DNA of 64,000 nt from Christensenellales bacterium (GCA_040767925.1 JAXGNN010000001.1:1486888-1550887), one strand, 5' to 3'; positions 1 through 64,000 are shown, counted from the first letter of the stretch. The notes: generated by a model from the letters alone, not told the origin. Numbers and translations are program-made.

Positions 1-225
1 TCGAATTATCCCCAAAACCTCGTCGACCGCCACATCCGCCGCAAGGCCGCGTTCGTCCGGCTCGACGACGAGCAGCTCGACCCCCTCTTCGAGGCGGCCG
101 CGGAGGCCGTGCAGGAGGCGGTCTATAATTCCCTCACCATGGCCCTCACGACCCGCTCCAACGGCGCCGTCGCCGAGGCGTTCGACATCGGGCAGTATGC
201 CGACATATTGCCGCTGAAGGACTGA
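1..225 (+). CDS. 3' end of a CDS entering from upstream (75 codons); faint resemblance to C-termini of DmpA/S58 (P1) aminopeptidases
   Basis: Frame 1 is open from base 1 to TGA at 223-225 (...EAVQEAVYNSLTMALTTRSNGAVAEAFDIGQYADILPLKD*). A hairpin terminator follows. The family call is weak and from memory. Confidence 0.45.
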   Translation, partial: SNYPQNLVDRHIRRKAAFVRLDDEQLDPLFEAAAEAVQEAVYNSLTMALTTRSNGAVAEAFDIGQYADILPLKD

Positions 226-246
226 ATTCCATAAGCCGCGATTAAA

Positions 247-274
247 AACGCGCCGGATTCCGGCGCGTTTTGCG
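247..274. terminator. Bidirectional intrinsic terminator between convergent genes
   Basis: AACGCGCCGG / CCGGCGCGTT stem with a small loop. T-run on the + strand and A-run (T-run on the - strand) on the other side. Confidence 0.7.
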
Positions 275-287
275 GTACGCGAAGTTC

Positions 288-1496
288 CTATTTCAGGGCT
301 GCATCCTTCTTCCTCCAGTAGTTCAGGAAGGAAGCGCCTGCCTTCCCCGGTTCGAATTCGAACCTGCTCCACTTTTCATAAAAGGCGGCTTCCTCTTCGG
401 CGGCGCGGACGGAGAGCGCCGCCATTCCGGAAAGACCGGCGGTTTCCGCCTCGGCGAACCAGCTTTGTTCGAGCGCGTCCCGCCCGGCGTAATACTCCGC
501 GGGGAGCTTTTTGCCGATGAGGTTCCTGTGGAAGCGCTCATGCGCGAGCCAGTATTCCTTCGCCGCGGGATCGTCCCGGGCGAAAACGGGCGGAATCGCG
601 GGATTGCCGGGGGCAAAGGGTTTGAAGAGCGAGACGCAGGGCGTGGAGCCGCCCGTCGCGTATACTTTGATGACGTCGCCCAACTCCACGATCATGCTCG
701 CCGTGGTATGGTCGCCGATTGCGCCGCCCGCGTGCATGCAGACGCTCTTTACGCTGTTGCGGCAGAGGGGGTTCTCCGCCCCCGGCGCGTGGCTGCGCAG
801 CGTCCGGGCAAGGTCGGCTGCGCCCGAGGCGCTTTCCAAAAGGCCGGAAGCTGCGGCGTTCCTCTGCTTCGAGCCGGAGAAGAAGGAATACACGGGCTCG
901 AGATGCGTTTTTTTGAAATCCGCGCCGGGCGGGGTGTCCCTGTCGCATAAAATCGCGTCCGCGCCGATAGAAAGGCGGTTGGAGATGGCCGCGCGCCGGT
1001 GGCGCTTGACGGCCCAGCGCTTGCCCGCCGTTTCGAGCGTGAAGAGGTTTTCCCGGTCGATGATGAGGAACGAGTTGTCATAGTAGAACGCGTGGTCGTA
1101 GCCGCAGTTGCCGCCCTGCCCGTAACGCTCGAGCAATTCCGTGATGACCGCCACGGCGCCCTTGGCGTCCTCCGCGCGCTCGAGCGCGAGGCGCAGGAGG
1201 TCCATGCCCGTCAGCCCGGCTTTGCCGTACGCGCCCTTGGTGAACACCGCCTCGTTGCCGATCGCGAGGCCGCACTCGTTGACGCCCATCTCCGCGCCCC
1301 AAAGCCATATCGGCCGGGAGAGCAGCGCGGCATAGGTTTCCTCCGCGTCCTCGATTTCCGCATAGGTCGTCCTGAGCCTGCCCCTCCCCTTCCCCGGGGG
1401 ATGGTATTCGAGCACCTGCGGCTCGTTCGGGCTGCGGTCGCTGTTCTTGGCGAAAAACGCTTTCCCCTGCGCGAGGAAGCCCATCGTATCGCACAT
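288..1496 (-). CDS. Peptidase C69 / secernin-like Ntn-hydrolase dipeptidase
   Basis: 402-aa ORF starting MCDTMGF...AKNSDRSPNEPQ. Cys2 nucleophile directly after Met and the KNSDR..NE.Q motif are typical of C69. Confidence 0.8.
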   Translation of the reverse strand: MCDTMGFLAQGKAFFAKNSDRSPNEPQVLEYHPPGKGRGRLRTTYAEIEDAEETYAALLSRPIWLWGAEMGVNECGLAIGNEAVFTKGAYGKAGLTGMDLLRLALERAEDAKGAVAVITELLERYGQGGNCGYDHAFYYDNSFLIIDRENLFTLETAGKRWAVKRHRRAAISNRLSIGADAILCDRDTPPGADFKKTHLEPVYSFFSGSKQRNAAASGLLESASGAADLARTLRSHAPGAENPLCRNSVKSVCMHAGGAIGDHTTASMIVELGDVIKVYATGGSTPCVSLFKPFAPGNPAIPPVFARDDPAAKEYWLAHERFHRNLIGKKLPAEYYAGRDALEQSWFAEAETAGLSGMAALSVRAAEEEAAFYEKWSRFEFEPGKAGASFLNYWRKKDAALK

Positions 1497-1641
1497 GCGC
1501 GCATCCTCCTTCGCTTTTGAGGCTATTATACATCCTCCGGGGCGAGGGCGTCATCCTCCTCCTTTCCCAAGCGAAAACGGACGGCGCCCGCCGTCCGTCC
1601 CTTTCTCCCGCGTATTTCGGCATGCGGCCTCCCCGAGCGCG

Positions 1642-2283
1642 CTAGGCCAGCGGGATCCCGATGTCCGCGTTGACGAGCGCGCCGATGAACTTCTTCGCCT
1701 CGCAGGCGAACATGCCTTTTTTATAATAGCCGATGGAAACCGTAAGATCGCTTACGACCGCGAGCCCGGCCTTGCCGGTGTCCCCGTCGAGGCCGCTGTT
1801 GATATCCACGCTCACCACATACGCGCCCGAGGCGTTGATGGCGAGGATGGCGTTGCGCGCGAGCCCGCGCACCTCGCCCTTGAAGCCCGTGCCGAAGATG
1901 CAGTCCACGATCGTGTCGTAGCGCGCGAGCGTCATATTTTCCTCGAAGGGGAATACGTCTATGCCCAGCTCTTTCGCCCTGTTGAAGAAGATGGCCGCCG
2001 TGTCGGAGAGCCTGTCCCCGACCCGGTAGATCGTGGGCAGCATGCCGTGTTTGACGAGGATGCACGCGAGGGCGTACCCGTCCCCGCCGTTGTTGCCTCC
2101 CCCGCAGACGATGGCGATCCTCCCGCGCCAGTCGACGGCGTGGAACACCCCCAGCGCCGCCCGGTGCATCAGTTCCTCGCCCGGCACGCCGTGCGCGGCG
2201 GCGTGCGCGTCGCTCCTCTTCATCTGCTCGACCGAGACCGCGCTCTCCGCCGTCCCCGCGCGTTTGATTGACTTGTCTTTCAT
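1642..2283 (-). CDS. nnrE: NAD(P)H-hydrate epimerase (YjeF N-terminal domain only)
   Basis: Internal start MKDKSIKRAG within track ORF 1642-2727. Motifs IAIVCGGGNNGGDGYALA and DCIFGTGF. The upstream 148 codons of the track ORF are Arg/Gly-rich high-GC artefact and overlap the WYL gene. Confidence 0.85.
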   Translation of the reverse strand: MKDKSIKRAGTAESAVSVEQMKRSDAHAAAHGVPGEELMHRAALGVFHAVDWRGRIAIVCGGGNNGGDGYALACILVKHGMLPTIYRVGDRLSDTAAIFFNRAKELGIDVFPFEENMTLARYDTIVDCIFGTGFKGEVRGLARNAILAINASGAYVVSVDINSGLDGDTGKAGLAVVSDLTVSIGYYKKGMFACEAKKFIGALVNADIGIPLA

Positions 2284-3287
2284 GCCCGCTCCGCCCTTTC
2301 GCCTGAATATAAGCCCGCGGCCGCCAGAAGCTGCTCCCGCATGCCCTCGGCGACGGCCTCGGGGCCGAGGATGCGCGCGTCGGTCCCCAGCGCGAAGAGC
2401 CAGCCGTAGAACTGCGCGCTCACGGTGACTTCCGCGCGGATCATGAAATGCTCCTCGTCCGTGCGCGTGAAATGCGTATCCTTGCCGAAGCGGTCGATGA
2501 CGACGCCCGCAAGCCTGTCGGCGAACTCGAGCGCCACGCGCTGCTTCTCGCCCCCGAACATGCCGAAGGTGTGGTTCGTGTAGGCTGCGATGTCGATCCT
2601 TTGGAACTGCTCCCCGCCCTCGCGGCGCGCGTCGCAAAGGAGGACCGAATCCATCCGGTCTAAACGGTAATGCTTGATTATCCCGGCCGCCGCATCGTAG
2701 GCGAGCAGATAATAGAAGTCGCCGCAAAGCACCAGCGAGAAGGGGCTAACGCAATAGCGCTCTCCCGCGCGCCTGTACTGTTTCTTTTTTTCCGCGTCGA
2801 ACTCGAAATAGCGAAACGCGATCTGCCTGTCCAGCGAGATGGCGCTGTGGATGCCGTCCACATTGTAGAAGATGCTCTCGTTCATGGTCTTCACGCGGTT
2901 GGCGATGTAGACCTGCCTTGAAAGGAGCTGCGCGTCGTATTTGCTGCATTGTTTTTCGAGTTTTTTGATGAGGGAACGCGTCTTTTTCTCCGTCAGGAAG
3001 CGGCTCGAAAGCACGCTGTCCACGAGCAGCTTGAGCTCGGCGAGCTCGAAGTCGCGCGCCGCGACGAAATAGCGCGCTTTGGGGTCGCGCACCATCTGCA
3101 CGTCGATGCCGAAGGTGCGCAGCGCCGCCATGTCGTCATAGAGGCTCTTGCGCTCCGCCTCGACGCCGCGGGCCGCGAGCTCGCGCTTGATCTCCTCGAG
3201 CGACATGGGGTGGCGCTCGTCGGTTTTGGTCAAGAGTATCTGCGCCATGTAGAGGAGTTTGAGCTTCTGGTTCGGTGACTTTGGCAT
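2280..3287 (-). CDS. HTH + WYL domain transcriptional regulator
   Basis: Start MPKSPNQKLKLLYMAQ preceded by GGAGG. N-terminal winged HTH, central YYLLAYDAAAGIIKHYRLDRM (WYL). The stop overlaps the nnrE ATG as ATGA. Confidence 0.8.
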   Translation of the reverse strand: MPKSPNQKLKLLYMAQILLTKTDERHPMSLEEIKRELAARGVEAERKSLYDDMAALRTFGIDVQMVRDPKARYFVAARDFELAELKLLVDSVLSSRFLTEKKTRSLIKKLEKQCSKYDAQLLSRQVYIANRVKTMNESIFYNVDGIHSAISLDRQIAFRYFEFDAEKKKQYRRAGERYCVSPFSLVLCGDFYYLLAYDAAAGIIKHYRLDRMDSVLLCDARREGGEQFQRIDIAAYTNHTFGMFGGEKQRVALEFADRLAGVVIDRFGKDTHFTRTDEEHFMIRAEVTVSAQFYGWLFALGTDARILGPEAVAEGMREQLLAAAGLYSGERAERA

Positions 3288-3736
3288 TTCATACCTCCAT
3301 CCATATTTATCGCCGGCGCTCCCATCGCGCGCGCATGCTCCGCAATCGATGCCCGCAAGCAACCATCCATGCCGAAAAAACTTACTTCAGCACCGAAACA
3401 ATCGTAAATTATATTTTATTGTTTGCCCGTGTTTCCTTAATATAATATCATAATTAACGGGAATTACCATATGCTGCGATGTGAAATTTTAAAGAATTCA
3501 TGAGGTTCGGCGCAGGTTTTGTCGAGATTTTCTCAAAAGTCGCTCCGCCGCGGCTGAAAACAAAAAAATAAAGCGCAAAAACGACATTCAGGCCGCATGA
3601 AGCGCCTGCCGGAAGCGAATCCGGCAACGCTTCCGCCTGCCTCTGAAACGAATCCGGACCGGCCGTTTTCCCTGCGCCCATGCGCGGATACCGGCCGTTT
3701 TTCCTGCGGATACTACCTCCAAAGGAGGTGACGCGC

Positions 3737-3871
3737 GTGCCCAAGGACAGCCAGCCCGACAACAAGGAAGCGAGCCGGGAGAAATGCAACGGGCAGACGC
3801 CCATTACCCGGGAGAACCAGAACCAGAACAGGAACGCGAAAAAGCATTCCATTCGGAAAAACGACGTTTAA
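3737..3871 (+). CDS. Tiny hydrophilic protein (44 aa), SASP-like composition
   Basis: AAAGGAGGTG SD 6 nt before GTG. VPKDSQPDNKEASREKCNGQTPITRENQNQNRNAKKHSIRKNDV. First gene of a 2-gene unit ending in a strong terminator. Confidence 0.5.
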   Translation: MPKDSQPDNKEASREKCNGQTPITRENQNQNRNAKKHSIRKNDV

Positions 3872-3881
3872 GGAGGCGCGG

Positions 3882-4040
3882 ATGCCAAAGGCAGGCATGA
3901 GGCGGCCCGACCCGAGCGAGCCGCACGGAACGGAAAGCAACCGGAAACAGCATTTCGAAAAGAACATTGCGGAACCTGTGCCCCAAATACAGGGCAAAGC
4001 CAAAACGGGCAACAAGAAGGCGGATCCGCGGGAGCGGTGA
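3882..4040 (+). CDS. Tiny hydrophilic protein (52 aa), not in ORF track
   Basis: TAAGGAGG SD 6 nt before ATG. MPKAGMRRPDPSEPHGTESNRKQHFEKNIAEPVPQIQGKAKTGNKKADPRER. The terminator starts 5 nt after the stop. Confidence 0.5.
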   Translation: MPKAGMRRPDPSEPHGTESNRKQHFEKNIAEPVPQIQGKAKTGNKKADPRER

Positions 4041-4044
4041 GGGC

Positions 4045-4080
4045 GCGCGGCGGACCGCTTCGGCCCGCCGCGCTTTATTT
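4045..4080 (+). terminator. Intrinsic terminator
   Basis: GCGCGGCGG ... CCGCCGCGC 9-bp GC stem followed by TTTATTT. Confidence 0.8.
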
Positions 4081-4195
4081 GAAACGCCCTGTGCGAACGG
4101 CGTTCGATTTTGGCGTGTCGTTCAAACGATCCGTAGCATATCGGCGCCTGGAAATCATATGATAAAAGAAAAAGTGAAATTTGCAATTTTAATAG

Positions 4196-4224
4196 TTGCA
4201 TAATTCATTTTGAGATGGTATGAT
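4196..4224 (+). promoter_or_regulatory. Sigma-A type promoter
   Basis: TTGCAT (4196-4201), 17-nt spacer, TATGAT (4219-4224). Confidence 0.6.
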
Positions 4225-4230
4225 GGGTCA

Positions 4231-4419
4231 TCAAAAACAGAGCGGAACCGAAAGGCCCGCCTGACGGATGAAATTCCGGTTGAGCCGGACGGCGCCGAGG
4301 TCCCGGGGCATTCAGCCATTGCATGTTTTTTGAGGCGCCCGGTCAACCATTCCGATAAAAACATCGTCGCCGCTGAAGGAGGCGCAATTTCAAGCCGCCT
4401 CCCTTCTTGAAGTTTTATT
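4231..4419 (+). ncRNA. Structured about 190-nt leader / candidate riboswitch or attenuator of unknown class
   Basis: Lies between the promoter and an intrinsic terminator (GAAGGAGGCG...CGCCTCCCTTC + T-run, 4375-4419). An upstream TGAGGCGCC (about 4334-4342) could pair with the terminator 3' arm as an antiterminator. No convincing ORF. Confidence 0.4.
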
Positions 4420-4456
4420 AAAATGCCGCATCCGCCGGATGCAGAAAGGGCAAAGC

Positions 4457-4669
4457 ATGAAACACTACTATGTCAACACGAACGAACCGAAGGGCCGCCG
4501 CGACGAGCAGGTGCACGCCTCCTGGTGCCCGCTGATCAAGGAAGACGCGGGAAGGAACTATGTCGGGCTGTTCGCGGACGCGCGCAAGGCCGTGTCCGTC
4601 GCGCAGGAAATGGGCTACGCCCGCGCCTGCGGCTGCTCGAAATGCTGCCCGGAGACGCTTCTTCATTGA
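4457..4669 (+). CDS. Small conserved Cys-containing hypothetical protein (70 aa)
   Basis: MKHYYVNTNEPKGRRDEQVHASWCPLI...ARACGCSKCCPE. Chosen start is the internal ATG of track ORF 4439-4669. A hairpin follows at 4734-4765. Confidence 0.55.
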   Translation: MKHYYVNTNEPKGRRDEQVHASWCPLIKEDAGRNYVGLFADARKAVSVAQEMGYARACGCSKCCPETLLH

Positions 4670-4733
4670 GGGCGCGGACGAAGAAAAAAGAGATTTATGC
4701 AGGAACCGAAAAACGGCGCTGCAAAAATACATC

Positions 4734-4765
4734 AAAGAGCCCGCGCAAAGACGCGCGGGCTCTTT
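4734..4765 (+). terminator. Hairpin terminator (weak T tract)
   Basis: AAAGAGCCCGCGC aaagac GCGCGGGCTCTTT, perfect 13-bp stem. Confidence 0.55.
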
Positions 4766-4912
4766 GATTCCGGCCGCCGCTTGCCGGCGAACGGGAAACG
4801 GCGAATCCCAGCCGGGATATCGCCGCCCCTCATCGCATGATATAATGAAATAAAGCAAGGGTTCCTTGCTGGCTTTTCGTTTTTCGCTCCCTTATGCTTG
4901 ATCTGAGGCGAT

Positions 4913-6037
4913 ATGATGAACATTGGCGGACAATTGCGGTCCATGAGGAAAAATGCCGGGCTTACCCAGGAAGCTGTCGCGGACGTCATGAACGTCACAC
5001 GGCAGACGCTCTCCAATTGGGAGCGGGGCGTCAACCTGCCCGACATTTTTGCCGTTTCGCGTTTGGCCGCGGTTTATCATGTTTCCCTGGATGAAATTTT
5101 CCTTGGGAAAACGTTTTTTAAGGGAGGAAAAAGCATGAAAACGAATTATAGCGACGCCCAGATTGAAACCCTCATCAAACGGCACTACCCGGACGCATGC
5201 GCCGTTCAGGTCCTGAGCGGCGGCCTCGTCTCCCAGACGTTTTCGTTCCGTTCGGGAATGAAGAAATTCATCTTTCAGATTGGCGGGAAGAAGGAAGCGT
5301 ACGAAAAGGAACGTTATGTCGGCGAACGGTTTCGGGCGCTTCTGCCCGTTCGCGTGGTGCGCGGCGTTCACGTAAATGCGGAGGGCCGCGCCTACTGTTT
5401 CTCCGATTACATCGAGGGTTCGAGAATATTCGATTTAAATCATCAGGCGCGAATCGATATCGTTCCCGCCGTGCTGGAGTTCCTGATGAAAACGGCCTGC
5501 GTTGCGCTGCCCGGCAATGTGGGCTACGGGCGGTTCGATGAAAGGGGGTTCGCGCGTTTCGATAGCTGGCGCGCATTCGTCTCATCGATTTATAGCGACG
5601 GCCTGTATGACTGGCAAGGCCTTGAAGCGAAGAAATTCGACGTCCGCCTCATCCAAAGAGCCGTCGCTTGCTTGCAAAAGAATATGGATGGTATTGATGT
5701 GGAGCGGCCGTGCCTCGTCCACGGGGACATCGGCTCATACAACCTTCTCGCCGAGGGCAACCGGGTTTCCGGAGCGCTTGATTGGAGCCTTTCTTTATAC
5801 GGCGATCCGCTATACGACGTGGCCAACGTGCTATTTTGGAATGAGGATAAGCTCCAGCCCCTGATCGCCGCGCTCGAAGCCCGACACATGCCGGACGAAC
5901 GCGGCAAAAGGAAACTTTCCTGTTATATGATCCGCATAGGACTCGAGGAGATCTACAACACGGTTCTTTTGGACGAGATCGGGTATGATGTCGCCTGGGT
6001 GGCAAACAGGCTTGGCGAGATCACGGATCAATTCTAG
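4913..6037 (+). CDS. XRE-family HTH fused to aminoglycoside/choline-kinase-like phosphotransferase (APH) domain
   Basis: N-terminus LRSMRKNAGLTQEAVADVMNVTRQTLSNWERG (HTH_XRE). C-terminal LVHGDIGSYNLL...DWS (APH catalytic loop). Internal GGAGG + ATG at 5135. Confidence 0.75.
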   Translation: MMNIGGQLRSMRKNAGLTQEAVADVMNVTRQTLSNWERGVNLPDIFAVSRLAAVYHVSLDEIFLGKTFFKGGKSMKTNYSDAQIETLIKRHYPDACAVQVLSGGLVSQTFSFRSGMKKFIFQIGGKKEAYEKERYVGERFRALLPVRVVRGVHVNAEGRAYCFSDYIEGSRIFDLNHQARIDIVPAVLEFLMKTACVALPGNVGYGRFDERGFARFDSWRAFVSSIYSDGLYDWQGLEAKKFDVRLIQRAVACLQKNMDGIDVERPCLVHGDIGSYNLLAEGNRVSGALDWSLSLYGDPLYDVANVLFWNEDKLQPLIAALEARHMPDERGKRKLSCYMIRIGLEEIYNTVLLDEIGYDVAWVANRLGEITDQF

Positions 6038-6334
6038 CCGGGCGGCCGGGAAAGAGTTGCTTCGGAAATGCCGATCGGATCCGCAATCGCTGTGCGCGTG
6101 AAGCTTGTATATGCGAATGACAGCGTCTTTGGCGATGCCATTTTTCGCGGGCCCTCTTCCCTCTTTCGGGCGGAATGATATATGATATAATAAAAGCAGC
6201 GTTATCAACCACACCTTAAGAAAAGGCGGACTCGTTATGGGCGGCATTCGTTTCGCGTATCCGGCGCCGCCGGCTTTCGCCGGCGAATCTCGATTGAAAG
6301 GAGCTGATGCATAAAAAATAAGGAGTAATTCAAT

Positions 6335-7600
6335 ATGAAAGCAACCCATCCCTTATTGCATACCGCGCGCGCGCTCCGGGGAAACCAGCGCGCATGCGTT
6401 TTGACCGAACCGCTCTGGGCGGTTCCATACAATCTTTTCGCGCCTTTCGCCTCGGTGTATATGGCGGCGCTCGGCCTGGGGGACGCGCAGATCGGTACGG
6501 TCGCGAGCCTCGGGCTTGCCGCGCAGTTGCTTTGGACCCTCCTCTCCGGCGCGGTGATCGACAAGCTCGGCAGGCGCCGCACGATGCTCGTTTTCGGCCT
6601 CGCCGCGTGGACGCTCCCCTGCGCGCTTTGGGCGGCGGCGGCGGGATACTGGCATTTCCTGATCGCGGCCGTATTCAACGCCATGTGGCGATTCACGGGG
6701 AACTGTTTTAGCTGCATGATCGTCGAGGATGGGGATAACGACAAGCTCATCCACATCTACGCCATATTGAATCTCATCGGCCTGATCGCGGGCTTCATCC
6801 TGCCGCTCGTCGGCCTGTGCATCGACCGCTTTACGCTGGTGCCGACCATGCGCGCGATCTATTTCGCGGCCATGCTCGTCATCAGCGCGAAGTATATCCT
6901 GCATTATTTCCTTACGCGGGAGAGCGCGATCGGCAAACGGCGCATGGAGGAGTGCAGGGGGCAGCCGCTCCTGTCGATCGCCTTCGGCGGCAGGGGCGCG
7001 TTCGCCTCCGCCCTAAAGGTGCCGCGGCTGTTCCTCTATGTGGCGCTCATGGCGCTCATGACCAGCTTCAACACCGTGCAGATGACCTTCTGGCCGCTGT
7101 TTGTGACGAGCGCGTACGGCGTGAGCGACTCGATGCTCTCGCTGTTCCCGCTCGTGAAGGCTGTTGTTTCCTTCGCGGCGTACCTGTTCGTCACCGCGCG
7201 GCTGAGCCTAAAATCGTTCCGCCTCCCGCTCCTCTCCGGCTTCGGCGCGCAGGCGCTGGGGCAGGCGGCGCTTCTAGTGATGATGCCGTTCGGCGGCGCG
7301 GCCCTTTTCGCGGTGTTCCTCTCGGCGATGTGCGACGCGTTCGCGCTCGCCGTACTGAGCCCCTTTTGCGAATCACTCCTGTCCGTAAGCATTCCAGCGG
7401 AGGAGAGGGCGCGCGTCAACGGCCTCATCTCCGCGCTCGTGCTTTTGATCAGCATGCCCATGGGTTTTATCGCGGGGCGGCTTTCCCAGGAGAACCGGAT
7501 GCTGCCTCTGTTGCTCAACGCCTGCCTGCTCGCGGCGGAGATGGTCGTCGCGCTCTTCATCGCGCGCTCCGGTAAGGGGAACGCTGCGGACGCGCCGTAA
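6335..7600 (+). CDS. MFS transporter
   Basis: 421 aa, AAGGAG SD, about 12 hydrophobic segments, DKLGRRR loop motif. Confidence 0.8.
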   Translation: MKATHPLLHTARALRGNQRACVLTEPLWAVPYNLFAPFASVYMAALGLGDAQIGTVASLGLAAQLLWTLLSGAVIDKLGRRRTMLVFGLAAWTLPCALWAAAAGYWHFLIAAVFNAMWRFTGNCFSCMIVEDGDNDKLIHIYAILNLIGLIAGFILPLVGLCIDRFTLVPTMRAIYFAAMLVISAKYILHYFLTRESAIGKRRMEECRGQPLLSIAFGGRGAFASALKVPRLFLYVALMALMTSFNTVQMTFWPLFVTSAYGVSDSMLSLFPLVKAVVSFAAYLFVTARLSLKSFRLPLLSGFGAQALGQAALLVMMPFGGAALFAVFLSAMCDAFALAVLSPFCESLLSVSIPAEERARVNGLISALVLLISMPMGFIAGRLSQENRMLPLLLNACLLAAEMVVALFIARSGKGNAADAP

Positions 7601-7743
7601 AAACGCGTCGTTCCCGGGCTGCGTTCTTGTAAATCCCTTCCGGCATGTTATAATGAATACAAGATGGCAATAATAGGATTGCCGCACGCCGCGGCCCCCG
7701 GCCTCCGGGCGGCGCAACACGACGAAAAACAGGAGAAACCGCC

Positions 7744-8601
7744 ATGGAAAAGGAAATGAAGCTCGCCGTGCTCATCGACGCGGAGAACATCGCGAGCAAA
7801 TATATCGGCATCATACTGAGCGAGGCCAACGCGCTGGGCAACGTCATCTACAAGCGCATCTACGGCAACTGGACAAGCACGCAGATGGGTGTCTGGCGCG
7901 ACGTGGTGCTCGATAATTCCATCACGCCCATCCAGCAGTACAACAACGCCAACGGAAAGAACTCCTCCGACTCCTCGCTCATCATCGACGCGATGGACCT
8001 GCTCTACTCCGGCAAGCTCAACGGATTCTGCATCGTCTCGTCGGACAGCGACTTCACGCGTCTCGCGGCGCGTTTGCGCGAGAGCGAGATGTACGTGCTT
8101 GGCATGGGGGAGCAGAAGACGCCGCGCTCGTTCATCTCAGCCTGCAACAAGTTCGCCTATCTCGACCTTCTGTATCGGGACAGCGAAACAAACCGCGCGC
8201 GGGAAAACAGGCCCGCCCTCGCCGTGAACAAGGCGGCCGGCAACGCCGGCAAGGCTTCTTCGCATAAGAAGCCCGCCGCCGCGAAGGCCGCGCCCAAGGA
8301 GGAACCGCACAGGGAAGAGCCGCCCAGGGAAGAGCCCTCCAAGGACGCGGATAAGGAGACGACCGGCTCGAACATCGAGGCGATCACCTCCTCCCTCGTC
8401 AATTTCGCGGACGACAAGGCGGACGACGACGGCTGGATCCACGCGGCGCGCCTCGCCGACCTTTTGGGCAAGAAGTTCCCGGATTTCGACACGCGCAACT
8501 TCGGCTATAAAACCTTCGTGCCCTTCGTCAACTCCCTCAACGCGTTCGAGATGAAACGGGACAAGGCGAACTCCATGGTCGTCTATTTCAAAAAGAGGTG
8601 A
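7744..8601 (+). CDS. NYN (LabA/DUF88) nuclease-like domain protein with C-terminal OST-HTH/LOTUS domain
   Basis: KLAVLIDAENI...FCIVSSDSDFTRLA (NYN). C-terminal WIHAARLADLLGKKFPDFDTRNFGYKTF (LOTUS-like). Low-complexity linker between them. Confidence 0.75.
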   Translation: MEKEMKLAVLIDAENIASKYIGIILSEANALGNVIYKRIYGNWTSTQMGVWRDVVLDNSITPIQQYNNANGKNSSDSSLIIDAMDLLYSGKLNGFCIVSSDSDFTRLAARLRESEMYVLGMGEQKTPRSFISACNKFAYLDLLYRDSETNRARENRPALAVNKAAGNAGKASSHKKPAAAKAAPKEEPHREEPPREEPSKDADKETTGSNIEAITSSLVNFADDKADDDGWIHAARLADLLGKKFPDFDTRNFGYKTFVPFVNSLNAFEMKRDKANSMVVYFKKR

Positions 8602-8637
8602 GCTTCCCCGCGCCCGAACGGCGCAACGAAAAGCAGA

Positions 8638-8668
8638 AGGGAGCGTCCCGTGCAGGACGCTCCCTTTT
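8638..8668 (+). terminator. Intrinsic terminator
   Basis: GGGAGCGTCC cgtgca GGACGCTCCC TTTT. Confidence 0.8.
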
Positions 8669-8780
8669 CGCTGCCTTTTGCCGCCAATACGCGCCGCGCT
8701 CAAGCCCCGGTCAGTCGAGGAACCACCTGAGTTTGCGCGCGGCCTGCCGTCAGGTTTTCGCTCCGCGCCCAACGCCGGCC

Positions 8781-9332
8781 TTACGGCTTCCCGAAGTATT
8801 CCCGCAAAATCCGCACAGCCTCCCCGCGCAGCACGCCGCCCGTCACTTTTGGCGCCACAGGGCTTAATTTGAAAATGAGGCTGCTGCACTCGTTTGGCGC
8901 AAAGCCCCGGATGGCGCAGTAGTCGCTGTCGTACGCGCCGAACACGAGCCGTCCGAGCTTCGCCCAGACGACGGCGCCCGCGCACATGAAGCAGGGCTCG
9001 CAGCTCGAGTAGAGCGTGCAATCGGAAAGATCGGCCTTGCCGCTCGCGGCGCAGTAGTCGCGGACGAGCCCGATTTCGGCGTGGTAGGTCGGGTCGCTGT
9101 GCGTGTGGATGCGGTTCTTGCCCGCGGCGAGGATTGCCCCGCCCTTCACCAGCACCGCGCCGAAAGGCTCGTCGCCGTCCCGCGCGGCCTTCCCCGCCGC
9201 CCGTGCTATAGTGAGCCGTGCATCCGCGCATGAAAACCGACGGGAGGCCTTATGACAACCGAAGAATTCTGGTCCGAATTTTTGCGGAAAACGGGCAGGG
9301 ACGCCGCCACGCGCTATTTCGAGTGCTTCCAT
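8781..9332 (-). CDS. CMP/dCMP-type zinc deaminase (guanine/tRNA-adenosine deaminase-like); start codon unresolved
   Basis: HAE...CEPCFMCAGA motifs, PFGAVLV core. There is no ATG/GTG/TTG in frame near the expected start (about 9230). The first in-frame ATG is at 9332, which overlaps the divergent ASCH gene by 81 nt. Confidence 0.65.
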   Translation of the reverse strand: MEALEIARGGVPARFPQKFGPEFFGCHKASRRFSCADARLTIARAAGKAARDGDEPFGAVLVKGGAILAAGKNRIHTHSDPTYHAEIGLVRDYCAASGKADLSDCTLYSSCEPCFMCAGAVVWAKLGRLVFGAYDSDYCAIRGFAPNECSSLIFKLSPVAPKVTGGVLRGEAVRILREYFGKP

Positions 9333-9704
9333 TTTGAATTGAGCGAGAAGTGGGCGAACGAGCTGCTGCGCCTCGTCCTCATCGGGCAAAAGCGGGCGAC
9401 GGCGAGCAGCCTTTTCGCGTTTGAAAAGGAAAGCGGCAGGCTGCCCAAGGCCGGGGATTTGAGCATCGTGACCGACTGGGAGGGGAACCCGCGCTGCGTG
9501 ATCGAGACCACGGCCGTGACGATACTGCCGTTTCGCGAGATGACGTTCGACATCTGCAGCCGCGAGGGCGAGGATGAGAACCTCGAATCCTGGCGCGAAG
9601 GGCACACGCGTTTTTTCACGAAAGAGGGGGAAGAATTGGGCTACGCGTTCTCCGAAGATATGCCGGTCGTGTTCGAGGACTTCAAGGTGGTCTATTCGGT
9701 TTGA
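9252..9704 (+). CDS. ASCH domain protein
   Basis: 150 aa, GGGAGG SD. ANELLRLVLIGQKRATASS motif typical of ASCH/YqfB-like proteins. Confidence 0.7.
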   Translation: MTTEEFWSEFLRKTGRDAATRYFECFHFELSEKWANELLRLVLIGQKRATASSLFAFEKESGRLPKAGDLSIVTDWEGNPRCVIETTAVTILPFREMTFDICSREGEDENLESWREGHTRFFTKEGEELGYAFSEDMPVVFEDFKVVYSV

Positions 9705-10111
9705 GCGGCGTCCGGCCGCTTCGCTTTGACAGCTTTCCGCTCCCGCTGTTCCTTGCGCCGCGCGCGCTGCGTTTCCTTTCTGATTAAGACCTCAGCCTTC
9801 CATTTCTCCATGAGGTCGCAGTCGAATTCCCGAAACTCCACCTCGGGCAGGGAGACGGTCAGCTCATCCTCGGCTGCGTCGTCGCGGTTGAGCAGCGGAT
9901 GCAGCCTGTTGATGTAGTAGATTTCATAGAGGTACATGTCCGCGCAGGTCGCGAATTCCGCGCACTCGATGCGCGTCACGCGGAAAATATCGACGGCCTT
10001 GTGCAGCCGTTTCTTGAAGAAGTGCCCGCGCAGCCTGCGCTTGAGCGGCTGCCGCGTGCGACCCAGGTACGCGAGCGCATCGCCGTAATAGATTTTATAG
10101 AGCGTGAACAA
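9692..10111 (-). CDS. GIY-YIG nuclease superfamily protein
   Basis: YKIYYGDALAYLGRT...LYEIYYINRLHPLLN matches the GIY..YIG core layout. Basic C-terminal tail. Confidence 0.6.
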   Translation of the reverse strand: MFTLYKIYYGDALAYLGRTRQPLKRRLRGHFFKKRLHKAVDIFRVTRIECAEFATCADMYLYEIYYINRLHPLLNRDDAAEDELTVSLPEVEFREFDCDLMEKWKAEVLIRKETQRARRKEQRERKAVKAKRPDAAQTE

Positions 10112-10658
10112 CCTGAATTTCTCCTTCGCCCGAGAGCGCGATCCAGTACCGTTCGAGACAGATGCCTTCCGCTTCGCAAAAAACCGTGCTCTCGTATGCG
10201 CCGCCGTTGGCGAGGATCGTCCTTCTGCTGCCCTCGTTCCCCTCGATGCAGGTGACGAGGACGCGATTCATCCCGCGCGCCCCGCAAACCTTCAGGCAAT
10301 CGGCGAGCATCCTTTTGGCATAGCCTTTTCTTCTTTCCCCCGGCCGCACGGAATAGCCGATATGGCCGCCGCATTGTTCGAGGAACGCGTTGAAGTAATG
10401 GCGAAGCTGAATCATGCCCACGATTCGGCCGTCCGCCTCGCGCACGTAGACGAACTGTTCGGAAGTCACCCAGTTTTCGGGAACCGTTTCACGGTCTTCC
10501 AGCTTACGGTTGAATTCCAGCCATTCGGCGGCGCTCTCCATGCGCCGTAAAGGGCCCGCGCCGTCCAGGGAGCTTCCCCCGTCCAGCATTTCCTTGCGGA
10601 ACGAGAGGATTTCCCGCTCAAAAGAAGTATCGGGCTTTATCAGAAAGCATTCGTCCAT
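10095..10658 (-). CDS. GNAT family N-acetyltransferase
   Basis: RIVGMIQLRH...VRPGERRKGYAKRMLADCL (acetyl-CoA binding Q/RxxGxG/A-like motif). Confidence 0.75.
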   Translation of the reverse strand: MDECFLIKPDTSFEREILSFRKEMLDGGSSLDGAGPLRRMESAAEWLEFNRKLEDRETVPENWVTSEQFVYVREADGRIVGMIQLRHYFNAFLEQCGGHIGYSVRPGERRKGYAKRMLADCLKVCGARGMNRVLVTCIEGNEGSRRTILANGGAYESTVFCEAEGICLERYWIALSGEGEIQVVHAL

Positions 10659-10703
10659 GCAACCTCCTCGCCGAGCCGATCGGCCGTCTTTCTGCGCGGA
10701 TTC

Positions 10704-11168
10704 TTAGTCCGCGCATTCCGGGTCCCCCGCCTCCTCGTTCCCCAAATATACCCGATGCGGCTTCCCTTCATAAAGGTTCATGATCTGCCTGCGAAGCTTC
10801 GAGGGATATAGGGGCTGGGCGTTGAGCGTTTTGATATCGAGCCAGTCGAAGCCAATCTGATTCATATCGCCATGCAATGCCGCGCCGGGGATTTCCCCGA
10901 TATATTCGCACAGGAACACGAGATCCACCCGGTGAAAGCGCTCGCCCCGGACGCCCTCGACGACGAACGCCAGTTCCCCGGGCGCAACCAGGATCCCCAG
11001 TTCCTCGGCGACCTCGCGGCAGGCAGCTTCGGGAAGAAGCTCCTCCGCCTCCTGTCCTCCGCCGGGCATGATATACCACGTTTCGCCGTTCTCCCGCACC
11101 TTCACCGCGAGCATTTTGCCGTCTTTGATGACTAGGGCTTTCGCGGAATTCCTGATCGGTCGGCTCAT
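10704..11168 (-). CDS. NUDIX hydrolase
   Basis: NUDIX box GGGQEAEELLPEAACREVAEELG. Confidence 0.85.
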   Translation of the reverse strand: MSRPIRNSAKALVIKDGKMLAVKVRENGETWYIMPGGGQEAEELLPEAACREVAEELGILVAPGELAFVVEGVRGERFHRVDLVFLCEYIGEIPGAALHGDMNQIGFDWLDIKTLNAQPLYPSKLRRQIMNLYEGKPHRVYLGNEEAGDPECAD

Positions 11169-11368
11169 CGGCGGCTCTCCTGTTCTGCGTCATGTTCGCC
11201 GAAAAAGTTCCGGCTGTTACACAATATGGCTTTCCATGATTATAACACCCTTTTCGGCGGGGAAAAAGACAGGGCTGTTTTTGGCGGGAAGGCATGCCGT
11301 ATTCGTTCGTTACTGCCGCCCGTCGCGCGCTTGCGATTCCGGCCGCGGCCTCGCCGCGCGATAACGTT

Positions 11369-11390
11369 AAAAACGATCCGCTTTGCGGAT
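11369..11390 (-). terminator. Intrinsic terminator of the XRE-TPR gene
   Basis: On the - strand, ATCCGC aaa GCGGAT followed by TTTTT, immediately after the stop. Confidence 0.65.
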
Positions 11391-11393
11391 AGA

Positions 11394-12314
11394 TCACCTG
11401 CTGCTCGCCAGGAGCTTTTCAATGTGCTCTAAGGGCATATCCGTTTCATGGTCTCGATACCAATCGTTTTCGCGATGCCACCTCACGATGCGCTGCCATG
11501 CGTCGATTGCTTCCTGTTTACGCTCCAGCTTTTCCAACAAAAGTGCCGCCGAATACAGGCACGATATTTGTTTTGGGTTATCAACATAAGCTTTCTCCCA
11601 ATAGACAAAGGCGTCGTCATAAAGACCTAGCTTTCCGCACAGGTCACCGGCAAGCGTAAACGTGCAGCCATTGCCTCCGAACCGATTCAACACCTGCCTG
11701 GCGATTTCCCACGCATCCTGTGTTTTGTCGGATTGCATATAGGCCAGAGAAAGCAAATAGTAGCTCCGCCAGTTGCTCGGTTCTTCGTTCACTTTTCGCG
11801 CGTACCGGGCAATGCATTCTTCATAACGACCGCGCCAGCACAGCAAGTTGATGAGGTTCGCATGTGCAAAATAATAGTTTTCATCCCGTGTCCGCTCCCC
11901 AAACGCCAGCGCATTTTCATATAGCTTTTCTGCTTTTTCAATGCTGCTGATTCCGCGATAAGCAAACAGAACGGCATAATCATGCAGATCTTTTGTCGTC
12001 ACGCTCCCCGCCAGGATCACCTTGTCATAAGCATCCAGCGCAGCCGCAAAGTCTTCGTCGCGATGAGTGCATGAGTATCGCGTCAGCAATTTTGCGCGGG
12101 ATTCATACTCATCCGATGTGAACAGCGCATCGATGCTGACCCTGAAACACTGTGCGATAGCGGGTAACAGCTGTATGTCCGGACAGCATACCCCCGCCTC
12201 CCACTTCGAAACGGCCTGATTGGACACGCCGATCAATGACGCGAACTTTTCCTGCGTCATGTTGTTTTTCTTGCGCAAATGAGCGATTTGCTCGTTCAGA
12301 TGAAACCCGTTCAT
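11394..12314 (-). CDS. XRE HTH + tetratricopeptide-repeat regulator (RRNPP-like architecture)
   Basis: N-terminus LRKKNNMTQEKFASLIGVSNQAVSKWEAG. The rest is helical repeats with TPR-like A/Y/W spacing. GC is visibly lower than in the neighbours. Confidence 0.75.
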   Translation of the reverse strand: MNGFHLNEQIAHLRKKNNMTQEKFASLIGVSNQAVSKWEAGVCCPDIQLLPAIAQCFRVSIDALFTSDEYESRAKLLTRYSCTHRDEDFAAALDAYDKVILAGSVTTKDLHDYAVLFAYRGISSIEKAEKLYENALAFGERTRDENYYFAHANLINLLCWRGRYEECIARYARKVNEEPSNWRSYYLLSLAYMQSDKTQDAWEIARQVLNRFGGNGCTFTLAGDLCGKLGLYDDAFVYWEKAYVDNPKQISCLYSAALLLEKLERKQEAIDAWQRIVRWHRENDWYRDHETDMPLEHIEKLLASSR

Positions 12315-12630
12315 AGGACGATTCTCCTTTTCCGGTTATAGGCACAATTCTATTTTTGCAGATTTTCCATGGACAGGCAACAGCGCATCGGTTTGAAACC
12401 ATCCAACCTGCCGTTGATAATCGCCATACCTTGACCGTAGCCGACAGGGTACAAAAGGCGTCGGTTTGCGCCGATCTGCCGGAGTGATCGATGGCGTTGC
12501 TGCGTATCAACTTTTTGTGCGCAGACATTCAACTTTCCAGCCTTAATAGCCGAATGTCCCATGCGCCGTTTGCTCCCGGCGGAGTCGGCTCTCCCATACT
12601 CGTGAATTTTTATGCTGTTTTATAAGTTAA

Positions 12631-12660
12631 AGCCCAGAAAAACAGATGTTTTTCTGGGCT
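12631..12660. terminator. Strong hairpin, possible bidirectional terminator
   Basis: AGCCCAGAAAAAC agat GTTTTTCTGGGCT, perfect 13-bp stem. Confidence 0.5.
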
Positions 12661-12792
12661 TCGGCGTTCCCGACGATTCGGGCGCGGCCTTTCGCTTGGG
12701 AGGCGGACGCGCTATCCTGCTGAACCGCAAGCGCATCTCAGTTCCCCCTCACGGATTAAGCCGGCGGTCTTTCTTACATAATCAGCGGTTTC

Positions 12793-12966
12793 TCAGATCC
12801 ATTTATACCCGCAGCACGGGCAACTCGTCGCTACGGGTCCGTTGGCCGGCAAGTAGTAGAGATACTTGCAGACCGGGCACCGAAAGGGGTCGTCGGCGCC
12901 GCCCGCCGCTTTCTCGACGGCTTCATCCGTCAGCTCCACGTTAACGTCCTTTTTTTCTTCGCTCAT
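12793..12966 (-). CDS. 57-aa peptide: acidic leader ending in GG, then a CxxC...CxxC zinc-ribbon core (not in ORF track)
   Basis: GGAGGG SD 6 nt before ATG. MSEEKKDVNVELTDEAVEKAAGG ADDPFRCPVCKYLYYLPANGPVATSCPCCGYKWI. Confidence 0.55.
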   Translation of the reverse strand: MSEEKKDVNVELTDEAVEKAAGGADDPFRCPVCKYLYYLPANGPVATSCPCCGYKWI

Positions 12967-13391
12967 GGTTTTCCCTCCTTTTTAGTTGCGCTGCGCGCTG
13001 CCCGCCGGCGCCCCGGCATCGGCTCGCATGTTATTGGGCGTTTTCCTCTTCTGCTCTCAAGATGCATTATAGCAAATCGCATTCGGGGACGCATATTGTA
13101 CTTAAGTACATTTTTACACTGTTTCGAAGGTGGATGCGAAGGAACCGCCGGCAGAAATTTTCATCGCATTAGCAAACCGGGAGGGACGCCGAGGAAAAGA
13201 AGAACGCCGAAAACCCAGTATAATCAGCCCAATCACCGCAATATGAACTGGCCAAAGGCTAGTGGACAAAAAAGTATGAATCGCCTCTGCGAGTAGAATG
13301 GCGTCGCATCGAAATGGGGAGTACCGCGGGATTTCTCATTGTACTCCCTGTTTTGTTTTGCTGTGCAGCTCACGGCCGGGATGTGTCGCCG

Positions 13392-13622
13392 CTACTCAAC
13401 ACCGGCATAATCGATGACGATCTTTTGGCACGCAGTACAGTGATAGGCCTCCGCCGCACCCCCATCGAATGGGCCGCTGCTCGGCGCCAGCCTAACAGAA
13501 TGCTGGAATAGCGGGGGGATTGCGGCAACCGCTCTTTTTTTCTCACACCAAAAAACACCGTCGCGGCATTGAACATAGCCCGACGCCATCTCGCGGCCGC
13601 AATAAGGGCATTGTTTGCCCAT
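13392..13622 (-). CDS. Small zinc-ribbon protein (76 aa)
   Basis: GGGGAGG SD. MGKQCPYCGREMASGYV...HCTACQKIVIDY (CxxC...CxxC). Confidence 0.6.
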   Translation of the reverse strand: MGKQCPYCGREMASGYVQCRDGVFWCEKKRAVAAIPPLFQHSVRLAPSSGPFDGGAAEAYHCTACQKIVIDYAGVE

Positions 13623-13774
13623 GCTAAGACCTCCCCGTTTTTTTCATGATTATATCATGGCAGAGCTTAATTGTGCATGAAACGAGCGGGCTTTGAATGG
13701 GGATTCTTCTTTGCGCAAGCCCAAGGGATTATTATTACATTGCGCAGGCCTCGCAGTTTTCGCCGGTAGCAATG

Positions 13775-13848
13775 TGTTAGCAAAAGCGCGGCAAAAACCC
13801 GCCTGTTAGCAAAGCAGGAAGGGCACACGGAGCGACTGTTAGCAAAAG
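13775..13848 (+). repeat. Three direct copies of TGTTAGCAAA(A)G
   Basis: Copies at 13775-13786, 13804-13814 and 13837-13848 (spacing 29 and 33 nt), in non-coding DNA just outside the tRNA-like fragment. Confidence 0.6.
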
Positions 13849-13977
13849 GGAAGCACTCGATAAAAAATGGAACCGGAAGGGCGAACGATATGGGCTTTAA
13901 GCGAGAAACAAACTTCCAAAAGCAAAGAACTGAAAACGCATTAGAAATACTCGATTCCCAAGGTTTTCAGCCCTTTC

Positions 13978-14033
13978 TGGCGCGCCTGAACGGATTCGAA
14001 CCGGTGGCCTCACGCTTAGGAGTTAAGCGTGTA
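13978..14033 (-). other. tRNA-Arg(CCU)-like 3' half (anticodon loop to CCA); putative att remnant marking the ICE end
   Basis: The - strand reads CTCCTAA / GCGTG / AGGCC / ACCGG TTCGAAT CCGTT / CAGGCGC / G / CCA with exact tRNA segment lengths. There is no matching 5' acceptor strand or D-arm upstream. An extra TTAA sits between CACGC and the loop. Confidence 0.5.
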
Positions 14034-14321
14034 GTCTCCCGTTTAGCGCACACGCCTCATGCCATACAAGACAACCCGCTATTTTAGGGACTTTTTGAGG
14101 TAGTGAGTCCCACAGCTTCAATCGAAAAACACCTCAACGCAGGCTCTAAAACTCGTCCCGCTTTGCAAGCATTTAGCAAGGGCAATCTGAAAAGGCGAGT
14201 GTACTACCACTAAAACAGGACTGTTTCGCCCCACCCAATCGCACAGAAACAAAAGAAGCTCTCATAGTTGGAGCTTCTTTTTGTATATAGAGAATAGTTT
14301 TGTTATTTGCCAATATGAAAA

Positions 14322-14349
14322 GAAACCGTCTGTTATTTCAAACGGTTTC
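14322..14349 (-). terminator. Intrinsic terminator of the NADAR gene
   Basis: - strand GAAACCGT ...12-nt loop... ACGGTTTC followed by TTTTC. Confidence 0.6.
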
Positions 14350-14380
14350 ATCTTGATTTATTCAACGTCGGAGACATTCA

Positions 14381-14896
14381 TTAATTGGCTTTGTGATGCT
14401 TGTATTCAACCATTTTCCTCGTAAGGTCTGAGCGTACAGCCTGTAATGTGAATCCGAGAAGGTTTTGCCCTTTCCACTTATTTGGGTTTGCGACATCGGG
14501 ATCAGATATTCCGAGGCCGATACCCCATACTTTGTCAGAGCGAGAACACTCAACGGGTGTTGCTGTTCCGGTGGTTATTAGCCGTCCGCACAAATCTGGG
14601 TTTTGACCAAACTTCGCCATGAGCGCATGGTACACGATAAGTTGTTTGCAACCGTCCCATTCGACAGGCGTGAAATTGGCTACCCCGCGTCCTAACACCT
14701 GCATTTCCTTTGGATCATTTGTTTGCATGATCTTCTTTGCAGAAGCGAAATCAGCAGACAAGAGCGCTTTATGCTCCATCATATACTGCTCAGCGCAACA
14801 ATATGTTTTGTCGTCGATCGTAAAATCGCGCATATACCAGTTGCTCATGTATCCATTTTCATCGTTTGGATTATGAAAGTATATGAAGTGAAACAT
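14381..14896 (-). CDS. NADAR (YbiA/DUF1768) family protein
   Basis: AGGAGG SD 7 nt before MFHFIYFHNP. Motifs GYMSNWY, CCAEQYMM..KA, VWGIGL. Confidence 0.8.
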   Translation of the reverse strand: MFHFIYFHNPNDENGYMSNWYMRDFTIDDKTYCCAEQYMMEHKALLSADFASAKKIMQTNDPKEMQVLGRGVANFTPVEWDGCKQLIVYHALMAKFGQNPDLCGRLITTGTATPVECSRSDKVWGIGLGISDPDVANPNKWKGQNLLGFTLQAVRSDLTRKMVEYKHHKAN

Positions 14897-15108
14897 TGCT
14901 TGCCTCCTTTGGGCTATATACCTATGCAAGATTACAGTATCATCAGCAAATCTTTCTAATAATTATATGGCTTCTGCCAAAAACAAACAAGATGTTGTCT
15001 GTTATGAAATCAAAAATGTAAACATATCCGATTACCAACCATTACATAGGGCTAAATCGCATGAGCATTTATGCGGTATAGCCTGAAAAACGAAAAGGAG
15101 GAAAGCCA

Positions 15109-15924
15109 ATGACCAAAGTAATCTCATGCGCCCATGAAAAAGGCGGTGTTGGAAAGACGACGACCACCGTAAACTTGGGTGTAGGTCTTGCAAGACAGGG
15201 AAGGAAAGTCTTGCTCATCGACGCTGACCCGCAGGGCGATCTATCAAAATGCCTCGGCATTGAAAATCCCAATGCGGAACGGAATACCCTCGCAACGGCA
15301 ATGAACGGCATTATCATGGAGGACGATTTCTCGCCTATGGATATGGTGTGTCACCATAATGAGGGCGTGGACTTTGTTCCCGCCAACAGCCAGCTTGCCA
15401 CGGTTGAAGTGTCGCTCGTCAATTCCATGTCCCGCGAACAGGTCATGCGCCAGTATGTCGGCATGATTAAGAAGCAATACGACTATGTAATTATCGACTG
15501 CCGCCCCTCGCTTGGTCTGACTGTCATCAATGCGTTGACGGCATCGGACAGCATCATCATCCCCGTGCAGGCGCATATCCTCGCAGCGGGCGATATGGAG
15601 CCGCTGTTCAAAACCATCGGTCGGGTAAAGCGGCAGCTTAATCCCAATCTGAAAATTGACGGTATCGTTATGACTATGGTAGATAACCGTACCAACCTTG
15701 GGAGGAATACCGTCAAAGCCGTGCGCGACAATTACGGAAACCTTGTTCGGGTATTCGATACGGAGATACCCTTTGCCGTCCGTGCCGCAGAAGTGCCGGA
15801 AAAAGGGCAAAGTATTTATGCGTATGACCCAAACGGAAAGGTCGCACAGGCATACGAAAATCTGACGCGGGAGGTAATCGAAATTGGAGCAAAGCAGAAA
15901 ACCAAAGATAACGACGCTCGATGA
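15109..15924 (+). CDS. parA: ParA/Soj-type partition ATPase
   Basis: AAGGAGG SD. Deviant Walker [25 protein letters not shown]. Confidence 0.9.
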   Translation: MTKVISCAHEKGGVGKTTTTVNLGVGLARQGRKVLLIDADPQGDLSKCLGIENPNAERNTLATAMNGIIMEDDFSPMDMVCHHNEGVDFVPANSQLATVEVSLVNSMSREQVMRQYVGMIKKQYDYVIIDCRPSLGLTVINALTASDSIIIPVQAHILAAGDMEPLFKTIGRVKRQLNPNLKIDGIVMTMVDNRTNLGRNTVKAVRDNYGNLVRVFDTEIPFAVRAAEVPEKGQSIYAYDPNGKVAQAYENLTREVIEIGAKQKTKDNDAR

Positions 15925-16837
15925 GCTATTTGGCATTACCGAAAGCACACCGAACAGCATACCGAGCGGTGCGGAATATGTGCAGGAGATTCCCATTGAC
16001 GAAATCAGTGACTTCCCCGACCATCCGTTCAAGGTAAGGCAAGATGAAGCCATGATGAATATGACGGAGAGTATTCGAGAAAACGGCGTCCGTCAACCCG
16101 CAATCGTGCGTCCCATGCCGGAGGGCGGGTATCAAATGATTTCGGGGCATAGGCGAAAAGCGGCTTGTACAGCAATCGGCAAGTTGACTATTCCCGCTGT
16201 TGTACGCGAAATGACCGATGATGAAGCGGTTATCTGCATGGTGGAGGCAAATCATCAGCGAGAAAACATCTTGCCGAGTGAACGCGCCTTTTCGTACAAA
16301 ATGCAGCTTGAAGCCATGAAGCGCCGTGCTGGACGACCTTCTAAAAATGCGTCGCCATTGGCGACTAATTCTGCGATTGGACGTTCTGATGAAGAACTGG
16401 CGAAGTCTGTGGGCGAGGGCAAAGACAACATTCGCAGGTATATTCGCTTAACGGAGCTTATTCCGCCACTTCTTCAGATGGTCGATGACAGTAAAATTGC
16501 TTTCCGCCCCGCTGTTGAACTGTCATATATTCCGCATGAGCTTCAAACCGAACTGCTTGACGTTATCGAATCCAACGAATGCACGCCTTCGCTTTCACAG
16601 GCGCAGCGCATGAAACAGGCGGCACAGGAAGGCAAGCTCGATAGGAACGCTATGGAGCTTGTCATGCAGGAGGAAAAGCCGCAGCAGAATAATATCACGA
16701 TTAAAAGCGATAAGCTCTCCAAATACTTTCCAAAGGAAGCTACTCCCCGAGAAAAGGAAGAAATGATTATTAAGGCGCTCGATTACTACTGCAAGGTGCA
16801 GGAGCGCAAGCGGCAAGAGCGCGAATACGAACGGTAA
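15884..16837 (+). CDS. parB: ParB/Spo0J-like nuclease-domain protein
   Basis: TTG start after GGGAGG. ParB-N motif QPAIVRP...ISGHRRKAAC. C-terminal helical region. Ends ...RKRQEREYER. Confidence 0.85.
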   Translation: MEQSRKPKITTLDELFGITESTPNSIPSGAEYVQEIPIDEISDFPDHPFKVRQDEAMMNMTESIRENGVRQPAIVRPMPEGGYQMISGHRRKAACTAIGKLTIPAVVREMTDDEAVICMVEANHQRENILPSERAFSYKMQLEAMKRRAGRPSKNASPLATNSAIGRSDEELAKSVGEGKDNIRRYIRLTELIPPLLQMVDDSKIAFRPAVELSYIPHELQTELLDVIESNECTPSLSQAQRMKQAAQEGKLDRNAMELVMQEEKPQQNNITIKSDKLSKYFPKEATPREKEEMIIKALDYYCKVQERKRQEREYER

Positions 16838-16888
16838 TGCCTTTGCTGATGAGCAGGGCGTTATTTTTATGCCCCGAATCACAAGGAG

Positions 16889-17110
16889 GTGGTCACTATA
16901 CTTTTCACAAAGGGCAAGCATATACAGTACGAGAGCTTGATGAAGGAGCAGCCGGGGTTTGGCGGCAACCGCCATGCTGGACGCAAAATACAGAAAGACA
17001 AGACAATCCAATTTGCGACTGCGGAGAATAAGGACTGTCCGTACTGCCTGTATTACTTGAAGAAAGGTAAGCGGTGTCAATACGACAAGTGCATCGTATT
17101 CGATGAATAA
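16889..17110 (+). CDS. Small Cys-containing hypothetical protein; start uncertain
   Basis: Track ORF of 73 aa with CPYCLYY...CQYDKC. The AAGGAGG at 16883-16889 sits on the GTG start, so the real start may be the ATG at 16940. Confidence 0.3.
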   Translation: MVTILFTKGKHIQYESLMKEQPGFGGNRHAGRKIQKDKTIQFATAENKDCPYCLYYLKKGKRCQYDKCIVFDE

Positions 17111-17172
17111 CATTACCCACCAAGGGGGCAATCCGCCCTTTCATATAAGAACACATCATTGAGCCTATCTCT

Positions 17173-17239
17173 TTACTATCCGAAAGCAACTTACTACCCG
17201 AAAGATTACTGCCCGAGAAGAATGATATTCACTTCTCGG
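17173..17239 (+). repeat. Three TTACTNNCCGARAG direct repeats plus an 8-bp stem hairpin, downstream of parAB
   Basis: Repeats start at 17173, 17191 and 17206. Hairpin CCGAGAAG (17213-17220) / CTTCTCGG (17232-17239). Confidence 0.55.
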
Positions 17240-17317
17240 TTAGTAACACTCCCTTGTTGAAAGCGCCGAGAGGCGTTTTTTCACATAGACAAAAAACAAA
17301 ACGGAGGAAAAAACAAC

Positions 17318-20300
17318 ATGAAAACCAAACGACTTATGGCTCTGCTTCTGTGCCTGCTGACCGTCATCGGGCTAATGCCCGGGGTAGCGTCGGCAGCGCA
17401 AAGCACCGTCACCATCGAGTCCCAGACCAACAGCGCCTTTGACTATCTGCAATACTACTCGGACGGCGCATGGAAAGACCTCAACACACCCCGCCATTGG
17501 ATCGAGAGTACGGGCGAGGTCGTGTATTGCGTCGAGCACGCGGCATCCAACCCGCACGGGCAGACCTACACGGCGACCTCCCCCTCATCCGTTTTCTCGG
17601 CAAGTACGCTGTCGGGGCTGAATAGCATCCTCATGTATGGCTATCCCAACAACAAGCCCGCAGGCTTTACGGACGATGAAGCGCGGCAGGCAACGGCAAA
17701 CGCCATTCGTTTTTGGCTTAGTGAGCAGGGCGAAGCGGAATCGTACAGCTTCACCAACCGCAGCGCCAATCCGACCTATATCCGAGCTAAATCGGGATAT
17801 GAACACGTTTTGGAGTATGCGGATGAGCTGCTTGCAAAGGCTCGCGCAAGGCAGGAGCTTCCCCACAGCATTGGCTTCTCGCCCTCAACCGTACAGCTTA
17901 CCGCAAGCGGCAGCGGCTTTTCCGGGCAGACGAGCGTTCAACTTACCAACATCAACAGCGGCTATACGCTCAACACCAACGGCCTGCCCGCAGGCGCAAG
18001 TGTAAGCGGATATACGGGCAGCCGCAGCGAAACGCTGACCATCACCGTTCCCGCGTCGGCGGCAGGACAGAGCTTTTCCATCTCCGCACAGGGCAGCGAC
18101 ACAAGGAGCGTGGATAACATCACGGCATATGTGCCTGCAAGCGGTGACTATCAAAAAATCTTTCTGTGTGCCACCACAGCGCAGGTCGTCGCCACAGCTT
18201 CCTTCAATGTCGGCGTTCCCGCCTACGGACAGGTGCAAATCACCAAGACAGGCACGGGCGGCGCAGCGCTTGCGGGCGTAAAGTTCGGCATCTATTCCGA
18301 CAGCGGTTGCAGCAGCAAAATCGGTGAACTTACCACGGGCGCGGACGGCACGGCGACCTCCGGCAATCTATCCGTGGGTACGGTGTACATCAAGGAGCTT
18401 TCCGCCATCAGCCCATATGTTATGACCGCAGAGGTCAAAAGCGCCGCCATCACCACAAACAATGTGGCAAAGGTAGCGTTCACCAACAGCGTAGCAACGG
18501 GCAAAATCCTCATTCAGAAAACGGGCGATGTGCTGACGAGTAAGGAATCCAAAGAAACCGAGTATGGCACGGTGAGCGTTCCCGCTTATTCCGCAAAGGG
18601 CTTAAAGGGCGTTGTTTACGAGGTCAAGAACAGCGGAGGCACGGTCGTAGCGACCGTCACCACCAACGATAAGGGCGTTGCGGAAACAGACTCTCTTCCT
18701 CTCGGAACTTACACCGTGCAGGAAAAGAGCGCGCCCACGGGCTATATCGTGGATGATACCGTCCATACCGTGACCCTCGCCTACAAGGATCAGAACACCG
18801 CTGTTGTGACGGCGACCCTCAATGCCGACAACGAGCTTCGCACGGGCAGCGTGAAGATTCGCAAGATGACCGAGATGTTCAATTACGACAAGATCGACTT
18901 CTACAACGCGCTTGCGGAGGGATATGTGTTCGGGCTTTACACGGCGGAGGTCATTGGCGACGTTCCTGCCGATGTGCTTGTGGAGGTGCTGACCACTGAC
19001 GATCAGGGTATCGCACAGACCTCCGTGCAGCTTCCCTACGGCAAGTATTACTTGAAAGAGCTTGCCGTTCCCACGGAAACCATTGAGATGCTGACGGATA
19101 AGCTACCCGTGACCATTTCAAGCGAACTGAACACGGAATACTACGACAAGCCCATCTACAACACCATGTTTAAGGCGAAGATCGGTGTATATAAGCTCGA
19201 CGCCGCCAACACGGAGCGCGCGCTTACGGGTGCGGTGTTTGAGGTGCGTGACACGGCGGGCAAGCTGTTCGACACCATCACCACCAATAAGGATGGGTAT
19301 GCGGAAACCATCGACCTCCCCGTGGGCGAGTACAAAGTCAAAGAGGTACAGCCTCCGGCGGGCTTCATTCTTTCCGATGAGGTCAAAACCATTGCTCTTA
19401 CCACTGAGGACAAGCAAACTGCTGTCTTTGAAATGACGAACAAGGCGAACGCAGCAAAGGTACGCAAGCTCGACAGTCACACGGAACTGCCCCTTGCCAA
19501 TGCGACCATCAAGGTCACGGACGCAAGCGGTAAGGTGTTCTATGAGGGCAAGACCGCTGCTGACGGGTATATAAGCATGAAGGAGCTTCCCGCGGGCAAA
19601 TACACATGGCAGGAGGTCATAGCTCCCGAAGCCTACTCCATCGACCCCGCCCTGTATTCCTTCTCGATTGACGCATACGGCAAAGTCAAAGGTGACGTCC
19701 AGTTTGCCAACGACCCCATAACGCTCGAAATCTTGAAGATGAACACCTACACCAATGCTCCTATGGCGGGTATTACGTTCACTTTGCAGGATGTTGATGG
19801 CAACACCATCAAGACGAAGCTCGTTGAAGGCGGTTATCGCGTCCCCGCCGAGGAAGGCACGGAAACCTTTGTCACCGACGCCAACGGCAAGGCGGTGTTC
19901 AAGTATCTCAAAGCGGGCAAATACAAGCTCGTTGAAACTGTGCCTGTCGGGTATATCGCGGACGGGACAACGGAAATCGAACTGACCGACAAGCACAGCG
20001 AAACCAACCCCTGCAAGGTGACGGTCAACAACTGTCCCACAGGAATCAAAATCATCAAGGTGGACGCAAAGACCGAAAAGCCCATTACTGGCGCGGGTTT
20101 CCGCTTCAAGGTAAAGGACGGTTTGGGCTTTGAAACGCTGACATTCACCAAGCAGGAGGACGGCAAGTACGCCTTTGATGAAAAGGGTACGGTCATGGAT
20201 TTGATGGTGGACAAGAACGGCGAGGTGTTTATTCACGGTCTGCCGCTTGGGGACGTATGGATCGAGGAATCCGTTGTACCGAACGGCTATTTCCCCGTGG

Positions 20301-20506
20301 CTGCAAGGAAAATTGAAGTCACATCGGAAATGAGCGCGGTCAAGCCTCTTGAAATCAAGATTCCCAACAGCAAGAGCGTCAAGCTCGGTATGGACACGGA
20401 TTGGTGGGAGTTCCCCGCCATGATTGCAGGCGCGGTGCTGCTGCTTGGCGGCGCGGCGTTCCTCGTAATCAAGCGCAGAAAGAAACTCAGAGGATCGGAG
20501 GAATAA
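17318..20506 (+). CDS. Large surface adhesin: signal peptide, possible thioester domain, many Cna-B/SpaA-type repeats, C-terminal membrane anchor
   Basis: MKTKRLMALLLCLLTVIGLMPGVASA signal peptide. VVYCVEH and RQATANAIRFW resemble thioester Cys/Gln motifs. Repeated G..F.(L/V)....G....T(T/D)..G motifs. Tail AGAVLLLGGAAFLVIKRRKKLRGSEE. Confidence 0.8.
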   Translation: MKTKRLMALLLCLLTVIGLMPGVASAAQSTVTIESQTNSAFDYLQYYSDGAWKDLNTPRHWIESTGEVVYCVEHAASNPHGQTYTATSPSSVFSASTLSGLNSILMYGYPNNKPAGFTDDEARQATANAIRFWLSEQGEAESYSFTNRSANPTYIRAKSGYEHVLEYADELLAKARARQELPHSIGFSPSTVQLTASGSGFSGQTSVQLTNINSGYTLNTNGLPAGASVSGYTGSRSETLTITVPASAAGQSFSISAQGSDTRSVDNITAYVPASGDYQKIFLCATTAQVVATASFNVGVPAYGQVQITKTGTGGAALAGVKFGIYSDSGCSSKIGELTTGADGTATSGNLSVGTVYIKELSAISPYVMTAEVKSAAITTNNVAKVAFTNSVATGKILIQKTGDVLTSKESKETEYGTVSVPAYSAKGLKGVVYEVKNSGGTVVATVTTNDKGVAETDSLPLGTYTVQEKSAPTGYIVDDTVHTVTLAYKDQNTAVVTATLNADNELRTGSVKIRKMTEMFNYDKIDFYNALAEGYVFGLYTAEVIGDVPADVLVEVLTTDDQGIAQTSVQLPYGKYYLKELAVPTETIEMLTDKLPVTISSELNTEYYDKPIYNTMFKAKIGVYKLDAANTERALTGAVFEVRDTAGKLFDTITTNKDGYAETIDLPVGEYKVKEVQPPAGFILSDEVKTIALTTEDKQTAVFEMTNKANAAKVRKLDSHTELPLANATIKVTDASGKVFYEGKTAADGYISMKELPAGKYTWQEVIAPEAYSIDPALYSFSIDAYGKVKGDVQFANDPITLEILKMNTYTNAPMAGITFTLQDVDGNTIKTKLVEGGYRVPAEEGTETFVTDANGKAVFKYLKAGKYKLVETVPVGYIADGTTEIELTDKHSETNPCKVTVNNCPTGIKIIKVDAKTEKPITGAGFRFKVKDGLGFETLTFTKQEDGKYAFDEKGTVMDLMVDKNGEVFIHGLPLGDVWIEESVVPNGYFPVAARKIEVTSEMSAVKPLEIKIPNSKSVKLGMDTDWWEFPAMIAGAVLLLGGAAFLVIKRRKKLRGSEE

Positions 20507-20509
20507 GCA

Positions 20510-20605
20510 ATGGAACTGAAAGCTATTTTGGCAATCGTGCTGTGCCTCGTCATTGTCGGCGGCGCAGTCTTTTTGTATGTAAGGAACAAGAATAAGAGGA
20601 AATAG
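20510..20605 (+). CDS. 31-aa single-TM peptide (not in ORF track)
   Basis: GGAGG 8 nt upstream of ATG. MELKAILAIVLCLVIVGGAVFLYVRNKNKRK. Confidence 0.4.
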   Translation: MELKAILAIVLCLVIVGGAVFLYVRNKNKRK

Positions 20606-20656
20606 CATATACAGAGGGCTTCGCGCCCTCTTTTACATAACCACGAAGAAAGGAGT

Positions 20657-21202
20657 TTGACTATGAAAGAGAAAGAAATCAATGCCGGATATGAGATTAT
20701 TGAACGCTTCCCTGTTGGCGAACAGGGCTTTGCGATAGGACATAGCGAAACAGCGCCCGCGCCCTACGTCACATGGCAGTACCGCACCGCAGACCCCTCC
20801 CATTTCTTTTGGGGGCATTACGCAAGCTCCAAAGAAGCAGCGTATGAGGATTATCGGGGCAGGATAAATACAGAGGTTGAATATGTTTCGGAGCGTACTC
20901 ATAAGCCCCCGCTTCTGCCGCAGTTCTGCTACACGCTCATGCCGTCAAGCGGCGAACTGATACGGATAGAGCGCGGCTGCAAGGGATATGAAAAGACCTC
21001 TTACGGCTCTACGGACGACCCCGCTCTGAATCGCAAGACTGCCGACAGCCGCAACCGTGAAATGGGCGTCACGCGGGCGCAGGAGGAAGCCATGCTTGCG
21101 GGAAGTCTTTTCGGTTGGCAGACGAAGGCCGCCGACCCCCGCAGCTATGATGAGAACGGACAGCCGAAGCGCATGAAAAAGCGCGATGAGCTGGAGCGAT
21201 AA
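20657..21202 (+). CDS. Conjugative-element hypothetical protein (181 aa)
   Basis: AAAGGAG SD. The N-terminal domain is paralogous to the next ORF (KEKxxAGxEIxxxxxxGxxxxxxG). Ends ...MKKRDELER. Confidence 0.7.
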   Translation: MTMKEKEINAGYEIIERFPVGEQGFAIGHSETAPAPYVTWQYRTADPSHFFWGHYASSKEAAYEDYRGRINTEVEYVSERTHKPPLLPQFCYTLMPSSGELIRIERGCKGYEKTSYGSTDDPALNRKTADSRNREMGVTRAQEEAMLAGSLFGWQTKAADPRSYDENGQPKRMKKRDELER

Positions 21203-21214
21203 GGAGGCAGCGAT

Positions 21215-21817
21215 ATGGAAAATAACAAAGAGAAGCGCATGGCGGGCTGTTGGGAGATACTCCATGCCCTCCACATAGGAGATAAGGAGGTCGTGTTCGG
21301 TGAAAATCTGACCGACCCCAACGAAGCGCGGTATATGTGCGCCTACTGCACAGCCAATGACATCATGCGCGGATATGATGAGTGCATGGCGAGCGACGAT
21401 TACCTTGAGATCATGGAGCTATACACCGAGCGAGTCACGGGACAAATCGAAGCGGTGAAAGCGGAAATCGCGGAACGGCAACTGCCCGTCATGACCATTT
21501 CCGCCGACCAATGCCACAAGAACGACCTCTCGAAAAGCATTGTCGGCAAGATCGTCGCTATACGCGCCGATGCGTTAAGGCGCGAGTACAGAAGCGCAGG
21601 CCATCAGCTTGTGTTGGTCAACGGCGGTTTCGGCGCGGCAGCAAACGCCCGTGGCAGCGCGGTGTATGCCACCAACCTATACAGCGGCAAAGAGAGCCGG
21701 TATGAACGCCGCGACATTCAAGGCGAGGTTAAACCAGAGCATATCCCGCATTGGGCGCTTGAAAAGGCGGCGAGGATACGAGAACGCGAGAAAAAGAGGG
21801 ATGAGTTGGAAAGGTGA
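21215..21817 (+). CDS. Conjugative-element hypothetical protein (200 aa), paralogous N-terminus to 20657-21202
   Basis: TAAGGAGG SD. Ends ...EKKRDELER. Confidence 0.7.
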   Translation: MENNKEKRMAGCWEILHALHIGDKEVVFGENLTDPNEARYMCAYCTANDIMRGYDECMASDDYLEIMELYTERVTGQIEAVKAEIAERQLPVMTISADQCHKNDLSKSIVGKIVAIRADALRREYRSAGHQLVLVNGGFGAAANARGSAVYATNLYSGKESRYERRDIQGEVKPEHIPHWALEKAARIREREKKRDELER

Positions 21818-21866
21818 GTATGATATAATAGTTGATAGATAAATCGGAAGTTGCGGAGGTGAAACG

Positions 21867-22067
21867 GTGAAAAAAGCAAGTAGAGTAACAGTGATACTTT
21901 ACGCTTTGTGTGCAGTTATTTGGTCAATTTGAGCCCTACTGGAAGTGATATATCAAACATATAACGATTCTGTTTTCTTGTTTGTGCTAAATATCCTTTG
22001 TGCGGTAATTTGGATTGCGGCATTTATAAAGACTCTAAAGCAATATCGTTCCAGTAAAGAAGATTGA
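21867..22067 (+). pseudogene. Small two-TM membrane protein ORF interrupted by an in-frame TGA (21930-21932), in an AT-rich islet
   Basis: GGAGGTG SD, GTG start. VKKASRVTVILYALCAVIWSI * ALLEVIYQTYNDSVFLFVLNILCAVIWIAAFIKTLKQYRSSKED. LCAVIW occurs in both halves. Confidence 0.4.
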
Positions 22068-22102
22068 CAACTTCCCGTTTGTCGGGTAAATAGCAGCTAT
22101 TG

Positions 22103-22131
22103 AGCAGCCAACCACGGCTGCTTTTTCTTTT
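22103..22131 (+). terminator. Intrinsic terminator
   Basis: AGCAGCC aaccac GGCTGCT TTTTCTTTT. Confidence 0.75.
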
Positions 22132-22158
22132 GCTCCAAAATCAGAAAAGGAGGTCAAA

Positions 22159-25100
22159 ATGGCTACAAAACTTCACATGATGTCCGAGCTTGCGGCGCAG
22201 ACAACGGAACAGCTTACGCAGTCCGTTGGCAACTGGACGAGATTCCTCGATTCCGCCGCATGGCTCTACAAGTATCCGTTCCACGAACAGGTGCTTATCC
22301 ATGCCCAGCGTCCCGACGCGACAGCCTGCGCGCCCATAGAGCTTTGGAACGATACGTTCAGGCGGTGGGTAAACAAAGGCGCAAAGGGCATCGCGCTCAT
22401 CGACGACAGCGGGCAGAAGCCCGCGCTTCGGTATGTGTTCGATATTTCCGATACCAATACGCGCTACAATATTCCGTTCAGATTGTGGCAGGCAAAGCCG
22501 GAGCAGTATTCGCAGATCATCGAGGAACTGCAAAACCACTTCGGGGACACGGGAATTGAGGACGCAGACCTATCTACTGCGGTGCTGGGAATCGCTATCA
22601 ACGCCGTATCGGACAACTACCGCGACTACTATGAGGAACTTCTCAAAGTAGCGGATAACAGCGCACTTACGGATTTAAGCGACGATGAGATAAGCTCCAC
22701 CTTCATGTTGCAGCTTATGACGAGCGTTTCCCATACGGTATTGGTGCGCTTGGGAATCGACCCCGCCTCCATTTTTCACGGTAACGAGTATGACAGCATA
22801 TCGCTGTTCAACTCGCCCGACACCATAGCGCAGCTTGGTGCGGCGACAAGCGACATTTCCGAAATGGTCTTGCGGCAGATAGAGCGCAGCGTCCGCAGCA
22901 TGGAACGGCAGGAGCGCGACACACTTGCAAAATCCCCACAGGTCTTGCAGAATGAAGATAGGAAAAACGAAAGGAGCGACGGATATGGAACTCAATTACA
23001 GACAGAACGGGGACTATCTGATTCCCGATATAGAGATGGACGAGCAGCCGAAGGAGCAGATCGGCAAATACGGGATGATGAGGAAAGCGTTTCTCAAAGA
23101 GCGTCGGAGTGGAACGTACAACGCTCTGTTGCTTCAGAACAAGCTGACCGAGCATCTCTTGGAGATCGACAGGACGGCGCGGGAGCAGATCGAGCAGACG
23201 ATGGCGCAGATGATGAGCGCCGAGGGCGTGACGGAGAGCTTGAAAGCATCGGATCAGATGGCTTGGGTGCAGCAGATGAACAGCATCAAGAGCCGAGCCG
23301 AGGAGATGGCGATAGCGGATATAGTCCACAGCTAAGTCTTTTTCCATCGGCAGAGGAACAAATCGAACAGATTGAGCAAGCGGAAGCAAAAACGGCTTCC
23401 GCTTTTTCTATCTCGCAGGCTGACTTGGACAACGAGCTTGTGCGCGGGACTGGCTTTCAAGATGGAAAATATCGCGTGTATCAGTTCTATCAGACCATTC
23501 ATACACAGCAGGACGCGCTTACTTTTCTGAAAAAGGAATACGGTATTGGCGGTCACTCTCACAGCTATCTCGATGGCAGCAGCGGTTTTGTAGACCACGA
23601 TGCGAAAGGCATCCGATTCCGTGTCCGTGGCAACGATGGCGAACAGAACTTCTCGTGGCGAACCATAGACAGCCGATTGAAAGAGCTTATCGCCCTTGAC
23701 CGTTACCTCACCGAGAAAGAAAAAACGTATCTTCCGACGTATGAGCAGCAAGAAGCAGAACGACGGGAGCGCGTTGCCGAGGAAGTGGCGGTGCGGGAGG
23801 CGTTGAAAGCAGCCGCAGCCTCTATGGACGAAACCCGCAGGAACGCCGAATACCGCTTCGCGCTTGGCGATGAGGTGCAGCTTGGCGCACAGACCTATAC
23901 CGTGCTTGGATATGACGATACAAACGTCATGCTCTCCAACCCTAAATATCCCTTGCTTTCCGAGGATATGCCCCGCGAGGTGTTTGAGCGCCGCTTACGG
24001 GAAAGCGAAGTCAACGACCACCTTATTGTTACGGAACAAGCCAAAGAAACCATGTCGGACGAACGCCCGTATCAATATGCCGTAGACGATGTGGTGTATA
24101 TCAACGACACCGCTTACCGCATTACCGAGGTGCGAGATTCGTCGGTACAGCTTCTCGACCCAACACTCCCTTATCCCATATTCCGTGCAGAAAATCGGGA
24201 AACCTTTGAGCATTTTTTGGAGCAGGACGAGCGTAATAGCCGCTATATCATCGGTATGCCGTATCGGGAAACCACGAAATACAATCTTCGTGAGGAGGCT
24301 ATTGTAGCACCCGATAATCCCGATATATCGCAGCTTGACCGCGAGGAAGCCTTGCAGCTTTTTGACGATGGAGAGGACATTTATCTATACGATAGAGAAC
24401 TGCAAACCGAGGTCATAGCGGAAACGCGGGAAGATATTGAAACCCATGACGGCATCTTTGCTATTGGCAGCTATTCCGACAAGCCGGAGGAAGAAATCGA
24501 GGCCGAGCCGCAGCCCGAACAGCCCCTTGCTCCCGCTTGGGAACAGCCGAAAGAAGTCAAGCTGAAAAGCATCGTCATCGACCTTACGCAGCCCCGTGTT
24601 GAAAAGCATAATTTCCGCATTACCGACGACGAGCTTGGCTACGGCGGCGCAAAGGCGAAGTATCAGATGAACGTAGCGGCAATCCGCACCTTGCAGAGCA
24701 TCGAAGCGGAGCGTCGCCTTGCCACACCCGAGGAACAGGAAATCCTTTCCCGTTATGTCGGCTGGGGCGGCGTCGCTGACGCTTTTGACGAGAGTAAGGA
24801 TAACTGGCGCGCCGAATACGCTGAACTCAAAGGCTTACTGACCGAGAGCGAATATGAATCCGCCCGTGAATCGACGCTGAACGCCCATTACACAAGCCCC
24901 ACCGTCATCAAGGCGATATATGAGTGCGTCGCAAACATGGGCTTCACCACAGGCAATGTGTTGGAGCCTGCCTGCGGCGTCGGCAACTTCTTCGGGCTTG
25001 TGCCGGAGAGCATGGGAAGGAGTAAGCTCTACGGAATCGAGCTTGACTCCATCACGGGCAGGATCGCCAAACAGCTTTATCAGAACGCGAACATCGCCGT

Positions 25101-28100
25101 GCAGGGGTATGAGGATTCATCCTTGCCTGACAGCTTCTTCGACCTCGCCGTTGGCAACGTGCCTTTCGGGAATTACGGCATTGCGGATAAGCGGTACGAC
25201 AAAAACCATTTCATGGTGCATGACTACTTCTTCGCCAAAACGCTCGACAAGGTGCGCCCGGGCGGTATCATCGCGTTCGTGACCTCATCGGGGACGATGG
25301 ACAAAAAGAACTCCGCTGTACGGAAGTATATCGCACAAAGAGCCGAGCTTCTTGGAGCGGTCAGACTTCCGAACAACGCCTTCCTGCAAAACGCGGGAAC
25401 ACAGGTCGTTGCGGACATTCTGTTCCTGCAAAAGCGTGACAGAGCCGTAATAGGGCTCCCGTCGAATCGAAGATTCGATGGGAAAAGGAGGAGCGACGGA
25501 GTGGATGAGCTTTCGGATTTATCCGGAAGCGAAGTATACGGAGTCCGCGACGACGCCGAGCCGGAATGGGTACATCTTGGCAAGAGTGCAGAAGGCTTCA
25601 CCGTCAACCAATACTTCGTGGATAATCCCGATATGGTATTGGGGCAGCTTACCGAGGAAAGTACGCAATACGGCAGACAGGAATGTACCTGTGCGCCTAT
25701 CGCGGGAGCAGACCTTTCCGAACAGCTACGCGACGCAATGGCGAACATCCACGGCTCTATCACCGAGTACGAGCGCGAGGAGGATGAGCTTTCCGAAAGC
25801 GCGACCGAGAGCATACCCGCCGACACCGATGTGCGGAACTTCTCCTTTACCGTTGTGGACGGGCAAATCTATTACCGTGAGAACAGCCGCATGAACAAGA
25901 TGGAGGTTTCCGTCACGGCGGCAAACCGCATCAAGGGCATGATAGAGCTTCGGGACTGTACCCGCAGATTGATCGAATATCAGCTTGAAGGCTATCCCGA
26001 CGAGGACATTTCAAGGGAGCAGCGCAATCTAAATACCCTTTACGACAGATATACCGATAAATACGGTCTGCTGAACAGCCGCGCCAACAACATGGCATTC
26101 TCGGACGATTCCGCTTACTGCCTGCTTTGCTCGCTTGAAGTCATTGACGAGAACGGCAATCTGGAGCGCAAAGCGGATATGTTCACGCGCAGGACGATAC
26201 GGCAGCAGAGCGTAGTTACTTCGGTGGATACCGCGACAGAAGCACTTGCCGTTTCCCTGTCCGAAAAAGCAAAGGTCGATATGCCATATATGGCAGAGCT
26301 TACGGGCAAGACTGAGGAACAGCTTGCGGACGAGCTAACGGGAGTAATCTTCCTCAACCCTACGACAAAGCAATATGAAACTGCCGATGAGTACCTTTCG
26401 GGCGATGTGCGCTGGAAGCTGCAACTGTTAAAGGAAATCGACGATCCTCAATATGCGTCGAACATGGCGGCGCTTGAAAAGGTGCAGCCCAAAGACCTCT
26501 CTGCTTCGGAAATCGACGTGCGCTTGGGCGCAACGTGGCTTCCGCCCGAGGACATTGAACAGTTCGTGCATGAGCTTTTAAGCACCGCCTACTATATCCG
26601 AAACCGCATCAAGGTACACTATTCGCCCATCACTGCGGCATGGAACATCGAGAACAAGAACTCGGATTACAACAACGTCGCCGCGGGCGTCACCTACGGC
26701 ACAAACCGTATCAACGCCTACAAGATCATCGAGGAAACGCTCAACCTCAAAGACGTTCGCATTTTCGATACCAAGCTGGATGAAAACGGTAACGAAGTGC
26801 GGGTACTGAACAAGAAGGACACGATATTAGCGCAGCAAAAGCAGCAACTTATCAAGGACGCTTTCCGTGACTGGATATGGAAAGACCCGAATCGCCGCGA
26901 CAGACTGACAACGCTCTACAACACCAAGTTCAACAGCATACGCCCCCGTGAATACGACGGCAGCCACATCAAGTTTGTGGGCATGAATCCCGAGATAACC
27001 TTGCGTCCCCATCAGGTGAACGCTATTGCAAGGACGCTGTATGGAGGCAACACGCTTCTCGCCCATGTTGTAGGCGCGGGCAAGACCTTTGAGATGGTCG
27101 CCGCGTCTATGGAGAGCAAACGCTTGGGGCTGTGTCAAAAGAGCCTGTTCGTCGTGCCGAATCATTTGACCGAACAATGGGCGGCGGAGTTTTTGCAGCT
27201 ATATCCATCCGCAAACATCCTTGTGGCGACGAAAAAGGATTTTGAAACCCGTAACCGCAAGAAGTTTTGCAGCAGGATCGCCACAGGCGATTACGATGCC
27301 GTTATCATCGGACACAGCCAGTTCGAGAAGATACCGTTGAGCGTGGAGCGTCAGCGGACTGTGTTGCAGGAGCAGCTTGACGAGATCGTGGACGGGATAG
27401 CCGAAGCCAAGAGCGCCCATGCGGAGCGTTTCACGGTCAAGCAGCTTGAAAAGACCAAGAAGCAGATCAAGCTGAAGCTCGACAAGTTGAACGACCAAAG
27501 CCGCAAGGATGATGTTGTGACCTTCGAGGAATTGGGCGTTGACCGCCTGTTTGTGGATGAGGCGCATTTTTACAAAAACCTGTTCCTGTTCACCAAAATG
27601 CGGAACGTGGCGGGCTTGGCGCAGACCGAAGCGCAGAAATCCTCCGACCTCTTTATGAAGTGCCGCTATCTCGACGAACTGACGGGCGGGCGCGGTATCG
27701 TCTTCGCAACAGGTACGCCCATATCCAACAGCATGACCGAGATGTATACCATGCAGCGGTATCTGCAATATGAAACGCTGCAACGGCAAGGTCTGACGCA
27801 CTTTGACGCTTGGGCTTCCACCTTTGGCGAAACCATCACCTCTATCGAGCTTGCGCCGGAGGGAACGGGCTATCGAGCCAAGACGCGGTTTGCACGGTTT
27901 TACAACCTCCCCGAGCTTATATCCATGTTCAAACAGGTGGCGGACATTCAGACCGCCGATATGCTCAATCTTCCCGTTCCTACTGTCAGCTACCACAACG
28001 TAGTCATGAAGCCCTCGGAGTATCAGCGGGATATGGTAGCGTCGCTTGCGGAGCGCGCCGAGCGGGTGAGAAACGGCATGGTCGAGCCAACCGAGGACAA

Positions 28101-29466
28101 TATGCTGAAAATCACGAACGACGGCAGAAAACTCGCGCTCGATCAGCGGCTTGTGAACGGTATGCTCCCCGACAACGACGAGAGCAAGGTAAACGCCTGC
28201 ATGGACAACATCTATCGGGTATGGGAGGCGGGCGAAGCGAAGCAACTCACGCAGCTTGTGTTTTGCGACCTCTCAACACCCCATAACGATGGCTCGTTCA
28301 ATGTGTACGACGACCTCAAGGCAAAGCTCATGGAGCGCGGCATACCCGCAGAGGAGATCGCTTTTATCCATGACGCAAAGACCGAGGTGCAAAAGGCGGC
28401 GCTGTTTACGAGCGTTAGGCGCGGGCTTGTGCGGGTGCTTATCGGCTCAACGGCAAAGATGGGCGCGGGAACGAATGTGCAGCGAAAGCTCGCAGCGGAG
28501 CATCACTTGGATATTCCGTGGCGACCCAGCGACATCGAGCAGCGCGAGGGCAGAATGATTCGGCAGGGCAATACCTGTGAAAGCGTGGACGTGTTCCGCT
28601 ATGTGACCGAAAACACCTTCGACGCCTATATGTGGCAGACTATCGAATCAAAGCAGAAGTTCATATCACAGATTATGACCTCAAAAAGCCCTGTTAGAAG
28701 CTGTGAGGACATTGACGAAACCGCCCTCTCGTATGCCGAGGTCAAAGCTCTTGCGACTGGCAATCCGTATATCAAGGAAAAGATGGACTTGGAGATCGAC
28801 GTTTCCCGGCTGAAGCTCGTAAAGGCGAACTACCAAAGTCAGAAGTACGCTATGGAGGACAGGCTTCTCAAACACTTCCCCCGCGAGGTCAAGCTCGCGG
28901 AGGAACGCATTGAGGGCTTCAAGGCGGATATTGCGCTCTACGAACAACATAAGACCGAGGACTTCCCGGGCATGGTGCTTTGCGGCGTGAGCTACGCCGA
29001 GAAAAAGGACGCAGGCGCGGCGCTCATTGAAACGTGCAAGGCGCAGACCTCGCCGGAGCTAAAGGAGGTCGGCAGCTTTCGGGGCTTTACGCTCATGCTG
29101 TCCTACGACACGTTTAGCAAGGTGTTCAAGCTGACGCTCAAAGGCGCGCTCTTCCACACGATAGACCTCGGCAGCGACATTCACGGCAACATTCAGCGTA
29201 TCGAAAACGCATTTGATATGCTCCCTACACGGCTCAACGCCTGTGAACAGGCGCTTGCCAACCTTCATACGCAGATGGAGAACGCCAAAGCGGAGGTCGA
29301 AAAGCCCTTTGCACAGGAGGACGAGCTACGCACAAAATCGGCGCGGCTTGCGGAGCTTGACGCGAAGCTCAACATGGATAAGCGCGAGAATGATACGCTC
29401 GACGCCGAGCCGGAACATGAGGAAGAAAGAACGAAACGGCGATCAGAGCCGGAGTATGAGAGGTAA
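22159..29466 (+). CDS. Giant multidomain protein: ArdC-N-like ssDNA-binding domain, low-complexity linker, repeated small domains, N6-adenine DNA methyltransferase, SNF2/DEAH helicase (phage P1 DarB-like architecture)
   Basis: AAAGGAGG SD. LEPACGVGNF (motif I) and GNVPFG (motif IV). GAGKT, DEAH (LFVDEAHFYKN). Helicase-C MGAGTNVQ...REGRMIRQGN. 2435 aa with no stop. Confidence 0.85.
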   Translation: MATKLHMMSELAAQTTEQLTQSVGNWTRFLDSAAWLYKYPFHEQVLIHAQRPDATACAPIELWNDTFRRWVNKGAKGIALIDDSGQKPALRYVFDISDTNTRYNIPFRLWQAKPEQYSQIIEELQNHFGDTGIEDADLSTAVLGIAINAVSDNYRDYYEELLKVADNSALTDLSDDEISSTFMLQLMTSVSHTVLVRLGIDPASIFHGNEYDSISLFNSPDTIAQLGAATSDISEMVLRQIERSVRSMERQERDTLAKSPQVLQNEDRKNERSDGYGTQLQTERGLSDSRYRDGRAAEGADRQIRDDEESVSQRASEWNVQRSVASEQADRASLGDRQDGAGADRADDGADDERRGRDGELESIGSDGLGAADEQHQEPSRGDGDSGYSPQLSLFPSAEEQIEQIEQAEAKTASAFSISQADLDNELVRGTGFQDGKYRVYQFYQTIHTQQDALTFLKKEYGIGGHSHSYLDGSSGFVDHDAKGIRFRVRGNDGEQNFSWRTIDSRLKELIALDRYLTEKEKTYLPTYEQQEAERRERVAEEVAVREALKAAAASMDETRRNAEYRFALGDEVQLGAQTYTVLGYDDTNVMLSNPKYPLLSEDMPREVFERRLRESEVNDHLIVTEQAKETMSDERPYQYAVDDVVYINDTAYRITEVRDSSVQLLDPTLPYPIFRAENRETFEHFLEQDERNSRYIIGMPYRETTKYNLREEAIVAPDNPDISQLDREEALQLFDDGEDIYLYDRELQTEVIAETREDIETHDGIFAIGSYSDKPEEEIEAEPQPEQPLAPAWEQPKEVKLKSIVIDLTQPRVEKHNFRITDDELGYGGAKAKYQMNVAAIRTLQSIEAERRLATPEEQEILSRYVGWGGVADAFDESKDNWRAEYAELKGLLTESEYESARESTLNAHYTSPTVIKAIYECVANMGFTTGNVLEPACGVGNFFGLVPESMGRSKLYGIELDSITGRIAKQLYQNANIAVQGYEDSSLPDSFFDLAVGNVPFGNYGIADKRYDKNHFMVHDYFFAKTLDKVRPGGIIAFVTSSGTMDKKNSAVRKYIAQRAELLGAVRLPNNAFLQNAGTQVVADILFLQKRDRAVIGLPSNRRFDGKRRSDGVDELSDLSGSEVYGVRDDAEPEWVHLGKSAEGFTVNQYFVDNPDMVLGQLTEESTQYGRQECTCAPIAGADLSEQLRDAMANIHGSITEYEREEDELSESATESIPADTDVRNFSFTVVDGQIYYRENSRMNKMEVSVTAANRIKGMIELRDCTRRLIEYQLEGYPDEDISREQRNLNTLYDRYTDKYGLLNSRANNMAFSDDSAYCLLCSLEVIDENGNLERKADMFTRRTIRQQSVVTSVDTATEALAVSLSEKAKVDMPYMAELTGKTEEQLADELTGVIFLNPTTKQYETADEYLSGDVRWKLQLLKEIDDPQYASNMAALEKVQPKDLSASEIDVRLGATWLPPEDIEQFVHELLSTAYYIRNRIKVHYSPITAAWNIENKNSDYNNVAAGVTYGTNRINAYKIIEETLNLKDVRIFDTKLDENGNEVRVLNKKDTILAQQKQQLIKDAFRDWIWKDPNRRDRLTTLYNTKFNSIRPREYDGSHIKFVGMNPEITLRPHQVNAIARTLYGGNTLLAHVVGAGKTFEMVAASMESKRLGLCQKSLFVVPNHLTEQWAAEFLQLYPSANILVATKKDFETRNRKKFCSRIATGDYDAVIIGHSQFEKIPLSVERQRTVLQEQLDEIVDGIAEAKSAHAERFTVKQLEKTKKQIKLKLDKLNDQSRKDDVVTFEELGVDRLFVDEAHFYKNLFLFTKMRNVAGLAQTEAQKSSDLFMKCRYLDELTGGRGIVFATGTPISNSMTEMYTMQRYLQYETLQRQGLTHFDAWASTFGETITSIELAPEGTGYRAKTRFARFYNLPELISMFKQVADIQTADMLNLPVPTVSYHNVVMKPSEYQRDMVASLAERAERVRNGMVEPTEDNMLKITNDGRKLALDQRLVNGMLPDNDESKVNACMDNIYRVWEAGEAKQLTQLVFCDLSTPHNDGSFNVYDDLKAKLMERGIPAEEIAFIHDAKTEVQKAALFTSVRRGLVRVLIGSTAKMGAGTNVQRKLAAEHHLDIPWRPSDIEQREGRMIRQGNTCESVDVFRYVTENTFDAYMWQTIESKQKFISQIMTSKSPVRSCEDIDETALSYAEVKALATGNPYIKEKMDLEIDVSRLKLVKANYQSQKYAMEDRLLKHFPREVKLAEERIEGFKADIALYEQHKTEDFPGMVLCGVSYAEKKDAGAALIETCKAQTSPELKEVGSFRGFTLMLSYDTFSKVFKLTLKGALFHTIDLGSDIHGNIQRIENAFDMLPTRLNACEQALANLHTQMENAKAEVEKPFAQEDELRTKSARLAELDAKLNMDKRENDTLDAEPEHEEERTKRRSEPEYER
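22985..23335 (+). CDS. tnpV: TnpV-family protein ORF (116 aa) nested in the +1 frame of the giant ORF
   Basis: AAAGGAG SD 8 nt before ATG. MELNYRQNGDYLIPDIEMDEQ...IGKYGMMRKAFLKERRSGTYNALLLQNKL...QMAWVQQMNSIKSRAEEMAIADIVHS. Third-position G/C is 70/90 in this frame against 28/90 in the giant frame (hand count). Confidence 0.65.
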   Translation: MELNYRQNGDYLIPDIEMDEQPKEQIGKYGMMRKAFLKERRSGTYNALLLQNKLTEHLLEIDRTAREQIEQTMAQMMSAEGVTESLKASDQMAWVQQMNSIKSRAEEMAIADIVHS

Positions 29467-29468
29467 TT

Positions 29469-30467
29469 ATGGAACACAGACGACAGGTATCACAATCAGA
29501 GATCGAACGGGCGCGGGAGCTTGACCTATTCACCTATTTGCAGACATTTGAGCCGCACGAACTGGTGCGGCTTTCGTCTGCGGTGTATTCTACCCGCAAC
29601 CATGACAGCTTGAAGATGAGTAACGGCAAATGGTATCAATGGTCAACGGGTATTGGCGGCGTATCCGCTCTTGATTATCTCGTAAAGGTGCAGGGCATGG
29701 ATTTTGTCAGCGCCGTTCTGCGGATACTGGAGTGTGAACGATATGCCGCGCCGACAAAGCCCTATACCGTTAAGCGGGCAAAGCCTGTGAGCTTCGTCCT
29801 GCCTGCGCCGCATGAGAACAATGACCGCGTTTCCTCGTACCTTATGGGACGGGGACTGTCGGAGGACTTGCTCAATATGTGCTTCAACATGGGCTTGGTG
29901 TACGAGGACAAGCGGCACAACTGTGTGTTCGTTGGCTTCGACAAGGACGATATTCCCCGCTACGCCATGCTGCGAAGCAGCGACCCAGCCTCCACATTTT
30001 TGCGAGAGGTCGAGGGCAGCGACAAACGGTATTCCTTTTCCATGCCGCACAACAGCCGCGAAACGCTGTATGTGTTTGAGAGCGCCATCGACTGCCTTTC
30101 CTTTATAGAATTGCAGCGTATGAAAAAACCGTTATGGAAGCCGGATAACTACCTTTCCCTATCGGGCGTATATCGCCCGCGAAAGGACGAAACAGCGGAA
30201 CTGCCCGTTGCGCTCAACGAGTACCTTATGAACAACGAGAGTATTCGGCACGTCGCTTTGTGTCTGGATAACGACGATGCAGGCACAAAGGCGGCGATGG
30301 CAATATGCGCCGCTATGCCGAAAGGATATACGACAGAGCTGCTGCCGCCGGAGGTCGGCAAGGACTACAATGAGCAGCTCATCTTGCGTAAGCATATCAA
30401 AACGTCAGTCAAAACGCGGGGCGCACAGAGCGCCCACCATCACACTATGGAGGAAAAAGAAAGATGA
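29469..30467 (+). CDS. DUF3991 + Toprim domain protein (primase/TraC-like)
   Basis: The SD lies in the tail of the giant ORF. LDLFTYL...GKWYQWSTGIGG N-terminal domain. VFESAIDCLS and CLDNDDAGTKAA (Toprim). Confidence 0.75.
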   Translation: MEHRRQVSQSEIERARELDLFTYLQTFEPHELVRLSSAVYSTRNHDSLKMSNGKWYQWSTGIGGVSALDYLVKVQGMDFVSAVLRILECERYAAPTKPYTVKRAKPVSFVLPAPHENNDRVSSYLMGRGLSEDLLNMCFNMGLVYEDKRHNCVFVGFDKDDIPRYAMLRSSDPASTFLREVEGSDKRYSFSMPHNSRETLYVFESAIDCLSFIELQRMKKPLWKPDNYLSLSGVYRPRKDETAELPVALNEYLMNNESIRHVALCLDNDDAGTKAAMAICAAMPKGYTTELLPPEVGKDYNEQLILRKHIKTSVKTRGAQSAHHHTMEEKER

Positions 30468-30823
30468 TGAACAAGACTTTTGCGTATGTTTGCGCGCCCA
30501 CTAACCATGCCACGGGCTTTGCCTCGGGCAAACTGAAAGAATACAGCAAGACCCTCTTTGAACTCGGGTATGTGCCTATCTGCCCCTGCATGATGTTCTC
30601 CCGATTCCTTTCCGAAGCCGTGCCGGAGCAGCGCGAAGCAAGACGTTCTATGTCGCTGGAGCTTCTGCGCCGCTGCCGCGTCCTCGTCGTTTGTTCCGAT
30701 GAACTGACCGAGGAAATGGAGGCTGAGATACTGCTTGCCAAGCGCCTCGGCATGGTCGCTACCACGCTTACGGGCATCAAGAAAATCTCGCTGCACACGG
30801 CAAGCGGAAGTGACGAAGCATGA
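30464..30823 (+). CDS. Hypothetical protein, possibly DUF4406 / nucleoside 2-deoxyribosyltransferase-like
   Basis: 119 aa, start overlaps the upstream stop (ATGATGA). FAYVCAP...PICPCMMF...VLVVCSD pattern. Family call tentative. Confidence 0.45.
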   Translation: MMNKTFAYVCAPTNHATGFASGKLKEYSKTLFELGYVPICPCMMFSRFLSEAVPEQREARRSMSLELLRRCRVLVVCSDELTEEMEAEILLAKRLGMVATTLTGIKKISLHTASGSDEA

Positions 30824-30850
30824 TACCTTTCTCGGAATGTGCTATATGGA

Positions 30851-30899
30851 CAATGCTCTGCATTGGACAAACGAGCATTGGATTTGATTAACCAAATCC
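30851..30899 (+). promoter_or_regulatory. Candidate oriT: two adjacent inverted repeats upstream of mobC/relaxase
   Basis: CAATGCTC (30851-58) / GAGCATTG (30873-80), and GGATTTG attaac CAAATCC (30880-30899). Confidence 0.35.
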
Positions 30900-30950
30900 G
30901 CTCGTAAGGGTGTCCCCTTAAACCCCATCAACGAAAAAGGAGGTTGATTT

Positions 30951-31277
30951 ATGCGTAAACGCAACATTCAAGTTATGCTTCATCTTGACAGTAAGGAATA
31001 CCAATCGCTCATGAAAAAGGTTAAGAAAACGGGACTGTCAAGAGAAACCTATCTGCGGCAACTGATAAACGGCTACGCACCAAAGGAACTGCCGCCGCCC
31101 GATTATCACGCCATGATGCGCGAACTGAACGCCATCGGCAACAGCATCAATCAGATCGCAGCCCGAGCAAACGCTACGGGCTTTTTTCTTGCCGAGGATT
31201 ACGCCCGATATATGGACGAGTTTCGCCGCGTGACATTGGACATTCAAAGGGCGGTCACGCTTCCCACGCCCCTGTGA
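30951..31277 (+). CDS. mobC: MobC-type relaxosome accessory protein (RHH)
   Basis: AAAGGAGG SD. NAIGNSINQIARANA motif typical of MobC. Confidence 0.8.
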   Translation: MRKRNIQVMLHLDSKEYQSLMKKVKKTGLSRETYLRQLINGYAPKELPPPDYHAMMRELNAIGNSINQIAARANATGFFLAEDYARYMDEFRRVTLDIQRAVTLPTPL

Positions 31278-31278
31278 T

Positions 31279-32676
31279 ATGGCGACCACGCGAATATGGA
31301 AGGTGGATAACAAGCTGCCCCGCGTCCTCGAATATGCCAAGAATCCCGAAAAGACGGAAAACCCGAAATGGAGCAAAACGGATTATCAGACTATGCGCGA
31401 CGTGATGGATTACGCCATGAACGACTTTAAGACCGAGCAGCAGTATTATGTGAGCGCGCTCAACTGTAACGCCGACTGCGCCCGCGACCAAATGCAGATG
31501 ACGAAAGCGCAGTTTCAAAAGACGGGCGGGATTCTTGCATGGCACGGGTATCAGAGCTTTGCCGAGGGCGAGGTTGACGCGGACACGGCGCACAAAATCG
31601 GCATTGAGCTTGCAAAGGAGCTATGGCCGGATTTCCAAGTTATCGTGGCGACCCATCTTAATACCAAATGCCTGCACAATCATTTCGTACTCAATTCCGT
31701 ATCGTTTCTGCACGGCGGGAAGTTTAACGGCTGCCGCGAGAGCTACACGAAAATGCGGGCAACCTCCGACAGACTGTGCAAGGAGCATAGCCTATCCGTC
31801 ATCAAGGAGCATCAAGCATATTATCCCAAGCATTACGCAGAGTGGGACGCGCGGGAAAAGGGGCTACCCACATGGCGCGACGCCATCCGTCCCGATGTGG
31901 ACGCGGCGATCATGGGGAGCGTCAATTTTCAAGGCTTCATCAAGAATTTGCGCGAGCGTGGGTACGAGGTGGAAAAGCGCGGCAGCATTTGGCGTGTGCG
32001 CCCGAACGGGAAAGAGCGTTTTGTGCGCTTGCGCTCATTGGGCGAAGCGTACACCGAGGACGCCATCATCGAGCGCATCATCCGTCAGCGATGGCCGTCG
32101 CGCCCGCCCAAGCCGGAACAGCAAAAAAGCATACTCCGTGTTCGGGTATATGGCGACTATCATCTCTCCAAGGTCACATGGAAAGGCTTACGGGCGCTTT
32201 ACTACTTTTATCGGCGCAAGCTCCGTGAGGCGCGGAGGCATCAGTCAAGCTACACGCCCTATGTACTGCGGGACGATATTCGCAGCCTTGATGCCGTTGA
32301 TAGGCAGACCCGATTCTTATTCAAGAACAGGATAGATACCGAGGAAGAACTCATTTCATACCGCGACCATGCCGGCCGGAGAATCGTGGCATTATCCACG
32401 GAACGAAAGGAACTCAAAAATGAACTGCGGCGCACAGGCGTACCCGAACAGCGTCTTGATGAAATCAAGAGCCGAATCGGGGAATTATCCGCGGAGCTTA
32501 AAACGCTCCGACAGGACGTAAAGCTGTGCGACGCCATCGCTGTGCGCTCTTTGGAAATAGCCGAGAAGAACGAGCAGCTTAAACAAATCAAAGAAAAGGA
32601 GGTCGAAAAGCAGCATGAGCCAACAGGGAGAAGCGGCAGAACAGATCGTCAATATGGCGACAAACGTGACCGTTAA
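31279..32676 (+). CDS. Relaxase/mobilization nuclease (MobA/VirD2 family)
   Basis: Histidine triad region ATHLNTKCLHNHFVLNS. N-terminal Tyr-containing region. C-terminal coiled coil. Confidence 0.85.
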   Translation: MATTRIWKVDNKLPRVLEYAKNPEKTENPKWSKTDYQTMRDVMDYAMNDFKTEQQYYVSALNCNADCARDQMQMTKAQFQKTGGILAWHGYQSFAEGEVDADTAHKIGIELAKELWPDFQVIVATHLNTKCLHNHFVLNSVSFLHGGKFNGCRESYTKMRATSDRLCKEHSLSVIKEHQAYYPKHYAEWDAREKGLPTWRDAIRPDVDAAIMGSVNFQGFIKNLRERGYEVEKRGSIWRVRPNGKERFVRLRSLGEAYTEDAIIERIIRQRWPSRPPKPEQQKSILRVRVYGDYHLSKVTWKGLRALYYFYRRKLREARRHQSSYTPYVLRDDIRSLDAVDRQTRFLFKNRIDTEEELISYRDHAGRRIVALSTERKELKNELRRTGVPEQRLDEIKSRIGELSAELKTLRQDVKLCDAIAVRSLEIAEKNEQLKQIKEKEVEKQHEPTGRSGRTDRQYGDKRDR

Positions 32677-33433
32677 AGGCGTTGAGTGCCTTACAAACCT
32701 TGTGGGCAAGGGCGCGTTGTCCCTTGCCACATTCCTCATTGCGGCGCTCAAAGACGAAAAGCGCACAAGCGGTAAAGCGCGTATGCGGGCTTTTAACGGC
32801 AAGCCCACCAAGGTGTTCGCTATCAAGGCGAAGGACTTGAAGCTGTTTGCCGAGGAAGCCAAGAAGTACGGCGTTCTGTATGCGGCGGTTATCAACAAGA
32901 AGCAGCCGGACGGAATTGTGGACGTTGTCGTCAACGCCAACGATGCCGCGCGCGTCAACAGGATCACGGAGCGTTTTGCTTTGTCCACCGTCGATGTGGA
33001 AAAGATACGCGCCGATATTATGAAAGCCCGTGAGGAAAAGGCGAAGCAAGACGCTGCTCGTGAGCGCACCACCCCGCCCGCCGAAAAGGAGGCGCATACC
33101 GTAGACGAGAATACGCTTGACGCTATGATGGCAAAGCCTGTTCAGCAGGCGACGGAGCATAAGCAGCCCGTGGAGGTTTCGGAAAAGGCGGTAAACCCTA
33201 CACGGGCGAGGACGGAGAGGACAAATCCGTCCGAGCCTTCTTCCGTCACGCACGAGAATACCGTGGCGGATAAATCGGAGCGTCCCTCCGTGCGTAAAAA
33301 GATTCAGGAGCTGAAAGCGGAACGGCAAGCTGACAAAACCGCCGAGAAGCAGCCGCAGCGCGACAAAGCGCGGCAGACGACCCATCAGCAGCCGAACAGG
33401 ACAAAAAAGAAAACGAAATCGAAAGGGAGGTAA
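32615..33433 (+). CDS. PcfB/DUF3801 family conjugation protein
   Basis: TKVFAIKAKDLKLFAEEAKKYGVLYAAV...DVVVNANDAARVNRI. Basic, low-complexity C-terminus. Confidence 0.7.
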   Translation: MSQQGEAAEQIVNMATNVTVKGVECLTNLVGKGALSLATFLIAALKDEKRTSGKARMRAFNGKPTKVFAIKAKDLKLFAEEAKKYGVLYAAVINKKQPDGIVDVVVNANDAARVNRITERFALSTVDVEKIRADIMKAREEKAKQDAARERTTPPAEKEAHTVDENTLDAMMAKPVQQATEHKQPVEVSEKAVNPTRARTERTNPSEPSSVTHENTVADKSERPSVRKKIQELKAERQADKTAEKQPQRDKARQTTHQQPNRTKKKTKSKGR

Positions 33434-33438
33434 GGAGC

Positions 33439-34290
33439 ATGGAAAACTACGACAATCTGTTTGAGCAGCAGCCCGAACAAACGGAACAGCCCTTTGACCG
33501 TGAGGCATGGGCGGAGCAAAAGCGGGAGCAGCGACAGGAGCTTTACGACTTGATCGAGGAAATGTCCGAAAAGACGCTTGCCGACCCGTCCGCGCTTTCC
33601 GACTATCTCAATATGCAATCAAGGCTCGGCAAGACAAGCGTTGCCAATACGCTGCTTGTGGTCGCGCAGAAGCCCGACGCTACTTTCATCGCCAACTATG
33701 ACGACTGGCAGAAGCGCGGGCGCAGTGTAAAGCGCGGCGAGAAAGGCACGTTGGTCTTGGAGGCAAACGGCGAGTATGAACGTCCCGACGGTACGATGGG
33801 CGTGAACTTCGATGTGAAGCGGGTATTCGATATTTCACAGACCTATGGAAAACCCGTGCGGGAGCGCACCAATCCTCCCATCAAGACCGCGCTGAAAGCC
33901 ATCACCACGAACGTGCCTGTTCCCGTGAAGCTGTCCGAGAGCGTTTCTCAAAGCGTTGGTGCGATGTATAGCGAAAAGGACAACACCGTGTATGTGGCAA
34001 GAGGCGTGGAGGGCAATGAACTGTTCTTTGCCCTTTCCCGTGAGCTTGCAAGGGCGCATAGCGGGCAGGAAACCTTTATCTGCGACTGCGCCGCAAACAT
34101 CGCCTGCCTGCGGTACGGCGTTCCCGCCAAATACTGCGACAGGATTCCCGATGAGATCGCATCGCTTGAGAGCCGTGAGAAACGCAGCGCACTCAACATC
34201 GTGCGCGAAGTCGCTTGTGAGATCACCGAGCGCGTTGACCGTAACCTCTTTGCGGAGCGTCAGCAGAGCCGCAACGAGCCTGTGAGGTGA
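33439..34290 (+). CDS. ArdC-N-like (DUF1738-like) ssDNA-binding / antirestriction-like protein
   Basis: SVANTLLVVAQKPDATFIANYDDWQKRGRSVKRGEKG is paralogous to residues about 40-100 of the giant ORF. The C-terminal SRELARAH looks like a degenerate HExxH. Confidence 0.6.
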   Translation: MENYDNLFEQQPEQTEQPFDREAWAEQKREQRQELYDLIEEMSEKTLADPSALSDYLNMQSRLGKTSVANTLLVVAQKPDATFIANYDDWQKRGRSVKRGEKGTLVLEANGEYERPDGTMGVNFDVKRVFDISQTYGKPVRERTNPPIKTALKAITTNVPVPVKLSESVSQSVGAMYSEKDNTVYVARGVEGNELFFALSRELARAHSGQETFICDCAANIACLRYGVPAKYCDRIPDEIASLESREKRSALNIVREVACEITERVDRNLFAERQQSRNEPVR

Positions 34291-34487
34291 GGGGCATGGA
34301 CGAGAAGCGCGTGATAGAGGTTGACGAGTATCAGCATGGGCTTATCATCAATTCCTTGAATGATAAGCGCAACGAGCTTGTGGAGCAAGGCAAGGACACA
34401 GAGTTTGTGGACGATACCTTGATTGAGGTCATGGACGCGCCGACGAAGCGCGAGAAGAAACGACACAGAGATGAAAGGGAGCGATGA
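34287..34487 (+). CDS. Small conjugative-element protein (66 aa)
   Basis: Start overlaps the upstream stop. Ends ...KKRHRDERER. Confidence 0.55.
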   Translation: MRGMDEKRVIEVDEYQHGLIINSLNDKRNELVEQGKDTEFVDDTLIEVMDAPTKREKKRHRDERER

Positions 34488-34547
34488 GTATGTGGCAGTG
34501 TATCGAAAGCATGGGTAAAACCGCGACCAAAGCGGAGAACTCCGACG

Positions 34548-36341
34548 ATGAGCAATCCGAGTGAGGACAGAAAGACAAATACAATACTGGCGGCGCTTGG
34601 CGTTATCCCCGTGGTGTGGGCGGCCTTAATGGTCGCCCCTTTTCTGTCTGACGGGCTTGCGGGCATCATCGAGGGCTTCACCTCCGGCATGGCAGACCCC
34701 ATGAAGATAACATGGTGCGCCGATTCGCTCAAAGCTATTCTTATCTTCTTCGTCATCTATGGCTTGGGTATCGGCGTGTACCTATCGACAAAGCGCAACT
34801 ACCGCAAAGGCGAGGAACACGGCAGCGCCAAATGGGGCAACGCAGCGCAGCTATCCAAGAAGTACGCCGATAAGAACAAATACGAGAACATCATCCTTAC
34901 GCAAAACACGCGAATAGGGCTTGACGGGCGCAAGCATCGCAGAAATCTCAACGTCCTTGTGTGCGGTGGCAGCGGCGCGGGAAAGACGCGCTTCTATGCC
35001 AAGCCGAATGTCATGCAAGCCAACACCTCGTTTGTAGTCCTTGACCCCAAGGGTGAGATACTCCGCGATACGGGCTATATGCTTGAAAAAGAGGGATATG
35101 AAATACGGGTGCTTGACCTTATCAATACCGGGCGCAGTCATGGGTATAATCCGTTTGTGTATTTGCGCGACGATAAGGACGTTTTGAAGCTCGTTGCCAA
35201 CCTTGTGCGGAACACCACGCCCAAGGGCGCACAGTCAAATGACCCGTTTTGGGAGCGCGCCGAAACTGCGCTGTTGGAAGCCCTTATCCTCTACCTTGTC
35301 AATGAAGCCCCGCCCGAAGAACAGAACTTCCCGATGGTCATGGAGATGATAAGCGCAGCGGAGGTCAAGGAGGAAGATGAGGGCTATACCTCTATCCTCG
35401 ACGAACTGTTCAATGCACTCGAACAGCGAAACCCCGCCCACCTTGCTTTGAAACAGTATCGGATTTTTAAGATGGCAGCGGGCAAGACCGCGAAAAGCAT
35501 ATTGATTTCTCTCGGCGTTCGCTTGGAGAAGTTTAACCTCCCGCAGATCGCAAGTGTGGTGAGCCATGACGAATTGAATCTGCCCTCGCTGGGCGATAAG
35601 AAAACGGCGCTGTTCGCTGTCATACCCGACAACGATTCATCGCTCAACTATATCATTGGCATGATGTATACGCAGCTTTTTCAAGAACTGTTCTACAAAG
35701 CCGACCAACTGCACGGCGGCAGGCTGCCCGTTCACGTTCACTGTGTCATGGACGAGTTTGCCAATGTCGCTTTGCCCGACGAGTTTGACAAGCTGCTTTC
35801 GACCATGCGAAGCCGCGAGGTTTCGGTATCCATCATCATTCAGAACTTGGCGCAGCTAAAAGCCCTGTTTGAGAAGCAATGGGAAAGCATCGTCGGCAAC
35901 TGCGACGAGTTTCTATACTTGGGCGGCAACGAGCAATCAACGCACAAATATGTGTCCGAACTGCTCGGCAAAGCGACCATTGATACGAACACTTACGGGC
36001 AGAGCAAGGGACGCAACGGGAGCTATTCGACCAACTGGCAGATCTCCGGCAGAGAGCTTTACACGCCCGATGAAGTCCGTATGCTCGACAACCGCTATGC
36101 CTTGCTGTTCATTCGCGGCGAGAGAGCCGTGCAGGACGATAAGTACGACCTCCTGCGCCATCCAAACATCAAGCTGACCGCTGACGGCGGAGCAAAACCG
36201 TATATCCACGGACAAGCGCCCAATGCGCTTGATTCCGATTTCATCCTGTTGGACGGCGATATTTCCGACTATGAACTGCTGTCCGAAACCGATGTAGAAG
36301 AAATGCTCAAAAAAAGTGAAACGGAGGAACAAAAGAAATGA
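34548..36341 (+). CDS. virD4: Type IV coupling protein (VirD4/TraG family)
   Basis: Two N-terminal TM segments. Walker A VCGGSGAGKT. Walker B-like HCVMDEFAN. Confidence 0.9.
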   Translation: MSNPSEDRKTNTILAALGVIPVVWAALMVAPFLSDGLAGIIEGFTSGMADPMKITWCADSLKAILIFFVIYGLGIGVYLSTKRNYRKGEEHGSAKWGNAAQLSKKYADKNKYENIILTQNTRIGLDGRKHRRNLNVLVCGGSGAGKTRFYAKPNVMQANTSFVVLDPKGEILRDTGYMLEKEGYEIRVLDLINTGRSHGYNPFVYLRDDKDVLKLVANLVRNTTPKGAQSNDPFWERAETALLEALILYLVNEAPPEEQNFPMVMEMISAAEVKEEDEGYTSILDELFNALEQRNPAHLALKQYRIFKMAAGKTAKSILISLGVRLEKFNLPQIASVVSHDELNLPSLGDKKTALFAVIPDNDSSLNYIIGMMYTQLFQELFYKADQLHGGRLPVHVHCVMDEFANVALPDEFDKLLSTMRSREVSVSIIIQNLAQLKALFEKQWESIVGNCDEFLYLGGNEQSTHKYVSELLGKATIDTNTYGQSKGRNGSYSTNWQISGRELYTPDEVRMLDNRYALLFIRGERAVQDDKYDLLRHPNIKLTADGGAKPYIHGQAPNALDSDFILLDGDISDYELLSETDVEEMLKKSETEEQKK

Positions 36342-36640
36342 GAATGTCCAAACGAATGAGGCTGCTTTTTTCGGTATTCTGCGTCACCGTATTGGTGTTT
36401 TCCATTACCACAACTGCCTTTGCTACCGATGACCCGCTGCAAGTAATCAACAACCTCTCGGAGTTTGTGTTCGGCTTGATCCGCGCCATTGGTATTATCC
36501 TGCTTGCCTTTGGTATCGTACAGGTGGGCCTGAGCTTAAAGAGCCATGACCCGTCGCAGAGGGCGAACGGTTTTCTGACCCTCGCTGGCGGCGTTATCAT
36601 CACCTTTGCCCGTGAGATTTTGAATCTCATCACGGGCTGA
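36338..36640 (+). CDS. Maff2 family small membrane protein
   Basis: Signal peptide/TM plus a second TM. DPLQVINNLSEFVFGLIRAIGIILLAFGIVQ pattern. Confidence 0.7.
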   Translation: MRMSKRMRLLFSVFCVTVLVFSITTTAFATDDPLQVINNLSEFVFGLIRAIGIILLAFGIVQVGLSLKSHDPSQRANGFLTLAGGVIITFAREILNLITG

Positions 36641-36653
36641 TGGGAGGCGCGGT

Positions 36654-36875
36654 ATGTTTACACCTATCACAGAGCCGATGCACATTCACTCTCTGAACGG
36701 GCAGTTACGGGACGCGACCATACTCGACAAGGTTGGCGACAACAAGTATATCGCCGAGTATGAGGGCGTGAAATGCACAGCCATCTACAATCCCTTCGTG
36801 GGGCGTTTCTATGTAGACGACAAGTACGGCATTATCAAGGACAAAACGCCTGCCCGATATGAGCTGTCCCGCTAA
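36654..36875 (+). CDS. Small conjugative-element hypothetical protein (73 aa)
   Basis: Track ORF, in the operon between Maff2 and the VirB6-like gene. Ends ...ARYELSR. Confidence 0.55.
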   Translation: MFTPITEPMHIHSLNGQLRDATILDKVGDNKYIAEYEGVKCTAIYNPFVGRFYVDDKYGIIKDKTPARYELSR

Positions 36876-36938
36876 CCGCTGTCAAAGGCAAGCCCGCTTT
36901 CACGGCGGGCTTGCCTCCCGAAAAAGGAGGTGAACGAC

Positions 36939-37778
36939 TTGGGAACGGGAAACTGGATACTGGACAATTTGTATAGCGCGCTTCAATTCTGGAACGCGAA
37001 GCTCGCTGAAATATGGATGCTGATTACCCAATCGCCCCAGTCCTTTAAGGGCGGGGGCATTTGGGACGTTGTCACAGGAATCAATGGCGCATTGAAAGCC
37101 ATTGGGTACGCGCTGCTTGTGCTTTTTTTCCTTGTGGGCGTCGTGAAAACGTGTGGCTCATTTGCGGAGATAAAGAAACCCGAACACGCGCTGAAGCTGT
37201 TTGTTCGCTTTGCGATAGCAAAGGGCGTTATCTCATACGGTCTTGACCTTATGATGGCGCTGTTCAAAATCGTACAGGGCATTGTAACAACGATTATCGG
37301 CTCGGGCGGGCTGGACGCAGCGCAGGCGGTCACGCTGCCCGACGGTATGATAACGGCGGTTGAAAACTTGACATTTCTTGAAAGCATACCCGCGTGGGCG
37401 GTCAGCCTAATCATGTGCCTTGTGGTGTTCGTGCTTACGCTCGTTATGGTAATGAGCGTGTACGGGCGCTTCTTTCGGCTTTATCTCTATACGGCAATCG
37501 CGCCTGTCCCGCTATCGACATTTGCGGGAGAGCCGTCCTCGCATATCGGCAAGAGCTTTCTGAAATCGTATGCCGCCGTCTGCTTAGAGGGGGCGATAAT
37601 CGTACTCGCGTGCATCATTTTCTCGGTGTTTGCAGCAGCCGAGCCGGTGGTGCCGGAGGGCGCAAACGCCGTGGCAATCGTGTGGGCGTATATGGGCGAG
37701 CTTATCTTTAATCTGCTCGTTTTGACGGGCGCAGTCAAAATGTCGGAGCGCGTTGTACGCGAGATGTTTGGATTGTAA
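36939..37778 (+). CDS. VirB6/TrbL-like polytopic membrane protein
   Basis: Six or so TM segments. I prefer TTG at 36939 (AAGGAGGTG 6 nt upstream) over the track GTG at 36930, which overlaps the SD. Confidence 0.75.
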   Translation: MGTGNWILDNLYSALQFWNAKLAEIWMLITQSPQSFKGGGIWDVVTGINGALKAIGYALLVLFFLVGVVKTCGSFAEIKKPEHALKLFVRFAIAKGVISYGLDLMMALFKIVQGIVTTIIGSGGLDAAQAVTLPDGMITAVENLTFLESIPAWAVSLIMCLVVFVLTLVMVMSVYGRFFRLYLYTAIAPVPLSTFAGEPSSHIGKSFLKSYAAVCLEGAIIVLACIIFSVFAAAEPVVPEGANAVAIVWAYMGELIFNLLVLTGAVKMSERVVREMFGL

Positions 37779-37779
37779 C

Positions 37780-38103
37780 TTACTCCTGCAATCCTAACAT
37801 GAAGCCGAGCGCCTTGCTTCGCTGATCTTTGGTGAGCTTTTTGTATACGGCTACTATTTCAAGCTCGTCAGCAGTGAAGCCTTCTATTGTTAGCTGCGAG
37901 ATCGGCGTTTGTATCTCTGTTCTTTCAAGCAAGTAATCAACCGACGTGCCAAGAAAATCAGCCATTTTACTAATGGTATCAACGCTTGGCTTTGTCTTTC
38001 CTAACTCATACCCACTAATTGTTTCTTGCGCGACACCAACTTCAACGCTCAAACGCAACTGAGTTATGTTTTTCTTTTCTCGAATTAAGCGAAGATGCTC
38101 CAT
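37780..38103 (-). CDS. XRE-family HTH regulator (107 aa)
   Basis: IREKKNITQLRLSVEVGVAQETISGYELGK. The only minus-strand gene inside the transfer operon. Confidence 0.85.
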   Translation of the reverse strand: MEHLRLIREKKNITQLRLSVEVGVAQETISGYELGKTKPSVDTISKMADFLGTSVDYLLERTEIQTPISQLTIEGFTADELEIVAVYKKLTKDQRSKALGFMLGLQE

Positions 38104-38115
38104 ATCAAACCTCCG

Positions 38116-38192
38116 ATAGATGTACTACCTATAAGTCTATGCGTTATGCTTGTTTTTATCAGATGACAGGTTTATACTCATAGATGTATTAC
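38116..38192. promoter_or_regulatory. Divergent promoter region with two ATAGATGTAYTAC direct repeats (putative operators)
   Basis: Copies at 38116-38128 and 38180-38192 (12/13 identical, 64 bp apart), between the XRE gene and the DUF1273 gene. Confidence 0.4.
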
Positions 38193-38218
38193 GCATATTT
38201 CGAGAGGTTTCGCACATT

Positions 38219-38776
38219 ATGGGCAAGAAGAATACTTGTTGCTTTACGGGTCACAGACCGCTGAAGTTCCCGTGGGGGTATGATGAGGAATGGGCGGATT
38301 GCGTCAAACTGAAGCTAAAGCTCGCTTGCGAGATAGAGGCGATGCGACAGAAAGGTGTGACGACCTTTATTTCCGGCATGGCGATTGGCGTGGATATGTG
38401 GGCTGCGGAGATCGTACTTGACTTGAAACGCGCCTATCCGCAGGATACGATAGAGCTCATCGCCGCTATTCCATTCGAGGGACAGGCAAACAAATGGAGC
38501 GTCGAGTATCGGGAGCGATACTTTGATATACTGGCGAAAGCCGATCAAGAGTTCATTTTTCAAGAGCATTACACCAAAAGCTGTATGCACGAAAGAAACC
38601 GCTTCATGGTAGACAACTCAGCCTATATGATAGCCGTGTTCAACGGCGAAAAGGGCGGCACGGCGAACACACTACACTACGCAGAATCAAAGGGCTTGAA
38701 TATTGTCATCATCAATCCCCACGACCTCTCGCGTGATGAAAAGCCGCTCTATCGCGGGCTGAAGCTGCTGAAATAG
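38219..38776 (+). CDS. DUF1273 (SLOG superfamily, YoqJ-like) protein
   Basis: MGKKNTCCFTGHRP...FISGMAIGVDMWAAE...GGTANTL. Internal ATG of track ORF 38150-38776. Confidence 0.75.
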   Translation: MGKKNTCCFTGHRPLKFPWGYDEEWADCVKLKLKLACEIEAMRQKGVTTFISGMAIGVDMWAAEIVLDLKRAYPQDTIELIAAIPFEGQANKWSVEYRERYFDILAKADQEFIFQEHYTKSCMHERNRFMVDNSAYMIAVFNGEKGGTANTLHYAESKGLNIVIINPHDLSRDEKPLYRGLKLLK

Positions 38777-38840
38777 CGAACAACAAAAAACACAAGGCTT
38801 CCGAGCAATCGGGAGCTTTTTTGATTGGAGGGAAAACGAA

Positions 38841-39257
38841 TTGGAAGTGAAAATCAACCGTGAGATACGGGACTATCAAGAAAGCATATTCTTCGGGCTG
38901 AACTTGCGTCAGCTCGTTTTTTCTATCCTCGCCATCGGCGTCGCCGTTGGCATCTACTTTGGACTGAACAACATTCTCGGCACAGAAACCGTGTCGTGGA
39001 TGTGTATTCTCGGCGCTGCTCCGTTCGCCGCATTGGGCTTTATCCGCTACAACGGAATGAACGCGGAGGAGTTTATCGGCGCATATATCAAGTCCGAGTG
39101 GCTCATGCCGAAGCACCTGTGCTTTGAGGGCGAGAACGTGTATTGCCTTGCGCTTGGCGAAGCGATTGAGAACAGGCGACCCGATATGCAGGACAGCCGC
39201 TATCAGAACAAACCGAGAAAGAAGAAAAAGAGAAACGGAGGCAGACGCGATGATTAA
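38841..39257 (+). CDS. PrgI/VirB3-like T4SS membrane protein
   Basis: TTG start after GGAGGG. IFFGLNLRQLVFSILAIGVAVGIYF pattern, two TM segments. Confidence 0.75.
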   Translation: MEVKINREIRDYQESIFFGLNLRQLVFSILAIGVAVGIYFGLNNILGTETVSWMCILGAAPFAALGFIRYNGMNAEEFIGAYIKSEWLMPKHLCFEGENVYCLALGEAIENRRPDMQDSRYQNKPRKKKKRNGGRRDD

Positions 39258-41598
39258 AGCACTCTCCCGCATATTGAAGCAGGACAAGGAGCGCATGAAT
39301 ATCCCCAAGTCCGTGCAGCAGGTCATTCCTGTCAAGCGGGTATGGCTCGACGGCATTTGGCTTGTCGGAAACAAGTACAGCAAGTGCTGGCGCTTCACCG
39401 ACATCAACTATGCGATAGCTTCAAAGGACGACAAGACATCTATGTTCCTTGACTATTCGGAGCTTCTCAATGCGCTCGACAGCAACGCTACGACCAAGAT
39501 TACGATCTGCAACAAGCAGATGAACAAGCAGGCGTTTGAGGAATCCATACTGCTGCCCTTGCAGGGCGATCATTACGACGGGTATCGCAAGGAATACAAC
39601 GATATGCTCATGGACAAGGTGACGGACGTATCAAACTCCATCGTACAGGAACGCTACATCACCGTTTCCGTCGCGGTGAAAGACATTGACGAAGCGCGCA
39701 ACTACTTTAACCGCGTGGGCGCAGACCTTTCCTCACACCTTTCGCAGCTTTCGTCCTCCTGTGAGGAATTGGACAGCGTAGAGCGTTTCCGCATCTTCCA
39801 CGACTTCTTCCGTGCGGGGGAGGAAGTCAGCTTCAGCATGGATTTGAAGCAGATGATAAGGCAAGGGCGTTCCTTCCGCGACTATATCTGCCCCGACACC
39901 TTTGAGTTCAGCAAAGACTGTTTCAAGATGGGCAAGACCTACGGGCGCGTGCTGTTCCTCAAAGATTACGCCTCATATATCAAGGACAGCCTTGTTGCCG
40001 AGCTTTGCGAGCTTAATCGCAATCTGTTCTTCTCCACCGATGTTATCCCAATCCCCACGGACGAAGCGGTGCGCGAGGTGGAAAACAAGCTGCTCGGCGT
40101 GGAAACGAACATCACCAACTGGCAGCGAAAGCAGAATCAGAACAACAACTTCTCCGCTGTTATCCCATACGACTTGGAACAGCAGCGCAAGGAAGCCAAG
40201 GAGTTTCTCGACGACCTTACGACCCGCGACCAGCGCATGATGTTCGGGCTTGTGACTATCGTCCATACAGCAAAAAGCAAGAAGCAGCTTGACCGCGACA
40301 CCGAAACGCTCCAGAGCATCGCGCGAAAGCACCTGTGTCAGCTTAGCGTCTTGAAGTTTCAGCAGATGGACGGGCTGAACACGGCGCTGCCCTACGGGTT
40401 GCGAAAAATCAACGCGCTTCGGACGCTGACTACCGAGAGCATGGCGGTACTCATGCCGTTCCGCGCCCATGAAATCATGGATATTGGCGGGACGTACTGC
40501 GGTATGAACGCCATCAGCCACAACCTTATCATTGCCAACAGGAAAAACCTCATCAACGGCAACGGTTTTATACTCGGCGTATCCGGCTCGGGCAAATCCT
40601 TCTTCACAAAGCGGGAGATCGTGTCGCTGTTCCTCGGGACAAACGATGAAATCATCATCGCAGACCCGCAGAACGAGTACACGCCGCTTGTGAACGCATT
40701 GGGCGGCGCGGCCATCAACCTCTCTCCGACCTCGCCCAATCATATCAACGCTATGGACTTGGCGCTCGGCTACGGCGACAGCGAAAATCCGCTTATCGCA
40801 AAGAGCGAGTTTGTGCTTTCGTTCATCGAGCAGATCATGGGCGGCGCGAATAAGCTCGAAGCGGTTGACAAGTCTATCATTGACCGCTGCCTTACCAATA
40901 TCTACGCGGAATACCTTTCGAGCAACTATACCATTCAGCCCCCGACGCTCTCCGACCTGTACGCAGAGCTAAAGAAACAGAAAGAGAAGCAGGCAAAGGA
41001 GCTTGCGCTTGCCATTGAGATGATTTCACAGGGTAACCTCAATATGTTCGCCCATCAGACCAATGTAGACGTGCATAACAGGCTCATCGCCTACGGCATA
41101 CGCGACCTCGGCAAGCAGCTTCGGACGCCGGGTATGCTCGTTATGACCGACGCCATTCGTAACCGCGTAGCGCGAAACCGTGAGCGCGGCATCCGTACCC
41201 ACGTTATCCTTGACGAGATGCACATCTTCTTTGCCAACGACCTATCGGCGCAGTTCTTCGCGGAATCGTGGAAACAGTTTCGTAAGGACGGCGCGCTTGC
41301 GACGGGTATCACGCAGAACGTGGAGGATTGCTTAAAATCCCTCACCGCCCGCACCATGCTTGCAAACTCCGAGTATCTTGTCATGCTCAACCAAGCTCCG
41401 ACAGACCGCATCGAGCTTGCCAAGCTCCTGCACATTTCCGACAATCAGCTTTCGTATATCACCAATGTCGGCTTCGGCAAAGGGCTTTTGAAATGCGGAA
41501 ACTCCATCGTGCCTTTCGTTGACAATTTTCCCAAGAATACAAGGCTATATCAGCTTATGTCAACCAAGCCCGGGGAGATACAGGAAATCCTCGGCTGA
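39250..41598 (+). CDS. virB4: VirB4-family T4SS ATPase
   Basis: ATG at 39250 overlaps the PrgI stop (ATGATTAA). Walker A GVSGSGKS. Walker B-like VILDEMH. Confidence 0.9.
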   Translation: MIKALSRILKQDKERMNIPKSVQQVIPVKRVWLDGIWLVGNKYSKCWRFTDINYAIASKDDKTSMFLDYSELLNALDSNATTKITICNKQMNKQAFEESILLPLQGDHYDGYRKEYNDMLMDKVTDVSNSIVQERYITVSVAVKDIDEARNYFNRVGADLSSHLSQLSSSCEELDSVERFRIFHDFFRAGEEVSFSMDLKQMIRQGRSFRDYICPDTFEFSKDCFKMGKTYGRVLFLKDYASYIKDSLVAELCELNRNLFFSTDVIPIPTDEAVREVENKLLGVETNITNWQRKQNQNNNFSAVIPYDLEQQRKEAKEFLDDLTTRDQRMMFGLVTIVHTAKSKKQLDRDTETLQSIARKHLCQLSVLKFQQMDGLNTALPYGLRKINALRTLTTESMAVLMPFRAHEIMDIGGTYCGMNAISHNLIIANRKNLINGNGFILGVSGSGKSFFTKREIVSLFLGTNDEIIIADPQNEYTPLVNALGGAAINLSPTSPNHINAMDLALGYGDSENPLIAKSEFVLSFIEQIMGGANKLEAVDKSIIDRCLTNIYAEYLSSNYTIQPPTLSDLYAELKKQKEKQAKELALAIEMISQGNLNMFAHQTNVDVHNRLIAYGIRDLGKQLRTPGMLVMTDAIRNRVARNRERGIRTHVILDEMHIFFANDLSAQFFAESWKQFRKDGALATGITQNVEDCLKSLTARTMLANSEYLVMLNQAPTDRIELAKLLHISDNQLSYITNVGFGKGLLKCGNSIVPFVDNFPKNTRLYQLMSTKPGEIQEILG

Positions 41599-41640
41599 AT
41601 ATCGGGCAATCGCTTCGGCGGTTGCCTTTTACATATCCCG

Positions 41641-43599
41641 ATGAAAGGAGAGGTGAAATTGAAAGATGTAAAAACAAGATCGTCAACAAAGACGCCGCGC
41701 ATATTGACGGAAACGGCAAGAGCGCCAAAGGAGCTTGCGCGTAAATCCATCATTGAATCCAAGGAAAAGGCAAAAGAGGTAGCCGAACGTCAGCAGCCGC
41801 AGGATGAATCGCCGGAGCAGTACGCTGAAAACCGCGTAGAGCAAACAGCCGAGGAAACCGTACACCGTGCAGGCGACGAGGTTTCCTATCAAGGCAGACA
41901 AATCGTTCAAAAGGCAAAGGACGCAAAGCGGAGCAGGGACAGCTTTGAGCAGCAAAGCAATCCCGCCTCGCGTTCCACAGCGGACGGAGGCGCGGCGCAG
42001 CCGAGCAACCCCGCCGCTTCAAGGGGCAACGCCGCCAATCAGACCAATGCCTACCGTGCGGGGCGGGAGCGCGTCATTCGCAACACGCAGACCGCACGGA
42101 ACACACGCTACACCGCAAGGTCGGCACAGCAGACGGCGCAGAGCGCGGAACGCACAGCGGCAGCTACAAAGAACGCTGTAAAGACCTCGGCGCGCACCGC
42201 CGTAAAGACCTCGCAGCAGAGCGTCAAGGTAACAAAGCATACCGTGAAAACGGCTGAGAAAGCCGCAGTCAAGACCGCTGAGGTGAGCGCAAAGCTCTCA
42301 CAAAAGGCAGCGCTGGCGGCGGCGAAAGCGGCACAGATGGCGGCAAAGGCAGCACAGGCCGCAGCAAAAGCGGCGGCGGCAGCGGCAAAGGCGGCGGCGA
42401 AAGCCATAGCTGCCATCATCAAGTGGATCGTCGCAGCGGTCAAGGCTTTGATAGCTGCTATCGCGGCGGGGGGCTGGGTGGCAGTTGTTATTATCGTTGT
42501 CGCGGCGTTGATTGCCGTGGTGCTGTGCCTGTGCTTCGGTGTGTTTTCCTCCAACGAGAGCGCGGACGGAACGCCCATGACGGACGCTATCGTTTCTATT
42601 GACGATGAGTTTACCGCTTCCATACAGGCACGGATTGACGAACTGACCGCAAGCGCCGACGCCGATGTGGTGGAAATCCTGTTTACGGGGGATATGGAGG
42701 ACGAGAATAGCTCCGTATCAAATTGGGTGGACGTGCTTGGCGTGTACTCGGTCTATGCTACCACGGGCGAAGATGCAGCGGAGGTCATATCGGTCACGCC
42801 CGAGAACATAGAGAAGCTCCGAACGGTTTTCTATGACATGAACAGCTTTTCAGTCACCACAGAAACCGAAACCGTTGAAGAAGTTGAGGTTGATGAGTAC
42901 GGCGCAATCGTGCTTGACGAGGATGGAGAACCGATAGTAAAAACCACCACGACCCTTTATATCAACATCGAGGTCACAAGCCTTGACTACCGCGACGGCG
43001 CGGACATATACGGCTTTGACGAGAGCCAAATGGAGATGCTCAAGGAAATCATGCGCCCCGACTATTACCCCCTGTTTGCCGAGCTTTGCGGGCAAACGCT
43101 TGGCGACGGCGGCGAATACGGGCTTGGTCTTGACATCAATCCCGACCTCCCGCCGAATGAACTCGGCGCGCAGATCGTACAGGCTGCAAAGCGTTATATC
43201 GGGCGCAGCTATTCGAGCATGGATTGCTCCGGCTTGGTGCGCGCAGCATACCGTGATTGCGGGCTGTCCTCCATGAACGGTCTGAACTCCGCTTCGATGG
43301 CGAAGAAGTGCCAAGAGATGGGCGTACTGTTCACCGACCCGTCGCAGTTACAATCGGGCGACATCATCTTCTTTGCCCGCAAGGACGCAAGGCGCGGCGA
43401 GGGCTACTGCACAGACCACAGACGATGCGGCAACGGACGCTGTAAGAGATGGATGCAGATTCACCACGTCGCCATCTACATCAACGGTGAGTTCCTTATC
43501 GACAGCACAGGCGGCAACAACTCTGTTCAGATCAGAAAGCATTGGGGCAAAAACGGCTCTGAGTGGCAATGGATTTGCTTTGGTCGCCCCACAAACTAA
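41641..43599 (+). CDS. T4SS-associated cell-wall hydrolase: Ala/Lys-rich region, TM segment, C-terminal NlpC/P60 domain
   Basis: GRSYSSMDCSGLVRAAY...GDIIFFA...HVAIYINGE (Cys-His NlpC/P60). The start is ambiguous (ATG 41641, GTG 41653, TTG 41659, all after or within AAAGGAGAGGTG). Confidence 0.85.
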   Translation: MKGEVKLKDVKTRSSTKTPRILTETARAPKELARKSIIESKEKAKEVAERQQPQDESPEQYAENRVEQTAEETVHRAGDEVSYQGRQIVQKAKDAKRSRDSFEQQSNPASRSTADGGAAQPSNPAASRGNAANQTNAYRAGRERVIRNTQTARNTRYTARSAQQTAQSAERTAAATKNAVKTSARTAVKTSQQSVKVTKHTVKTAEKAAVKTAEVSAKLSQKAALAAAKAAQMAAKAAQAAAKAAAAAAKAAAKAIAAIIKWIVAAVKALIAAIAAGGWVAVVIIVVAALIAVVLCLCFGVFSSNESADGTPMTDAIVSIDDEFTASIQARIDELTASADADVVEILFTGDMEDENSSVSNWVDVLGVYSVYATTGEDAAEVISVTPENIEKLRTVFYDMNSFSVTTETETVEEVEVDEYGAIVLDEDGEPIVKTTTTLYINIEVTSLDYRDGADIYGFDESQMEMLKEIMRPDYYPLFAELCGQTLGDGGEYGLGLDINPDLPPNELGAQIVQAAKRYIGRSYSSMDCSGLVRAAYRDCGLSSMNGLNSASMAKKCQEMGVLFTDPSQLQSGDIIFFARKDARRGEGYCTDHRRCGNGRCKRWMQIHHVAIYINGEFLIDSTGGNNSVQIRKHWGKNGSEWQWICFGRPTN

Positions 43600-43619
43600 A
43601 ACAGAAAGAGAGAAAGACT

Positions 43620-44288
43620 ATGAAACACTTTTCCCCTTTACAGAAAGCGGCGCTTGCCGTTCTTACGGTCATCGTTGTTGCACTCGCTATCGTTGCGTTT
43701 GCTACGGGCAAAAACCTCGCAATCGACCCCGTAGATATTGCTACGCCGACCTCCACGCCGGAGGTGTTCAAGATAGAGCTTGCGGGTACGCCAACGCCCT
43801 CGCCCGTGCCTGTCCCCATGCCAACGGCAACGCCGACAGCTTCTCCCTCGGCAAGTCCATCCGCAAGCGCAAAGCCTTCAAGCGGCAAACAGACCGATAC
43901 CTTTTGTACGCTCACCATCGGCGGAAAGGACATTCCCGTGCGCTATGGTGTAGATGAAAAGACGCTTGAAAAGTCCCCGGGCTACCTCCCATCCTCGGCT
44001 CTGCCGGGGGCGGAGGGTACTTGCGCCATCTACGGACACCGCAACCGCAATCATTTCAAGGTGCTGAAAGACGCGGAAATTGGCGACAGCATCAAGGTGA
44101 CAATGGCTGACGGAGCAGTCTATACCTACGCCATTACCGACATCACCATCTTTGAAAGCACCTCAGACTGGACGCTGCCCGCAACGGAGGGCAAAACGCT
44201 TGTGCTTGTAACGTGCTACCCGTTTCAGTACAGCGGTCATGCGCCCGGGAAGTGTGTGGTGACATCCCAGTATAGAGAAAGACCATAA
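43620..44288 (+). CDS. Sortase family transpeptidase
   Basis: N-terminal TM segment, Pro/Thr/Ser linker, YGHRNRNHF, TLVLVTCYP (TLxTC). Confidence 0.8.
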   Translation: MKHFSPLQKAALAVLTVIVVALAIVAFATGKNLAIDPVDIATPTSTPEVFKIELAGTPTPSPVPVPMPTATPTASPSASPSASAKPSSGKQTDTFCTLTIGGKDIPVRYGVDEKTLEKSPGYLPSSALPGAEGTCAIYGHRNRNHFKVLKDAEIGDSIKVTMADGAVYTYAITDITIFESTSDWTLPATEGKTLVLVTCYPFQYSGHAPGKCVVTSQYRERP

Positions 44289-44402
44289 GCTGTTGGTACT
44301 TCTTAAACATTAGCGTGAACGGACTTAACAAAGTAAAAATCTTGGCAGCTGTCTATGGATAGCAGCCTTTTACATATATACAATACTTCTACTAAGGACT
44401 GG

Positions 44403-45529
44403 TCAAGAATTACGCTGATGAAGGGTGATAAGGTTGTCGAGGTTGGTCAAGCATTCGCCAATCTTCTTCTGTTCATCTATATGTGGTAGCGGGATTGGCA
44501 TTTGAAAGAACAAATCGTCTTTGATAGAAAACCTGTCAGACCTTGCGCCGGAATCTCCGTTAAAGTTCATATAAGCGTGCCAATAGCGACTTTTGAAAAA
44601 ATGCTCAAGGAAGGTATTATCCACTTCGTGGGGTCTGAAAACCGTATAAAGTGGCGACATTACACCGTTTCTTCCTAATTTGTTTCGGTTTATCGGGCCA
44701 ACCGGAGCAGTGACAGAAATACGAGGGTTGTAAACAAAGTCCTCGCTTCGCACAATGTAGTACCCACCCAAACTTCCAATTTTCGAAATTGAGTGGTCAA
44801 AAAAGTCTTTCTGACTGATGATGCCAAACTCAGCCGAGTTTGTGAATGTTTCTATATATTGTAGTCCTGCGTTTTTCTCCGTAACCTTATCAGATATTTC
44901 CCCCAGCTTACGCTGTTCCCAAGGATGAGGGTGCTGGAATAACAGGGTGATTGGCTTGCGGAAGTATACATATCAGCGTTACGCTGATGAAGGGTGATAA
45001 GACGGTCAAGGTCGACGAAAAGCTGTCCGATTTGTGACTGCTCCCGCGAAGAAGCCGGATAACATACGGTCGTTTTGGCAAGGTTCGTCCGGCTGATTGA
45101 GAGAACTTTGATACCTTGCATGAGCGGTAATAGTTGTCGATGATACGAGGGTGAGTTCATGAAATAACCCAGATAATACTGCTGCATTTTCACCTTCGGT
45201 CTGCAAGCAATTGTATGCAAGCCCGACACCACAGGAATGCCTGCAATCCCTGCTATTTCAGTAGCTTTACCCACAGTTTCATCTTCGGCAGCGTCGGCAA
45301 TCAACACGTCACCGTCTTGGAGAAAAAGGCTCCGATAATCGGAAACTTCGGCTCCTGTAATGAATGGAATCATGTCAGTTTCGCAATCAGTTACAGCACC
45401 ATACTTGATGAGAATGTCGCCGTAGTGCACGCTCTTTATCTTGCCATCGTCGTAATTTAAATCCGCTCTCGTCAGGGTATTGTTTGGTATCGGGTCAAAT
45501 ACCATATTAAACTTACGCTGTTCCCAAGC
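44403..45529 (-). pseudogene. hsdS: Two promoterless/startless hsdS target-recognition-domain cassettes (silent hsdS'), inverted relative to hsdS
   Basis: - strand order is WEQRK-TRD(A)-LITLHQR, then out of frame WEQRK-TRD(B)-LITLHQRNS*. A TAA lies 3 codons before the first WEQRK. Repeats occupy 45512-45529, 44979-45001, 44907-44923 and 44410-44432. Confidence 0.8.
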
Positions 45530-45611
45530 ATTGTTTTACTGCGTTTATTTCAACTACTTTCGGCATACTTGAAAAACAGTAATTAACTCTGAAATACCGC
45601 AAATAATTGTG

Positions 45612-45645
45612 GATAATCATTATACCCCATGATATAATGATTATC
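45612..45645. promoter_or_regulatory. Perfect 13-bp inverted repeat operator containing TATAAT, upstream of the HTH gene
   Basis: GATAATCATTATA ccccatga TATAATGATTATC. Confidence 0.55.
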
Positions 45646-45686
45646 GGTATTTACTTACGATTAAAACAAGAGAAAGGATGAAGAAC

Positions 45687-45899
45687 ATGGCTGTCAGTTA
45701 TAAGAAGCTATGGCATATCCTGTTGGATCGTGATATGAAAAAGAAAGACTTGCAGCAGATGGCTAATCTAACAAGTTATGCGATGAGTAAGTTAAGTCGT
45801 GACGAAAACGTCACGACAGAAATACTTGGTAAGATTTGTTTGGCGCTCAACTGTACAACCGATGAAATAATGGAGTTTTTCCCAGATGACCATCAATAA
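45687..45899 (+). CDS. Small XRE/Cro-type HTH protein (putative controller of the R-M locus)
   Basis: MAVSYKKLWHILLDRDMKKKDLQQMANLTSYAMSKLSRDENV. The second ATG is preferred (SD spacing 9 nt). The track start is 45678. Confidence 0.75.
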   Translation: MAVSYKKLWHILLDRDMKKKDLQQMANLTSYAMSKLSRDENVTTEILGKICLALNCTTDEIMEFFPDDHQ

Positions 45900-45996
45900 G
45901 GCCGTTATTTGGCACAGTATTTCCGTTAGTCTGACGATGATTTTTGCTTGGTAAGTTAAACAAGATATAACAGACTTCGCTTTATGGAGGATACGA

Positions 45997-48561
45997 ATGA
46001 ATAAGCAACAACTTGCAAATAAAATCTGGGAATCTGCGAACAAAATGCGTTCCAAGATTGAAGCGAATGAATACAAGGACTATATTCTTGGCTTCATATT
46101 TTACAAATACCTCTCTGATACAGAGATAAAGTTCCTAAAGGAAAATGACTACACCGACGACTTACTCCCAACCGTGACTGAGGAAAATCCCGATAGAGTA
46201 AAATGGGTGCAACAAAACATAGGGTATTTTATTTCCTATACTGACCTCTTTTCGACATGGATCAATATGGGAAAAGACTTTGATGTATCAAATGTGCGTG
46301 ATGCGTTATCTGCTTTCAGTCGCTTAATCAGCCCATCACATAAGAAGGTGTTTGACGGTGTACTTGACACGCTTCAAACGGGACTGAGCAAACTCGGCGA
46401 CAGCTCCGGCTCTCAGACAAAATCCATCAGCGGTCTTTTGCAGCTTATCAAGGATATTCCGATGGACGGAAAGCAGGACTATGATGTTCTTGGCTTCATC
46501 TATGAGTATCTGATAAGTATGTTTGCTGCAAACGCAGGAAAAAAAGCCGGAGAGTTCTATACGCCCCACGAAGTATCCCTCTTGATGTCAGAAATTGTCG
46601 CTAACCATTTGAAGGGGAAAACCGAAATCAAGATTTACGACCCGACAAGCGGCTCCGGTTCCTTACTGATAAACATCGGACGGAGCGTAGCAAAGTATAT
46701 CAGTGACTCCGACAACATCAAATACTATGCTCAAGAATTGAAAGAAAACACCTATAACCTCACTCGCATGAATCTCGTTATGCGTGGCATTAAGCCTGAT
46801 AACATCGTAACGCGAAATGGGGATACGCTTGAGGAGGACTGGCCGTATTTCGATGAAAACGACCCGGTAAATACATATAACCCTCTTTATGTGGATGCTG
46901 TTGTATCAAATCCTCCATATTCGCAAGTATGGGATCCGACCAACAAAGAGGCTGATCCTCGCTATGCCCGTTTTGGTCTTGCCCCCAAAGGAAAAGCTGA
47001 CTATGCTTTCCTGCTTCACGACCTGTTCCATATCAGACCGGATGGAATTATGACCATTGTTCTTCCGCACGGTGTCCTTTTCCGTGGCGGTGAAGAAGGT
47101 ACTATCCGCAAAAACCTGATTGAAAATAACCATATTGACACAATTATCGGGCTTCCCGCCAATATCTTTTTCGGCACAGGCATCCCAACAATCATTGTGG
47201 TGTTAAAGCAAAAGCGCGAGAATACCGATGTATTGATTGTTGACGCTTCCAAAGGCTTCATCAAGGAAGGCAAAAACAACAAGCTGAGGGCTTCTGACAT
47301 TAAGAGAATTGCGGATACCGTAACAGAGCGAATCAGCGTCCCGAAGTTCTCGAGAGTTGTTAGCCGCGAAGAAATACGCGGCAACGAGTACAATTTGAAT
47401 ATCCCTCGCTATGTAGATTCTTCAGAGAGTGCAGAAAGCTGGGACATCTATGCTTCTATGTTTGGAGGAATCCCGAAAAGCGAGATTGATGAGATGTCTG
47501 CCTTTTGGACTGCATTTCCCAATTTGAAGGCGGCTTTGTTTGATGATGACGGAACTCCGTATGTAAGTGTTGCCGCAACTGATATAAAGTCGGCTATCAA
47601 AACAAACGCTGATGTTGTCAGCTTTGAAAGTGGGTTTAATTCAGCCTTTTCAAGTTTTCCTGCTTTCCTGAAACAGACTTTGATTGACGGAGTTTCTTCG
47701 GTGGAGATCAACCGAGCCGAAGCGGTCATCAGCGAAGATATTTTCGCTCGTTTGGCAGGTATTCCGCTTATAGACAGATATGAAGCCTATCAGCTGTTGT
47801 ACGATGAATGGACACGCATCGCTATCGACTTGGAAATCATTCAGACAGAGGGATTTGCTGCCACGAAAAAGGTTGACCCAAATCTTGTTTTGAAGAAGAA
47901 AGATGGCAAAGACCAAGAGGTACAAGAAGGCTGGGTTGGACATATAATGCCATTTGACCTTGTCCAGTCAACTCTCCTGCGTGAAGAAAAAGCCGAGCTG
48001 TCACAAATGGAAAGTCGCCTTGCTGAAATACCGTCTGCTTACGAAGAAATTGCCGATACTCTTACCGAAGAAGAAAAAGAGGGCGAATTCTATGCCGATG
48101 ATTCATTTGTAGGCAAAGAGATTACAAAGAAACTGAAAGAACTGAGAGCAGATAAATCGCCGGAAGCCATTCAGTTGAAAGAAAAACTGAATCGTGTTGA
48201 TGTGCTTATGCAGGAAGAGAAGGAACTCAAAGCTCTAATCAAGAAAGCCGATGCTGCACTTCAGGCAAAGACGAAAACAACGATTGAGGGGCTAACTGAC
48301 GATCAGGTTCGTATGTTGCTTGAAAAGAAGTGGATTGATACGCTTGTTTCAAACCTTAAAAAGATGCCGGATACCCTGATTGACACTCTTGTAGCTAAAA
48401 TTCTGGCACTTGAAAGCAAGTACAACACTACTTTCTTTGAAGTAGAAACTCAGATTCAGGATACGGAAGCACAATTGGCGTCGATGATTGATGAACTGGA
48501 CGGCAGCGAATTTGATTTGAAAGGACTCGGCGAGTTCAAATCGCTGTTGGCGGGTAAATAA
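45997..48561 (+). CDS. hsdM: Type I R-M methyltransferase subunit HsdM with about 380-aa C-terminal extension
   Basis: HsdM-N region, GEFYTP, DPTSGSGSLL, NPPYS. The usual near-C-terminal NLNIPRYVD lies at about aa 470 of 854. Confidence 0.9.
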   Translation: MNKQQLANKIWESANKMRSKIEANEYKDYILGFIFYKYLSDTEIKFLKENDYTDDLLPTVTEENPDRVKWVQQNIGYFISYTDLFSTWINMGKDFDVSNVRDALSAFSRLISPSHKKVFDGVLDTLQTGLSKLGDSSGSQTKSISGLLQLIKDIPMDGKQDYDVLGFIYEYLISMFAANAGKKAGEFYTPHEVSLLMSEIVANHLKGKTEIKIYDPTSGSGSLLINIGRSVAKYISDSDNIKYYAQELKENTYNLTRMNLVMRGIKPDNIVTRNGDTLEEDWPYFDENDPVNTYNPLYVDAVVSNPPYSQVWDPTNKEADPRYARFGLAPKGKADYAFLLHDLFHIRPDGIMTIVLPHGVLFRGGEEGTIRKNLIENNHIDTIIGLPANIFFGTGIPTIIVVLKQKRENTDVLIVDASKGFIKEGKNNKLRASDIKRIADTVTERISVPKFSRVVSREEIRGNEYNLNIPRYVDSSESAESWDIYASMFGGIPKSEIDEMSAFWTAFPNLKAALFDDDGTPYVSVAATDIKSAIKTNADVVSFESGFNSAFSSFPAFLKQTLIDGVSSVEINRAEAVISEDIFARLAGIPLIDRYEAYQLLYDEWTRIAIDLEIIQTEGFAATKKVDPNLVLKKKDGKDQEVQEGWVGHIMPFDLVQSTLLREEKAELSQMESRLAEIPSAYEEIADTLTEEEKEGEFYADDSFVGKEITKKLKELRADKSPEAIQLKEKLNRVDVLMQEEKELKALIKKADAALQAKTKTTIEGLTDDQVRMLLEKKWIDTLVSNLKKMPDTLIDTLVAKILALESKYNTTFFEVETQIQDTEAQLASMIDELDGSEFDLKGLGEFKSLLAGK

Positions 48562-49769
48562 TGATGGAAAACACGAAAAAACCTGCTATCAGATTCAAAG
48601 GTTATACGGAAGCTTGGGAACAGCGTAAGGTTGGAGAACTGGCTTCTGTGTCGATGAACAGAAGAATATTTAAGGAACAAACGACGGAAGCTGGAGATGT
48701 CCCATTCTTCAAAATCGGAACCTTTGGAGGAACGCCCGACGCCTATATTTCAAGAAAACTTTTTGAGGAATACAAAGAGAAATATCCATATCCAAAAGTT
48801 GGGGACATCTTAATTTCTGCGTCTGGAAGTATTGGCAGAACCGTTGAATATAGCGGAAAAGACGAGTATTTTCAAGACTCCAACATAGTATGGCTCAATC
48901 ACGACGAACAAATAGATAACTCTTTTTTGAAATGCTTTTACGCCGTTGTAAAGTGGGCTGGAATTGAAGGCAGTACCATCAAGCGACTGTATAATGACAA
49001 TATTTTAAGTACGGAAATCTGCTTGCCAACAGTTGAAGAACAGCAGCAAATCGGAACATATTTCAAGCAACTCGACCACCTTATCACCCTTCATCAGCGT
49101 AAGAGTGACAGATTGCAGAATGTCAAGAAGTCGATGCTTGAAAAAATGTTTCCAAAATCCGGAAGCATATTTCCTGAAATACGTTTCAAGGGATTTACTG
49201 ATGCTTGGGAACAGCGTAAGCTATCCGACATAGCAACAGAAGTTAACAGGAATGACCCGGAATCTTCTGCTCCCATAATGATGATAACTGCAAATAATGG
49301 GTTTATCGAACAGTCGGAAAGGTATGCTTTTAACAACGCTGGCGAAAGTCTAAAGAAATATATTCTGCTTAAAAGAGGTGAGCTAGCGTATAATCACGGC
49401 GCATCCAAGCTCCGCCCTTATGGTTCCTGCTTTTCATTAACAACAGCCGAAAACGCTCGTATCCCCTTTGTTTATCACTGTTTTGCAATAGGAGAAAACG
49501 ATCCGGAATTTGTATCTACGGAGCTGAATGGTTCGAGAATTGAAGGACAGCTCAGGAAGATTGTTTCCTCCGGTGCGAGGATGGATGGGCTGCTCAATAT
49601 TTCGTTTGAAGAATACAGCTGTGTTGAACTTATGCTTCCAAGCGTACCCGAACAAGAAATGATTTCAACCTTTTTTCGTAGCATCGACAACCTTATCACC
49701 CTTCATCAGCGTAAGTTGGAAAAGCTAAAAAACATCAAAAAGTCAATGCTTGAAAAGATGTTTGTATGA
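48561..49769 (+). CDS. hsdS: Type I R-M specificity subunit HsdS (two TRDs, expressed copy)
   Basis: The start overlaps the hsdM stop. Conserved blocks FKGYTEAWEQRK / FKGFTDAWEQRK and LITLHQRK...KKSMLEKMF occur twice. Confidence 0.9.
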   Translation: MMENTKKPAIRFKGYTEAWEQRKVGELASVSMNRRIFKEQTTEAGDVPFFKIGTFGGTPDAYISRKLFEEYKEKYPYPKVGDILISASGSIGRTVEYSGKDEYFQDSNIVWLNHDEQIDNSFLKCFYAVVKWAGIEGSTIKRLYNDNILSTEICLPTVEEQQQIGTYFKQLDHLITLHQRKSDRLQNVKKSMLEKMFPKSGSIFPEIRFKGFTDAWEQRKLSDIATEVNRNDPESSAPIMMITANNGFIEQSERYAFNNAGESLKKYILLKRGELAYNHGASKLRPYGSCFSLTTAENARIPFVYHCFAIGENDPEFVSTELNGSRIEGQLRKIVSSGARMDGLLNISFEEYSCVELMLPSVPEQEMISTFFRSIDNLITLHQRKLEKLKNIKKSMLEKMFV

Positions 49770-49788
49770 CTTGGAAAGGAGAATCACT

Positions 49789-52700
49789 ATGGCATTTACA
49801 AAAGAAGCTGATTTTGAAGAAGCTTTAATTAAAATCCTTTCCAACAAAGGATGGGAAAAAGAAGTTCTGAGCCATCCAACGGAGCAGGACTTGATAGATA
49901 ACTGGGCAAAAATCCTCTACGAGAATAACAGAGGAATTGACAGATTGAACAACTATCCGCTTACAAACAGCGAAATGCAGCAGATTATTGATCAAATCAA
50001 CACTCTGCGCACTCCCTTGAAGTTGAACAGCTTTATCAACGGTAAAACCGTTTCTATCAAGAGAGATAACCCTGATGATGCTGCCCATTTAGGCAAGGAA
50101 GTCAGCCTGAAAATCTATGACCGCAGAGAAATCGCAGCTGGCCAAAGTCGTTATCAAATTGTTCAGCAACCCCTCTTTCCAACGAAGTCAAAGATACTCA
50201 ATGATCGCCGTGGGGATTTAATTCTCCTGATTAACGGAATGCCTGTCATTCATATCGAACTAAAGAAAAGCGGTATTCCGGTCAGTCAAGCGTGTAATCA
50301 GATTGAGAAGTATGCTCACGAGGGTATTTTCACAGGATTGTTTTCGCTTGTGCAAATCTTCGTTGCTATGACACCGGAAAGCAGCAGATACTTTGCAAAT
50401 CCGGGTCCGGACGGGAAATTCAACGCTGACTATTACTTCAACTGGGCGGATTTTGATAACGAGCCGATAAACGACTGGAAAGTTATTGCCTCCAATCTAC
50501 TGTCTATCCCGATGGCTCATCAGATGATCGGCTTCTACACGGTTGCCGACAACTCCGATGGGATTTTGAAAGTGATGCGCAGCTATCAGTTCTATGCTGC
50601 AAGTGCGATCTCTGATAAGGTATCTAAAACCCACTGGGAAAAAGGAAACCAGCGTGGCGGATACATCTGGCACACTACTGGCTCCGGCAAAACAATGACT
50701 TCCTTTAAGTCGGCTCAGTTGATAGCAAACTCCAAAGATGCGGATAAGGTTATCTTTCTTACCGACCGAATCGAGCTTGGCACACAGTCGCTGAAAGAAT
50801 ACAGAGCCTTTGCTGACGAGAACGAAAGTGTTCAGGCTACGGAAAATACATATATCCTCATAACCAAACTAAAGAGTATAGATGCAGCGGACACGCTGAT
50901 AGTCACCTCTATTCAGAAAATGAGCAACATCAAGAGTGAAGAAGGCGGATTGAACGCTAACGATCTTGAAACCATCAACAAGAAACGGATTGTATTTATT
51001 GTTGATGAAGCGCATCGCTCAACTTTTGGAGATATGCTTATTACGATCAAGGAAACATTCTCAAACGCAATCTTCTTTGGTTTTACCGGAACTCCTATTC
51101 AGGAGGAAAATCAAAAGAAAGGCAGCATGACGCTGGATGTTTTCGGGGATGAACTACACAGATACAGTATAGCGGATGGTATCAGAGATAAGAATGTCCT
51201 TGGATTTGACCCTTACAAGGTTTTGACATTCAAAGATTCCGACATTCGCAGACAAGTGGCATTGGGAAAAGCAAAAGCCGCCAATGTTGACGAAGCATTG
51301 AATGACCCCCAAAAAGCATCTGTATACTACAAATACTTGGATACCGCCCATGTCCCGATGGCCTCCTATATCGGAAACGATGGCAAGAAAGTCATAGGAA
51401 TCGAAGATGAAATACCTTTCTCTCAATATAGAACAGAGGAACATAGAGCAAAGGTTGTTGAGGACATTCTCGATAAATGGCAAGACCTGAGCCACAACAG
51501 TAAATTCCATGCTATCTTCGCCACAAGCAGTATTCCGGAAGCCATTGAATACTACCGCGTATTTAAGTCACAGACGCCCAACTTGAAAGTGACTTGTTTG
51601 TTTGACCCGAATATCAGTAACGAAGACGGCGACTATAAGGAGTACAAAGGAACGAAGGTTTCTCTGTTCAAGGAAACAGGGTTGGAAGAAATCATTAGCG
51701 ATTACAATGCTTTGTTTGAACAGGATTTCACCATTGCTTCACACGCTGCCTTTAAGAAGGATATTTCCTTCCGTTTGGCACATAAAGAGCAATACAAATG
51801 GATTGACAGATTTCCCGAGAAGCAGTTAAACCTCTTGATCGTTGTTGACCAAATGCTCACGGGTTTTGACTCCAAGTGGGTGAATACTCTTTATTTGGAT
51901 AAAATGCTTGAGTACGAAAACATCATTCAAGCATTCTCCAGAACCAATCGCTTGTTTGGTCCCGATAAACCGTTTGGTACAATCAGGTATTACCGTAAAC
52001 CGCATACAATGGAAAAGAACATAGAGGCCGCGGTAAAGCTCTACTCCGGAGATAAGCCAATCGGTTTGTTTGTTGAGAAGCTCGGCTACAACATCAAGAA
52101 GATGAATGACGTCTATCAGGAGATTACAAGCCTCTTTGCGAGTGCTGGTGTTCCTGATTTTGAGAAACTTCCTGATGAGCCGTCGGTAAAAGCTAAATTT
52201 GCATCTCTGTACAGAGATTTCAACGCATTCCTCGAAGCTGCAAAGGTACAAGGATTCACTTGGGAAGAATACACTTATATAGACGAGAGTACGGGACAAG
52301 TAATAACCGTAGCTCCAGACTTTAATGAAACCGATTATCTGATTCTTGCACAGAGGTATAAAGAACTCTCTATGTCTGTTGATCCTACTGAATCGGGTGA
52401 TGATGATGTTCCGTATGATTTGGTTGGCTATCTAACCGAAATAGACACTGGTAGAATTGATGCCGATTATATGAACAGCAGATTTGATAAATATCTGAAG
52501 CTCATACATCAGGACAATGCCTCTGTCGAAGCACAGGAGCAAGCACTGAGTGAGTTGCACAAAACCTTTGCCGCGCTAACACAGGATGAACAGAAGTATG
52601 CGAATATCTTTTTGCACGATGTTCAACGTGGAGATGTGGTCGTTGAGGACGGTAAATCCCTGCGTGACTATATAACAGAGTATCAGTATCGAGCAAAGAA

Positions 52701-52956
52701 TGACCAGATTCATCAATTTGCCGTAACCTTCGGAATTGATGAAGATAAACTTCGGAATATGATGAGTTTAAACTTGTCTGAAAACAACATTAATGAGTTT
52801 GGACGTTTTGATGAGTTGAAACGCACCTTTGACAAGGCAAAAGCCAAATCATATTTTGAAAACACAGAAGTGATAATCCTTTCACTCCCCGACGTAAACA
52901 TGAAAATGGATGGTCTTCTTCGAGATTTCATAATAAATGGCGGACGTGAGCTTTAA
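49789..52956 (+). CDS. hsdR: Type I restriction endonuclease subunit HsdR
   Basis: AAGGAG SD before MAFTKEADFEEAL. Nuclease-region DLILLINGMPVIHIELK. TGSGKT, DEAH (VDEAHRS), helicase C. Confidence 0.9.
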   Translation: MAFTKEADFEEALIKILSNKGWEKEVLSHPTEQDLIDNWAKILYENNRGIDRLNNYPLTNSEMQQIIDQINTLRTPLKLNSFINGKTVSIKRDNPDDAAHLGKEVSLKIYDRREIAAGQSRYQIVQQPLFPTKSKILNDRRGDLILLINGMPVIHIELKKSGIPVSQACNQIEKYAHEGIFTGLFSLVQIFVAMTPESSRYFANPGPDGKFNADYYFNWADFDNEPINDWKVIASNLLSIPMAHQMIGFYTVADNSDGILKVMRSYQFYAASAISDKVSKTHWEKGNQRGGYIWHTTGSGKTMTSFKSAQLIANSKDADKVIFLTDRIELGTQSLKEYRAFADENESVQATENTYILITKLKSIDAADTLIVTSIQKMSNIKSEEGGLNANDLETINKKRIVFIVDEAHRSTFGDMLITIKETFSNAIFFGFTGTPIQEENQKKGSMTLDVFGDELHRYSIADGIRDKNVLGFDPYKVLTFKDSDIRRQVALGKAKAANVDEALNDPQKASVYYKYLDTAHVPMASYIGNDGKKVIGIEDEIPFSQYRTEEHRAKVVEDILDKWQDLSHNSKFHAIFATSSIPEAIEYYRVFKSQTPNLKVTCLFDPNISNEDGDYKEYKGTKVSLFKETGLEEIISDYNALFEQDFTIASHAAFKKDISFRLAHKEQYKWIDRFPEKQLNLLIVVDQMLTGFDSKWVNTLYLDKMLEYENIIQAFSRTNRLFGPDKPFGTIRYYRKPHTMEKNIEAAVKLYSGDKPIGLFVEKLGYNIKKMNDVYQEITSLFASAGVPDFEKLPDEPSVKAKFASLYRDFNAFLEAAKVQGFTWEEYTYIDESTGQVITVAPDFNETDYLILAQRYKELSMSVDPTESGDDDVPYDLVGYLTEIDTGRIDADYMNSRFDKYLKLIHQDNASVEAQEQALSELHKTFAALTQDEQKYANIFLHDVQRGDVVVEDGKSLRDYITEYQYRAKNDQIHQFAVTFGIDEDKLRNMMSLNLSENNINEFGRFDELKRTFDKAKAKSYFENTEVIILSLPDVNMKMDGLLRDFIINGGREL

Positions 52957-52970
52957 CATGATGTTCTAAG

Positions 52971-53150
52971 ATGTGCCAAATTACTTGTTTTCAACTGAAT
53001 GATGAATATTATTCAGATATTGCACGAGAGTCAAGGATTTTCCTTGGCTCTTTTCCTTTATCTTGGGAACAGCGTAAGGTTCGAGAAGTTGCCGACAGAT
53101 ATGATATGAGTATTCCGCGCAAGATTGAGCATCGCCACCGGACAAGTTGA
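52971..53150 (+). pseudogene. hsdS: Truncated hsdS 5' remnant (59-aa ORF) in direct orientation
   Basis: ...FPLSWEQRKVREVADRYD, then unrelated sequence and a stop. It carries CTTGGGAACAGCGTAAGGTT at 53062-53081, identical to 48613-48632. Confidence 0.65.
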
Positions 53151-53198
53151 GCATCGATTCCGGCGAGATTGAGCATGGGTTCCGCACAGGTTGAGCAC
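53125..53198 (+). repeat. Four TTGAGCA(T/C) motifs at an exact 22-bp period (iteron-like)
   Basis: Motif starts at 53125, 53147, 53169 and 53191. Unit approximately TTGAGCATSGNNTCCGSNNRRR. Confidence 0.7.
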
Positions 53199-53372
53199 TT
53201 GGTAAAATGTAGGTATGCATCCCCTTGAGGGCTGTAAATACTTACATGGAGGTTTATGTAACTTAGTACAAAACAAAATTAAAGAAGAGTTTGACAATAC
53301 TCTCATAGTCTTTGGCATTTGCCGTCATGTTAAGGAAAGAGAGTTGAAAGTGAATGGAGCTGTCAAAGTAAT

Positions 53373-53801
53373 TTAAGAAATCACACCAACTTTCAAAAAT
53401 GGCGGTCTTATCTTCATTTTGGGCAAGTTGGTAGTTAATATCCTGAAAGCGGATTGTTTCAAAATGGTTTCCCTGCTCATGGCATTGACAAGAGATACTT
53501 CCATGCCTGAAAGTTCAATACTTGCAGGGAGTAAATCTACACCCTCTATATGAGGCAAGATACCCTCTTTATTGATAATGGAAGTATCAGTAATTACTTT
53601 GCCCATAAGAGTGGAAAGGGTTGTTTCAAGCCGGTCAGGTTGTGGATGTCCTAAACTGATAGACAAGCTACCTTGTGGGTCGCTATCTACTAACAGAACC
53701 TTCTTGCCCTCAAGGGCTAAGCCTATGCCCAAGTTGACACAGGTGGTTGTTTTGCCTACGCCACCTTTTTGGTTGGCAATGGCGATGATTTTTGCGTTCA
53801 A
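53373..53801 (-). pseudogene. parA: Truncated second parA (N-terminal about 115 aa conserved, then divergent tail)
   Basis: [44 protein letters not shown]...[10 protein letters not shown] aligns with the ICE ParA. It lacks the IIDCPPSLG region and the C-terminal half. Confidence 0.75.
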
Positions 53802-54056
53802 TTCTGTTCCTCCTTACGATTCTTGGGAATAAAAAAGGAGATAGCTATTAAAAGCTGACTCCTTTTTAAAAAGGGCAATATTCAAATTTATCTATAAAAA
53901 AAGCTGCCTACTCAAAATAAGAGCAAACAACTTTTTGTCGTAATATCCAACTTAGTAATTTGAAATTAAAAATAGATTTTTTAAAACGTTGATATAATCT
54001 TTATACAGGAAATTAGTGATTTAAAATCTTTTATTGCTTGTAACTTAAATTTTTGA

Positions 54057-54164
54057 TTAATTCGCTTTTACAATTGGAACCCATAACTCCATTTCATAGT
54101 CAGGACTATCCATGTTCCCTTCGCTGTAAACCTCAAAATCAGGTGTTGAATACGGCGGCTTGGA
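54057..54164 (-). pseudogene. C-terminal fragment of a GyrI-like (AraC effector-binding) domain gene abutting the IS21 end
   Basis: The - strand reads SKPPYSTPDFEVYSEGNMDSPDYEMELWVPIVKAN*. Confidence 0.55.
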
Positions 54165-54309
54165 ATTGACAGCGGAGGCGGCGAGATTTTACACCTCTGG
54201 GCGGGCCAGATTTACACCTCCGGGCGGCCATATTTTACAGTAGATACCGCTGTAGTAGAATTTGGCTAACGCATCGCAGATGCGAATACGCCAAAGGAGG
54301 GTCATAGAA

Positions 54310-55307
54310 ATGACCAACTACAGAGAGATCCTGCGGTTGAGGAGTCTGGGCCTCAACCACAGCAGGATAGCAGAGAGTATGGGAATTTCCCGTCCAACAG
54401 TAATTGCAGCACTACAGCGAGCTCAGGCTCAGGAGCTAAACTGGCAGACAGCAGAGTCTCTATCGGATATAGATTTGGCTCAGAGGCTTAATCCAGCCGT
54501 TGGAGGTAAGCCCAGCTACAAGCTCCCGGACTACGAGTATATCCATCGCGAATTGGCCAAGCCCGGCATGACACAGCAGTTGCTGTGGTTTGAGTACTGC
54601 GACCAATGCCGCGCATCAGGCGAGATCCCGTACCAACTTACCCAGTTCAAGACTCATTACCGCGAGTACGTAGCAAAAACCAAAGCCACGATGCACATCC
54701 AGCGCAAGCCCGGAGAACTGATGGAGGTAGACTGGGCGGGGCAGACTGCGCATTTGGTCGATGCCGACACAGGCGAACTGCTCGACGCTTACATCTTTGT
54801 CGCAGCGTTGCCGTACAGCGGCTACGCTTATACTGAGGCCTTCATGAACCAGGAGCAGGAGGCGTGGATCACTGCTCACGCCAACGCTTACAGCTTCTTT
54901 GGCGGTGTTACCCGCATCCTCACGCCGGACAACCTGAAAACCGGCGTCATCAAGAATACTCGTTCAGAGCTTGTCCTGAACAAAAGCTACCAGGAGCTGG
55001 CCGAGCATTATGGCACAGCGATTATTCCAGCCCGTGTAAGGTCCCCGAAGGACAAGGCGACGGTAGAAGGCACAGTTGGCAACATCTCATCGTTCATTCT
55101 GGCATCTATTCGAAACCAGACCTTCTTCAGTCTGAAAGAGCTGAACAATGTAATCCGCGAGAAGCTACACGCCTTCAACCATAAGCCGTTTCAGAAGAAG
55201 GACGGTAGCCGGGCGACATGGTTTGCTGAGGAACGTTCCTTTTTGCTTCCCTTACCGCGCAACTCCTACGAGCTGTCAGTCTGGAAAACGGCAACGGTGT
55301 CTTTCAA
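54310..55307 (+). pseudogene. istA: istA transposase, 5' part (interrupted by IS256-like insertion)
   Basis: AAGGAGGG SD before MTNYREILRLRSLGLNHSRIAESMGISRPTV. The reading frame is broken at 55307/55308. Confidence 0.85.
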
Positions 55308-56668
55308 GGTACTGTCAATAGTTTTGCGCAAATAGATATTACCGCCTGGTAAGCGTCGGCTATCCGGCAGAAACGGTGGTATTCTGAAGCTCGTTGAGAG
55401 CCTTCATACACATGTAACGCTTTGTTCCCCAAACCGTGCTGACGACATGCCGGAGTCTGGCGCAAACCAGCATCAGTGCGGAATGCCCATCAGGGAATGT
55501 ACCGACCACCTTTGTCCGTCGGCGGATCTCACGGTTTAAGCGTTCCAGCACATTTGTCGTCCGGAGTTTTGTCCAATGGGTAGACGGGAAATCCATGTAG
55601 GTCAGCGTTTCTGCAATACCCTTTTCTACCTTATCCGCTGCCTCACGGAGCTTCATTTCCCGCAGCTTGGCAGCAACCGCAGCTGCCTTCTCCAGCGCTG
55701 CATCTTTGTCTTCTTGTGCGTGGATTGCTTTGAGCATTGCTGCCACCTGATTCATTTTCCCGCGCGGGACTTTCGAAAATACATTCCGGTAAAAGTGTAC
55801 GACGCAACGCTGATATTTGGCTTCTGGGAAGACGTCGTTTACCGCTTCCAGAAGGCCCAGGCATCGATCACCAATAAACAGCTGTGTCCCATGCAGACCG
55901 CGTTCTTTCAGACCTACGAGGAACGACCGCCAACTTTCCTTATCTTCCTTTATTCCTTCGGCGGTTCCGATCACTTCCCTGTATCCATCCTCATTTACCG
56001 CCATGGCTACCAGAATCGCTACGTTCTCATATTCGCCGCCCCAATTGCGTTTTAGGTAGATTCCATCAAGATATACGTAGGGATATTCATACTGGAGCCT
56101 ACGCGAGCGCCATTCCTCAATATGGCTGTAAACCTTCTTGTTCAGGTTGCTGATCGTTCCGGGAGATACCTTGGTGCCCCACAGTGCTTCGGTGATATCT
56201 TCTACTCTTCGTACTGATACCCCGGCCAAGTACATCTCGATCAGGGCTTCCTCAACCGAGGACTCGCGCCGTTGATATCGTTCAATAATCGCTGTTTCAA
56301 ATGCGACGCCCTTGAGCTTTGGCATTTTAAGCTTCACATCCCCTGACGTCGTCTGAAAGTTTCGCTCGTAATGCCCGGCACGGTAGCCCTGACGATCCTG
56401 TGTCCGTTCATACTTCTCGGCATTGGTCAAGGATTTTGCCTCTTCGTCCAGCAGACCGTTGATCGTCTCTTCCACGCTTGTGCGCACCAAATCCTTTAAT
56501 TCCTGCTTTATCATTCCTTCGTTTAATTGTATAATCTTATCGGTGGACATTGTGTGTTGCCTCCTCTGCAAAGTCTTTGTTTCGCAACTTTTACTTTACC
56601 AGACGGCGGCACACTTGTCCTCCTTTTTTCGTGCCTATTTCAATTTGCGCAACTTATTGTACCTTATC
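55308..56668 (-). mobile_element. IS256-family insertion sequence (1361 bp) with 8-bp target-site duplication TCTTTCAA
   Basis: TSD copies at 55300-55307 and 56669-56676. 26-nt imperfect terminal IRs (GGTACTGTCAATAGTTTTGCGCAAAT / GATAAGGTACAATAAGTTGCGCAAAT). Removing the element restores ...ATVSFNYHIAVDEQ in istA. Confidence 0.9.
55360..56550 (-). CDS. IS256-family (mutator-type) transposase
   Basis: GAGGAGG SD before MSTDKIIQLNEG. YLDGIYLK...VAMAVNEDGYREV...FIGDRCLGL...RCVVHFYRN motifs. Confidence 0.9.
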   Translation of the reverse strand: MSTDKIIQLNEGMIKQELKDLVRTSVEETINGLLDEEAKSLTNAEKYERTQDRQGYRAGHYERNFQTTSGDVKLKMPKLKGVAFETAIIERYQRRESSVEEALIEMYLAGVSVRRVEDITEALWGTKVSPGTISNLNKKVYSHIEEWRSRRLQYEYPYVYLDGIYLKRNWGGEYENVAILVAMAVNEDGYREVIGTAEGIKEDKESWRSFLVGLKERGLHGTQLFIGDRCLGLLEAVNDVFPEAKYQRCVVHFYRNVFSKVPRGKMNQVAAMLKAIHAQEDKDAALEKAAAVAAKLREMKLREAADKVEKGIAETLTYMDFPSTHWTKLRTTNVLERLNREIRRRTKVVGTFPDGHSALMLVCARLRHVVSTVWGTKRYMCMKALNELQNTTVSAG

Positions 56669-56676
56669 TCTTTCAA

Positions 56677-57208
56677 CTACCACATCGCCGTAGATGAGCA
56701 ATACTATTCCGTTCCATATGAATACATCAAGCGTAAGGTCGATGTCCGCGTGACCCGAAATACAGTTGAGGTGTTCTACGACGGCAGCAGGATATGTTCT
56801 CACGTCCGTCTGCATGGCCGTCGCGGTCAATACAGCACGGTGGAAGAACATATGCCGCCTCAGCATCAGCAGTATATACAGTGGAACGGCGAACGCTTCC
56901 GGAAATGGGCTTCTCAGATCGGTTCCAATACCGCCACAGTGGTGGACGCAATTCTTACAGGCTACAAAGTGGAGCAGCAGGGCTACCGAGCCTGTATGGC
57001 GTTGCTAAAGCTTTCCGAGCAGTACACGAAGGAACGGCTGGAAGCAGCCTGTGCCAAGGCTCTTTTCTACACGCCGCGTCCCAGCTACAAATCCATTCAA
57101 ACCATACTGAAGTCCGGTCAGGACAAGAAAACGGATGAACATCCTCAGATTTCCTCCCAATACGGCTTTACTCGCGGCGCCGATTACTACAAGGGAGGGC
57201 AAGACTGA
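56677..57208 (+). pseudogene. istA: istA transposase, 3' part
   Basis: NYHIAVDEQYYSVPYEYIKRKVDVRV... continues the 5' part in frame (998 + 532 nt = 510 codons). Confidence 0.85.
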
Positions 57209-57957
57209 TGCTGAACAATACTACGACCACCAAGCTGCACGAAATGAAGCTGAGCGCAATGGCCACGGCTTTTCGGCATCAGAGTGAAACGGACGGTTTC
57301 AGCGAACTCTCCTTTGAGGAGCGTTTCGGCTTGCTCGTGGATGCGGAGTGGACTTCACGGCGAAACAACCGGCTCACACGCCTGCTCAAAAAAGCCGGTT
57401 TCTCAGAGCCTGGAGCCTGTCTCGAAGACATTGAGTACCACGCCGACAGAAAGCTGGATAAAGCTTTCATCACCCGGCTCGGCTCCTGCAATTACATCGA
57501 CGAGAACCACAATGTCATCATCCTCGGAGCCACCGGCAGCGGTAAAACCTACATCGCCAACGCCTTGGGCGTGACCGCCGGGCGTAACTTCTACCCCGTC
57601 CGCTATGTACGGCTGCCGGATCTGCTCGCCGAGCTGTCCATAGCGAGGGCTGAGGGCAACTACCGCAAGGTCATGAAGGGATACCGGCAGGCCAGACTTT
57701 TGATTCTGGATGAATGGTTGCTCTACCCACTCAAGGACAGTGAGGCCAGAGATTTGCTTGAGCTGACGGAGGCTCGCTACAAAAAAGCCTCGACTATATT
57801 CTGCTCACAATTCGACGTAGGCGGATGGCACCAGAAGATCGGAGAGGCGACCCTTGCCGACGCCATCTGCGACCGCATCGTTCACGACTCCTACCGCATC
57901 GTCATCGGCGGCGAAGATTCCATGCGAAAACGGAAAGGCATTTCCGAGAACGACTGA
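57208..57957 (+). CDS. istB: IstB helper ATPase
   Basis: The ATG overlaps the istA stop. Walker A GATGSGKT. LLILDEW. Confidence 0.9.
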   Translation: MLNNTTTTKLHEMKLSAMATAFRHQSETDGFSELSFEERFGLLVDAEWTSRRNNRLTRLLKKAGFSEPGACLEDIEYHADRKLDKAFITRLGSCNYIDENHNVIILGATGSGKTYIANALGVTAGRNFYPVRYVRLPDLLAELSIARAEGNYRKVMKGYRQARLLILDEWLLYPLKDSEARDLLELTEARYKKASTIFCSQFDVGGWHQKIGEATLADAICDRIVHDSYRIVIGGEDSMRKRKGISEND

Positions 57958-58009
57958 CGTCGCTTGACGCCTGCGGCGGCAACCCTGTCAAATCCCGCCG
58001 CCGCAGGTG

Positions 58010-58831
58010 TCAAATTTCTCCGCCGCAACTGTAAAACACTGCCGCCGCCGGGTGTAAAATGCGGCCGACATATTCAGGTGTTCCAGCATGCTTGTATCCT
58101 TGTTCAGGAAAGAATACCTCTATCACATATTTCCATCCTTCATGAATACAGTTTGGAATTGCCCCTTTTAGCTTTGCAACTGCATATTCTGCCTTAGGCA
58201 CTTCAAGTATATCAAGTCCTAATTTTTTTGCCATTTTTTCGTCCTTTACATCATAAGCAGCCATATAATTTATGACATCCTCATTGCTAACTTCATAACA
58301 TACTCCGAAGCTTTGACCATCTCCAAGACTTTCTAAATCTTCATGCGTATTACTTTGGTATAGCATATCCCAAGTTTCTGGACACTGGCTGTTCTCTATA
58401 CCCTCTGCTTTTATCCCGGCAACCTTGAATGCTTCTTTTTGTTCAATTTTAATATCCATGTTTTTTCCTCCTTGAATAGTTAATGATAATCGAATAGAAG
58501 AGAAGACTTTAAATACTGCTCCATTTCTAACATCGCTAGGTGTATAATTATGAAATTTCTTAAAAGCCAATGTAAAAGCATCTGCAGATTCATATCTATA
58601 TTTGATTGCGATATCAATCACCTTTTCAGTGGTTTCTCTTAAATCCATAGCTGCTTTTGTTAGTTTCCTAAGTCTAATATATTCGCTTAAGGAATAGTCT
58701 GCCAGGATTGAAAAAATTCTACTGAACATTGGATATGAATAACCTGATAAGTGTGCTATTCTTTTTTCGTCTATTTCATCATCTAAAACACTTTCAATGT
58801 ATTCGATTGTTTTATTAAATGCTTGTATCAT
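58010..58831 (-). pseudogene. AraC-type HTH + GyrI-like effector-domain regulator, with its 3' end replaced by IS21 terminal sequence
   Basis: N-terminal AraC HTH (IAHLSGYSYPMFSRIF...YESADAFTLAFKKFHNYTPS), then a GyrI-like domain. From 58070 leftwards the frame reads IS DNA (...TPEY|VGRILHPAAAVFYSCGGEI). Confidence 0.75.
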
Positions 58832-59082
58832 ATCTGTCTCATCCTCCTCTCAAAATTATTATATAACTACAAAGAAATGAATACCCTATAATTGTCGTAC
58901 AAATATAATAGTATATGTTGAATTTTCTTTGTCCTATGTTCCCATCATCTGTTTTATGGGGTATATTCAAAGATATTATAACATCTGTAATTATGGAATA
59001 CAATAAACTCTATTAAGCTAATTAACTGGATTTATTATTATTTTTAGGCAATAAAAAGCAAATTGTTAAGAAGTATTCTTTC

Positions 59083-59565
59083 TTAGATTACTTCAAAATA
59101 TGTTAGTGCATCCTTGATAGCATCAACTTGAATTGGAGTGGGGTGTTTTCGTTGATTCTTTAATATTTCAACTGCGTTAGGAGCATCGTACATTTGTAGA
59201 CCTAAACTACGCTTTACTTCAGCAATATATGCTGAATGGACTTTGAAACTGTATTTTTCATTAATGTATTCATTAATCATTTTGTATGTGGTTCGTGGTT
59301 TTGGCTTGTATGTCTCTGCTCTTTGAGCTATATTATTAAGTATATGTTTATTATGAATGGTGTCGATATCGTCTAAGGGTATCATTCCATACCCATTACC
59401 AAACTCTACAGTTATATTGATGTAGCTGTCGGGTGTCTTGTGGGTCTTTGGGATACACGTTGAGACGGTATGTTTGATGTCAAGGGTCAAAGGAAAATAG
59501 CCGCGAAAGTCCAGTAATACTGCGGTTTTCGGGCAATCGGGCAAATTCGGAATCAGCCAGACCAA
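59083..59565 (-). CDS. Hypothetical protein (160 aa), AT-rich cargo
   Basis: Track ORF only. No motif recognised. Confidence 0.45.
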   Translation of the reverse strand: MVWLIPNLPDCPKTAVLLDFRGYFPLTLDIKHTVSTCIPKTHKTPDSYINITVEFGNGYGMIPLDDIDTIHNKHILNNIAQRAETYKPKPRTTYKMINEYINEKYSFKVHSAYIAEVKRSLGLQMYDAPNAVEILKNQRKHPTPIQVDAIKDALTYFEVI

Positions 59566-59614
59566 ACGCTCTGCGGTAACTTATCCAAGGGCAAATCCGG
59601 TCAAAAAGTGTGAG

Positions 59615-59698
59615 AGTTGAGTTGCCAAGTTAGATGTCAATAAGTTGAGTTGCCGAGTTAGATGTTGGGGAGTTGTGGCTGTGAGATAGATGTCAGGG
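59615..59698 (+). repeat. Three tandem 28-bp direct repeats upstream of the 4Fe-4S gene
   Basis: AGTTGAGTTGCCAAGTTAGATGTCAATA / AGTTGAGTTGCCGAGTTAGATGTTGGGG / AGTTGTGGCTGTGAGATAGATGTCAGGG. Confidence 0.7.
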
Positions 59699-59720
59699 AA
59701 AGTCGAATGGAGGTGATAGA

Positions 59721-60539
59721 TTGAAGAAATATTTGGCACCGCTTTTTATGCTCATAATCTTTGAAGCTGTTGCAATTACATTATGGCTTACAAAGGATAA
59801 TATTTTTTACCTCTTCAATTTCAGCTACATCGGGCTTTCGATATCTTTGGGGATTTTTCTGTTTATAAAAAAATATAAGCACGCAAGACGTATCGTTCAG
59901 TTGCTTGTTGGCTTATATATGCTGATATACCTGGGGCTTATCTGCAATGAGAATATGCAGATCGAGGGATTCTGGTACTACTTATTCACCGGAGTTTTTG
60001 AGGCTGCCACCATTCATTACGCCGTTGCAAAGATTTTCGGGCCACTGTTATTCGGCAGAGGCTGGTGTGGATATGCCTGCTGGACAGCTATGGTCTTGGA
60101 TTTTCTTCCTTACAAGTCTCCATCACAACCAAGAAAGAAGCTCGGATGGATCAGATACATTACATTTACGGTTTCATTGATATTTGTTGCCTCATTGTTC
60201 CTTGCTAAGGTTGGCAATATCGAACGGATTATGTTCTGGGCATTTATTGTCGGCAATCTCGCTTATTATGCTGTGGGCATTGCACTCGCATTTGCGTTTA
60301 AGGATAACCGAGCATTTTGTAAATATATATGTCCCATCACTGTATTTTTGAAGCCAATGAGTTACTTCTCGGTTCTCAGGATAAAATGCGACAAAGACAA
60401 ATGCATCTCATGCGGGAAATGCAAACGAGTATGTCCTATGAATGTAGACGTGACAGATAATTCTCGAAAACGAAAAAATGGAACAGAATGTATTCTATGC
60501 ATGGAATGTGTTAGAAATTGTCCAAAGGATGCACTTTAG
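59721..60539 (+). CDS. Polytopic membrane 4Fe-4S ferredoxin-type protein (NapH/MauN-like)
   Basis: TTG start after GGAGGTG. GRGWCGYACW, CISCGKCKRVCP and CILCMECVRNCP cluster motifs. Confidence 0.75.
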   Translation: MKKYLAPLFMLIIFEAVAITLWLTKDNIFYLFNFSYIGLSISLGIFLFIKKYKHARRIVQLLVGLYMLIYLGLICNENMQIEGFWYYLFTGVFEAATIHYAVAKIFGPLLFGRGWCGYACWTAMVLDFLPYKSPSQPRKKLGWIRYITFTVSLIFVASLFLAKVGNIERIMFWAFIVGNLAYYAVGIALAFAFKDNRAFCKYICPITVFLKPMSYFSVLRIKCDKDKCISCGKCKRVCPMNVDVTDNSRKRKNGTECILCMECVRNCPKDAL

Positions 60540-60624
60540 GACAGGCAAAAGGCTCCCACACTGCCATCATCGGCGGCGGGGAGCGCACTTTACCGGACTC
60601 AACCAGCGGTAGAGTTGCAGGAAA

Positions 60625-60753
60625 TCAACCTACGGTTCTTGTAACTATATCAAAAATCGTAAAGCCAGAATAGTCCTGTATGTCTTTCGGGGTCAGGTCT
60701 TTCAGTTTGACTTTCTTAGCGTAGGCGTCCTTTTTGGAAAGCATTATGCTCAT
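60625..60753 (-). CDS. 42-aa small protein downstream of the sigma-like gene (not in ORF track)
   Basis: AAGGTG SD 6 nt before ATG. MSIMLSKKDAYAKKVKLKDLTPKDIQDYSGFTIFDIVTRTVG. Confidence 0.4.
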   Translation of the reverse strand: MSIMLSKKDAYAKKVKLKDLTPKDIQDYSGFTIFDIVTRTVG

Positions 60754-60793
60754 GTTAACACCTTATTGTGGCTTCTGATGTTGAAGAGAACGA

Positions 60794-60866
60794 ACAGCCG
60801 CGCCGTTTAAGATCGTGTCCGCGTGGCCCTGGTGGGCGCGGCGGCAGGATAAAACGGCGCGGCTGT
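60794..60866. other. Long hairpin: 14-bp perfect GC-rich stem enclosing a 45-nt loop with an inner stem
   Basis: ACAGCCGCGCCGTT (60794-60807) / AACGGCGCGGCTGT (60853-60866). Inner CCGCG...CGCGG. Confidence 0.5.
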
Positions 60867-61298
60867 CCCTTCGTTTTGATTTATTGTGTTTCCTAGCTAA
60901 CCGGACGGACAGGCGGCTTTCCTGCTCTCATAGGCGTTGCACCTCCCCCCCATGCTGATGGCGGGCCGTTCTCATTGCCTGCGACGGTTTTTTCGCGCTC
61001 GGACTGTGACTGAACGGAAGTTTCATTACATACAGATATTTGCCGCAGGGCCGCCACCGTTCGTTGTACGCTGCCCTGCCTGCGGCGCTGATGGTACTCG
61101 CTCCTTTTCCGTTACGCTGAAAAATCACCCTCTCCCGCGTAAAGGAAAGATCATGGCGCACCCGCCGCTCGGCTCCCTGTATGCCGCTACTCGCGGTATG
61201 TTCCCGGTTTGCCGTTTTATTCAGTTATCAAGCTGCGCTTGAGGAAAAACTGCGTCCTCACACGCCTGTTCATTTTCAGGCGCAAAGTAAACGGGCAA

Positions 61299-61721
61299 TT
61301 AAAAATATTTTTTTAAGAACACCTCCATGTGGCGTAAGCCGCGTTCGATGGAAGCGCCAACAGCGGCCTTGCTTATTCCTTCCGTCTTGGCTATGGCGCT
61401 CTTGCTCATGCCTAAAAAGTAGTGGGCATAGATGCGCTTGGCCTGCTTGTCCGGCAAAAAAGCAATCGCAGCGTGGAGCTGTTCCATCGTCACCTTGCGC
61501 TCGTAAATCTCGCAGGGGGACAGGGACACGAACAGGATGTCATGCTCGATGCCGTTGCCCCGGTCAAGGGAATAATAGGCTCGGTGCCGGTATGTGCGCA
61601 GGCGATAGGCTGCCTCTTGCAGCTCAAAGCCGCGCAGCATGGCGGCAACCTCGTCCGGCACGTCGATGAAGCAGTCGGACGTATAAAACGGGTAATAATC
61701 CCGCAGATTGATGGTTTTCAT
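61299..61721 (-). CDS. Sigma-70 region-4-like HTH protein typical of conjugative-transposon regulatory modules
   Basis: MKTINLRDYYPFYTSDCFIDVPDEV... C-terminal LPDKQAKRIYAHYFLGMSKSAIAKTEGISKAAVGASIERGLRHM. Confidence 0.75.
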   Translation of the reverse strand: MKTINLRDYYPFYTSDCFIDVPDEVAAMLRGFELQEAAYRLRTYRHRAYYSLDRGNGIEHDILFVSLSPCEIYERKVTMEQLHAAIAFLPDKQAKRIYAHYFLGMSKSAIAKTEGISKAAVGASIERGLRHMEVFLKKYF

Positions 61722-61728
61722 AGGAAAT

Positions 61729-61769
61729 CCTCCGTTTCGATTTTTGAAGTGGGAAAATCGAAACGGAGG
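61729..61769 (-). promoter_or_regulatory. 15-16 bp perfect hairpin that sequesters the SD of the sigma-like gene
   Basis: The mRNA reads CCTCCGTTTCGATTT-loop-AAATCGAAACGGAGG, then 8 nt, then ATG. The GGAGG SD is the 3' end of the stem. Confidence 0.6.
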
Positions 61770-62256
61770 CGGCGGGGAGCGGCAGCGGACAGCGCGCGGG
61801 GGCTTGTCCGCTATTTGGGCATGGCGAATAAGTCCGGCAATGGCCGGACAATTCGGAAAACGGTGATTTACAAAATGATAGCCGGGTCTACTCGAAAAGG
61901 TAAACCCGGCTGTAAAAACTATCGTATCAAGCGGTTCGCTGCCCGCAGAGTCGCCCGTTGGCGGCTTCTGCCCAGTGTGATTACCATTGAACTTCCGTGC
62001 TGTTTTTACGTTATGTACGTTGTTGGAACGGGCGTGAACCTGCCTGATATTGCATTGCTAATCGCCCATACAATATCCGCTCCATTCAACGCGGCAACGC
62101 CCTGACGCAAGCAGGAAGGCGCTGCTGTGCCGAATTTCCGCTGCCTATGACACCTGTAAAAAACCTTGCTTCCTGTGTGGCTGCAAGCAGCCCCCGCGAA
62201 TTTTGCCTGTCAATTCCGGACGTCCTTTGAAAAACTGGCGGGGATTATGTCGAAGA

Positions 62257-62296
62257 TAAAAAAATCAGGCGGACTTGATATTTCAAGACCGCCTGA
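62257..62296 (-). terminator. Intrinsic terminator of the surface-protein gene
   Basis: - strand TCAGGCGG ...16-nt loop... CCGCCTGA followed by TTTTTTT. Confidence 0.75.
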
Positions 62297-62383
62297 CGGG
62301 TTATTGATTTAGTTTGTATTTTAAACGGCAGGATCGCTCTATAACATGATTTTGTATCATAATCCACCTCCAACCATACACGG

Positions 62384-64000
62384 CTATTGAATCTTCCTCG
62401 CCCGCTTTCTTTGGTGCAGGAAAACCCATACAGCCACAGCTAAACCTACTGCCGCAAGGCCGATGATGACAACAGGCAGCCAAGTATTATTTGCCGAATT
62501 GCCTTGCTGGCCAGCCATATCCGATACCAGCGCGCCTTTGACTGTATCTGTGGTGATCAGGTATTCGGACATCGTGTTGTTTTTGTAAGTCACAACGCCA
62601 CCTGCACCTACGGCAATATTCCCGGCTATCAAGGTAAATCCGCCTGTCACCGCATCAAAACAATAGACATTTACCGTTGTTCCCTCGGCGATATCTGTCG
62701 TAATGGCAAAGGTCGCAACACCAGGTAATTCTCCGTGTCCGATGAATGAGTAAGTAAATGCGCTTTGCCCGTCTACAAGAGCCGATTTCATTTGGGCTTC
62801 GTGTTCGGCCATGGGAATGAACCCGAAATCGTACATTGCGCCATCCGCAGCATTTTTTATGTCGCTACCGCGAAATGCAATACTCGCTCCTTCCTGCAGA
62901 AAATCAAGACTGGCAGTGGGGTTATTCGCAAGCTCGCTGAAGAATATGCCAGGTACATTTGTACCGTTCGTTCCTCCGAGCTGAACACTGTGGATACCAC
63001 CCTTTGCTGAATGAATTGCATCCACCGCTCCTCTGTAATCGAAAAGCGTGCTCTCTGCCAGCATGGTCAGACCGGAAATATCAAACGGCGCAAAGCCCGC
63101 CTGCAGCCCTGGCAATTGCATTGAGCCCTCATTCATCGGGTTTGTCACATATTGATCTATCTCATTTAGTAAATATTCACCAAGATTGTCCTTAGCATTT
63201 TTTATATCCTGAACTCTTTTCCCCATATCGGTTACGATATTTTGCAGTTCTGGATCGGTCATGTCGATATAAATGTGATAGCTGTCGCACATCTGCGCGT
63301 CGGGTGAAAACACTACTTCCTCCGAAGAACCCTCAATATTCAGCTTGAAAACGGAGTTCCATCGCACAAACTCCGCGCCGTTGACGTGAGTCCTGTCATA
63401 GGTATACCGATCGCAAATATGGTCAACACGTATGGTTGTGCTGTTCACCGATGGTATTTGAGTAATTGGCGGAACAGCAGGCCCTGAGGTTGCGGCTAAG
63501 AGTATCACCTGCCCGGCATTGTCAGACGGCATTGAAAGGCCAGGAAGCAACGGCGAGTTTGGAAGCTGCGCTGATATCACTTTCAGCATGCATTCTTGGG
63601 TATCAAAGCCGATGTCGTTTTCTGCGCGGACGATGAAGTGATAGGTGCCGGGCTCTACTCCCTCCTTCACCGTAAGCACGCCCGTGTCGGGATCGATTGC
63701 GACCTCTTCCGGTATCAAATACCGCTCGTTCTTTTGCTCTAGTGACCAGAAAATAGGCATGCTTCCTGATGCCGTAATCGGAACGGTTAAATCTCCGCCG
63801 CCCACGAGTTTGGTAAAGATATAGCCGTGTTCTTCATCGGCAATGATCGGAGCGGTTCGTGCCTGTGTGACGGAAAGAGTACAGTCCTGCGTATCGCTTC
63901 CAACATCATTTTCCGCTTTGATCGTAAAGAAATAGGTGCCGGTTGGAACGCTTTTCAGCACCGTCAGACGTCCGCTTTGGGCGTCAATGTTGATCCCTGC
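62384..64000 (-). CDS. Cell-surface protein with repeated Ig-like domains and a C-terminal TM anchor; the 5' end lies beyond the window
   Basis: The frame is open to the window edge. Repeats of type GTYxFxIxAENDxGxDTQxCxLxV. Tail WLPVVIIGLAAVGLAVAVWVFLHQRKRARKIQ. Confidence 0.7.
   Translation of the reverse strand, partial: AGINIDAQSGRLTVLKSVPTGTYFFTIKAENDVGSDTQDCTLSVTQARTAPIIADEEHGYIFTKLVGGGDLTVPITASGSMPIFWSLEQKNERYLIPEEVAIDPDTGVLTVKEGVEPGTYHFIVRAENDIGFDTQECMLKVISAQLPNSPLLPGLSMPSDNAGQVILLAATSGPAVPPITQIPSVNSTTIRVDHICDRYTYDRTHVNGAEFVRWNSVFKLNIEGSSEEVVFSPDAQMCDSYHIYIDMTDPELQNIVTDMGKRVQDIKNAKDNLGEYLLNEIDQYVTNPMNEGSMQLPGLQAGFAPFDISGLTMLAESTLFDYRGAVDAIHSAKGGIHSVQLGGTNGTNVPGIFFSELANNPTASLDFLQEGASIAFRGSDIKNAADGAMYDFGFIPMAEHEAQMKSALVDGQSAFTYSFIGHGELPGVATFAITTDIAEGTTVNVYCFDAVTGGFTLIAGNIAVGAGGVVTYKNNTMSEYLITTDTVKGALVSDMAGQQGNSANNTWLPVVIIGLAAVGLAVAVWVFLHQRKRARKIQ

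Follow-up and report, generated by a model that had tools for sequence, protein, structure and literature searches.

A Type I R-M cassette shufflon on a conjugative element, apparently deleted for its downstream array and recombinase gene, is most likely locked

How would a Type I R-M locus exchange the TRDs of its specificity gene when the DNA to be inverted carries the methylase gene itself and no recombinase is encoded beside it? The question is raised by a locus within a 64-kb window (the whole stretch of DNA analysed), in which a first-pass annotation had identified an hsdS cassette shufflon, with two expressed and two silent TRDs bounded by the repeats W and L. That identification holds. 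Our preferred reading, to which we give a probability of roughly 0.75, is that this is a TRD-cassette shufflon of a Type I R-M system on a conjugative element, and that deletion has removed a downstream array and the recombinase gene, leaving the copy most likely locked.

All three subunits of a Type I (EcoR124/IC-like) R-M system, HsdM, HsdS and HsdR, were identified on the plus strand of the locus. Upstream of the genes, an imperfect palindrome (45598–45659) contains a promoter-like consensus match (TGGATA-17-TATAAT with an extended TG, 45610–45638); it is likely to be the operator/promoter of the HTH–hsdM operon and would lie inside the invertible segment. The first gene of this invertible ‘head’ encodes a Cro/C1-type HTH regulator (45678–45899; HTH_26, Pfam E = 1.7e-16), which is kept upstream of hsdM in shufflon-type relatives and is probably a C-protein-like controller. 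The 854-aa HsdM (45997–48561; Pfam HsdM_N and N6_Mtase, E = 7e-100) passes the curated NCBIfam hsdM model TIGR00497 (328 bits, cutoff 242.75). Its residues 1–485 resemble the EcoR124II M subunit (PDB 7bst, E = 1.7e-73), and residues 486–854, for which the comparison with PDB 7bst gave no match, form an extension conserved within the family of loci described below. The expressed hsdS (48561–49769, 402 aa; two Methylase_S stretches, Pfam E = 1.3e-30) runs from a 5′ constant part through W1 (48613–48629), TRD1 and L1 (49080–49102) to a central conserved region, W2 (49204–49220), TRD2, L2 (49692–49714) and a C-terminal helix, so that HsdS shows the WEQRK...LITLHQRK pattern two times, along with helices at the centre and the C-terminus. 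The ATG of hsdR lies at 49789, 19 nt past the hsdS stop, and a promoter scan found no consensus promoter for hsdR in the 500 bp upstream; the 1,055-aa HsdR (49789–52956; Pfam HSDR_N, SWI2_SNF2, T1R_D3-like and EcoR124_C) passes NCBIfam TIGR00348 (343.8 bits, cutoff 284.55).

The W and L repeats are real, exact and non-random, and they bound four intact TRD cassettes, two expressed and two silent. W (CTTGGGAACAGCGTAAG) has five exact copies, three on the plus strand (48613, 49204 and 53062) and two on the minus strand (44907 and 45512), against 0.00 copies expected by chance in 100 dinucleotide-preserving shuffles. L (CTTATCACCCTTCATCAGCGTAA) has four exact copies (49080 and 49692, plus; 44410 and 44979, minus), again against 0.00 in shuffled sequence. 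The analysis reproduced all of the coordinates in the first-pass annotation. At 100% identity, the inverted pairs of L span 23 and 31 nt, the longest being a perfect match between 44410–44440 and 49684–49714, and one W pair spans 20 nt. Inverted repeats that are exact, in frame and as long as Atack et al. require (at least 20 bp) are thus present within hsdS coding sequence in the window. Read in frame, W encodes AWEQRK and L encodes LITLHQRK, both conserved HsdS motifs, and synonymous positions are identical throughout all copies. Both sites match the family consensus and are conserved at the nucleotide level family-wide, even where HsdM is only ~70% identical; identity inside the window is therefore no proof by itself of recent recombination here.

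The silent cassettes lie on the minus strand upstream of the head. Cassette A (44979–45528; W′ 45512–45528, L′ 44979–45001) is an intact 181-aa open frame. Cassette B (44403–44923; W′ 44907–44923, L′ 44410–44432; Pfam Methylase_S, E = 4.5e-7) ends in ‘...LITLHQRNS*’ and lacks a start codon, the N-terminal conserved region and the C-terminal conserved helix. Read from 45528 to 44979 and from 44923 to 44410, each gives a stop-free WEQRK...LITLHQR, and neither includes the 17-aa N-terminal conserved segment. Between them, a minus-strand, out-of-frame linker of 55 bp (44924–44978) stands where a real hsdS has its central conserved coiled-coil region of ~108 bp. When TRD-A and TRD-B were joined in a synthetic HsdS query, single halves, either TRD A or TRD B, matched full-length HsdS proteins elsewhere at ~80% identity. 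The promoter scan gave no strong match reading into the silent cassettes, and the locus thus shows the pattern used in surveys of at least two hsdS sequences, the extra ones without a start or promoter. Decay of these cassettes, which the first-pass annotation had named as grounds for abandoning its reading, is not what we find: the two TRDs have open frames of 169 and 181 codons. Open silent frames are compatible with either recent loss or continued use.

To place the locus, we compared it with at least 160 related loci (L001–L160), which define a family sharing the same HTH regulator, the 854-aa HsdM, W and L sites, and cassette arrays that reach about seven TRDs. HsdM from the window aligns with those of its relatives over the full length at 67–94% identity, and the layout ‘<T <T HTH hsdM T> T> hsdR’ recurs among them, the window resembling L008, L035, L051, L066 and most of L081–L146. 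By these comparisons, the window holds a member of a widespread gut-Clostridia family in which the methylase gene is flipped together with the cassettes. One relative, L066, also sits on the conjugation backbone found in the window, matching it at 81% for 6 kb up to the sortase gene; beyond that gene its layout is the complete ‘<T <T HTH M S R T> T> REC’, with array and recombinase kept.

Comparison of arrangements between isolates and between metagenomes reveals cassettes on the move. Between L008 and L035, which come from isolates of two different species and are 99.2–100% identical in nucleotide sequence, cassette blocks whose ends coincide exactly with W and L differ in order and orientation, with exchange between the expressed and the upstream silent positions. 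Contigs from gut metagenomes draw on a common TRD repertoire found at every position. In 8 related contigs, hsdM and hsdR are on opposite strands, bearing out the claim in the first-pass annotation that any W/W or L/L inversion flips the HTH–hsdM–5′hsdS block, and about 8 contigs are in an ‘hsdM T REC’ state. The HsdS products of relatives in the flipped state lack the C-terminal helix.

When inversions of the window were simulated, each of the eight single inversions that can occur truncated HsdS, which lost the C-terminal conserved helix, and uncoupled hsdR, so a single inversion would not yield a working new hsdS as had been supposed. All simulated recombinants remain in frame, and aberrant 44-aa tails in them derive from the 55-bp linker. 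Two nested inversions again place a working hsdM–hsdS operon colinear with hsdR and give eight functional-looking alleles, four two-TRD chimeras and four of half size, making the earlier figure of ‘up to four specificities’ too low. Because two inversions are needed and restore colinearity, the proposed uncoupling of restriction stands for the single inversion and is confined to a predicted OFF intermediate, rather than accompanying each new specificity.

Which enzyme would catalyse these inversions is suggested by the relatives. Their downstream array is followed by a gene for a recombinase of ~308 aa (Pfam Phage_integrase, E about 1e-20), found in 18 of the first 80 loci in copies 73–100% identical. 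Among the 43 loci whose flanks reach 7.5 kb or more to each side of hsdM, the recombinase is present in all 13 with inverted cassettes, a count whose weight is overstated by phylogenetic non-independence, and absent from 21 of the 22 without extra cassettes. The idea of a recombinase-free design is thus contradicted by every complete relative with inverted cassettes, each of which encodes this recombinase beside its arrays.

The window itself does lack the gene, as the first-pass annotation had reported. Pfam searches of 60 ORFs (most of those of at least 180 aa, selected smaller ones and two short ones in the locus, leaving out a few overlapping and probably spurious ORFs of 180–200 aa) found no tyrosine or serine recombinase, and seven family recombinases used as tblastn queries on all 64 kb gave a best E of 0.13, with no remnant. 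What follows hsdR points to how the gene was lost. A terminator-like hairpin with a 12-bp stem (53026–53052, plus strand) aligns with L001, L051, L026 and L035, where the hairpin leads the downstream silent array. This hairpin and the W leader are kept in the window, and the array ends 38 nt past W. The third W copy, at 53062, is present as first described, and its earlier reading was incomplete: it belongs to a stub of the first downstream silent cassette (53062–53116, plus strand), consisting of W3 (53062–53078) and 38 nt of TRD behind the conserved hairpin. The TRD part of the stub can be aligned up to 53116 with cassettes of the same TRD type in L094 and L042, the match to L001 (94% HsdM identity) stops at 53095, and DNA beyond 53116 matches none of the relatives. 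The breakpoint at ~53116/53117 adjoins mosaic DNA with a parA fragment and nested IS elements. These alignments indicate that the downstream array and the recombinase gene were lost by deletion. The closest copies of the locus have HsdM identities of 94% in genomes and, among the matches listed, 79% in metagenomes; as none of these is near-identical, the ancestral state is inferred from relatives.

We propose that the locus is cargo of a Clostridial conjugative element, placed beside its sortase gene, and belongs to a family in which a mobile ‘expression head’, made up of the promoter, the HTH regulator, hsdM and the 5′ portion of hsdS, is flanked by arrays of promoterless TRD cassettes that face in opposite directions. 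The ~308-aa tyrosine recombinase, encoded at the array end, would catalyse W × W and L × L recombination. A first inversion would flip the head, joining 5′hsdS to a silent cassette without the distal conserved helix and leaving hsdR on the other strand; such single-inversion intermediates are predicted to be OFF. A second, nested inversion would restore the hsdM–hsdS–hsdR operon with a new TRD. With the downstream array and recombinase gene deleted, the window copy is most likely locked in its present specificity, held at TRD1 plus TRD2 with two intact silent cassettes stranded, unless a paralogous recombinase elsewhere acts in trans.

That exception is the alternative that deserves the closest attention: a still active shufflon, driven by a putative same-family or other tyrosine recombinase encoded outside the 64-kb window. 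Every copy of W and L is exact and both silent cassettes are intact. Further, since the sites persist at ~70% HsdM identity, the enzyme of a paralogue should recognise them, and one MAG has two family loci (L028 and L052), which together make action in trans plausible. There is precedent as well: a survey (PMC7672463) accepts invertase-negative invertons served in trans, and HvsR of Mycoplasma pulmonis serves hsd loci far from its own gene. Against this, the recombinase is encoded in cis in every one of the 13 complete relatives that have inverted cassettes, and the downstream array of the window copy shows physical decay; we consider continued switching in trans unlikely.

Two further explanations dispense with a site-specific recombinase or with shuffling altogether. 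Host homologous recombination or template switching might act on the inverted repeats, as the pneumococcal spnIII locus rearranges without CreX or the other site-specific recombinases tested (PMC6620402). Those events used repeats of 85 and 333 bp, however, compared with 17–31 bp here, and inversions at 15-bp repeats fell to 0.0% without CreX (PMC6620402). Every complete relative with inverted cassettes has, moreover, kept a dedicated recombinase, which leaves recombinase-independent switching very improbable. Finally, the upstream cassettes could be a decaying second hsdS that was never shuffled, its motifs shared through protein conservation only; W and L do encode conserved HsdS motifs, and the central conserved region is missing between the two cassettes. 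Yet protein conservation does not account for the identity of all synonymous positions, the TRDs are open over their whole length, and silent pairs joined by the same short linker are also seen in relatives with demonstrable cassette permutation at W and L. This explanation, already disfavoured, we regard as scarcely tenable. A deleted and most likely locked shufflon thus remains our preferred reading.

How does the locus compare with known systems? Like the ‘epigenetic invertons’ or ‘inverting Type I loci’ of two REBASE/NCBI surveys (Huang et al. 2020, PMC7672463; Atack et al. 2020, PMC7394358), it has multiple hsdS sequences including silent copies, and identical inverted repeats within them. 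The adjacent site-specific invertase by which inverting loci are also recognised is absent from the window. The absence of a local recombinase is not in itself new: the survey of Huang et al. 2020 explicitly reports invertase-negative loci with multiple hsdS genes and describes HvsR acting in trans (PMC7672463). Those main texts treat hsdM as a non-invertible anchor, with PCR primers placed accordingly, whereas hsdM is invertible here, and we found no description in them of the invertible-head layout or of this family (PMC7672463; PMC7394358).

The pneumococcal SpnD39III/ivr (cod) locus is similar in having one expressed hsdS with silent, promoterless partial copies (PMC6620402; PMC4190663) and in carrying in-frame inverted repeats both ahead of the TRDs and between them. 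Its short-repeat (15-bp) inversions depend on CreX (PMC6620402), and this locus-encoded tyrosine recombinase, CreX/PsrA, has a counterpart in the relatives of the window but not in the window copy. In SpnD39III/ivr, however, inversion is limited to 3′ parts of hsdS and does not include hsdM, whereas here the promoter–HTH–hsdM–5′hsdS block is what inverts; each cassette is a single TRD with W at one side and L at the other, and a pair of nested inversions is required. Two nested inversions also swap the middle segment of the BREX gene pglX in Lacticaseibacillus rhamnosus (Milman et al. 2023, PMC9881135), where one-inversion intermediates lose the C-terminus and bring the recombinase gene directly downstream of the expressed gene (PMC9881135). 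These intermediates match the ‘hsdM T REC’ states of the relatives, but PglX is a BREX methyltransferase rather than a Type I HsdS, and no methylase-carrying head is flipped there relative to a nuclease gene.

Work by Dybvig and Yu in 1994 and by Dybvig and colleagues in 1998 reportedly placed hsdM and hsdR of M. pulmonis between two inverted hsdS genes, with inversions that flip hsdM. In contrast to that hsd1/hsd2 arrangement, hsdR in the window lies outside the head and becomes uncoupled. Some M. pulmonis hsd rearrangements abolish R-M activity (PMC4948785), and HvsR can be encoded away from the locus (PMC7672463). The family of the window differs from M. pulmonis in its arrays of up to about seven TRDs, its recombinase family, its sites (W and L rather than vip and hrs), its vehicle, a conjugative element, and its hosts, the Clostridia.

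Two short in-frame sites, W (CTTGGGAACAGCGTAAG) and L (CTTATCACCCTTCATCAGCGTAA), bound each target recognition domain (TRD) cassette of the restriction-modification locus. Repeat and exact-pattern searches found five exact copies of W (at 48613, 49204 and 53062 on the forward strand and at 44907 and 45512 on the reverse strand) and four of L (49080 and 49692, forward; 44410 and 44979, reverse), with 0.00 copies of each expected in shuffled sequence. Every repeat listed in the first-pass annotation was thus reproduced, and the extension of L that it had put at about 31 bp is a perfect inverted match of 31 nt between 44410-44440 and 49684-49714. Pfam and NCBIfam searches place a Cro/C1-type HTH gene (45678-45899), hsdM (45997-48561, 854 aa), a two-TRD hsdS (48561-49769) and hsdR (49789-52956) on the forward strand. 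Residues 1-485 of HsdM and the C terminus of HsdR resemble EcoR124, making the system Type IC-like. The remaining HsdM residues, 486-854 (47455-48561), form a C-terminal extension of about 370 aa whose length is kept throughout the 160 relatives, where HsdM totals 841-872 aa. Searched against PDB sequences it matched nothing, and its one Pfam match, to DUF885, was weak and fell below threshold.

The two startless TRD cassettes reported upstream of hsdM are borne out by translation. On the reverse strand, both frames are open from WEQRK to LITLHQR (45528 to 44979 and 44923 to 44410), with no sign of the decay that would have made them inert; both lack the 17-aa N-terminal constant segment, and a 55-bp, out-of-frame linker separates them in place of the central coiled-coil region. 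A promoter-like site with a palindrome (45598-45659) lies within the invertible head, the block comprising promoter, HTH regulator, hsdM and the 5′ end of hsdS. hsdR starts 19 nt past hsdS and has no consensus promoter match in the 500 bp before it, in agreement with the earlier proposal that it lacks a promoter of its own.

To place this locus among its relatives, we searched with HsdM, collected 80 loci from reference genomes and at least 80 from metagenomes, and mapped HsdM, HsdR, HTH and the TRD cassettes in every one. The closest of these, L001, lies on an Oscillospiraceae chromosome and encodes an HsdM 94% identical to that of the window. No near-identical copy of the locus in another arrangement was found: 94% was the best HsdM identity in genomes, metagenomes gave at most 79% among the matches listed, an exact-sequence look-up of HsdM returned no record, and the plasmid collection held a single weak hsdM match (74.5%). 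A synthetic HsdS assembled from the 5′ part, TRD-A, the central region, TRD-B and the C terminus retrieved relatives at 70-84% from the protein database, including full-length proteins with both TRD types (for example P0032, 73% over 100%), none close enough to represent an alternative state of the window locus.

Among the relatives one layout recurs: one to three inverted silent cassettes, HTH-hsdM-hsdS(TRD,TRD)-hsdR, one to three direct silent cassettes and an ORF of about 308 aa, which is a Phage_integrase-family tyrosine recombinase (Pfam E ~1e-20; Xer-like in NCBIfam). Human-gut Clostridia commonly carry this family, which moves between species on conjugative elements and holds up to about seven interchangeable TRDs. 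For the 43 loci extending 7.5 kb or more to both sides of hsdM, the recombinase is encoded in 13/13 with inverted cassettes and missing from 21/22 without extra cassettes (Fisher exact p ~1e-8, a value whose real weight is lower given the shared phylogeny of the loci). Inverted cassettes without a recombinase occur in 24 loci, all of them cut by a contig end. In one relative, L066, two silent cassettes and the recombinase are fused in a single 722-aa ORF (14926-17094; Methylase_S plus Phage_integrase), whereas in other relatives the recombinase gene begins about 25 nt past the last cassette.

Several alignments bear on how the window copy came to differ from this layout. Past hsdR comes a leader conserved in the family (53026-53078), consisting of a hairpin with a 12-bp stem and then W. 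The 38 nt after this third W match the opening of a TRD type present in L094 and L042, as far as 53116, beyond which nothing matches any relative. Homology to L001 stops at 53095, a point past which L001 itself has a cassette followed by the recombinase gene. The best comparator is L066 (nt 408-6457), which matches window positions 38229-44260 at 81%, indicating a common conjugation backbone that ends at the sortase gene; past the sortase of L066 come two inverted cassettes, the HTH-hsdM-hsdS-hsdR genes, two direct cassettes and finally the recombinase. In the window, the ORFs scanned (most of those of at least 180 aa) revealed no tyrosine or serine recombinase, and tblastn with seven family recombinases detected no remnant, so the recorded absence of a recombinase stands. 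The simplest reading of these alignments is that the shufflon would be a regular cargo of this conjugative-element family and that the window copy probably lost its downstream array and recombinase gene by deletion. The third W, previously taken for a separate direct repeat, is by leader and TRD homology the stub of that array, and the idea of a recombinase-free design does not hold. As a putative truncated copy of an ordinary recombinase-driven shufflon, the locus calls for no new inversion mechanism.

The surrounding DNA is that of a mobile element. A Firmicute-type conjugative element occupies ~15-44.3 kb (ParA/ParB, relaxase, coupling protein, VirB4-like ATPase, NlpC/P60 hydrolase and sortase), and the restriction-modification island begins ~115 bp past the sortase gene, with a G+C of 0.40-0.44 versus 0.50-0.57 in the conjugation genes immediately upstream. 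No tRNA gene, and no integrase at the element's edge, was found within the window. A stretch of ~1.9 kb (12500-14400), with chromosomal-looking genes on one side and the element's NADAR/ParA/ParB start on the other, has no ORF above 110 aa and no tRNA or integrase nearby; G+C drops there from ~0.6 to ~0.47, and it may be the element's boundary. Within the element, a 2435-aa ORF (22159-29466) has SNF2/ResIII helicase motifs in its C-terminal third only, the other ~1600 residues being unannotated. Large helicase-type anti-restriction or entry-protection proteins are frequent on such elements, and this ORF may encode one.

To the right of the island the DNA is a mosaic of 22-bp repeats, a parA fragment and an IS21-family element interrupted by an IS256-family transposase gene. 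The three and a half tandem 22-bp repeats (53119-53197; consensus about GNNAGRTTGAGCATNGNNNCCG) occur in none of the relatives; they begin 2 nt past the end of the stub, thereby marking a deletion or insertion junction, and could be another element's end or partition-site repeats. A truncated ParA-type ATPase gene follows on the reverse strand (53373-53801), with ParA homology over ~116 residues and unrelated sequence thereafter; at only 51% amino-acid identity, it is not an inverted duplicate of the element's own parA (15109-15924). The IS21-family element (54160-57957) has repeated AGATTTTACACCTC motifs at its left end and comprises an N-terminal istA part (54262-55335), a C-terminal part (56423-57208) and istB (57208-57957), split by an intact IS256/Mutator-family transposase gene on the reverse strand (55360-56571). 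The IS21 elements of L001 and of the window share no nucleotide homology, which rules out IS21 as a common cause of deletion.

Is the window copy still switching? In pneumococcus lacking CreX, inversions between 15-bp repeats fall to zero and only the 85-bp and 333-bp repeats recombine (PMC6620402). Because the window repeats measure 17-31 bp, and the pneumococcal 15-bp repeat needs its recombinase, the copy is probably no longer switching. The main competing explanation, that a paralogous recombinase still inverts it in trans, has points in its favour: the nucleotide sequences of W and L are kept throughout the family, two family loci may share a single genome (L028 and L052), both silent cassettes in the window have stayed open, and trans-acting invertases and invertase-negative loci are documented (PMC7672463). 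We nevertheless consider trans action unlikely and prefer a copy that has ceased to switch.

The relatives display many states. The loci of L008 (Hominicoprocola fusiformis CLA-AA-H269) and L035 (Flintibacter faecis BX5) share 99.2-100% nucleotide identity with their blocks permuted: a TRD that occupies expressed position 2 in L035 is an inverted, silent upstream cassette in L008, another shows the reverse, and the recombinase gene is inverted and relocated. All block boundaries fall within W or L repeats, and the linkers are unmoved. Such identity across isolates of two species indicates recent horizontal transfer. Gut-metagenome contigs hold a common TRD repertoire (T1-T28 and more), found in every possible position. 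hsdR has the orientation of hsdM in 84 loci; in eight (L082, L097, L111, L112, L119, L138, L139 and L142) it is upstream of the head and on the other strand, capturing the state, envisaged in the first-pass annotation, in which a flipped hsdM-hsdS diverges from hsdR. In flipped states the predicted HsdS lacks the conserved C-terminal helix. About eight contigs have the order hsdM-TRD-(TRD)-recombinase, of which at least two (L081 and L102) carry hsdM-hsdS-recombinase with no hsdR within the locus sequence, which fits excision between direct W/L repeats. Another locus, L122, has two hsdS-hsdR units in a tandem duplication (hsdR T T hsdR) that looks like a product of recombination between direct W/L repeats.

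Short contigs offer a further view of these boundaries. Several, L021 among them, consist of the head alone with W as the exact terminus at each end, which suggests that the assembly graph branches at W. In four contigs from metagenome-assembled genomes (3.1-5.9 kb) the left end repeats the right exactly in reverse complement, as terminal inverted duplications of 20, 56, 119 and 141 nt; L019 and L021 (the latter with 20 nt) comprise HTH-hsdM-5′hsdS alone, and L003 and L047 reach into downstream cassettes. The pattern looks like what an assembly graph leaves at an invertible segment, or where the flanking cassettes are identical. Because k-mer-length duplications can also come from the same TRD lying at either side, or from mixed strains, we regard these as suggestive and did not accept them as proof of within-sample inversion.

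Simulating inversions on the window's own sequence clarifies how such states could interconvert. All eight possible single inversions (inverted with direct W, or inverted with direct L) join the 5′ end of hsdS to a cassette with no C-terminal helix on its far side, giving HsdS tails of ...LITLHQRNS* or a 44-aa out-of-frame peptide, and all eight leave hsdR on the other strand. The canonical HsdS C terminus and the 19-nt spacing to hsdR are regenerated by exactly two inversions, which yield four new two-TRD chimeras and four half-size alleles. Natural half-size alleles, of 189-209 aa with one TRD and the canonical C-terminal helix, lie immediately upstream of hsdR in L083, L104, L123, L134, L140 and L145; one would expect their products to form dimers with palindromic targets. 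The earlier expectation that any inversion would swap TRDs, for up to four specificities, therefore fails for single inversions, which truncate HsdS, and four is an undercount, since two inversions already give the four chimeras and the four half-size alleles. Likewise, the proposed uncoupling of restriction from modification at each specificity change applies to the first inversion, which moves hsdR to the other strand, and is undone by the second. Since single inversions truncate and two restore, changing specificity is a two-step process.

The mobile part of the switch would be the promoter-controller-hsdM-5′hsdS head. A single inversion would truncate HsdS, cut hsdR from its only promoter and, in array-end states, put the recombinase gene behind the expressed hsdS; the resulting intermediate is predicted to lack both modification and restriction (OFF). 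In some intermediates among the relatives the recombinase gene does lie about 25 nt behind the expressed hsdS, a placement that could speed resolution. The joint reading, to which we assign a probability of roughly 0.3, is that each specificity change passes through a restriction-null, recombinase-high, self-resolving intermediate, with the window copy a locked derivative or one switched in trans by a paralogue. If true, the restriction-null intermediate would be a built-in safeguard against self-restriction. A similar two-step logic, with unstable one-inversion intermediates, has been described for a BREX pglX locus (PMC9881135).

For the window, the result is corrective. For the family, public assemblies show many states, including hsdM divergent from hsdR and hsdR absent, and two cultured isolates carry the locus. 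An abundant, mobile family with members in culture opens an old question to direct test: how the specificity of a Type I system can change while its own chromosome escapes restriction. Surveys or PCR designs that use hsdM as a fixed anchor would overlook or misread these loci, whose assemblies break at W/L boundaries.

The window locus has the published hallmarks of inverting Type I systems, except a local invertase (PMC7394358, PMC7672463). Inverting Type I loci are known, and the window copy is a truncated member of a family set apart by the placement of the hsdM head within invertible DNA. Unlike the pneumococcal, Bacteroides, Enterococcus and Treponema examples, whose studies treat hsdM as a fixed anchor, the family has hsdM, its promoter and the HTH regulator inside the invertible DNA. 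Mycoplasma pulmonis hsd1, in which hsdM and hsdR lie between inverted hsdS genes, is a partial precedent.
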